From: Vreelandella halophila
Lineage (GTDB): Bacteria; Pseudomonadota; Gammaproteobacteria; Pseudomonadales; Oleiphilaceae
Assembly (NCBI RefSeq): GCF_009856365.1
Contig: NZ_WMEX01000003.1
Location: forward strand, 251,735-275,734
DNA: 24,000 nt
Reading direction: 5' to 3'
In this document: positions 1 through 24,000 of the stretch, piece after piece
How positions within the stretch are numbered: the stretch's first letter is position 1
Layout of the letters: the number at the start of each line of letters is the position of its first letter
Notes under the pieces: generated by a model
Databases searched by the model: none
Told to the model about the DNA's origin: nothing
What the model saw: only the letters and a program-made list of their open reading frames with translations
Translations under genes and position numbers: made by a program

Positions 1-2714
1 TGCGCTTCTGCCCGGACAAACGTGTGGCCGTCCTCGCCATCGACCCCACACGCCGGCGCACCGGCGGCGCCCTGCTTGGCGACCGCATCCGCATGAACAG
101 CCTCCAGAGCGAGCGCGCCTTCTTCCGCTCCATGGCCACAAGGCGCCAGAACCTCGCCACCAGCGCCGAGCTGAACAACGCCATCGCCTACCTCAAACAG
201 GCCGGCTTCGACCTGGTGATCGTGGAGACCGCCGGCATCGGCCAGTCCGACTCCGAGATCGTCGACCTGGTCGACCTGCCCCTCTACGTCATGACCAGCG
301 ACTTCGGCGCCGCCAGCCAGCTCGAAAAGATCGACATGCTCGACCTGGCCGACGTCATCGTCATCAACAAGTTCGAACGTGGCGGCTCCCTGGATGCGCT
401 GCGCGACGTGCGCAAGCAGTGGAAGCGCAACCACGTGCGGTTCGATGTGGAAGATGAACAGATCCCCGTCTTCGCCACTAACGCCAGCCAGTTCAACGAC
501 GCCGGCGTCAGCGGCCTCTTCACGCGCCTCGCCGACTGGCTCCAGTGGGACGCCACCGACCGCTTCCCCTGGGCCCTGCCGGACAGCAACCCCCTGATCG
601 CCGCCGACCGCACCCGCTACCTCGCGGACATTGCCGAGAACAGCCGCGCCGAACGCGACCGCATCGAGACCATGGCCGAGGCCGCCAACCAGGCCCAGGT
701 CACCTGGAACGCCCTTCACACACTGAAGGACCCGGAACTGCCCGAAGCCCTGACCGCCTTCGACAACACCGAACACGAGAACGACGCCTTCACCACCCTG
801 CGCCGCCAGTACAACCATGCGCTGAACCAGCTCGACCCAACCATGCTCGCAGAACTCCGGAACTGGCCCGAACGCAAGGCCGGCGTGGAAGCCGAACGCT
901 ACCAGTACCAGGTGCGCGACAAGCTCATCGAAGGCGACAACTACAAAGAAACCCTCAGCGGCCTCGAGATCCCCAAGGTCGCCCCACCCCAGACCCACAA
1001 CTGGGGCGAACTGGTGCGCTTCCTCGGAAGGGAAAACCTCCCCGGCCACTACCCCTACACCGCCGGCGTCTTCCCCTACCGGCGCGAAGGCGAAGACCCC
1101 ACGCGCATGTTCGCCGGCGAAGGCACCCCCGAGCGCACCAACCGCCGCTTCCACTACCTGGCCCTGAACCAGCCCGCGGCACGGCTCTCCACCGCCTTCG
1201 ACTCCGTCACCCTCTACGGCGAAAACCCCGCGCCGCGGCCGGACATCTACGGCAAGGTCGGCAACAGCGGCGTCTCCATCGCCACCCTGGACGACATGAA
1301 GAAGCTCTTCTCCGGCTTCGACCTGTGCGACCCCACCACCTCCGTCTCCATGACCATCAACGGCCCGGCGCCCACGATTCTGGCCTTCTTCATGAACGCC
1401 GCCATCGACCAGCAGGTGGAACAGCACCTGCGCGACACCGGCCAGTGGGAAGAGGTGCAACAACGGATCGCCGACCGGGACCGCCCCGTCTACCAGGACG
1501 AACTCCCCGAAGGCCACAACGGCCTGGGCCTCGGCCTGCTCGGCGTGAGCGGCGAGGAAGTGGTGGACGCCGAAACCTACGAGCGCATCCGCGAACACAC
1601 CCTCAAACAGGTGCGCGGCACCGTGCAGGCGGACATCCTCAAGGAAGACCAGGCCCAGAACACCTGCATCTTCTCCACCGAATTCGCCCTGCACATGATG
1701 GGCGACGTGCAGCAGTACTTCACCGACCACGACGTGCGCAACTTCTACAGCGTCTCCATCAGCGGCTACCACATTGCCGAGGCCGGCGCGACGCCCGTCA
1801 CTCAGCTCGCCTTCACCCTGGCCAACGGCTTCACCATCGTCGAGTACTACCTCTCACGCGGCATGTACATCGACGACTTCGCGCCCAACCTGAGCTTTTT
1901 CTTCAGCAACGGCATGGACCCGGAATACGCCGTCATCGGCCGCGTCGCACGCCGCATCTGGGCCCGCGCCATGAAACACCGCTACGGCGCCAGCGAACGC
2001 TCCCAGAAGCTCAAGTACCACATCCAGACCAGCGGCCGCAGCCTCCACGCCCAGGAGATCCAGTTCAACGACATCCGCACCACCCTGCAGGCGCTCTACG
2101 CCCTCTTCGACAACTGCAACAGCCTGCACACCAACGCCTTCGACGAGGCCATCACCACCCCCACGGAAGATTCCGTGCGCCGCGCCGTCGCCATCCAGCT
2201 CATCATCAACCGCGAACTCGGCCTCAACGCCTGCGAAAACCCCTGGCAGGGTTCGCACATCATCGAGAAGCTCACGGACAAGGTGGAAGAAGCAGTACTG
2301 GCCGAATTCGAACGCCTGAACGAACGCGGCGGCGTGCTCGGCGCCATGGACACCATGTACCAGCGCGGCAAGATCCAGGACGAATCCATGGTGTACGAAC
2401 ACAAGAAACACGACGGCACCCTGCCCATCATCGGCGTGAACACCTACCTCCCCAAGGAAGGCCAGGAAGCCGGCGGCGAACTGGAACTGATGCGCTCCAA
2501 CGACGACGAAAAACACCAACAGATCGACCAGCTCCGCGCCTTCCAGGGCATCCACGAAAGCAAGCGGGACCACTGGCTGGACCAGTTACAACAGGTGGCC
2601 GCCAACCGGGGGAACACCTTTGAGGTGTTGATGGAGGCGGTTAAGCATTGCTCGTTGGGGGAGGTTTCGGAGGTGTTTTATGGGGCTGGGGGGGCTTATC
2701 GGAGGAATATGTAA
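1..2714 (+). CDS. icmF: Fused isobutyryl-CoA mutase (IcmF-type: MeaB-like G-protein domain followed by B12-dependent acyl-CoA mutase catalytic barrel); 5' end lies outside the window
   Basis: The frame is open back to nt 3, so the listed GTG at 24 is internal. MeaB/ArgK-type strings are present ([43 protein letters not shown]). About 600 aa of acyl-CoA mutase substrate-barrel-like sequence follows ([33 protein letters not shown]). Stop TAA at 2712-2714. GC-rich codon usage. G-domain upstream of the mutase barrel is the IcmF arrangement. Confidence 0.85.
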
Positions 2715-2765
2715 AACAACGATTTAGGCCTCTAATCCAAAATTAGACTGTGAACCTAACTTGCT

Positions 2766-3653
2766 TCATAGCTTACTACCAATATAAGCAATAACTGCAC
2801 TCTTTTCTTCAACGTCCTCAAACTTTAAATGAATGCGTCCTGGCGAGGGAGTATATCTAGCATGATAATCAAAACACCTTTCCGCCCATCTGTGTTCATC
2901 CCAAAAATAACACAACCGCTTTCTAGCCTCATGCTCCGGAGTTATTCTTCCCCCAGTGGATGGGATAGCTCCACCGTCCCGCTGCCACTTTTTTACCAAC
3001 TCATCAATAAACCATAACTCTTGTTTCACACCCCTAACATCGTTTGATTGTAATTCAATAAGCTCCGCCTTAACGTGCTCCAAAAACCTAACCCTTGGAA
3101 AAAGAATTCGTCTGAAATTCCAAATTTCTTCGCCATTTGAAATTCTGTTTAACACAACATTCCGGACACAATCTGATATTTCTTCATTCCCTGCACTTAC
3201 ACTCCGGCAGAAGACTCTATATTCCAAAACACCTTCTTTCTCATCTAAGACAAACTTATCCCCTTCAACAACTTCAACCCTATTCAGAGCTCCACCAACC
3301 CTAACCAAAAACTGACCATTTTCAACTGCAACACCAAAACCTCTTACATGCTTTCCATCTAAATAATAATCAGACTCTTCGTCCTCAAAGATTCCATCGG
3401 TTCTATCTTCTAAAGTTAATGCTAGCATATGCTTATCACTAACATCTTCGGACCACATCCTCTTCGAGACTTCGTGATTCAACTCAAGTGATCTATTAAA
3501 ACAAAAACCGTAGTTCCAAACACCGAAACTATAGAGTTTATCTTTAAGGCCGGAAACGGTATCTACAAAAAACCAAAGATTATCAATAAGATTATCAATT
3601 ATCACATCCTGACCCTTCAAAAAGGTATCATCAGAAACAAATATCGGTTTCAT
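2766..3653 (-). CDS. Hypothetical protein, third gene of the DUF262/ATPase operon (candidate effector; no motif recognised)
   Basis: The ORF track gives 2766..3665 with a GTG start. An ATG at 3653 is preceded by GGGAGGGG (good SD) and is the preferred start. The gene is AT-rich like the two upstream genes and starts 11 nt after the ATPase stop. I cannot assign a family to the 295-aa product. Confidence 0.6.
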   Translation of the reverse strand: MKPIFVSDDTFLKGQDVIIDNLIDNLWFFVDTVSGLKDKLYSFGVWNYGFCFNRSLELNHEVSKRMWSEDVSDKHMLALTLEDRTDGIFEDEESDYYLDGKHVRGFGVAVENGQFLVRVGGALNRVEVVEGDKFVLDEKEGVLEYRVFCRSVSAGNEEISDCVRNVVLNRISNGEEIWNFRRILFPRVRFLEHVKAELIELQSNDVRGVKQELWFIDELVKKWQRDGGAIPSTGGRITPEHEARKRLCYFWDEHRWAERCFDYHARYTPSPGRIHLKFEDVEEKSAVIAYIGSKL

Positions 3654-3664
3654 CACCCCTCCCA

Positions 3665-4771
3665 CTACATTAACAGCCTTTCTAAAGACTTACCCCATTC
3701 ATCAAAGAACCCATCAGGCCAATAAGAAAGCTTTCCACTATTTTTTATCTTCGGGCTTTCAACACTGCTTCTTCCTTCCGACACATTTCTGGAGAAATAA
3801 TTCAAAACGACTTTATTGGCCGGAATATAATTCTCTTTGACTGAAAGGCGAATCCCATTAAGGACGTGATCACTATGAGTTTCGATTATTATTTGAACTC
3901 CTTGATTTGCAGCCTGAGACAGCATTCTTCCAATCTCAAATTGACCCTTAGGATGCAAGTGCGCCTCTGGATTTTCCACAACTAGAAGCGAGCCTTTTGG
4001 AAGAGCGAGACAAGACACAATCACCGGAAGCACATACGTTATCCCAAAACCAACGTTAGTAGGCCGATACCAATTAGTAGACCCCAGTTTGTCCACGCCT
4101 TTATATCGAAAACGAATGGAAACATTATCAGTACTAGGGATACTGCTAGCTTCCAATGAGACCTCTGGACTAATAACATCTAACCATTGGGCAACAGCAT
4201 CAATGAGCTTCACTTTCCGTTCATCAGAATCGGCCATATCTCTTAACCTATCTCGATCCACAAAATGATCGCTATTCTTAGAAAGAAAGTCACCTGCGTA
4301 TTCACCAAACTTGCCGATATAACAAGCGCCATAGCGTGAAGACGCCTTCTCATTGTAAATTGTCGCAGGAGAAACTCTATCAGCTGCTAAATACTGAAAG
4401 TCTTTATTTAAGACCGAATCCAAAACTGCATTATCGTCTTCGAGCGAAACATTCAAGCTACTCGAATCCTGATTTCCGTCAAACTCTATGACCGCCTCCC
4501 CGATATAATTTTTTAATTTAATACTGACAGAATCAGAATCACCAAATTCAGACAACAAATCACTGCCTTTCCCTAGAGCCACAAAGTCTCCATTCAAATT
4601 TATTTTTTCAAGTGACTTATTTTCAAAGTGACTTTGAAAGACCAAACAAATAGCCTGAACACAAGAACTCTTGCCTGATCCATTCAGACCAGCCAGCAAG
4701 GTTATATTACCAAACCATATCTCTTGACTGACAAATCCTTTAAAATTAAACAGCTCTACCGAATCAATCAT
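3665..4771 (-). CDS. ABC/AAA_21-type ATPase with DUF3696-like C-terminus
   Basis: Walker A LLAGLNGSGKSS near the N-terminus. Walker B/D-loop-like LLVVENPEAHLHPKGQ. H-loop-like ETHSDHVLN. C-terminal SYWPDGFFDEW tail, as I recall for DUF3696. The likely start is ATG 4771 (the track uses TTG 4777), overlapping the upstream stop by 8 nt. Confidence 0.8.
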   Translation of the reverse strand: MIDSVELFNFKGFVSQEIWFGNITLLAGLNGSGKSSCVQAICLVFQSHFENKSLEKINLNGDFVALGKGSDLLSEFGDSDSVSIKLKNYIGEAVIEFDGNQDSSSLNVSLEDDNAVLDSVLNKDFQYLAADRVSPATIYNEKASSRYGACYIGKFGEYAGDFLSKNSDHFVDRDRLRDMADSDERKVKLIDAVAQWLDVISPEVSLEASSIPSTDNVSIRFRYKGVDKLGSTNWYRPTNVGFGITYVLPVIVSCLALPKGSLLVVENPEAHLHPKGQFEIGRMLSQAANQGVQIIIETHSDHVLNGIRLSVKENYIPANKVVLNYFSRNVSEGRSSVESPKIKNSGKLSYWPDGFFDEWGKSLERLLM

Positions 4772-5963
4772 CAACAATCTCGCTTATTGACTCATTTAAA
4801 GCTTCAATCCTAGTATTGGACGCCCACCCCCTGCCGGTTGCAGAATACATCGACTTATAAAAATCACCTTCCGCATCCAAAGACATCGCTGCAAACTTTT
4901 CCATGAACTGATCATTTTTATCTTGTAACTTAGCGAATTGATCACTATCCATTAGGGCCATAGCTACCGATTCGCTTTCAAAGAGCCCCTTGTTTATTGG
5001 TTTTCTAGATTGCGTCTTGTCGCTATATTTCCGGAACGCCAACCTTCCAAAAATCTGAACGGATCGCTCCATAGCCACAAAAAATGCAGACTTTACATTT
5101 TTCCAATCATCTTCCGTTAACTTTTGCAGCGTATCCTCTACCATATCATTCAGAAACGAATCCAAGTTCTGATCATCTTCTCTTTTTTTTGAGCTTGAAA
5201 ACAAGATGTAATGACACACAAACCTCAAAACCAGTTCGTGATCTTCAAGCCTACTTCCTTTCACCTTGTACTCAGTAGCCTTCTTGAACTGCTCACTTTC
5301 AGCCAACTCCCTGACCACTTCTCTCCATTTTCCGGAAAATATCGCATTCCGAATTTCTTGTCCCTTCAGGGGCAAACCACCTCTATTGATTCTGGAAAAT
5401 ATATTAAATTTTACTTTTTTAGGTGTCCCAGGACGGATTATGTGAAGCGTCAACTCAGTCTCTTCAATCCTCCGCTGAAAAGGGCGAGGTAACTTTCGGA
5501 ACACGTCACCCTCAAAATCTGTCAAAGAATTGAGCCGTCTCAATTTTAATGGATCCAGAGCAGTCCCCACTTCCTTATTGAGATCATGCACGTCATAGAA
5601 ATGTGCTATTGCGCATAATCGCTGAAGCCCATCAACCACTTCATAATTGCCTTCCTCATCTTCCGATACATAAAGCGATGGTATCGGAATTCTTAGAAGC
5701 ATAGATTCAATGAGTGAGCTCTTCACCGCGTCGCTCCATAGATTTGCTTTTCTCTGGAAATCCGGGCTTAAATTGAGCTCCCCCTCCCTTAACCGCTTCA
5801 TTAGCAGATCCACAGTTCTTTGCTGAGTAATAACATCGATCTTCTTGGGATCAAAAGGTGTCTCAATGCCATCCTCGTCAAAACTATCTTCTGCTTCTAT
5901 TCCTGTCCCTTCTCCTTTTCCATCGGTTTCTTCTAAAATTTCCTCTAGTGCCTTATTGCTCAT
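4764..5963 (-). CDS. DUF262 (ParB/Srx-like N-terminal domain) protein without a DUF1524/HNH nuclease tail
   Basis: DUF262 hallmark strings are present: SPDFQRKANLWSD, LIESMLLRIPIPSLYV and VVDGLQRLCAI (DGQQR-type motif). The C-terminal half is helical with no His-Me finger motif. GGAGG SD lies 5 nt upstream of ATG 5963. The region is AT-rich. Confidence 0.8.
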   Translation of the reverse strand: MSNKALEEILEETDGKGEGTGIEAEDSFDEDGIETPFDPKKIDVITQQRTVDLLMKRLREGELNLSPDFQRKANLWSDAVKSSLIESMLLRIPIPSLYVSEDEEGNYEVVDGLQRLCAIAHFYDVHDLNKEVGTALDPLKLRRLNSLTDFEGDVFRKLPRPFQRRIEETELTLHIIRPGTPKKVKFNIFSRINRGGLPLKGQEIRNAIFSGKWREVVRELAESEQFKKATEYKVKGSRLEDHELVLRFVCHYILFSSSKKREDDQNLDSFLNDMVEDTLQKLTEDDWKNVKSAFFVAMERSVQIFGRLAFRKYSDKTQSRKPINKGLFESESVAMALMDSDQFAKLQDKNDQFMEKFAAMSLDAEGDFYKSMYSATGRGWASNTRIEALNESISEIVDD

Positions 5964-6311
5964 CTAATCCTCCATAAAAAGCTGCGTACTTTAGAGCCTA
6001 GTTTGACCATGCTTGGCCCATGCCTAGCCGCACCAATTCAAGGATCGGATGCAGGCTAAAACGGGTCAACTCCACGCCCGATCTTTTTGGTGTTTTTGTT
6101 CCAAAAACACTCAAGTTCGGCCCATCTGTATCTATCCAGCGCCCCTGATGAGGACTACGACCAGGATCGATTTTTGCTCGGTGGTCCACATTGCCCACTT
6201 ACTGACCACCCAATAACTTCTACGCCTCACCTACTTGAACCACCGGCCTACACTGTACATAATTACAGCTACGTTATTGGTTGATTGCATGGATCAAGTA
6301 GGGAAAAATGC

Positions 6312-6326
6312 GTGATATGCGATCAC
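6312..6326. promoter_or_regulatory. Inverted repeat GTGAT-N5-ATCAC about 30 nt upstream of the methyltransferase start (candidate operator)
   Basis: Read directly from the sequence. A second repeat, TTGAT-N7-ATCAA, lies at 6281-6297. The regulatory role is inferred only from position and from the HTH-like N-terminal extension of the methyltransferase. Confidence 0.2.
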
Positions 6327-6354
6327 ACGATCAACCCAGAGAAGGGACAAGGAC

Positions 6355-7791
6355 ATGCTGACTTCCCCCGATACCCCGTCAAACCCCTCTGAAAGCGCAG
6401 CTACGCAAGCTAAACAGTCGAACAGTGATGATCTCAACCTTCTGCAGCGGATTCATGAGATTTATGACCAGAAGCAGATCGCAGAAATGCTCGGAACAGT
6501 TTCACCGGGGCACTGGACTCGTGAAACCATCAACCGTGCATTACAGGGGAAAGCGGCGCCCCGTTTTTCGCATCATGAGTTTAACTACCTGCAGAGTATT
6601 CTCCCCTCCCGACCTGCACACTACGATGACCCGGAGTTCCGGTTCATCGATCTTTTTGCAGGAATCGGAGGCATTCGGAAGGGGTTCGAATCAGTGGGCG
6701 GCAAGTGCGTTTTCACGTCTGAATGGGATCACAGTGCGCGTCGCACGTATAAAGCCAATTTCTATTGCGACCCGGATCATCGGGAGCATGTATTCAACCA
6801 CGACATCACAGACGTCACACTGAGCGCCGTCCCTGACATTGATGAAGAAGAGGCGTATCAGTTCATTGACGGGCAGATACCGGATCATGAGGTGCTTCTG
6901 GCGGGATTCCCGTGTCAGCCCTTCTCTCTTGCAGGCGTATCCAAGAAGAATTCCCTGGGGCGTCTTCACGGCTTTGAGTGCGATACACAGGGCACCCTGT
7001 TTTTCGATGTTGCAAGAATCATAGCCGCCAAGAAACCGCCGGTTTTTCTTCTCGAAAACGTCAAGAACCTCAAGAGCCATGACAAGGGTAAGACCTTCCG
7101 GGTTATCTGCGAGGCTCTCGATGAACTCGGGTACGAAGTGGCCGATGTGGATGCGCCGAAGGGACGCGACCCGAAGATCATCGATGCCGCAAATTTTCTC
7201 CCCCAGCATCGTGAGCGGATCGCCCTCATCGGTTTCCGACGTGATCGCGGGCTCCATGAGGGATTCTCACTCCGAAACATTTCCGAACACTTTCCGGAAC
7301 GCATCCCCCGGTTCGGAGAACTTCTCGACTCCAACGTGGATGACAAGTACATCCTCACACCGAAGCTGTGGCAGTACCTTTACAACTACGCCGCCAAGCA
7401 CAAGGCCAAGGGAAACGGCTTCGGCTTCAGCCTCACAAGTGCGAATGATACGGCCAGAACACTTTCTGCCCGTTATCACAAGGATGGCTCGGAGATTCTT
7501 GTGGATCGTGGCTTTGACCCGAATCAGGCATTTGATTCGAAGCATAACCTTGAATTCCGGCCACGGAGACTGACGCCGAGAGAATGCGCCAGGCTCATGG
7601 GGTTCGATGCACCCGGTGAAAGCACTTTCAGAATTCCAGTCTCGGATACCCAAGCCTACAAGCAGTTCGGCAACTCTGTTGCAGTGCCGGTTTTCACCGC
7701 GGTAGCTGAAATGCTGAAGGAACGGATCCCTGCGCCCCGCACATCGGAACCTGAAGCACCACAGCAACTCCGGATACCTCTTGCGGTTTAA
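6355..7791 (+). CDS. DNA (cytosine-5)-methyltransferase with ~95-aa N-terminal extension (M.EcoRII-like layout)
   Basis: All canonical m5C MTase motifs are present: [66 protein letters not shown] and [13 protein letters not shown]. The N-terminal extension contains an HTH-like stretch, [23 protein letters not shown]. Confidence 0.95.
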
Positions 7792-7848
7792 TGCTCCCGT
7801 CGGGCAGGATCAGTACAGATCTCTGCCCGACAGGAACAGCCGCAACTA

Positions 7849-9063
7849 ATGACAAGACTCTCCGACCACTTCAGCGGCGTATCAGCAAAACGCCTCAGCA
7901 TTGTTGAAACCAGCCGCAGCGACTCCAACCAGCACGAGTTCAACGGCACGGCCGGGATGAGGCAATATCTCGGCAAAGAGCGATCAACTTTCCCCGCCCG
8001 CTTTATATACATCGGAAATGATGAAGAAGATCGCCTGATGGTTGATGACCATGTCACCTGGTACGACTCCAGAGAGCGTCATCCGAATCGTTCCGAGCAT
8101 CGTCTCTACTTCCGGGACAATGACGTAATGAACCTCGCCTCTGAAGGTGATGTCATGATTGCAGCACTCGACCGGGAAGGGAACATGCTGCTTGTTATCG
8201 TCAGTGATGTGAGCCAGTTGCTGGGAGACGTATTATGGCTTTTCGGTCTTGGTGAGCTTCCCGGCTCCGCTTTCATAACCATTGAGACAGCGGAAAGTTC
8301 TCATGCCTCAGATGCACTGTTCTACTACATTGCAGAACAGGCCGGGATTCAGATTGAGGAGAAAGTCAGCGATTCCTGGCTGGATCTGATTTTGGAAAGA
8401 TTCGGCCCCGTCTTTCCCAGAAGCCGCCAACTCTCCGCCTTGGCCCTTGAGTCGCTGGACGGAGAAATATCCCCGGTTGAGGAGCCCGACAACACACTTA
8501 TTCGGTTGCTGGACCGGGAAGAAAGGATGTTCCGGGAGCTTGAACGTCATATCGTTTCCAGTGAGCTCCGAAACAGGACTGAAACCTGGGCGGAGAACGT
8601 GGATGATTTCATTTCGTTTTCTCTGGGAGTACACAATCGCAGGAAATCCCGTGCAGGCCATTCACTGGAGAATCACCTTGAATGGATCTTCACGGAGAAC
8701 AGGCTTGAATTCCAGCGAGGCGTTCATACCGAAAATCGATCCAAGCCGGACTTTCTATTCCCTGGATCCGCACATTATCAGGACCCGAACTGGCCCGCAG
8801 ACCGTCTGACAATGCTGGGAGTAAAAACCTCATGCAAGGATCGCTGGCGCCAGGTTCTGAACGAAGCAGCCCGAATCCCCGAAAAGCATCTTCTCACCCT
8901 CCAGCCGGGAATATCCGAACACCAGACTCGAGAAATGGACGGAGCGAACCTTAGACTGGTGTTGCCGAGAAATCTCCACCGAACATACTCAACTTCTCAG
9001 CAAAGCTCTCTGATGGATCTGGATCTGTTCATCAATGAGGTTTTGAAGAAACAGGCGGCTTAA
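7849..9063 (+). CDS. Type II restriction endonuclease, EcoRII-C catalytic family, with a divergent EcoRII-N-like N-terminal region
   Basis: The C-terminal half matches my memory of the EcoRII catalytic domain (RRKSRAGHSLENHLE, KPDFLFP, KTSCKDRWRQVLNEA, LLTLQPGIS). The N-terminus has AKRLSIVETSRSDSNQHEFNG, reminiscent of the EcoRII-N KRLSANDTG..GHQ signature. At 404 aa it is the same size class as EcoRII. It lies directly downstream of the MTase. Confidence 0.8.
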   Translation: MTRLSDHFSGVSAKRLSIVETSRSDSNQHEFNGTAGMRQYLGKERSTFPARFIYIGNDEEDRLMVDDHVTWYDSRERHPNRSEHRLYFRDNDVMNLASEGDVMIAALDREGNMLLVIVSDVSQLLGDVLWLFGLGELPGSAFITIETAESSHASDALFYYIAEQAGIQIEEKVSDSWLDLILERFGPVFPRSRQLSALALESLDGEISPVEEPDNTLIRLLDREERMFRELERHIVSSELRNRTETWAENVDDFISFSLGVHNRRKSRAGHSLENHLEWIFTENRLEFQRGVHTENRSKPDFLFPGSAHYQDPNWPADRLTMLGVKTSCKDRWRQVLNEAARIPEKHLLTLQPGISEHQTREMDGANLRLVLPRNLHRTYSTSQQSSLMDLDLFINEVLKKQAA

Positions 9064-9093
9064 GGAGCAGCACCGACTCCGGGAGAAAAAAGC

Positions 9094-9579
9094 GTGGTGG
9101 ACATCAAGAACAGGGACCAGCGCTCACACAATATGTCTGCGATCCGCGGGAAGGACACTAAACCGGAAATGCTTGTCCGGCGGTATCTTCATTCCTGCGG
9201 CTACCGGTTCCGCCTTCACCGAAAAGATCTCCCAGGCAAACCGGATCTGGTCATGCCGAAGTATCAGCTCGTCATTTTCGTGCATGGCTGCTTCTGGCAC
9301 AGGCATGAGAACTGTCGATACTCAACAACCCCCTCCAACAGATCCGAGTTCTGGCAGGAGAAATTCGCGAAGAACGTTGAACGGGATTCCAGAAACAGGG
9401 AGGCGCTTCTTGAATCCGGATGGAGGGTGCTGATCATCTGGGAATGCGGGCTTAAACACGCTAAAGACGAACTGCCGGAGCTTTCCCGTCTTATTGAAAA
9501 TAACACTGGTTTTCAGGTCTGGCCTGCAACTCCCCCAAAGCCGAGAGCGCTTTCTAACGTTATTCAAAAACGTGGCTAG
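9094..9579 (+). CDS. vsr: Very short patch repair (T:G mismatch) endonuclease
   Basis: Similar to E. coli Vsr along its length: RSHNMSAIRGKDTKPE, LPGKPDLVMPKYQLVIFVHGCFWH, EFWQEKFAKNVERD and GWRVLIIWEC. GTG start at 9094. Confidence 0.9.
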   Translation: MVDIKNRDQRSHNMSAIRGKDTKPEMLVRRYLHSCGYRFRLHRKDLPGKPDLVMPKYQLVIFVHGCFWHRHENCRYSTTPSNRSEFWQEKFAKNVERDSRNREALLESGWRVLIIWECGLKHAKDELPELSRLIENNTGFQVWPATPPKPRALSNVIQKRG

Positions 9580-10513
9580 CATGCCATTCCAATGCCGTCT
9601 CGTGCGGCATAAACCTCTCATTTTCCGGACGTCGCACAAACTGCCCGGAAAGCTCTTTCAGCTCATTATTGACCGGCAACGCACTCGCTGCCTCGGAGAC
9701 CTGTATCTGCATCTCAGGTGTCACAGTAAAGAGACCGTTATCAAAAGCCCAGTGATGATTCGGGCACAAAGCCAATCCATTACGTGGATCATCAGTGCCT
9801 CCTGCCGCCACAGGAATAATGTGCGCCGCCTGGGCTGCTGCCGGTCCCTCGGGGACACTTAATCCCGAACCACAGACGCAGCAGCGATAGCCATATTCAC
9901 TTAGAACCAGTCTGGAGAATGCTGCTCTTCTGACAGGCTTGCGTGCATTACTATTACGATGGTTTCGATCTGCAAACCCGAGGAATTCTTCCTGTGTCTG
10001 CGCCCAGAGGGTTGATTCTTCGTTCTCAATTCCATTCGTGCTTAAGACTTGCTCGCCAAGCACCCCGGAACGTCTATTGTTAACGCGAGATTGCAACTCC
10101 GCGTATCCGGAATCGTTTCGCCGAATAAGCTGAAAGCAATAACGTTCTGGCTGGTCAAGATGTCTCCGTATAAGAAGGAAGTCACCCGCTACTGCCTCGT
10201 TTAGTAGAGGGCGCAAGTTGTCAGTAACACGTGTCTCCGGGTTACGGGTAGCTCCCCATGTCTGGTACTGATACCGTGAGTTTACTCGTTTCAGGAACAC
10301 AAGCCCCAGATAAAGGTCCGCCTGAATCCTCACGCCGGCAGTATTTTGTCCAAGTGGTAGTTCCGGAAAATATTGCCGAAGATCTGTAGGCAAAAGAAAT
10401 CCGGCTTGATGGCCTCTTGCTTGCCCCGTGTCATTACGAGGCAAACGCTTAAAGAGGGGGTTGTCCCAGTCATTGACATTTGGGAGCTCGTTAAGAATTT
10501 CAGATAATGACAT
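9560..10513 (-). CDS. EcoRII-N-like (B3-type pseudobarrel) DNA-binding domain fused to an HNH endonuclease domain
   Basis: N-terminal FKRLPRNDTGQARGHQAGFLLPTDL closely resembles the EcoRII effector-domain signature IKRLSANDTGATGGHQVGLYIP. The C-terminal part has CCVCGSGL....AAHIIPVAAGGTDDPRNGLALCPNHHWAFDNGLF, an HNH motif. The 3' end overlaps vsr convergently by 20 nt. Confidence 0.8.
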   Translation of the reverse strand: MSLSEILNELPNVNDWDNPLFKRLPRNDTGQARGHQAGFLLPTDLRQYFPELPLGQNTAGVRIQADLYLGLVFLKRVNSRYQYQTWGATRNPETRVTDNLRPLLNEAVAGDFLLIRRHLDQPERYCFQLIRRNDSGYAELQSRVNNRRSGVLGEQVLSTNGIENEESTLWAQTQEEFLGFADRNHRNSNARKPVRRAAFSRLVLSEYGYRCCVCGSGLSVPEGPAAAQAAHIIPVAAGGTDDPRNGLALCPNHHWAFDNGLFTVTPEMQIQVSEAASALPVNNELKELSGQFVRRPENERFMPHETALEWHASHVFE

Positions 10514-10673
10514 ATAAAAAATTTCCGAAATTGAGCCAGAGCTCTACTTCTAACATTATAGAAAGAAGATTTTTTCATACATTGACCGCACCTTTAAAAG
10601 GGGGACGCTCACGATCGGTGCCGCTACTATAAGGTTGCAATTGTGTAGCTACCCATAATCATCCCTACAAGCG

Positions 10674-12032
10674 CTACTGCTCGGCAGCCCCATCCAAATC
10701 TTTACCGGGATCGTCATCCTCCTCCTTCTCAACCGGATCCCGCCGATTAATCCTAGGGGGCGGCGCCACCCAGGCCCGGAGCCTCTGCCCTACCTGTTCA
10801 TAGAATCGCGGCACCGCTGCTTCCAGTTCATCAATGAAGACCTTGTTCCCGGCGAAGCGTCCGGCCAGGTCGACCATGTAGAAGACTTCAAACTTCGAGG
10901 GCACGACGTTGGTGGTGTCGGAATCTAGGGCGTTGGCGTCGTTCATCAGTGTTTCCAGTGGCGCCTGGGTTTCCTCGGCGTTGCCAGTGCGGAAGGCTTT
11001 CACGAACATGTCATTGGTTTCGGCCTTGGTGAGCTGTCGTGTCAGCCAGTTGACCCGGGCCGATGTGCGTTTCTTGTCCTTGGGCGCGCTTAGCTTCATG
11101 GAGCAGGAAATGGTTCGCTTGGTGAGGTTGGCAACCACCTCGATGTCCGTGGCGGCGTGGGGCACGTCCAGCACGCAGCGCAGGACCTGTTCGTTCACCA
11201 GCGTCTCGCAGTCGTCCTTGAGCCGTGCCTGGGGGTCGGTGCGGTGCGCGCGTGAGAGCTTGAGGCCGACGTTCTGGCCCAGCTTGCGGCTCATAATCAG
11301 GCAGAGATCACGCTGTTCCTGGTGCCAGCAGGAGACGGTGTTGATCACATCCTCGGAGTTCTTGCCCAGCGATGCCCCACTCTTCACGTGCCCGACCACG
11401 TCCTTCCATTCCGGGTTCATGCGGTCGAAGTTGGAGACGCCGCTGGAGTCGTGGCTGAGGTACCGCTGGACTTCCTCCAGCACGAACTGCTGGTCCTCGG
11501 ATTCAACGCCGTCCTGTTCCAGCAGCAGGGTCGCCTGGGTGAGCGCGTACATCCAGGACCAGTGATAGAGTTCGACGCTCTTGAGGTATTTCTTAGGGAG
11601 CTTGATGGGGTGATGGGTGGGCAGCGCGACAAACTGGTTGGAGATGGTGATGACAGCGTCCAGCTTGTTCTCCTTGGCGATCTGCAGGTACTGCTTGAGC
11701 TGTTCCTCCCCCACCTCGGCGTTGCCGATCTTGGCTTCAATCAACGCCCGCCACTGCTTCTTGCCCGTGTCCAACACCAGCAACCCGTCCGGCCGCTCCT
11801 GCTTGGGCACCTTGGGATCAGACTGGAAGACCACCTCCGTCCACGCCTCCACCTTCGCCTTCTTCCCGACCCGTATGCCCAGGGAGTTGAGCATGATCTT
11901 CTGGAACTCATGCACACCCCGGAACGCGGCCAGCAGGATGGAGGCGGCGCGTTGCTCTTTGTTTGAGTCGGCGGTGACGGGGATGAGGCGGGCAATCTCG
12001 CCACGGGTAACGCAGTCCGGCAGGTCGATCAT
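10674..12032 (-). CDS. Hypothetical protein with a PD-(D/E)xK nuclease-like core (452 aa from ATG 12032)
   Basis: RPDGLLVLDTGKKQWRALIEAKIG fits a D...ExK restriction-endonuclease-fold motif, followed by ITISNQF. The rest is unassigned. The track ORF extends to 12200, but that extension reads through a 13-bp tandem repeat. ATG 12032 (M57, MIDLPDC) with an upstream AGGGA is preferred. The gene is GC-rich. Confidence 0.55.
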   Translation of the reverse strand: MIDLPDCVTRGEIARLIPVTADSNKEQRAASILLAAFRGVHEFQKIMLNSLGIRVGKKAKVEAWTEVVFQSDPKVPKQERPDGLLVLDTGKKQWRALIEAKIGNAEVGEEQLKQYLQIAKENKLDAVITISNQFVALPTHHPIKLPKKYLKSVELYHWSWMYALTQATLLLEQDGVESEDQQFVLEEVQRYLSHDSSGVSNFDRMNPEWKDVVGHVKSGASLGKNSEDVINTVSCWHQEQRDLCLIMSRKLGQNVGLKLSRAHRTDPQARLKDDCETLVNEQVLRCVLDVPHAATDIEVVANLTKRTISCSMKLSAPKDKKRTSARVNWLTRQLTKAETNDMFVKAFRTGNAEETQAPLETLMNDANALDSDTTNVVPSKFEVFYMVDLAGRFAGNKVFIDELEAAVPRFYEQVGQRLRAWVAPPPRINRRDPVEKEEDDDPGKDLDGAAEQ

Positions 12033-12094
12033 GGCTGCTTGTCCCTGGTTGGTGGTTCTCACGTCGCTGTGCAATGCAGCGGCTGAATACCCTG

Positions 12095-12165
12095 CCTTGC
12101 AAACCGGCCTTGCAAACCGGCCTTGCAAACCGGCCTTGCAAACCGGCCTTGCAAACCGGCCTTGA
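12095..12165. repeat. Perfect tandem repeat, 13-bp unit CCTTGCAAACCGG x5 plus a partial sixth unit (CCTTGA)
   Basis: Read directly: units at 12095-12107, 12108-12120, 12121-12133, 12134-12146 and 12147-12159. It lies in the divergent intergenic region between the PD-(D/E)xK gene (start 12032) and toxin 1 (start 12326). The paralogous locus at 17961-17976 carries only one degenerate unit (TTCTGAAACTGG-CCTTGA). Confidence 0.95.
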
Positions 12166-12325
12166 TTCAGCGTAGCAGACAACAGTGCAATGGGGATCAT
12201 AAAAGGCCATGGCGGTAGGGCCTTCGCTTGACACCGGAATCGACGGTTTGGAAGATACGCCTGTCGTCACGGAGACAGGGAAGACGACACCCAAGGACGA
12301 AACAGATTCAAGGAGCGAGCCCACC
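12158..12325 (+). repeat. Conserved non-coding leader upstream of toxin gene 1 (copy 1 of 2)
   Basis: 168 nt that align with 17971-18139 (169 nt) with only scattered substitutions and a 1-nt indel (GACACCCAAGG vs GACACCCCAAGG). The indel breaks any common reading frame, so the conservation is not protein-coding. The leader contains a GTCGTC-N14-GACGAC hairpin and an AAGGAG SD. Confidence 0.85.
12228..12256 (+). promoter_or_regulatory. Candidate sigma70-type promoter TTGACA-N17-GAAGAT inside the conserved leader
   Basis: A perfect -35 hexamer at 12228-12233 and a weak -10 at 12251-12256. The identical arrangement is present in copy 2 (18041-18069). No transcript data. Confidence 0.25.
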
Positions 12326-13342
12326 ATGCCCCACGTTGTAAGCGCCCCCTGCGGAATGAGCAGTCGCCGGCTGGCGGAACGCCACCTCCGGAGCAACGAC
12401 GACGAAACCACCCGGCAACTCCAGGAAAACCTCGAACGGAACAACTCTAGCAAGCTCAGTAATGGCACCACCAAGATGCCGGCGCTGATCGTAACGCCGG
12501 ATGGAACCCGGGTGAGCGAGCGAGAGGAAACCGAATGCGACCGCCTGAGCAAGGACCTGGATCGGCTCCAGAGGCGGCTTGGCCAGGAGAACTACCGCAA
12601 ACTTGTTGAGCTTACCAACACTGCCGGTCCGGAGGCGCTCAGCGTTGTTATGGCGGCCGAGCGGTGGGTTCAGAAGCATAAGGACTCACTGTCTATGGGC
12701 CTTGGCCTGACAGGTGGTGCGGTTTCCGGCGCAAAAAGCCGACTGGACGAGTTCGGCAAATCGCTGGCCCGTTACGAGGATGCCCTTAATACCTATCTGC
12801 TCAGTAAACATACACCAGCTGCCAAGCGTGCCAAGGCAAGAGAAGCGGCTCAGCGAGCCTTTAAGGATCTCAACAGTCGCTTTGCGGCGGAACTGGAAAC
12901 GATGGCTCAGAGTTCCCGCTACAAAAATTGGGTCCACAATCCTTTCCGGAGCTTCGCTGGTGGCGTTGAAGCTTCCTTCAATAGCAGTGGCAGCCCCATC
13001 AATTCCCTGCCCGAAACCAAAAGGCTCAACCTGGGTCTTAGTGCAACGCGGGTTCTGAGTAAAGGGACGTTTGCGCTTGACCTTGTGAGTCGTGGGACTC
13101 GGGTCATGTACAGTGACAACAAGGATTATCAGCTGGCCAAGGAAGCAACGAGCCTTGCGTTTTCTCTGGGCGGTGCCTCAATTGTAGCCCAGGGCGTAAC
13201 GCTCGGTTTAACCCTGGTGTTGGCTCCAACTGGGCTGACGCTAATCGTCAGCGTCGCAGCCGCATCCGCACTTTCTGCTGTCATTATCGATCTCCTTGTC
13301 CGAGATATTTTTGACGCGTCCGCTAACGCGTTAACCGACTGA
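12326..13342 (+). CDS. Putative membrane-active (colicin-like pore-forming?) polymorphic toxin, copy 1 (338 aa)
   Basis: ATG 12326 is preceded by AAGGAG at 10-nt spacing. This start is shared with the paralogue, whereas the upstream in-frame extension from 12209 is not. The central region is helical and charged. It ends in a ~55-aa hydrophobic Gly/Ala/Leu-rich stretch (LGGASIVAQGVTLGLTLVLAPTGLTLIVSVAAASALSAVIIDLLV) plus a short amphipathic tail (RDIFDASANALTD). A small membrane protein gene follows immediately. Confidence 0.55.
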   Translation: MPHVVSAPCGMSSRRLAERHLRSNDDETTRQLQENLERNNSSKLSNGTTKMPALIVTPDGTRVSEREETECDRLSKDLDRLQRRLGQENYRKLVELTNTAGPEALSVVMAAERWVQKHKDSLSMGLGLTGGAVSGAKSRLDEFGKSLARYEDALNTYLLSKHTPAAKRAKAREAAQRAFKDLNSRFAAELETMAQSSRYKNWVHNPFRSFAGGVEASFNSSGSPINSLPETKRLNLGLSATRVLSKGTFALDLVSRGTRVMYSDNKDYQLAKEATSLAFSLGGASIVAQGVTLGLTLVLAPTGLTLIVSVAAASALSAVIIDLLVRDIFDASANALTD

Positions 13343-13351
13343 GAGGGTTTC

Positions 13352-13777
13352 GTGATATTCATAGCCAATCCGTGCGACAGCGTCATTCTGGGTTATCTGA
13401 TTCCGATTGTGATGTTCCCGGTTATCCCACTCATGATATTGGCGTATCCCATTTTAGGCCGACATTTTGACGAGAAAGTACACAACCGGGAATCTCCGGA
13501 TTTCTGGATTGGGCCAATAGGGACTTTCATCGCGCGACCGGTGGGCTATGCGTTCTATATCGTCGTTAACGTTGATTGGGACAAGCTCGAAGCACGTGCG
13601 AGACGGCGTAACCCTGACCACAACCCTGTAGCCCTGCTTACCAGAACCTATGGCCACATTGATTTTCGCGGCGAGGCTAACACCCTGCAGATCGGGCTGA
13701 GCTGGCTTTACGTGCTATCGCTTTCCTTAACGGTGCTACTCGCTTTCATTCATGCTTTCTGCAAATACGTACTATGA
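13352..13777 (+). CDS. Putative cognate immunity protein 1, 141-aa integral membrane protein (about 3 TM segments)
   Basis: GTG start 9 nt after the toxin stop, with a GAGAGGG SD. Hydrophobic segments at the N-terminus, middle and C-terminus. Conserved YPxLGRHFD and DWxK motifs are shared with two paralogues (14565, 19166). Confidence 0.6.
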   Translation: MIFIANPCDSVILGYLIPIVMFPVIPLMILAYPILGRHFDEKVHNRESPDFWIGPIGTFIARPVGYAFYIVVNVDWDKLEARARRRNPDHNPVALLTRTYGHIDFRGEANTLQIGLSWLYVLSLSLTVLLAFIHAFCKYVL

Positions 13778-14295
13778 AATGGCTATCCTCAATCGCCGGT
13801 CTACTGATTGTTGGCCTTCTCGGCTATTCCGGCCTGAGCTTCTACGTTCTGCAGGCAAGCAGCCCAGATACCAACGCGTCCTGCGCTATCGGTGACAGCG
13901 GGACTCATATCCCTCAATTCGCCTGCCGTTGGTATCTTGAGCATCAACTGACTAGTAAAAGAGAAAGCGGCGATGCCCAGAGTGTGCTTCACTTGGCAAT
14001 CGGCGCTTACCCAACAGATCCCGAGCAAGCTCAGGAGATTATGGAGCTGGCCCTTTCTGAAGGCGCACAGATCAACGATTTCTCGCCGGTGACCGGTTAT
14101 CCCCCATTGCATGAGGCGGTCCTGCTCAACGAGCCGCGGCTTGCTGAATTCCTCCTCCAGAGAGGAGCCGATCCGGAGATAGAGGATCAAAACAAGGAGG
14201 TGACGGCGCGTGAACTGCTGTCGGCTATTGAGGAGCGGAATCCGGAAAAGGATCTGTCAAGGATGGTGACACTGTTACAAGAGGAACGAGAATAG
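13774..14295 (+). CDS. Ankyrin-repeat protein with N-terminal signal-anchor/TM segment
   Basis: ATGA start/stop overlap with immunity gene 1. N-terminal hydrophobic IAGLLIVGLLGYSGLSFYVL. ANK-like repeats are present (TGYPPLHEAVLLNEPRLAEFLLQRGADPEIED). Confidence 0.7.
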   Translation: MKWLSSIAGLLIVGLLGYSGLSFYVLQASSPDTNASCAIGDSGTHIPQFACRWYLEHQLTSKRESGDAQSVLHLAIGAYPTDPEQAQEIMELALSEGAQINDFSPVTGYPPLHEAVLLNEPRLAEFLLQRGADPEIEDQNKEVTARELLSAIEERNPEKDLSRMVTLLQEERE

Positions 14296-14402
14296 GAAAG
14301 CGGCAGGAACGGGAACATACGGCTGTCAATTCACTCGAGGCAGGTCAGCTCAAGCTGATCGAAGGCTTATGGCCAGAGCCGCTGCGGACAACTTTTTTCA
14401 GG

Positions 14403-14552
14403 GAACCTGTTTTTGTCTTTGCTCTTGTAGGCGGTCCAGGAGGGCTTGTTCTTCTAATCAGCACGGCTGCAGTTGGCAGGTTGGCCGCTTACGGCGGGGA
14501 CTCCTTTGGACGCCTGCTGTTTGATACCGCTGCAGAACCACTGGTCGACTGA
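14403..14552 (+). pseudogene. Orphan 3' fragment of a third toxin allele (C-terminal ~49 codons, no start codon)
   Basis: The frame ending at TGA 14550-14552 translates to EPVFVFALVGGPGGLVLLISTAAVGRLAAYGGDSFGRLLFDTAAEPLVD. This aligns with the toxin 3 C-terminus AAFGLTLVLGPSGLVLLITLTSIGALTAYNTDLIARDLFDDTAEALLK. Similarity is lost upstream of ~14400. An immunity paralogue follows 12 nt later. Confidence 0.6.
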
Positions 14553-14564
14553 AAGGTCATTGTT

Positions 14565-14990
14565 ATGGATGCCAGTTCGTTGTGTGAAAGCACCTTTGTT
14601 GGGATCCTGGTTCTCATAGTCGGGCTCCCTCTTCTTCCTTGTGTGCTGCTCGGCTATCCACTGCTTGGCCGACATTTCGACCCGTTGATCCGCGAAAGGG
14701 CCTTCCCTGATTTCTGGCTAGGACTCCTCGGGACGCTCATCATGCGACCGATTGGGTACGCCCTACTCGTTGTAGTGAATCCCGACTGGGAAAAGATCAG
14801 GGCCAAGAACAGCCATCGGGATAACAAAGGGGTTGATCTGGTCGCGATGTACCTCCGGACCTATGGCGGTATCGACTACCGCAATGAATCCAGTTGGCTG
14901 CAGTTCGGATTCAGCCTGATTTATGTGTCGTCGTTACTCCTGATAGTGCCGCTGGGCCTACTGCTTGCTCCATGCAGTTGGTCTGGATAA
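14565..14990 (+). CDS. Putative immunity protein 2 (141-aa membrane paralogue, paired with the orphan toxin fragment)
   Basis: Same length and same motifs (YPLLGRHFDP, RPIGYAL, NPDWEK, RTYGGIDY) as the proteins at 13352 and 19166. Confidence 0.6.
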   Translation: MDASSLCESTFVGILVLIVGLPLLPCVLLGYPLLGRHFDPLIRERAFPDFWLGLLGTLIMRPIGYALLVVVNPDWEKIRAKNSHRDNKGVDLVAMYLRTYGGIDYRNESSWLQFGFSLIYVSSLLLIVPLGLLLAPCSWSG

Positions 14991-14998
14991 AAAAAAGC

Positions 14999-15466
14999 AT
15001 GACTTCGGTCTTTTGCCTGACATTGACCTGTTCAGGCTGTGTAACAGCAGAACCCATGCCGGCGAAAGCCCGGTATATGGCTTTTGAGGAGGCCCTTAGC
15101 GATACAGACGATAACCGCACCTACGGCAAGTACCTCTCGAACCGACTTATGTCCTTTCATAAAAAGGCTGCGTCGAAGGAAGAGCAGGATTCCTACCGAA
15201 AACCGGGCGCTTTCCCGTTGTGGCTAACGGAAGAAACCGCATTCCACGAACGCAGCCGTGCTGAAGGGCAATGCGTGACGGTTTCAGGTAAGACATATGA
15301 TGGCAAACCGGGCTATGTAGCCATTCGCTATATCAAGGAGCACGGCTCCTTGAAGGCAGATGACATTCACTATGAATACCTGGAAACGCGCCAGGATTTC
15401 CCTTCGGAAGCCATATGCCCGGATGAGATAACGCTGTCATTTCCCAGCGACGAAGATGGGCAATGA
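14999..15466 (+). CDS. Putative secreted protein or lipoprotein, function unknown (155 aa from ATG 14999)
   Basis: The track ORF starts at 14894 inside the immunity gene. ATG 14999 gives a signal-peptide-like MTSVFCLTLTCSGCVTA. No family recognised. Confidence 0.4.
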   Translation: MTSVFCLTLTCSGCVTAEPMPAKARYMAFEEALSDTDDNRTYGKYLSNRLMSFHKKAASKEEQDSYRKPGAFPLWLTEETAFHERSRAEGQCVTVSGKTYDGKPGYVAIRYIKEHGSLKADDIHYEYLETRQDFPSEAICPDEITLSFPSDEDGQ

Positions 15467-15827
15467 ACAGCACCAAAGGACCTGGAATCTCGGTCCACAA
15501 ATGGTTTTCCCTCTCGCGGGTACACTGGTTGTTGGTTTCCTCGGCTATACCGGGCTGGGGCTGGGGTTGCGGAGCCTGCACACTGCGGACATAGAGGATG
15601 TATCACTCTGCGTGACCGAGGACAATACCCACGAGGCCAAACAACGGTTAAGAATTCAATCTGGAAATGCTGCCCTGTGTCACCCCCCTTACTACAACAC
15701 TATTCGAGCCACTCAATGCTCCCATCCAGCGCAACGAGTAAGAGTGAGAGTGTTGTCCTGGACTTGGCAAGGTCTGGGAGGCGATGCCACAAACCGCGGT
15801 ACTGTTTCAGATCTGGCAGGGCGATAG
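15456..15827 (+). pseudogene. Probable 3'-truncated paralogue of the ankyrin/TM gene (similarity only over the first ~60 codons)
   Basis: LAGTLVVGFLGYTGLGLGLRSLHTADIEDVSLCVTEDNTH aligns with IAGLLIVGLLGYSGLSFYVLQASSPDTNASCAIGDSGTH of the 13774 product. Similarity stops near nt ~15636. The rest of the ORF runs antisense into the convergent gene 15700-16320 and has no ANK repeats. Confidence 0.35.
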
Positions 15828-16320
15828 AATATGAAGCATTAGGATCATCCATCCGTTGAAGCGTCTCTCCAAGGATCCCGAGAAAATAGTTAACCCTCAT
15901 TGGCGATCTCGACCCCGGTCCTTTCACTTCAATGATCCAGCGCTCGGAACCACGATTGGCCTCGATATCGATACCCTGCACGCTGCCCCAGGCCACTTGA
16001 GTGCTCCAGCGGGCACGCTGAAGCCATTGATCCAGTACTTCCTTGATCTCATCTTCGGATAGCGCCTCCAGGTCATGGTTCTTCTGCTGGCTTCTGCCAG
16101 TAGGCGCCTCATGACGTTCAGCATTGCCTTTATAATTCCCAATCAGGCCATCTGCGCGCCTTTGCCTGACGACAACTCCTTTGGACTCCAATCCCCGCGC
16201 AGTCTGATTAACAGGTTGTTGAGGAGCACTGGCGCCTCGTAGCTGACTGGTAATCTCACGATCAGTCATCCCGGGTGATTTGGAGATGAGCTGAAGAATT
16301 TGGTCGGTCAGACTCCCCAT
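15700..16320 (-). CDS. Winged-HTH (MarR-like) N-terminal domain fused to a PD-(D/E)xK restriction-endonuclease-like domain
   Basis: N-terminal LTDQILQLISKSPGMTDREITSQL....ARGLESKGVVVRQRR is wHTH-like. C-terminal GIDIEANRGSERWIIEVKG fits D...ExK. A TAGGAGG SD lies 8 nt upstream of ATG 16320. Last gene of a three-gene minus-strand cassette. Confidence 0.6.
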   Translation of the reverse strand: MGSLTDQILQLISKSPGMTDREITSQLRGASAPQQPVNQTARGLESKGVVVRQRRADGLIGNYKGNAERHEAPTGRSQQKNHDLEALSEDEIKEVLDQWLQRARWSTQVAWGSVQGIDIEANRGSERWIIEVKGPGSRSPMRVNYFLGILGETLQRMDDPNASYSIALPDLKQYRGLWHRLPDLAKSRTTLSLLLVALDGSIEWLE

Positions 16321-16365
16321 TGGAAGACCTCCTAAGCTTCCGTTCCTATAAGCAGGACAGACACG

Positions 16366-17211
16366 CTATTTCACCAGTGACTCTATCCAGGAGAAAGCTT
16401 CCGGGTAATCACTCGTATCAAGCACAAACTCCTGTCCACGCGGAACACACTGGAGCCGGCACTGCTCCCCGTCCAACTGCCAGCGGCTCAGATCGTCATG
16501 CTGGCTCAATGGCCGTTTCCCTTCGGAAGGATAGAAAAAGCCTGGGAGTTGCCACACGCTGACCTTTTTGCTGCCCGGCACGGTAAGCCGTAGCTCATCG
16601 TTCATACTCTGGAACACGCCTGCACCCTGAATCCTCATGGGCCCTCGCCCCAGATCCAAGCTCTCGCGCGCAATATATAGCGTATTAGAGGGTTTTGCCT
16701 CACGGTGAAAGTGTGGGTGATCCTGCACCCACGGCAACCTTTCTCCCAATGCTCCATCAACCGGACTGACCTCTTCAACCTGAAGCCATCCCCAGAGGGC
16801 ATGGAATGGAGCCGATTGCCTGTCAAAGCGCCATCGCCCATCGACACGCTCAACGCGACGGAAAAGACCAAAGAACAGGAACAGGTCACCCTCCGAGACG
16901 CCTTGATTTCGCAGATGCCCCTGAGCCTGATCAATCTGCCCCAGGGTGGGACGCCAACCAGGTTTTCGGGAAGTCAGTTCAGGTGCCAGGTCCGGATCCA
17001 GGTGAGCCCTGTGATCCCTCCGTTTAGGATTCCCGGTCAGGTCGGCAACCAGTTCACCGACGTTGATGCCTTCATACTGCAGATCGCTGTAACGTACCGA
17101 AGATTGTTTATCCGGTATGGGTAGCGACAGGAAACTGCCATCCGGAAATACAGGGCTCGGGCAACCGCCTGCACTGGAATCGAAACCTTTACGGCTCAGT
17201 ATCAGCTTCAT
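16366..17211 (-). CDS. Nmad3-like protein (nucleotide-modification-associated domain 3; assignment from memory, unverified)
   Basis: The N-terminus MKLILSRKGFDSSAGGCPSPVFPDGSFLSLPIP matches my recollection of proteins annotated as Nmad3 family. Its ATG (17209-17211) overlaps the TGA of the upstream gene (ATGA coupling). Confidence 0.5.
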   Translation of the reverse strand: MKLILSRKGFDSSAGGCPSPVFPDGSFLSLPIPDKQSSVRYSDLQYEGINVGELVADLTGNPKRRDHRAHLDPDLAPELTSRKPGWRPTLGQIDQAQGHLRNQGVSEGDLFLFFGLFRRVERVDGRWRFDRQSAPFHALWGWLQVEEVSPVDGALGERLPWVQDHPHFHREAKPSNTLYIARESLDLGRGPMRIQGAGVFQSMNDELRLTVPGSKKVSVWQLPGFFYPSEGKRPLSQHDDLSRWQLDGEQCRLQCVPRGQEFVLDTSDYPEAFSWIESLVK

Positions 17212-17873
17212 CAGCAGCTTCCGCAGGACTGTATCTGGGACGTACTTTCTTCATCTTTCCAGTAATGCGGCAATCCGTGACAACCTGGCTTGAACTCAGA
17301 GCGGACGTAGTCAATAAATTCCCTAGCTCGCGCCCGCTCCGTCCCCCATCCATGGGCCGCCTGCCCTTTCGGCACCTTAGGTCGGATTTCAGGAGGAAGG
17401 TACATCGGGTCCCTTCCAAAATAATAGAATTCGTCTGCTATCAGCACATACCGGCCGCCGATATCCGTCTCGCGGTGACCCAAATCAGGCCCGGATTCTG
17501 TCCAATGATTAGGATTTATCAATTGCTCAAAATGCGCTGGCTCGTGAGCCCATTCGCTCAGGGGCCGATAAATATTATCTCCGGTTTTGGGATAGGGCCC
17601 TTTAGTCTTCATGTTGGGGATTTTGTCCTGAAACCGCGGGTCCCAGAAGTAATCGCGAATCAGTGTCTTCTCCCCTACCCGCATCAGGTACACCAGTCTT
17701 TCATCACCAACCGGGTCTCCGTTCAGTTCCCCTGATGTAAACCCCGCAATCCAGTCACCGACACGTTTACATCGGCGAATTTCAGGCTTACAGGTGGCAA
17801 GCGTAAGCGTGTGGCCAAAAGGGTTGGGTGCGAAGCCTGAGTCATGGGTTATTTTGTACGAGAAGAGTCTCAT
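17211..17873 (-). CDS. Nmad2-like protein (nucleotide-modification-associated domain 2; assignment from memory, unverified)
   Basis: The N-terminus MRLFSYKITHDSGFAPNPFGHTLTLATCKPEIRRC matches my recollection of Nmad2-family proteins. An AAGGGAG SD lies 4 nt upstream of ATG 17873. Confidence 0.5.
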   Translation of the reverse strand: MRLFSYKITHDSGFAPNPFGHTLTLATCKPEIRRCKRVGDWIAGFTSGELNGDPVGDERLVYLMRVGEKTLIRDYFWDPRFQDKIPNMKTKGPYPKTGDNIYRPLSEWAHEPAHFEQLINPNHWTESGPDLGHRETDIGGRYVLIADEFYYFGRDPMYLPPEIRPKVPKGQAAHGWGTERARAREFIDYVRSEFKPGCHGLPHYWKDEESTSQIQSCGSC

Positions 17874-17970
17874 TAAGCTCCCTTGAGGGCCTCGGCTTGC
17901 GCCACGTGCCTTCGCTCAGGCCATGGCAGAAATTCCAAACCTTGGAGTGGAGTTGACCCGTTCTGAAACT

Positions 17971-18139
17971 GGCCTTGATCCAGCGTAGCAGAGAACAACG
18001 CAATGGGGATCATAGAAGGCCATGGCTGTAGGGCCTTCGCTTGACACCGGAATCATCGGTTTGGAAGATACGCTCGTCGTCACGGACACAGGGAAGACGA
18101 CACCCCAAGGACGAAACAGATTCAAGGAGCGAGCCCACC
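17971..18139 (+). repeat. Conserved non-coding leader upstream of toxin gene 3 (copy 2 of 2)
   Basis: Aligns with 12158-12325 (see that entry). Contains the same TTGACA-N17-GAAGAT (18041-18069), hairpin and SD. Confidence 0.85.
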
Positions 18140-19156
18140 ATGCCCCACGTTGTAAGCGCCCCCTGCGGAATGAGCAGTCGCCGGCTGGCGGAACGCCACC
18201 TCCGGAGCAACGACGACGAGACCACCCGGCAACTCCAGGGAAACCTCGAACGGAATAACTCAAGTAAGCTCAGTAATGGCACCACCAAGATGCCGGCGCT
18301 GATCGTGACGCCGGATGGAACCCGGGTGAGCGAGCAGGAGGAAACCGAATGCGATCGCTTGAGCAAAGACCTGGATCGGCTCCAGAGGCGGCTTGGCCAG
18401 GAGAACTACCGCAAGCTGGCTGAGCTTACCAATACCACCGGGCCAGAGGCGCTCAGCGTTGTTATGGCGGCCGAGCGGTGGGTTCAGAAGCATAAGGACT
18501 CACTGTCTATGGGCCTGGGACTGACAGGTGGTGCGGTTTCCGGTGCAAAAAGCCGACTGGATGACTTCGGCAAATCCCTGGCCCAGTACGAGGATGCCCT
18601 TAACACCTACCTGCTCAGTAAGCATTCCCCGGCTGCACAGCGTGCTAAAGCAAGAGAGGCAGCTCAGCGAGCTTTTAAGGATCTCAACGGGCGCTTTGCG
18701 GCGGAACTGGAGACAATGGCCCAGAATTCCCGCTACAAAAGTTGGGTGCACAATCCTTTCCGGAGTTTCGCTGGCGGGGTTGAGGCCTCCTTCAATACCA
18801 GTGGTAGCCCTATAAGTTCCCTGCCCGAGACACAGAGGCTTAATATCGGCCTGGGGGCAACGCGGGTACTGGGCAAAGGGGCTTTTGGACTTGATCTTGT
18901 AGCTAGAGGCTATCGGGTCGCGTATAGCGACAACAAGGACTATACCCTCGCCAAAGAAGCAGCAACCTTTGCAGTTTCCGGGCTTGTCACTTCTATCGTC
19001 GTTCGAGGAGCTGCGTTTGGGCTTACCTTGGTTCTGGGGCCGAGCGGGCTTGTACTACTGATCACTTTAACCAGCATTGGCGCACTTACAGCCTACAACA
19101 CTGATCTGATAGCCCGTGATTTGTTCGACGATACGGCTGAAGCCCTCCTGAAATAG
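18140..19156 (+). CDS. Putative membrane-active polymorphic toxin, copy 2 in full length (338 aa)
   Basis: Starts MPHVVSAPCGMSS exactly as in 12326. It is near-identical to copy 1 for ~270 aa, then diverges through the hydrophobic C-terminus (VSGLVTSIVVRGAAFGLTLVLGPSGLVLLITLTSIGALTAYNTDLIARDLFDDTAEALLK). The track start 18041 is the TTG of the TTGACA box and lies in a frame not shared with copy 1. Confidence 0.55.
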   Translation: MPHVVSAPCGMSSRRLAERHLRSNDDETTRQLQGNLERNNSSKLSNGTTKMPALIVTPDGTRVSEQEETECDRLSKDLDRLQRRLGQENYRKLAELTNTTGPEALSVVMAAERWVQKHKDSLSMGLGLTGGAVSGAKSRLDDFGKSLAQYEDALNTYLLSKHSPAAQRAKAREAAQRAFKDLNGRFAAELETMAQNSRYKSWVHNPFRSFAGGVEASFNTSGSPISSLPETQRLNIGLGATRVLGKGAFGLDLVARGYRVAYSDNKDYTLAKEAATFAVSGLVTSIVVRGAAFGLTLVLGPSGLVLLITLTSIGALTAYNTDLIARDLFDDTAEALLK

Positions 19157-19165
19157 GATAGCTCT

Positions 19166-19591
19166 ATGATTTTTGCCTCGAATCCCTGTGACAGCCTGAT
19201 TCTGGGATATCTGATTCCGATTGCCATGCTGCCACTGATCCCGATGATGGCTCTGGCTTACCCGCTACTCGGTCGCCATTTTGACCCGATGATCCAGCAT
19301 CGCGAGTCGATTGATTTCTACATGGGGCCATTGGGGACATATCTCATACGTCCTGGTGGATATGCTCTTTTCATCGTCATGAACATGGACTGGAAAAAGC
19401 TTGAGGAACGTGCCACACGCCGTAATCCGGACGTAAACCCTATGGGTCCCACAATTCGGACCTACGGGAGTATTGATTTCAAAAGCGAGGCGAACGCCTT
19501 TCAGATCGGATTCAGCTGGCTTTATATCCTGCTGGTAGCGCTCACCGTAGTGCTCGGCTTCATTTATACGTTCTGCAAGCACTTTCTTTGA
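19166..19591 (+). CDS. Putative cognate immunity protein 3 (141-aa membrane paralogue)
   Basis: ATG 9 nt after the toxin stop. Same length and motifs as 13352 and 14565 (YPLLGRHFDP, RPGGYALFIV, MDWKKLEE, RTYGSIDF). Confidence 0.6.
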   Translation: MIFASNPCDSLILGYLIPIAMLPLIPMMALAYPLLGRHFDPMIQHRESIDFYMGPLGTYLIRPGGYALFIVMNMDWKKLEERATRRNPDVNPMGPTIRTYGSIDFKSEANAFQIGFSWLYILLVALTVVLGFIYTFCKHFL

Positions 19592-19593
19592 GC

Positions 19594-19695
19594 GGAGCAG
19601 TGGTTCTCCATAAATTCATGAAGAAGGATCAGAAAATACCTGCTAAGGACATAAAGCTCGCGCGAGAGCGCATGAAGGAGGTGAAAAAACGATGA
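19594..19695 (+). pseudogene. 3' remnant of a HigB/Gp49-like (RelE-superfamily) toxin gene
   Basis: Translation GAVVLHKFMKKDQKIPAKDIKLARERMKEVKKR* matches the characteristic C-terminus of Gp49-like toxins (hGFxKKTQKTPxxEIxxAxxRxKE). Its TGA overlaps the ATG of the downstream HTH gene (ATGA). The upstream frame runs straight into immunity gene 3, so the N-terminal ~70 codons are missing. Confidence 0.55.
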
Positions 19696-19973
19696 GCCTC
19701 GATACGCTTAAGAAGGAGGCCCTTCAGGACGACAAAGTGAAGGCCGAGTACGACAAGCTGGCTCCGGAATTTGAGCTGATTGACCAACTCCTTTCCATGC
19801 GTAATAGCGCGGGCCTGACCCGGCAGGAACTTGCTGAACGCATGGGGACGCAGAAATCCAACGTGAGCAGGTTGGAGCACGGACGGAGCAACCCGAGCTG
19901 GAGGATGCTCACCCGCTATGCGCATGCCTGTGGTTATGAGCTAAAACTAACGACACTGGAGCGCTCAGCGTAA
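19692..19973 (+). CDS. XRE-family HTH protein (HigA-like antitoxin, now orphaned)
   Basis: The HTH LTRQELAERMGTQKSNVSRLEHGRSNPSWRMLTRYAHACG is typical of antitoxins encoded downstream of Gp49-like toxins. 93 aa. Confidence 0.8.
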   Translation: MSLDTLKKEALQDDKVKAEYDKLAPEFELIDQLLSMRNSAGLTRQELAERMGTQKSNVSRLEHGRSNPSWRMLTRYAHACGYELKLTTLERSA

Positions 19974-20263
19974 CCGCTGTCATCGCTCCAGCGTCCCCTT
20001 GAATTCCCCAGCACCTGAAGCTCTCCAAAGGTTCTTATTCCATCAGCAGGCATGTTGCACTCTACTAGGGTCAATCCGGGACTTTGGCGATTATGGACGT
20101 CTCTGGGAGGCGTGAACAGCGCACACTAGGGCCAGCTCCTACCTACCTCTGGTGTCTTGCCATACGCTACCGGCGAACTGCCAAGAAATCCTTGGTAGTT
20201 GCCAACCGACTCGGCACCTAAAGCGTTACCATTGCAGCTGCAAAAACCAGAAAGCTACTGGCC

Positions 20264-20998
20264 TCAACACTCTTTAACCCATATCCACCCTTCCTTGGTG
20301 GCCAGGGCCTGGTCTTCTGGCCCCATCACCTTTCCCCACAGAAAGTCGTGGGCGGCAAGCAGGCAGATCACCGCATCTAATGCATCTGACTTACTTTCCA
20401 TGGCCGGAATCGGCACATCAATCCTGATGAGGGAACCAACGGCGTGAGCCACACGCTCTCGCGCCTCTTGGCCTTTGGCGGCCTTATACCCGGTACTTTC
20501 AATCCCGTGAGCCACCAGGGTTGCGGCAGGATAGACTTCGATGGCGCGCAGTCCCTCGACCTCCGGCTGCCAAGCCAGTGTGATCGGCCGCTGCAGTAAA
20601 TGGCGCAGGGATTCCAATAACTCAAGCGCGGCATGCGCGGTCCGGGCAATTCGGTCAGCACCCACATCCAGGGACTGTTTACCGATTCGCTCGCGGATGA
20701 ACCGGTCTGTTTCTCTTCGGAACAGGTAATTGGCGCTGCCAGCCAGTGAGTCACCGGCATTGTGATTCACCAGCGACTGCGCCATTGGTTCGGGCCAGCC
20801 CAATGGGGCATCCATCGCAAGCAGGGTCGGCCCGCTTCGGTTGGAAAGCCAATCCGCAATCGCCTGCGCCGGGAGCAGATCATTGCTCCCCAGTGCCGCT
20901 CCCTCGACAACGGTGCCATTCTCCGAGAAGGTGCCAAAAGCGTAGCCGACATTCCTGGGGTCGGAGGCGCAGTCAATGCCGACGATATTGATGGTCAT
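20264..20998 (-). CDS. DUF429-like protein (predicted RNase H-fold nuclease family)
   Basis: N-terminal IVGIDCA, mid EVYPAA and C-terminal SDALDAVICLLAAHDF fit my memory of DUF429 conserved positions. Unverified. Confidence 0.5.
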   Translation of the reverse strand: MTINIVGIDCASDPRNVGYAFGTFSENGTVVEGAALGSNDLLPAQAIADWLSNRSGPTLLAMDAPLGWPEPMAQSLVNHNAGDSLAGSANYLFRRETDRFIRERIGKQSLDVGADRIARTAHAALELLESLRHLLQRPITLAWQPEVEGLRAIEVYPAATLVAHGIESTGYKAAKGQEARERVAHAVGSLIRIDVPIPAMESKSDALDAVICLLAAHDFLWGKVMGPEDQALATKEGWIWVKEC

Positions 20999-21034
20999 AC
21001 TGGTTCGCCACGGTTATGAAATACGTTCTCCTTG

Positions 21035-21098
21035 ACCTGAGAGGCTCCTATTCGCCTCTCAAATCCACGCCAGCATTTCTGCTATAATGCTTTAAAGA
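21035..21098 (+). repeat. ~64-bp intergenic element, copy A
   Basis: ACCTGAGAGGCTCCTATTCGCCTCTCAAATCCACGCCAGCATTTCTGCTATAATGCTTTAAAGA aligns in the same orientation with 22425-22488, with roughly four-fifths of positions identical by eye. It contains a GAGAGG...CCTCTC stem-loop. Confidence 0.7.
21080..21088 (+). promoter_or_regulatory. Extended -10 element TGCTATAAT, about 35 nt upstream of the small ORF at 21124
   Basis: Consensus TGnTATAAT read directly. It lies inside repeat copy A. The homologous position in copy B is degenerate (TATTAGGGT). Confidence 0.3.
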
Positions 21099-21123
21099 GA
21101 GACTAAAGGCTCAGGAGGCTCCT

Positions 21124-21291
21124 GTGGCTACAACGGCTAGTCGCAAAAATCGTCGTGATGTAACTCGCGCGTCCATTCGACGTTCTGTTGCCAGTTCCAC
21201 TGCCATTGAAACGGGTGAGAGCATTCAGGCCCTGGAAACCAAGCTCAAGCGCAACCGCAAGAAATACAGCCACATCACGCTGGCAAGCTAA
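21124..21291 (+). CDS. Small basic protein (55 aa, GTG start), not in the supplied ORF track
   Basis: An AGGAGG SD lies 5 nt upstream of GTG 21124. The frame is open to TAA 21289-21291. Product: VATTASRKNRRDVTRASIRRSVASSTAIETGESIQALETKLKRNRKKYSHITLAS. No family assigned. Confidence 0.3.
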   Translation: MATTASRKNRRDVTRASIRRSVASSTAIETGESIQALETKLKRNRKKYSHITLAS

Positions 21292-21400
21292 AGGCGAGGC
21301 GCCTGCTTACTGGCAGATATCCAAAGCCTGCCGCACGAAACTGCGACTATCCCCTTCGCTGTAGTCCAGCGTTCCGAAACCTGCCTGCGCTGACATGACA

Positions 21401-21892
21401 CTACTTACGCTTTCGGGGCCCAGGAACATCCAGTTCCTGAATATGACACTCAACACCGCTCTCGGTAACCCGTAGTCGTCCAACCGTAACAGGCAGGCTG
21501 AAGCGGCGTGGGCCCGCGCTACCCGGGTTGAAATAGAGCACGCCATCCTGGATCTCATTGAAGGGTTTGTGGGAGTGCCCGAACAGGACGACATCGCAGG
21601 ATCTGTCCGGGAGTAGGGTCTCGATGTCCTGATGACGATGGACCATCTGGATACGTAGGCCGTTAACGGTGAGCTCCTGCGTTTCCGGATAGACCAGGGC
21701 CCAGTCCCCGTGGTCCACGTTGCCCCGTATCGCCACGACCTGCGCCTGCTCGCTCAGGGCATCCATAACCCCTGGCTTGCCGATGTCACCCACGTGAAGA
21801 ATCAGCTCACAGTCGGCCAGAGCACTCAGGGCCTCGGGCCTCACCTGGCCATGGGTATCCGCAATGACGCCGATATCACTGCTTATGCGCAC
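21401..21892 (-). CDS. Metallophosphoesterase, YfcE/MJ0936-like
   Basis: Calcineurin-like motifs in order: IADTHG, HVGDI, RGNVD, MVHRH and LFGHSH. GTG start with a GGGAGAGGA SD. Confidence 0.8.
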   Translation of the reverse strand: MRISSDIGVIADTHGQVRPEALSALADCELILHVGDIGKPGVMDALSEQAQVVAIRGNVDHGDWALVYPETQELTVNGLRIQMVHRHQDIETLLPDRSCDVVLFGHSHKPFNEIQDGVLYFNPGSAGPRRFSLPVTVGRLRVTESGVECHIQELDVPGPRKRK

Positions 21893-22113
21893 GGTTTTCC
21901 TCTCCCAATTCCAACAAGACTACGGGGTCCACCCTAAGCTTCGCTCCGCGTCATCTTCGTTAAGATGATCTCGTCATCTTTCATCCGAAAGAGCATGCAC
22001 CAGCCAGAGTTGCCAGGATTGAGAATCTGCAACGACAGCTCTCCGCAGTGATGGCAGACTGGTGATTGCGATCAAAAACTTTGACGCCAATCACCGAGTA
22101 AGATGGAGACCCT

Positions 22114-22350
22114 ATGAGTCACACCCCGCACGAACTGGCGGAAGAATTCCCGGAACACACCGATCGCATCTCTGAGCTCAAACAGTCGGACGCACACTTT
22201 GCCGAACTGGTGGATGAGTACCACGAAATAAACCGCACCATTCACCGTATGGAAACGGAAGTTGAGCCGGTGGCCACGCCCACAGAGGAAGATGCCCGCA
22301 AAAAGCGCGTGGCGCTTAAGGACCAGATTGCGGCGTACCTCAACAAGTAG
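22114..22350 (+). CDS. YdcH/DUF465 family small protein
   Basis: HELAEEFPEHTDRISELKQSDAHFAELVDEYHEINRTIHRME is the typical DUF465 pattern. 78 aa. Confidence 0.8.
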   Translation: MSHTPHELAEEFPEHTDRISELKQSDAHFAELVDEYHEINRTIHRMETEVEPVATPTEEDARKKRVALKDQIAAYLNK

Positions 22351-22396
22351 CCCAGCGACAGCCGAGCCGCGACCGGGCTCGCGCTGACCGAAAGCA

Positions 22397-22424
22397 CCGC
22401 CGGTTCCACCCGGCGGCCTTATCT
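22397..22424 (+). terminator. GC-rich hairpin CCGCCGG-TTCCAC-CCGGCGG followed by CCTTATCT (possible shared terminator for the convergent genes)
   Basis: A 7-bp perfect stem read directly. The U-tract is poor, so intrinsic terminator function is uncertain. Confidence 0.3.
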
Positions 22425-22488
22425 ACCTGAGAGTCCCCCATCCGCCTCTCAAATCCGCGCCACCATTTCTATTAGGGTGCTTTAAAGG
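22425..22488 (+). repeat. ~64-bp intergenic element, copy B
   Basis: ACCTGAGAGTCCCCCATCCGCCTCTCAAATCCGCGCCACCATTTCTATTAGGGTGCTTTAAAGG. See copy A at 21035-21098. Confidence 0.7.
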
Positions 22489-22513
22489 GCTATCTGGAAA
22501 AGCTGCCGGAGCG

Positions 22514-23410
22514 CTAATCCTTTGATTTCAGCTCATCGAGCAACTGATCCTTGCGCTCCCAAAGTGCTTCCTGCCACTGCTTGACCTGTTGGCGGTGGTT
22601 TTCATCCTCGTTGTAATTGCCGCCCAGCAGATGCTGTGGAATGGGCACCTGCTCAACACGGATGACGATATGGGTGACCCGCCCGCACATGAATTCCCAG
22701 AGCCCGGGGCGGCCGTTGGGGTAGGCAATGGTAATGTCGAGCAGAGTGGAGAGGGTGTCGCCCATGGCTTCCAGAACGAAGGCGGTGCCGCCGGCTTTGG
22801 GGCGCAGCAGATGCTTGTAGGGGGATTTCTGGCTGTCGTGTTTCTCGGGGGTGAAGCGGGTACCTTCCGGGAAGTTCATCACGCTGACCGGGGTATAGCG
22901 GAATTTCTCACAGGCGCGGCGGGTGGCCTCCATGTCCTCGCCGCGTTTCTCCGGGTGTTTCTGCAGATACTCCCGGGAATAGCGCTTCATGAACGGAAAG
23001 TCGAGTGCCCACCAGGCCAGCCCGATCACCGGCACCCAGATCAGCTCCTGTTTGAGGAAGAACTTCAGGAACGGAATGCGCCGGTTGAAGATGTGCTGCA
23101 GGGCGAAAATATCCACCCAGCTCTGATGGTTGCTCATCACCAGGTACCAGCCCTCGCGGCTGAGCCCTTCCACCCCGGAGACATCCCAGGTGGTGCGGTG
23201 GGTGAGGCGCATCCAGCCACTGTTGCAGGCCACCCAGCACTGCGAGATCCCGATGATCAGGCGCGTGCAGAACACCCGCCAGGCACGGATCGGGATGATC
23301 AGCTTCAGTATGCCCGGGATATAGAGCAGCACACACCAGAAGACGGTGTTCACCGCGAGCAGCAGGGAGTTCAGTACGCCGAGTAAGGGTTTGGGGAGAA
23401 AGTTGAGCAT
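22514..23410 (-). CDS. Membrane acyltransferase of the PlsC/YihG (lysophospholipid acyltransferase) family
   Basis: HX4D motif SNHQSWVDI. Downstream FPEGTR motif. N-terminal TM segments. 298 aa. Confidence 0.8.
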   Translation of the reverse strand: MLNFLPKPLLGVLNSLLLAVNTVFWCVLLYIPGILKLIIPIRAWRVFCTRLIIGISQCWVACNSGWMRLTHRTTWDVSGVEGLSREGWYLVMSNHQSWVDIFALQHIFNRRIPFLKFFLKQELIWVPVIGLAWWALDFPFMKRYSREYLQKHPEKRGEDMEATRRACEKFRYTPVSVMNFPEGTRFTPEKHDSQKSPYKHLLRPKAGGTAFVLEAMGDTLSTLLDITIAYPNGRPGLWEFMCGRVTHIVIRVEQVPIPQHLLGGNYNEDENHRQQVKQWQEALWERKDQLLDELKSKD

Positions 23411-23467
23411 AGAGCAAGCCGGCCATCGAATGATTCATCGCCATTGTTCGATGAGTTGGGCCAGGGA

Positions 23468-23935
23468 TCAATGGGGAGCAGCCAGGTTGTTGGCCTTGAT
23501 CACGCTGCGGATGAGCCGGATGTAGCCTTCACCCTTGGCGGAGTATTTCTCAAGACCCGCTGCAAGATCGCTCCCCTCCGGGGCCTGGCCTTTGTTGCGC
23601 GCCTGAGCCCGCCGTTCCCTCAACGGTTCGTAGACCGGATGGCTGTTCAGGTGGTGGATGTAGTCATTGACGGCTTCCACAATGGGCGCGAGGTAATCGA
23701 AGAAAGCCTCCTTGCGCTCGGGCCCGGCGGGGATGTCCAGAAAGGCCGGCATCGATTGGGCTCCGGCGCCCTCGTCAATCCGGGGTGGAATGGCAACCTG
23801 TTCGGATTCAGGTGTCGTGGCTTCTGTCGTGGCTTCCTCGCTCTCCTCCACGCCGTTGTCACAGGCGGAGAGAGCGATGACAACACCGACCATGAACGCG
23901 GCCGACAGGTATTGGCGCCTTTTGTGACTCAACAT
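23468..23935 (-). CDS. Putative lipoprotein, function unknown
   Basis: The internal ATG 23935 gives MLSHKRRQYLSAAFMVGVVIALSAC with a lipobox LSAC. The track start at 23998 adds 21 non-signal residues. ERKEAFFDYLAPIVEAVNDYI faintly recalls the N-terminal region of Bax/FlgJ-like proteins, but no glucosaminidase core is present. Confidence 0.5.
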   Translation of the reverse strand: MLSHKRRQYLSAAFMVGVVIALSACDNGVEESEEATTEATTPESEQVAIPPRIDEGAGAQSMPAFLDIPAGPERKEAFFDYLAPIVEAVNDYIHHLNSHPVYEPLRERRAQARNKGQAPEGSDLAAGLEKYSAKGEGYIRLIRSVIKANNLAAPH

Positions 23936-24000
23936 GTATGCTCCCGGATCAATGGTATGTTCATCGGCCTCACCCCCAGGGCGGTTCGACACCCTCAACA

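Follow-up and report, generated by a model that had tools for sequence, protein, structure and literature searches.

What does a gene pair encode that occurs in two diverged copies and one broken copy within 24,000 nt of the Vreelandella halophila genome (the window), and neither product of which, a 338-aa and a 141-aa protein, is annotated in Pfam, NCBIfam, or PADLOC? An initial annotation of the window had taken the locus for a polymorphic array of membrane-active toxins with membrane immunity proteins. Here, we compare the copies with each other, with their relatives in other genomes, and with known toxin systems.

Results

Repeat anatomy. The locus contains two collinear direct repeats (12153-13777 and 17966-19591). 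A repeat finder paired 12153-12292 with 17966-18105 at 91% and 12290-12589 with 18104-18403 at 96%, and MAFFT aligned 12100-13800 with 17913-19615 over a collinear ~1,620 nt at a mean identity of 88%, as expected from the ~1.6-kb direct repeats of the initial annotation. Each repeat consists of a promoter/leader, a 338-aa ORF (the presumed toxin), and a 141-aa membrane ORF. The toxin 3′ stub and third membrane paralogue that had been claimed between the repeats are indeed there, and they are homologous to a cassette on a metagenome contig, L002 (Table 1). In 60-nt windows, copies A and B are 87 to 100% identical from 12156 to ~12994, drop to 50 to 73% over 12995-13354, and remain at 58 to 77% throughout the downstream gene. 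At the amino acid level, ToxA and ToxB are 95% identical in residues 1-225, 76% in 226-270, and 47% in 271-338; thus, the conserved N-terminal part and the variable hydrophobic tail described before were both recovered, and the downstream membrane protein diverges along with the tail. The differing codons comprise 41 synonymous and 12 nonsynonymous ones in codons 1-225 and 20 synonymous and 36 nonsynonymous ones in codons 271-338.

Table 1. Features of the toxin locus, in window coordinates
Feature	Position	Strand	Remarks
Divergent gene, ~452 aa	10674-12032	-	True start MIDLPDC...
Perfect 13-nt tandem repeat, GCCTTGCAAACCG x5.5	12094-12164	.	Found with TRF; lies before copy A, between the divergent genes
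Leader of copy A	12153-12325	+	Repeat start at 12153; 8 loci aligned
toxA, 338 aa	12326-13342	+	ORF starts MPHVVS; LysM-like N terminus, helical middle, putative divergent colicin-type channel domain
immA, 141 aa	13352-13777	+	Hydrophobic; presumed cognate immunity; start 10 nt past toxA stop
Ankyrin-repeat protein, 173 aa	13774-14295	+	Pfam Ank/Ank_2; N-terminal hydrophobic anchor by hydropathy
Orphan toxin 3′ fragment	14390-14552	+	3′-terminal ~50 codons of a P0007-type toxin, covering hairpin and tail
immM, third 141-aa paralogue	14565-14990	+	Intact presumed immunity gene of the orphan cassette
Leader of copy B	17966-18139	+	Promoter, inverted repeat, and Shine-Dalgarno as in copy A
toxB, 338 aa	18140-19156	+	ORF from MPHVVS
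immB, 141 aa	19166-19591	+	64% identical to immA

Leader and upstream region. An alignment of eight loci revealed an invariant TTGACA −35 box in the leader (12229-12234 in copy A), followed by a weak −10 box, which is why a simple promoter scan missed this promoter. Downstream, a 7-bp inverted repeat (GYCGTC ... GACGRC, 14-nt loop, ~12262-12289) is conserved, with a C-G to U-A compensation in one pair of the stem; a search of Rfam gave no match. An AAGGAG Shine-Dalgarno sequence is conserved 8 nt before the toxin ATG in all eight loci, and a 1-nt indel between the two leaders interrupts the longer upstream frames given by the ORF finder; the toxin ATG is therefore placed at the start of the table entries for toxA and toxB. 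The 13-nt unit upstream of copy A is present only once or twice at the other loci (8 upstream regions aligned), and its reading on the minus strand gave rise to a spurious 56-aa N-terminal extension of the ORF at 10674-12200.

Domains of the two proteins. The toxin is probably soluble and has no signal peptide. Residues 1-60 resemble a LysM domain (beta-alpha-alpha-beta), a feature that is new relative to the initial annotation; a helical middle part and a channel-like domain (~144-325 in ToxA) follow, and hydropathy places a hydrophobic hairpin at residues ~277-331. The AlphaFold model consists mostly of long helices and is confident for residues 1-100 and 140-220 only, with a pLDDT below 50 in the hairpin region; a Foldseek search of the model against PDB gave no significant match, the best nonsignificant ones being generic helical bundles. 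In each of the three 141-aa paralogues, residues ~6-38 and ~109-141 stand out as hydrophobic segments; a third segment (~50-72) reaches the threshold in the middle paralogue only.

Remote homology to colicin channels. The likeness to pore-forming colicins, first proposed by analogy, extends to remote homology at the level of profiles. In hhalign, a profile of 98 family sequences matched the aligned channel domains of six colicins (Ib, Ia, E1, K, S4, and Hafnia) with a probability of 96.6% (E = 6.6e-10), whereas two alignments of membrane proteins used as negative controls gave 2% and 0.2%. Searched against PDB, the same profile repeatedly found colicin Ib (E = 0.01), colicin A (0.075), colicin B (0.15), and pyocin S5 (0.71) among the top matches, each individually below significance and each aligned with the C-terminal half of the toxin, hairpin included. 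For the close family by itself, residues 144-325 align with channel positions 62-195 (E = 3.9e-4, probability 35%), taking in the GKxIxxxxDAL block. Furthermore, the family consensus gNW.Relf.Es.gFaaS...TPvGW resembles TGNWRPLFVKLE..AAG..AS of colicins, and one distant member is named "Channel forming colicins domain-containing protein" in UniRef. On its own, no family member passes the Pfam threshold for Colicin, one of the 98 giving E = 0.022, and none of the 98 has the PROSITE-type channel signature. The remote but specific homology to colicins and pyocin S5 (PF01024) covers most of the channel domain, from the GKxIxxxxDAL and NW-R-x-LF-x-E blocks to the hydrophobic hairpin and the final helix; ~35 additional residues lie within the channel-like domain. 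The C-terminal ~190 residues most likely represent a highly diverged colicin-type channel-forming domain, judging from these profile comparisons, and the searches brought up no homology to a non-toxin structural family.

Pairing with a membrane protein. As in pore-forming colicins, a gene for a small polytopic membrane protein adjoins the toxin gene. The spacing is 10 to 13 nt in all eight close loci, and an ORF of 123 to 142 aa directly follows the toxin homologue in 30 of 30 complete distant metagenome loci, some loci having two to four small ORFs in tandem. Unlike the toxin, the 141-aa protein is unrelated in sequence to its colicin counterparts (hhalign, 0.4%). Most likely, it is the membrane immunity protein of the adjacent toxin. 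The hairpin is a determinant of immunity specificity in colicins; in the toxA/toxB family, it is the most variable part and covaries with the immunity gene.

Cassette exchange. Across eight loci, whose pairs are not independent of each other, immunity identity correlates with C-terminus identity at r = 0.79 and with N-terminus identity at r = 0.29. The same cassettes of C terminus plus immunity gene stand behind differing N termini in other genomes: that of copy A equals that of L006 (C terminus 100%, immunity 96%), that of copy B equals a second copy in Salicola (100% and 99%), and the orphan cassette equals that of L002 (93% and 94%). The second Salicola copy is 5′-truncated, and its DNA is 95.9% identical to the toxB cassette. 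The orphan fragment has neither a start codon nor the N-terminal part, and its C-terminal 45 aa share 93% identity with the toxin of L002, which carries a complete toxin-immunity cassette; homology between the two begins abruptly at ~14379-14390, with a 1-nt indel at the junction, and window positions 14379-14980 share 95.3% nucleotide identity with L002. The polymorphic-toxin logic of the initial annotation is borne out by both the correlations and the sharing of cassettes.

CdiA-CT/Rhs-CT polymorphic toxins (PMC3482391) likewise combine a conserved N-terminal part with a variable C-terminal tip, a cognate immunity gene directly downstream, displaced orphan tips that retain immunity genes, and homology in the conserved part that permits recombination. 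However, they swap between unrelated toxin domains, whereas the variable module of toxA/toxB comprises the last ~70 to 110 residues within one channel domain, and CdiB, Rhs, PAAR, VgrG, and LXG delivery parts are absent from toxA/toxB.

Distribution and neighborhood. The close family, a new finding, is rare (9 relatives among 5.8 billion proteins) and belongs to a wider unannotated family with 93 representative matches at E ≤ 0.001, small ORFs always lying downstream of the gene. Close-family loci occupy a variable island between a MeaB-mutase gene and an acyltransferase gene. In the window, the defense genes that fill the island are Dcm/EcoRII/Vsr, GmrSD-like, AAA_15+DUF3696, and HNH genes; HEPN, GmrSD, SLFN-like helicase, SIR2+DUF87, Lamassu LmuB, and Dnd genes occur at other loci. 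The distant clade, in contrast, is found mostly among housekeeping genes. The start of the 173-aa ankyrin gene overlaps the immA stop; L001 and L004 each have a copy of it, 91% and 74% identical, respectively, and in L006 and L007 partial ORFs hold the same position behind the immunity gene. The gene thus recurs in related islands in varying positions, and its link to the toxin system is tentative. The ~452-aa divergent gene, with a weak VRR-NUC hint, is conserved beside the toxin gene, whole or truncated, in five of eight close loci and may be connected with the toxin system.

No secretion, T6SS, lysis, or receptor-binding genes were found near the toxin gene in ~13 annotated contexts or near its homologue in 32 metagenome loci. 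The earlier claim of no recognizable secretion marker therefore stands for the neighborhoods of these ~45 loci and needs a small amendment for the protein itself, since residues 1-60 are LysM-like, as reported for some T6SS effectors.

Discussion

In sum, our data establish the repeat anatomy, the remote homology to colicin channels, the covariation of C terminus and immunity gene, and the sharing of cassettes, and they point toward an array of antibacterial effector-immunity cassettes with colicin-type pore toxins, a reading that we consider likely and within which we infer toxicity, site of action, and the mechanism of immunity. The gene pair most likely encodes a toxin distantly related to pore-forming colicins and a membrane immunity protein.

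How would such a toxin leave the cell? Some T6SS membrane-targeting effectors have an N-terminal LysM domain (PMC12861213, PMC13133200), which in TseVF covers residues 2-49 (PMC12861213) and is among the N-terminal domains in BTH_I2691-family architectures (PMC13133200); a colicin-like transmembrane region has been reported for VasX and Tke5 (PMC13133200). Matches to the BTH_I2691 NCBIfam model are weak (E about 0.005) and occur in 2 of 54 wider-family members. VasX, Tke5/BTH_I2691, and TseVF differ in having 1,000 to 1,200 aa, MIX or adaptor-binding regions, and adjoining vgrG and DUF4123 adaptor genes, whereas toxA/toxB are stand-alone genes of one third the size. Precedents of a smaller format are the orphan pore-forming T6SS effectors Ssp4 (332 aa; PMC12669606) and Tme1 (311 aa; PMC7046647, PMC13133200), which have a small membrane immunity gene and are toxic from the periplasm only. 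Ssp4/Sip4 of Serratia marcescens, compared here from its published description, shares with our pair the size of the toxin, an N-terminal domain (~110 residues) followed by a helical membrane-inserting domain, an AlphaFold model of many helices and one small beta-sheet, an integral-membrane immunity gene immediately 3′, and a mostly two- or three-gene islet distant from T6SS genes (PMC12669606). The Ssp4 family forms ion-selective pores and includes a "marine bacteria" clade; its authors reported neither a relative by structure or sequence nor a link to colicins, the toxA/toxB-family relatives A0A1H4ENT9, A0A285JL40, and R9PQL2 are not in their homologue list, and the Alkalimonas amylolytica entry there is a different protein (PMC12669606). 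Tme1 of Vibrio parahaemolyticus, compared from its published description and motif, is also a small effector with a C-terminal membrane-active domain and a predicted transmembrane helix; it dissipates the membrane potential from the periplasm, and its downstream immunity proteins (Tmi1) are diverse, with several transmembrane helices (PMC7046647). However, Tme proteins have a DxxK motif and a single predicted helix, in contrast to our family, in which the motif is D-x3-R and the hairpin has two helices and ends in TPxGW, and ~70% of Tme genes are immediately preceded by a T6SS-related gene (PMC7046647), compared to none in the 32 metagenome loci. We conjecture that the most likely route, as for other small orphan pore-forming effectors, would be export by a T6SS encoded elsewhere in the genome, with the LysM-like N terminus probably serving as a handling or delivery module.

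The same pore toxin and immunity protein could instead be a diffusible or vesicle-borne bacteriocin, released by lysis, outer-membrane vesicles, or another exporter, with the LysM-like domain used for uptake or cell-wall binding and not for T6SS loading. This is unlikely, even though the killing domain is colicin-like, T6SS genes adjoin none of the ~45 loci, and the LysM fold classically binds peptidoglycan. (The latter role is discussed in PMC12861213.) A protein of 338 aa in all is too short for colicin-type receptor-binding and translocation domains, a lysis gene is absent, and the chromosomal immunity gene lies 10 nt downstream on the same strand, probably cotranscribed, whereas it is on the opposite strand in the plasmid-borne pore-forming colicin operons compared. 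Moreover, tested proteins of like size and organization are T6SS substrates (PMC12669606, PMC7046647).

It is distinctly improbable that the pair is an anti-phage abortive-infection module, in which a cytoplasmic pore-forming executioner, restrained or assisted by the 141-aa protein, would enter the membrane of its own cell on phage infection and kill that cell. The defense genes that fill the close-family island, the missing signal peptide, and the lack of secretion genes close by would fit such a module. However, the periplasmic (trans-negative) side is the one from which channels of the colicin type open. When retained in the cytoplasm, Ssp4 is nontoxic (PMC12669606), no PADLOC model fits either protein, a literature search gave no colicin-like defense effector, and the distant clade stands mainly beside housekeeping genes. 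Orphan tips with intact immunity genes, 5′-truncated copies, and tandem small genes are hallmarks of interbacterial toxin/immunity systems and would serve no evident purpose in a self-killing system; covariation of hairpin and immunity gene and the exchange of cassettes imply specificity between strains. Finally, a tail-anchored helical membrane protein with a partner in a housekeeping or structural role, copied by ordinary segmental duplication, would agree with the lack of annotation, the long helices of the model, and its generic Foldseek matches but is highly improbable given the specific colicin profile match with clean controls, the patchy distribution of a very rare close family in a variable island, and exchanged cassettes and orphan fragments, which are unexpected for housekeeping genes.

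In our model of an effector-immunity array, the toxin would arrive at the periplasmic face of the target inner membrane, where the Gly/Ala/Leu-rich hairpin would insert and the channel domain would form an ion-conducting channel, collapsing the membrane potential. The 141-aa inner-membrane protein would recognize the hairpin inside the membrane through helix-helix contacts and so block the toxin encoded beside it, as the immunity proteins of pore-forming colicins do; we propose that hairpin and immunity gene diverge and move together because of this recognition. The array may grow by recombination in the conserved 5′ two-thirds of the toxin gene: an incoming cassette would replace the resident tip and leave behind an orphan tip and immunity gene (14390-14990), or it would be retained as a second full copy (toxB/immB). 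Most likely, these cassettes of toxin tip plus immunity are exchanged between salt-loving bacteria, and a cell would thus accumulate immunities through cassette uptake.

Repeats and gene models

The repeat finder reported direct repeats at 12153-12292/17966-18105 (91% identity) and 12290-12589/18104-18403 (96%), and full alignment of 12100-13800 with 17913-19615 revealed that the two copies, A and B, are collinear across ~1620 nt. Per 60 nt, the copies are 87-100% identical until ~12994 and 50-73% identical beyond this point, in the 3'-terminal ~110 codons of the first gene; the second gene has 58-77% identity. Each copy encodes a 338-aa protein, the predicted toxin (toxA and toxB), and a 141-aa membrane protein, the predicted immunity protein (immA and immB), and between the copies lies a third 141-aa paralogue (immM) directly downstream of an orphan toxin 3' end (see the table). 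Hence, the anatomy described in the initial annotation (repeats, two shared ORFs, a third paralogue, and an orphan toxin 3' end) was confirmed in every statement.

All eight related loci have an invariant TTGACA, a weak -10 element, a 7-bp inverted repeat or stem, and an AAGGAG upstream of the toxin start; the AAGGAG precedes the ATG that corresponds to 12326 and 18140. The stem has one covarying pair (C-G in four loci, U-A in three), and no Rfam match was found for the region. These features suggest control of toxin expression, through either a repressor operator or a stem-loop in the 5' UTR. Longer gene models at 12209-13342 (377 aa) and 18041-19156 (371 aa) were rejected; their extensions are unconserved, since the two copies differ by a 1-nt indel in the leader that puts them in different frames. 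Between toxA and the divergent gene for a ~452-aa protein, the promoter region holds 5.5 copies of a 13-nt unit (GCCTTGCAAACCG) in perfect tandem; in related loci, the unit occurs just once or twice. The repeat adds a false N-terminus of 56 residues (QGRFARPVCKAGL repeats) to the ORF at 10674-12200, and the 508-aa version of this protein was therefore rejected as well.

Features of the island around the two toxin/immunity copies (window coordinates; a minus sign marks genes on the reverse strand where the strand was recorded)
Feature	Position	Strand	Remark
MeaB-methylmalonyl-CoA-mutase fusion gene	24-2714		island border
Dense defence cluster	2766-10513		includes a 299-aa ORF of no assigned family
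AAA_15/DUF3696 ATPase	3665-4777		overlaps GmrSD_N protein
GmrSD_N protein	4764-5963
Dcm methylase	6355-7791
EcoRII-C endonuclease	7849-9063
Vsr	9094-9579
HNH protein	9560-10513		weak EcoRII-N match
~452-aa protein	10674-12032	-	unannotated; divergent from toxA
13-nt tandem repeat	12094-12164
7-bp inverted repeat, GYCGTC-N14-GACGRC	~12262-12289; ~18076-18103		just downstream of TTGACA; also in L001, L002, L004, L006, L008, and L009
338-aa toxin ORF (toxA; toxB)	12326-13342; 18140-19156		present in both copies
141-aa ORF (immA; immB)	13352-13777; 19166-19591		present in both copies
Ankyrin-repeat protein, 173 aa	13774-14295		membrane-anchored; overlaps immA stop
Orphan toxin 3' end	~14390-14552		last ~50 codons, no beginning; directly upstream of immM
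Third 141-aa paralogue (immM)	14565-14990		between copies A and B
190-aa ORF	14894-15466		downstream of orphan cassette
123-aa ORF	15456-15827		downstream of orphan cassette; hydrophobic N-terminus like that of the ankyrin protein
206-aa protein	15700-16320	-	no significant family match
Nmad3	16366-17211	-	E 5e-85
Nmad2	17211-17873	-	E 4e-48
63-nt direct repeat	21035-21097; 22425-22487		83% identity; flanks a region left of acyltransferase gene
Acyltransferase/bax-like pair	22514-23998		island border

Extent of the family

In a word-indexed search of 5.8 billion proteins, just nine sequences proved related to the 338-aa protein; each is exactly 338 aa long and 59-95% identical, and their sources are Vreelandella, Salicola, and saline metagenomes. 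For the 141-aa protein, nine relatives were found, one labelled "uncultured Halovibrio"; no relative of either protein has been assigned a protein name or Pfam domain. When 1.84 billion cluster representatives were searched exhaustively with the toxin profile, 93 proteins matched at E ≤ 0.001 (12 at 1e-10), each a representative match among clusters of 50% identity. Nearly all are 310-355 aa long and match profile positions ~85-330, and they constitute, as judged from sequence, a wider family alike in length and arrangement. The named members, from Alkalimonas, Arsukibacterium/Rheinheimera, Agarivorans, and Ectothiorhodospiraceae, are annotated as "hypothetical" proteins, and 160 matches were confirmed in JGI metagenomes.

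Similarity to colicin channel domains

Standard models do not recognize the protein. ToxA gave no match to Pfam Colicin (PF01024) at E ≤ 0.1, and searches of Pfam, NCBIfam, and PADLOC with the toxin and the 141-aa protein returned nothing usable. One of the 98 sequences in the family alignment, which includes distant members, matched PF01024 (E = 0.022), short of the gathering threshold. The pattern T-x2-W-x-P-[LIVMFY]3-x2-E, which follows PROSITE PS00276, the signature of channel-forming colicins, is present in five of six fetched colicin domains and in none of the 98 family members; in its place, the family has a related motif with the consensus gNW.Relf.Es.

Profile comparisons point to a distant relationship. 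In a PDB search with the 98-sequence profile, pore-forming bacteriocins were among the best matches (colicin Ib, E 0.01; colicin A, 0.075; colicin B, 0.15; pyocin S5, 0.71), and in each case the aligned part was the C-terminal ~110 residues, hydrophobic hairpin included. Comparison of the same profile with six channel domains taken from plasmid records (colicins Ib, Ia, E1, K, and S4 and a Hafnia homologue) gave an hhalign probability of 96.6% (E 6.6e-10), again with the hydrophobic helical hairpin included. Even the close halophile family alone, whose diversity is low (Neff 1.7), could be aligned (E 3.9e-4): its residues 144-325 correspond to channel positions 62-195, and the aligned part takes in the block FGKSLARYEDALNTY opposite colicin GKKIRNVDDALAAFEKY. 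The family consensus gNW.Relf.Es.gFaaS...TPvGW resembles colicin TGNWRPLFVKLE..AAG..AS...G.P.G. As negative controls, colicin immunity proteins and the 141-aa family reached hhalign probabilities of 2% and 0.2%, respectively, against the toxin family profile; both sets are membrane proteins, and therefore, the channel match is not an artefact of hydrophobicity. Furthermore, UniRef labels one distant member "Channel forming colicins domain-containing protein." The initial annotation had compared the C-terminus with colicin-type pore formers, and these profile matches bear the comparison out.

Structure prediction was less informative. An AlphaFold model from 11 close sequences had a pLDDT of only 45.8, and in the model built from the 98-sequence alignment, the pLDDT of the hairpin was below 50 and Foldseek found no match for the toxin; therefore, the fold of the channel part is assigned from the sequence profiles alone. 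Since the family lies outside the Pfam Colicin threshold and lacks the PROSITE-type signature, the 338-aa protein is, by its predicted homology, a remote branch of the channel-domain superfamily and not a colicin. Complete colicin systems combine domains for receptor binding and translocation with a lysis gene and an SOS-regulated operon on a plasmid; these attributes are missing here. Only a LysM-like domain of ~60 aa and a helical linker precede the channel domain, in a total of 338 aa. The context is chromosomal, with no plasmid matches and no lysis gene.

The N-terminal domain

With the deep alignment of 98 sequences, AlphaFold modelled toxin residues 1-100 at a pLDDT of ~90 and predicted a beta-alpha-alpha-beta unit (strand 3-7, helices 13-20 and 26-39, strand 53-57). 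LysM domains (Pfam PF01476) comprise ~45-60 residues with a beta-alpha-alpha-beta fold and the pattern Y.V..GDTL..IA ... N ... G..L.IP. Many distant family members have a GD[ST]L motif and the conserved Asn, and some follow the classical pattern, for example, MSGIYLCQNGDSLSDL...N...GQAIILP; the GDTL motif is lost in the halophile subfamily. The best full-length PDB matches of the N-terminal profile were LysM domains (Kbp/YgaU, 0.007-0.02; P2 tail protein X, 0.18; YkuD, 0.7), and only 1 of the 98 members reached Pfam LysM (E 6e-4). With moderate confidence, we regard the N-terminal domain as LysM-like.

The 141-aa proteins and other small downstream ORFs

Hydrophobic segments are clear at ~6-38 and ~109-141 in all three 141-aa paralogues, and a segment at ~50-72 exceeds the threshold in the middle paralogue only. 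A relationship to colicin immunity proteins was considered and rejected (hhalign 0.4%). The immunity HMM matched the close family and two tandem copies behind P0021, the nearest outgroup toxin, only; apart from these two copies, the small ORFs of the wider family have no detectable kinship to the 141-aa family. In the wider family, the gene directly 3' of the toxin is always a small ORF, of 111-122 aa in three annotated genomes, where some occur in runs of two to four, and of 123-142 aa in 30 of 30 complete metagenome loci. At one locus (L015, 11058-12191) a distant toxin relative is followed by paralogous ORFs of 111, 114, and 112 aa, and at another (L026, 10867-12101) by two tandem homologues of the 141-aa family. 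From these runs, accumulation of putative immunity genes appears to be general in the wider family.

Exchange of hairpin and immunity cassettes

ToxA and ToxB are 95% identical over residues 1-225 and 47% identical over residues 271-338, and the same pattern was found across the eight loci with complete toxin/immunity pairs. Among these loci, the identity of the last 68 toxin residues correlates with that of the immunity protein (r = 0.79), whereas for residues 1-225 no correlation is seen, with r = 0.29 against the immunity protein and r = 0.13 against the C-terminus; since the pairs lack independence, these values serve as description only. The three cassette types of the window recur in other genomes with 93-100% identity in the tip and 94-99% in the immunity protein. 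The toxA tip and immA correspond to a cassette at the related locus L006 (100%/96%), the orphan tip and immM to the complete pair of a metagenome contig, L002 (93%/94%), and the toxB tip and immB to the second copy of Salicola sp., L004 (100%/99%; DNA 95.9% identical over 1746 nt), which is without the promoter and the first ~28 codons.

Codons that differ between copies A and B are mostly synonymous in toxin residues 1-225 (41 synonymous, 12 nonsynonymous) and more often nonsynonymous in residues 271-338 (20 and 36) and in the immunity gene (42 and 52). By this split, purifying selection or homogenisation acts on the toxin 5' part, and the tip and the immunity gene form an older, exchanged module. 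A conserved N-terminus with a variable C-terminal tip, an adjacent downstream immunity gene that covaries with the tip, and orphan or truncated cassettes that keep their immunity genes (14390-14990 in the window and in Salicola sp.) were all found. As far as can be judged from these comparisons, the locus behaves like polymorphic toxin systems with orphan cassettes, as had been proposed at the outset. What makes it peculiar among them is that the exchange affects part of a single, shared domain.

Genomic context

The array lies in a variable island, the rest of which consists of defence-type genes. In Vreelandella utahensis (L001), a toxin pair occupies the same chromosomal hot spot, the metagenome contig L002 has the same left border with other defence genes, and synteny with Salicola sp. 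extends over the right flank of copy B (DNA 93-96% identical). No tRNA genes were found. The 63-nt direct repeat, at the edge of the island, could represent a REP-like element or one resembling a small RNA.

The only lead on the ~452-aa protein is a weak VRR-NUC match (E 0.088); no relative was found in the PDB. Its gene adjoins the toxin gene, with 84-93% conservation, in Salicola, at L006, in Vreelandella (truncated), and at L009 (truncated), and may be either linked to the toxin module or a decaying island gene; further fragments of it occur elsewhere within the same islands. Copies of the ankyrin-repeat protein in related islands are 74-91% identical, and the 123-aa ORF may be a remnant of its gene. 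It is imaginable that the ankyrin protein and the 190-aa and 123-aa ORFs might be orphan immunity genes for other toxins. The genes for Nmad2, Nmad3, and the 206-aa protein form a block between the two toxin copies (15700-17873, reverse strand); Nmad2/Nmad3 are a nucleotide-modification-associated pair, which may represent an independent system, for defence or modification, that was inserted into the array.

Delivery

Genes for secretion, lysis, or receptors and a signal peptide are absent from the window, in agreement with the earlier remark that no secretion marker is visible, and no linked secretion genes were found in ~45 loci. The toxin carries no MIX, FIX, RIX, or other marker domain of Pfam or NCBIfam. 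Near the relatives, precomputed Pfam lists for ~13 contigs contain no vgrG, hcp, PAAR, or adaptor (DUF4123, DUF1795, DUF2169) genes, and T6SS families are absent from the 25 most frequent among 137 neighbours in 32 metagenome loci, a list of families with three or more matching proteins, so that rare T6SS neighbours may exist. None of 10 upstream same-strand ORFs (335-1062 aa) of the metagenome loci encodes a VgrG. Therefore, the gene neighbourhood gives a T6SS no support.

Published effectors nevertheless make the T6SS the leading guess. Ssp4 of Serratia (332 aa) combines an N-terminal domain of ~113 residues with a helical pore domain, is a T6SS substrate usually encoded far from T6SS genes, is toxic from the periplasm only, and has a downstream four-helix membrane protein as its immunity protein (PMC12669606). 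Tme1 (311 aa) is also a T6SS substrate (PMC7046647, PMC13133200); by their published descriptions, both are analogues of the 338-aa toxin. An N-terminal LysM domain is found in the T6SS substrate TseVF (PMC12861213) and in some architectures of the BTH_I2691 family, also T6SS substrates (PMC13133200), and some Halomonas species have a T6SS according to the literature. We tried to place the toxin family within Ssp4, and the UniProt accessions of its named relatives are absent from the homologue list of the Ssp4 authors (Dataset EV2). This argues against membership at the authors' threshold (hmmsearch score >100 against the Ssp4 model) and is compatible with remote homology. Within the toxin model, we give T6SS delivery, by analogy, about the same chance of being right as of being wrong; the alternative is release as a diffusible bacteriocin.

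Discussion

The observation made in the initial annotation holds, and its interpretation is now supported by independent computational evidence. A competing explanation, an abortive-infection module, would fit the defence-island setting. However, it is hard to reconcile with orphan tips next to intact immunity genes, truncated copies and immunity arrays, cassette exchange at the strain level, the lack of a PADLOC match, the known sidedness of colicin-type channels, and a distant clade located among housekeeping genes, and we consider it improbable. A role other than that of a toxin is less probable still, and we give it very little weight.

In sum, the locus is best described as encoding a predicted miniature pore-forming toxin of the colicin type. 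In this model, the toxin is chromosomal, starts with a LysM-like domain, is followed on the same strand by the gene of its membrane immunity protein, and owes its diversity to exchange of hairpin and immunity gene. A bolder proposal, to which we assign a small but real chance, is that it is the founding example of widespread, unannotated miniature "colicins," in which a LysM-like and a diverged channel domain would always be accompanied by a small membrane immunity gene, delivery would use neither colicin-type import nor a gene-linked T6SS, and specificity would be reset simply by the swap of hairpin and immunity gene. In this proposal, the LysM-like domain itself might load the toxin onto a contractile or tail-like apparatus (cf. 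tail protein X of phage P2) or capture it at the peptidoglycan.

The model provides a testable function for a family named only "hypothetical" in the sources and extends the range of the colicin channel domain to small proteins encoded on the chromosomes of halophilic and marine gammaproteobacteria. It also raises the question of export, since the LysM-like N-domain is conserved, yet secretion genes are not linked to it: if delivery depends on a T6SS, the domain is a candidate effector marker, and if not, a new delivery route is implied. Finally, near-identical N-termini with different hairpin and immunity cassettes, with three specificities within this one window, offer a natural experiment on how membrane immunity proteins recognize the hairpin of a pore former.

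Follow-up and report, generated by a model that had tools for sequence, protein, structure and literature searches.

When neighbouring genes read like one operon, do they also form one system? The window analysed here, 24,000 nucleotides of a Vreelandella halophila contig, raises this question with three minus-strand genes, which encode members of the Nmad2 and Nmad3 families and a third protein that we call P3. The original prediction joined them into a single cassette, with Nmad2 and Nmad3 as modification or sensing enzymes and P3 as a DNA-binding nuclease. We favor a different reading, to which we give a probability of about 0.6, in which the locus holds two distinct neighbors: a Nmad2-Nmad3 conflict module and an independent P3.

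All three genes are present in the list of open reading frames, in the same direction and with the N-termini that the original prediction quoted. Nmad2 (17211 to 17873, minus strand, 220 amino acids) is the first gene of the two-gene module and Nmad3 (16366 to 17211, minus strand, 281 amino acids) is the second, while P3 (15700 to 16320, minus strand, 206 amino acids), a winged-helix protein with a PD-(D/E)xK fold, adjoins the module and lies outside it. The predicted 45-nt gap between Nmad3 and P3 is there in the sequence, but the ATGA overlap predicted for the first two genes is not. Their junction reads TGATG (17209 to 17213, minus strand), and the stop of Nmad2 and the start of Nmad3 have one base in common, at 17211, which suggests translational coupling. 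Good Shine-Dalgarno sequences had been claimed for every gene; they precede Nmad2 (AAGGGAG) and P3 (TAGGAGG), but Nmad3 has only a weak GGAAG. Candidate promoter and terminator sites were no more common than in shuffled sequence, and searches of Escherichia coli genomes and plasmids for DNA nearly identical to the locus returned no match.

The clearest evidence that P3 stands apart comes from close relatives. A metagenome contig, L090, and a second locus, L091, are ~97% identical to the window on both sides of the Nmad genes, and both lack positions 16361 to 17945 while keeping P3 at 98% amino acid identity. The missing segment is 1585 bp long and consists, on the minus strand, of a 72-bp leader, Nmad2, Nmad3, and a 5-bp tail. 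Its boundary at 16360/16361 falls inside the 45-nt spacer, so that variability is confined to Nmad2 and Nmad3, and P3 counts with the resident flanking sequence; the claim that all three genes were inserted as a unit is not borne out by this comparison. On the evidence of these alignments, the 1585-bp segment is a real mobile unit. The insertion junction shows 2 nt (CT) of microhomology, and a search for terminal direct or inverted repeats at 16361 and 17945 found none, so the segment bears no transposon- or integron-like signature.

What lies upstream of P3 when the Nmad genes are absent? In L090, positions 5864 to 5963 match window positions 18047 to 17946 at 81% and continue straight into window position 16360, so that the segment 5' of Nmad2 (17946 to 18047) contacts the P3 ribosome-binding site. 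This segment is probably the native upstream or promoter region of P3, judging from the alignment; since no consensus promoter was detected within it, we infer the promoter role from its position. Part of it recurs at 12149 to 12234. In this strain the pair separates P3 from the sequence that directly precedes it in the close relative, so the trio resembles one operon and may be co-transcribed.

More distant genomes tell the same story. P3 occurs at 0 of 80 other Nmad3 loci, and neither Nmad2 nor Nmad3 occurs at any of a further 80 P3 loci, roughly 30 of them with 1.6 kb or more of sequence upstream. The three genes are thus not syntenic elsewhere, which is the outcome that the original prediction had itself named as refuting the trio, and this leaves Nmad2-Nmad3 as the sole candidate for a defense role. 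We consider it very probable that the pair is a unit and that P3 is independent of it.

The pair itself recurs as a unit. In every one of the 22 other pair loci that were read, which come from several phyla, the stop codon of Nmad2 runs into the start codon of Nmad3, with overlaps of 1, 4, 10, or 16 nt. Moreover, the fusion protein P0417 joins Nmad2 (residues 2 to 191) to Nmad3 (residues 207 to 468) with no methionine at the junction, and two full-length copies of this fusion come from independent assemblies; a natural Nmad2-Nmad3 fusion has the accession HBC75910.1. Nmad2 and Nmad3 almost certainly act as one complex. The similar N-termini of the two proteins had raised the idea that they are paralogs, which we dropped when BLASTP and hhalign (probability 0.6%) showed no relation. 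Clustering of neighboring genes revealed no conserved third partner of the pair.

P3 has its own relatives and its own predicted architecture. In the AlphaFold2 model (pLDDT 86), the C-terminal half folds into an alpha-beta-beta-beta-alpha-beta core (helix 89-102, strands 106-109, 119-123, and 126-132, helix 139-156, strand 162-169) that places D118 and E131-x-K133 of the motif GIDIEA...ERWIIEVKG where a PD-(D/E)xK enzyme would have them. Foldseek matched P3 to XisH (2inb, E 2.7e-6) and also to AF2093, McrC, NucS, and YaeQ. Across 37 sequences, neither D118 nor E131 varies and K133 is nearly invariant, with EAK or EAT replacing EVK in two homologs. By modeled fold and motif, P3 belongs to the PD-(D/E)xK superfamily and is a putative nuclease. 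The original prediction of a MarR-like winged helix joined to a nuclease-like core was correct as to both folds, the ~65 N-terminal residues resembling the winged helices of MexR, PcaV, and Fur proteins in Foldseek, but neither Pfam nor NCBIfam gave a MarR match. P3 has no Pfam, NCBIfam, or PADLOC family, and its sole match in PHROGs, a weak one, is to a transcriptional activator; none of the three proteins had a usable match in NCBIfam. P3 has ~1000 homologs. The surroundings of P3 homologs are unrelated to the Nmad genes and include pyrB-like genes, thiC, and dnaA-dnaN-gyrB, and neighbor clustering identified no conserved partner.

The family assignments that the original prediction had made for the other two proteins were borne out by profile searches. 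Nmad2 is a full-length member of Pfam PF18753 (164.1 bits, cut-off 26.1, E 3.8e-48), its residues 2-208 spanning profile positions 3-199 of 200, and Nmad3 is a full-length member of PF18754 (285.6 bits, cut-off 27, E 4.7e-85), with residues 2-265 spanning positions 1-247 of 247. Each carries a set of invariant residues: D11, N17, C28-K29, R33, W41, G98-D99-N100-I101-Y102, H123, and D137 in Nmad2, and R7, K8, D11, D34, H70, D72, D74, R82, Q92, H99, D109, H165, H167, N176, and E261 in Nmad3. Both families are sizeable, with ~2,800 cluster representatives for Nmad2 and >7,300 sequence clusters for Nmad3. Sequence and profile searches of the PDB with all three proteins returned nothing meaningful, and no PADLOC-DB 2.0.0 model matched any of them at E values up to 1.

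What might these proteins do? The AlphaFold2 model of Nmad3 (pLDDT 93) found no significant Foldseek match, the best E values being 0.07 in the PDB and 0.05 in BFVD. The top, non-significant matches were to the McrB N-terminal domain (6p0g), PH1033 (2hd9), an ASCH protein (5guq), and YTH domains, and in BFVD to ASCH proteins. For these PUA-like matches, E was at least 0.05 and the TM score at most 0.26 on the query, and the PUA-like signal in the model is weak and suggestive. Matches of the Nmad3 C-terminus to the GRK2 PH domain (E ~0.2) were treated as noise. Sources label members of the Nmad families 'putative DNA base modification enzyme with NMAD domain'. The literature that we searched contains no biochemical activity for either family and no experimental data on Nmad3; apart from the DefensePredictor paper and its supplements the matches were irrelevant, and NMAD domains are not mentioned in the thymidine-hypermodification paper or the YprA paper.

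Nmad2, however, has a link to experiment, and here the original claim that the cassette had no experimentally known function is in part out of date. DS-4, an anti-phage operon from the DefensePredictor work that was validated in E. coli as a whole operon only, encodes Nmad2 together with thymidylate synthase-like, dNMP kinase, 5-hmdU DNA kinase-like, and TIR proteins (DeWeirdt, Mahoney and Laub, Science 2026, PMC13092281). Window Nmad2 is 37% identical to the DS-4 protein DS-4E over 153 residues (E 2e-28). Other associations also connect Nmad2 to immunity: in P0489 it is fused to two TIR domains, and on IMG/VR contigs it adjoins MazG_C, UDG, TIR, and integrases. E. coli has a second Nmad2 protein, WP_023143489.1.

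Defense genes accompany the pair here and elsewhere. The window encodes GmrSD_N, Dcm/EcoRII-C/Vsr, HNH, and an AAA_15/DUF3696 ATPase near the pair, in agreement with the claim that this region is dense in such genes. At another locus (L087), a type I restriction-modification (R-M) system lies immediately downstream of the pair, and pair loci in Pseudomonas contain TniQ, Wadjet JetA/B/C, an AEP-TOTE helicase, ParE/RelB, GmrSD, and CcdA. Some pairs are TniQ-linked (Tn7-like) cargo among defense genes. Pooling the genes next to the pairs also brought up ResIII, Eco57I, type I R-M, and MADS. Solitary copies of Nmad3 present a different picture. They make up 63 of the 80 genome loci. In Marinobacter, Halomonas, Amphritea, and Microbulbifer they group into clades that span the genus and have housekeeping genes as neighbors, and in these settings Nmad3 looks like a core enzyme rather than a defense gene.

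How do the alternatives fare against these observations? If the trio were an R-M-like or abortive-infection cassette, Nmad2 and Nmad3 would modify or sense and P3 would be the nuclease effector. The genes do run in one direction at short distances, nothing like a terminator separates Nmad3 from P3, D118, E131, and K133 of the PD-(D/E)xK fold of P3 are conserved, and the setting is a defense island. Yet P3 stands alone, with the Nmad genes missing, on a ~97% identical contig, neither set of 80 loci brings P3 together with Nmad2 or Nmad3, no nuclease is found among the conserved neighbors of the pair, and P3 homologs adjoin housekeeping genes, which together make this explanation highly improbable. 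A second possibility keeps P3 out and has the pair mark DNA or RNA belonging to the cell or to a mobile element, as an epigenetic self-mark or an anti-restriction device that works in trans with restriction components elsewhere. The families take their name from an association with genes for nucleotide modification, the Nmad2 of DS-4 lies beside thymidylate synthase-like and 5-hmdU DNA kinase-like proteins, and one pair adjoins a type I R-M system. We nevertheless regard self-marking as quite unlikely, given that no cognate nuclease is conserved beside the pair and that Pfam finds no methyltransferase, glycosyltransferase, or other transferase domain in either protein. Furthermore, neither protein had a match in 50,697 GenBank phage records, where genes for self-protective DNA modification are common, which argues that the pair is not a phage self-modification gene.

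The pair could also have nothing to do with immunity and instead serve housekeeping or stress functions, such as salvaging, detoxifying, or repairing nucleotides that are damaged or non-canonical, having come to a plastic region by chance. The genus-wide retention of solitary Nmad3 in stable, non-defense surroundings fits this proposal, as do a DinG-like helicase directly upstream of Nmad3 in four Halomonas loci, the scarcity of Nmad3 on plasmids (6 of 72,556 records), and the lack of PADLOC matches. However, a housekeeping pair would not be expected to differ in presence between near-identical strains, to be scattered over phyla on long branches, or to be found beside R-M systems and as part of TniQ-linked cargo that also includes Wadjet, TOTE, and toxin-antitoxin genes, and its Nmad2 component is fused or adjacent to TIR and is part of a validated defense operon. 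On balance we think a non-immune pair unlikely, although it is a better contender than self-marking.

We therefore return to a conflict module beside an unrelated gene. The pair would be a 1.6-kb mobile module within a chromosomal defense island, and most likely its two subunits serve in anti-phage defense or conflict by acting on a nucleotide or a nucleic-acid base. Nmad2 may be the common catalytic or ligand-sensing part, with a set of Asp, Asn, Cys-Lys, Arg, His, and Asp residues that is kept whatever the partner. Nmad3, with its invariant His/Asp/Glu cluster, would be one among alternative partners, the others being TIR domains and nucleotide-metabolism enzymes, and it can also stand alone. 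P3 would be a resident solitary protein, functionally unconnected with the pair. A defensive role of the pair seems slightly better than an even bet, whereas any specific base- or nucleotide-directed chemistry is speculative and, for each particular version, doubtful. A bolder form of the proposal, which we hold tentatively and at somewhat less than even odds, is that Nmad2 and Nmad3 need no other protein and make up an anti-phage system whose enzymology is new. Such a complex could, for example, recognize and chemically alter or excise a base in phage DNA, or convert a nucleotide, possibly a phage-modified one, and the Nmad2 module would be reused with Nmad3, TIR, MazG-C/UDG, and thymidylate-synthase/kinase sets.

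Why would a defensive role matter? It would give a function to two large families so far defined through comparative genomics only, and it would help to explain why Nmad2 recurs beside TIR and nucleotide-metabolism genes in candidate and validated systems. The genus-wide solitary copies of Nmad3 suggest a role outside immunity too, which makes the underlying chemistry worth finding. The window and L090 form a natural presence/absence pair that delimits a minimal segment of 1.6 kb. Finally, the locus offers a caution: what looks like a tidy operon of three genes can arise by chance when a segment inserts.

How does the locus compare with known systems? The C-terminal core of P3 is like that of XisH-family and small PD-(D/E)xK proteins (PDB 2inb and 2okf; AF2093, 2ph7; McrC; NucS), to which P3 adds an N-terminal MarR/Fur-like winged helix through a disordered linker. 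PUA-like readers and enzymes (EVE, ASCH, YTH, and the McrB N-terminal domain) top the structural matches of Nmad3, but Nmad3 is twice their size and has a dense invariant His/Asp cluster. Since the matches are also non-significant, we take this resemblance as a lead and make no assignment. DS-4 has an Nmad2 protein of its own, DS-4E (WP_047174762.1, 220 amino acids), which keeps the conserved motifs of window Nmad2; unlike the window, DS-4 lacks Nmad3, and none of its partner domains is encoded by the window's open reading frames or the surrounding called genes. Pfam describes both Nmad families as 'nucleotide modification associated domains'. The window repeats the recurrent order of other Nmad2-Nmad3 loci, Nmad2 followed by Nmad3 with an overlapping stop and start, and differs from them in the adjacency of P3, a special feature of this genome only. 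The locus is thus one more instance of a catalogued two-gene arrangement rather than a new three-gene system.

Reading of the open reading frames confirmed the three co-directional minus-strand genes and the N-termini described in the original prediction: Nmad2 (17873-17211, 220 aa), Nmad3 (17211-16366, 281 aa) and a third gene, P3 (16320-15700, 206 aa), whose product combines a winged helix with a PD-(D/E)xK core at fold level. Nmad2 and Nmad3 match their Pfam profiles over their full lengths (PF18753, E 3.8e-48, and PF18754, E 4.7e-85, respectively), and therefore the family names given in the original prediction were correct. Neither protein departs from the norm of its catalogued family, nor does their arrangement as a pair, and the database record of the Nmad3 protein reads 'MULTISPECIES [Halomonadaceae]'. 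The overlap between the first two genes, given before as a 4-nt ATGA, is a single base within TGATG at 17209-17213; the 45-nt spacer between Nmad3 and P3 is as described. Shine-Dalgarno-like sequences, claimed for every gene, lie upstream of Nmad2 and P3, and Nmad3 has just a weak GGAAG.

Do the three genes form one modification or defence cassette, as proposed? Three independent lines of sequence comparison agree in indicating that they do not. No P3 homologue was found in any of 80 genome loci encoding Nmad3, surveyed over 8 kb per side where the contig allowed, and neither Nmad2 nor Nmad3 was found in 80 metagenome loci encoding P3, about 30 of which include at least 1.6 kb of upstream sequence; the trio was thus seen nowhere else in these sets. 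Decisive is the comparison with two related loci, L090 (31.7 kb) and L091, which are about 97% identical to the window in nucleotide sequence and keep P3 (98% amino-acid identity) without the pair. L090 5864-5963 aligns to window 18047-17946 and L090 5962-9911 to window 16360-12410, and by junction reading the segment missing from L090 is exactly window 16361-17945 (1585 bp), consisting of a 72 bp leader, Nmad2, Nmad3 and a 5 bp tail. Microhomology at the breakpoint amounts to only 2 nt (CT), and no terminal repeats were found at the segment ends. The boundary therefore falls within the 45-nt spacer, which makes P3 and its ribosome-binding site part of the resident flank. Since the sequence upstream of the window's Nmad2 directly abuts P3 in the relative, the pair probably separates P3 from its native upstream region, which explains why the trio looks like an operon. 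The three genes may well be co-transcribed here, as no terminator-like site was found between Nmad3 and P3. Insertion in this genome and deletion in the relative both fit; either way the genes are separable, and it is adjacency that makes them look like a three-gene system.

P3 itself matched no Pfam, NCBIfam or PADLOC model, and has about 1000 homologues. In an AlphaFold2 model built from 37 sequences (pLDDT 86), a winged helix at the N-terminus (residues 1-64) is joined by a disordered linker to an alpha-beta-beta-beta-alpha-beta core. In Foldseek searches the core matched XisH (2inb, E 2.7e-6), AF2093, McrC, YaeQ and NucS, and the N-terminus matched MarR/Fur-type winged helices. Together with invariant D118 and E131 and the nearly invariant K133, these matches uphold a winged helix plus PD-(D/E)xK at fold level; no profile match places P3 in the MarR family proper, and some sources label family members 'MarR family transcriptional regulator'. 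The C-terminal half of the family is highly conserved (GIDIDA...IEVKGPGS...MRVNYF..LGETLQRMDD; window 15700-16320 and loci L003, L004 and L088-L169). Neighbour clustering found no conserved partner, and the neighbours on four further contigs were unrelated. P3 thus represents a family of solitary winged-helix PD-(D/E)xK proteins that is widespread but unnamed, and P3 is unrelated to the pair.

The association between Nmad2 and Nmad3 is of a different kind. An HMM scan detected Nmad2 in 17 of the 80 Nmad3 genome loci, directly upstream in almost all, and an overlap of 1, 4, 10 or 16 nt between the Nmad2 stop and the Nmad3 start is seen at each of the 22 pair loci from other genomes. The sources of these loci include Pseudomonas, Marinobacter, Microbulbifer, Planctomycetes, Bacteroidales, Spirochaetes, Acidobacteria and Binatia. 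A profile search of 1.84 billion cluster representatives returned 2785 Nmad2 family members, one of them a 485-aa fusion in which residues 2-191 are Nmad2 and 207-468 are Nmad3. In its cluster are two full-length fusions, each from an independent assembly (Candidatus Wallbacteria HBC75910.1; a 72.8-kb JGI contig), and the fusion junction contains no Met. Both the overlap, present at every pair locus, and the natural fusion suggest that Nmad2 and Nmad3 act together, probably as a complex.

The pair lies in a variable region (about 2766 to 21000) flanked on one side by an IcmF-like methylmalonyl-CoA mutase and on the other by a metallophosphatase and an acyltransferase. Three overlapping minus-strand genes at 2766-5963 may be a separate defence operon; their products are a 299-aa protein without a Pfam hit, a 370-aa AAA_15/AAA_21/DUF3696 ATPase and a 399-aa GmrSD_N protein. 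Positions 6355-9579 carry a complete Dcm-type C5 cytosine methylase together with an EcoRII-C endonuclease and a Vsr very-short-patch repair gene, after which come an HNH_2 protein (9560-10513) and a 508-aa ORF without a family (10674-12200). Two paralogous modules (12209-13342 with 13352-13777, and 18041-19156 with 19166-19591) each encode a roughly 375-aa protein and then one of 141 aa that is rich in membrane-like hydrophobic segments; their 5' regions are repeated (12149-12234 and 17946-18047), and their copy number differs in L090. With an orphan third 141-aa paralogue (14565-14990) and an ankyrin-repeat gene (13774-14295), the only Pfam match in the array, they look like a polymorphic toxin/immunity array. 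At 19692-19973, and at 6626-6721 of locus L001, an HTH_31/HTH_3 antitoxin-like gene adjoins a 31-aa Gp49 (HigB-like) fragment, apparently the remains of a toxin-antitoxin pair at the island edge. DUF429 flanks the variable region at 20264-20998 and, with 81% nucleotide identity, at 7482-8152 of L087, a contig from a related genome.

L087 carries its own pair (Nmad3 67% identical in protein, pair DNA about 71% identical to the window), directly followed by hsdM-hsdS-hsdR and DUF429. It has two flank segments in common with the window (95% and 81% nucleotide identity) in a different order, and therefore the island has been rearranged and not only refilled. In Pseudomonas, pairs lie downstream of TniQ, with neighbours including Wadjet JetA/B/C, an AEP-TOTE helicase, ParE/RelB, CcdA, GmrSD and an M78-HTH regulator. 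When the neighbours of 16 pair loci were pooled, they included ResIII (4), Eco57I methylase (3), type I R-M (2), MADS mad2 (3) and HTH_3 (5) as well as ordinary metabolic genes, with no conserved third partner. No relatives of either protein were found in 50,697 GenBank phage genomes, and Nmad3 occurs on only 6 of 72,556 plasmids.

Nmad3 lacks Nmad2 at 63 of the 80 genome loci. In a neighbour-joining tree, solitary Nmad3 forms genus-wide clades in Marinobacter, Halomonas and relatives, Amphritea and Microbulbifer, and paired versions are scattered on long branches. The immediate neighbours of solitary genes are housekeeping (mechanosensitive channel, metallophosphatase, ChrR cupin, epimerase, LysR), and therefore Nmad3 can work in the absence of Nmad2 and is not confined to defence islands. 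At four loci from Halomonas and relatives (L015, L021, L077, L081), a DinG/XPD-like helicase (about 713 aa, DEAD_2 + Helicase_C_2) lies about 40 nt upstream on the same strand, an arrangement that may be an operon tying Nmad3 to DNA metabolism. Another relative (L085/L086, positions 580-2197 and 2495-4112) has a solitary Nmad3, about 73% identical in nucleotides to the window gene, with a Fic-domain gene after it; the island-flanking acyltransferase, which matches window 22526-23433 at 88% nucleotide identity, is 1.1 kb away. Nmad3 may thus have resided in this part of the chromosome for a long time. A Pseudomonas contig (L181 7666-8530) still matches the Nmad3 profile with no gene called, and may hold a pseudogene. 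In Dickeya oryzae (L183 7001-8015) it is Nmad2 that is solitary, with a 75-aa ORF alone downstream, in a housekeeping setting.

What might the pair do? Nmad2 has an enzyme-like set of residues conserved in all contexts (D11, N17, C28-K29, R33, W41, GDNIY 98-102, H123, D137), and Nmad3 an invariant basic, acidic and His cluster (R7, K8, D11, D34, H70, D72, D74, H99, D109, H165, H167, E261). The Nmad3 model is confident (pLDDT 93) but has no significant structural neighbour; the best matches, all weak (E 0.07-0.5), are to PUA-like base readers or enzymes (McrB-N, EVE, ASCH, YTH). Profile comparison detected no homology between Nmad2 and Nmad3. We propose that the two-subunit module would bind a nucleotide, or a base in nucleic acid, and would process it chemically when deployed against phages. 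We give a defence role a probability of about 0.55 and consider any specific chemistry doubtful. The main rival is a non-immune role in nucleotide repair or salvage, to which the solitary core-genome Nmad3 genes lend support. Self-modification is less likely, as is the three-gene restriction-like model, in which the operon-like arrangement is set against relatives that keep P3 without the pair. The locus offers a cleanly bounded 1.6-kb test construct, fusion and coupling evidence favouring a complex, and a link to a validated Nmad2-containing defence operon.

That operon is DS-4, an anti-phage system from E. coli GCF_003333785.1 (DeWeirdt, Mahoney and Laub, Science 2026, PMC13092281); a full-text search found no paper treating Nmad2 or Nmad3 by name. 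DS-4 comprises thymidylate synthase-like, dNMP/adenylate kinase, 5-hmdU DNA kinase-like and TIR components and a 220-aa Nmad2, WP_047174762.1 (PMC13092281), which is 37% identical to the window protein (E 2e-28) and keeps the invariant motifs. It was validated only as a whole operon, with Nmad2 not mutated; the same study also predicts a second E. coli Nmad2 to be a defence gene, and lists unvalidated predicted systems joining an NMAD domain with MazG/MazG-C and UDG (PMC13092281). The last agree with nine IMG/VR contigs that carry Nmad2 without Nmad3, among integrases and MazG_C, UDG, TIR, radical-SAM, thymidylate synthase and dCTP-deaminase-like genes. A 491-aa protein from a 13-kb Logan contig (P0489, a singleton cluster) fuses Nmad2 to two TIR domains, ThsB_TIR and TIR_2, paralleling the adjacent TIR and Nmad2 genes of DS-4. 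None of the three proteins matches a PADLOC model, and although the locus shares Nmad2 with DS-4, it is not DS-4 because four of the five components are absent. DS-4, the MazG, UDG and TIR associations and the TIR fusion therefore indicate that Nmad2 is a module which nucleotide-centred conflict systems combine with varying partners, Nmad3 among them.
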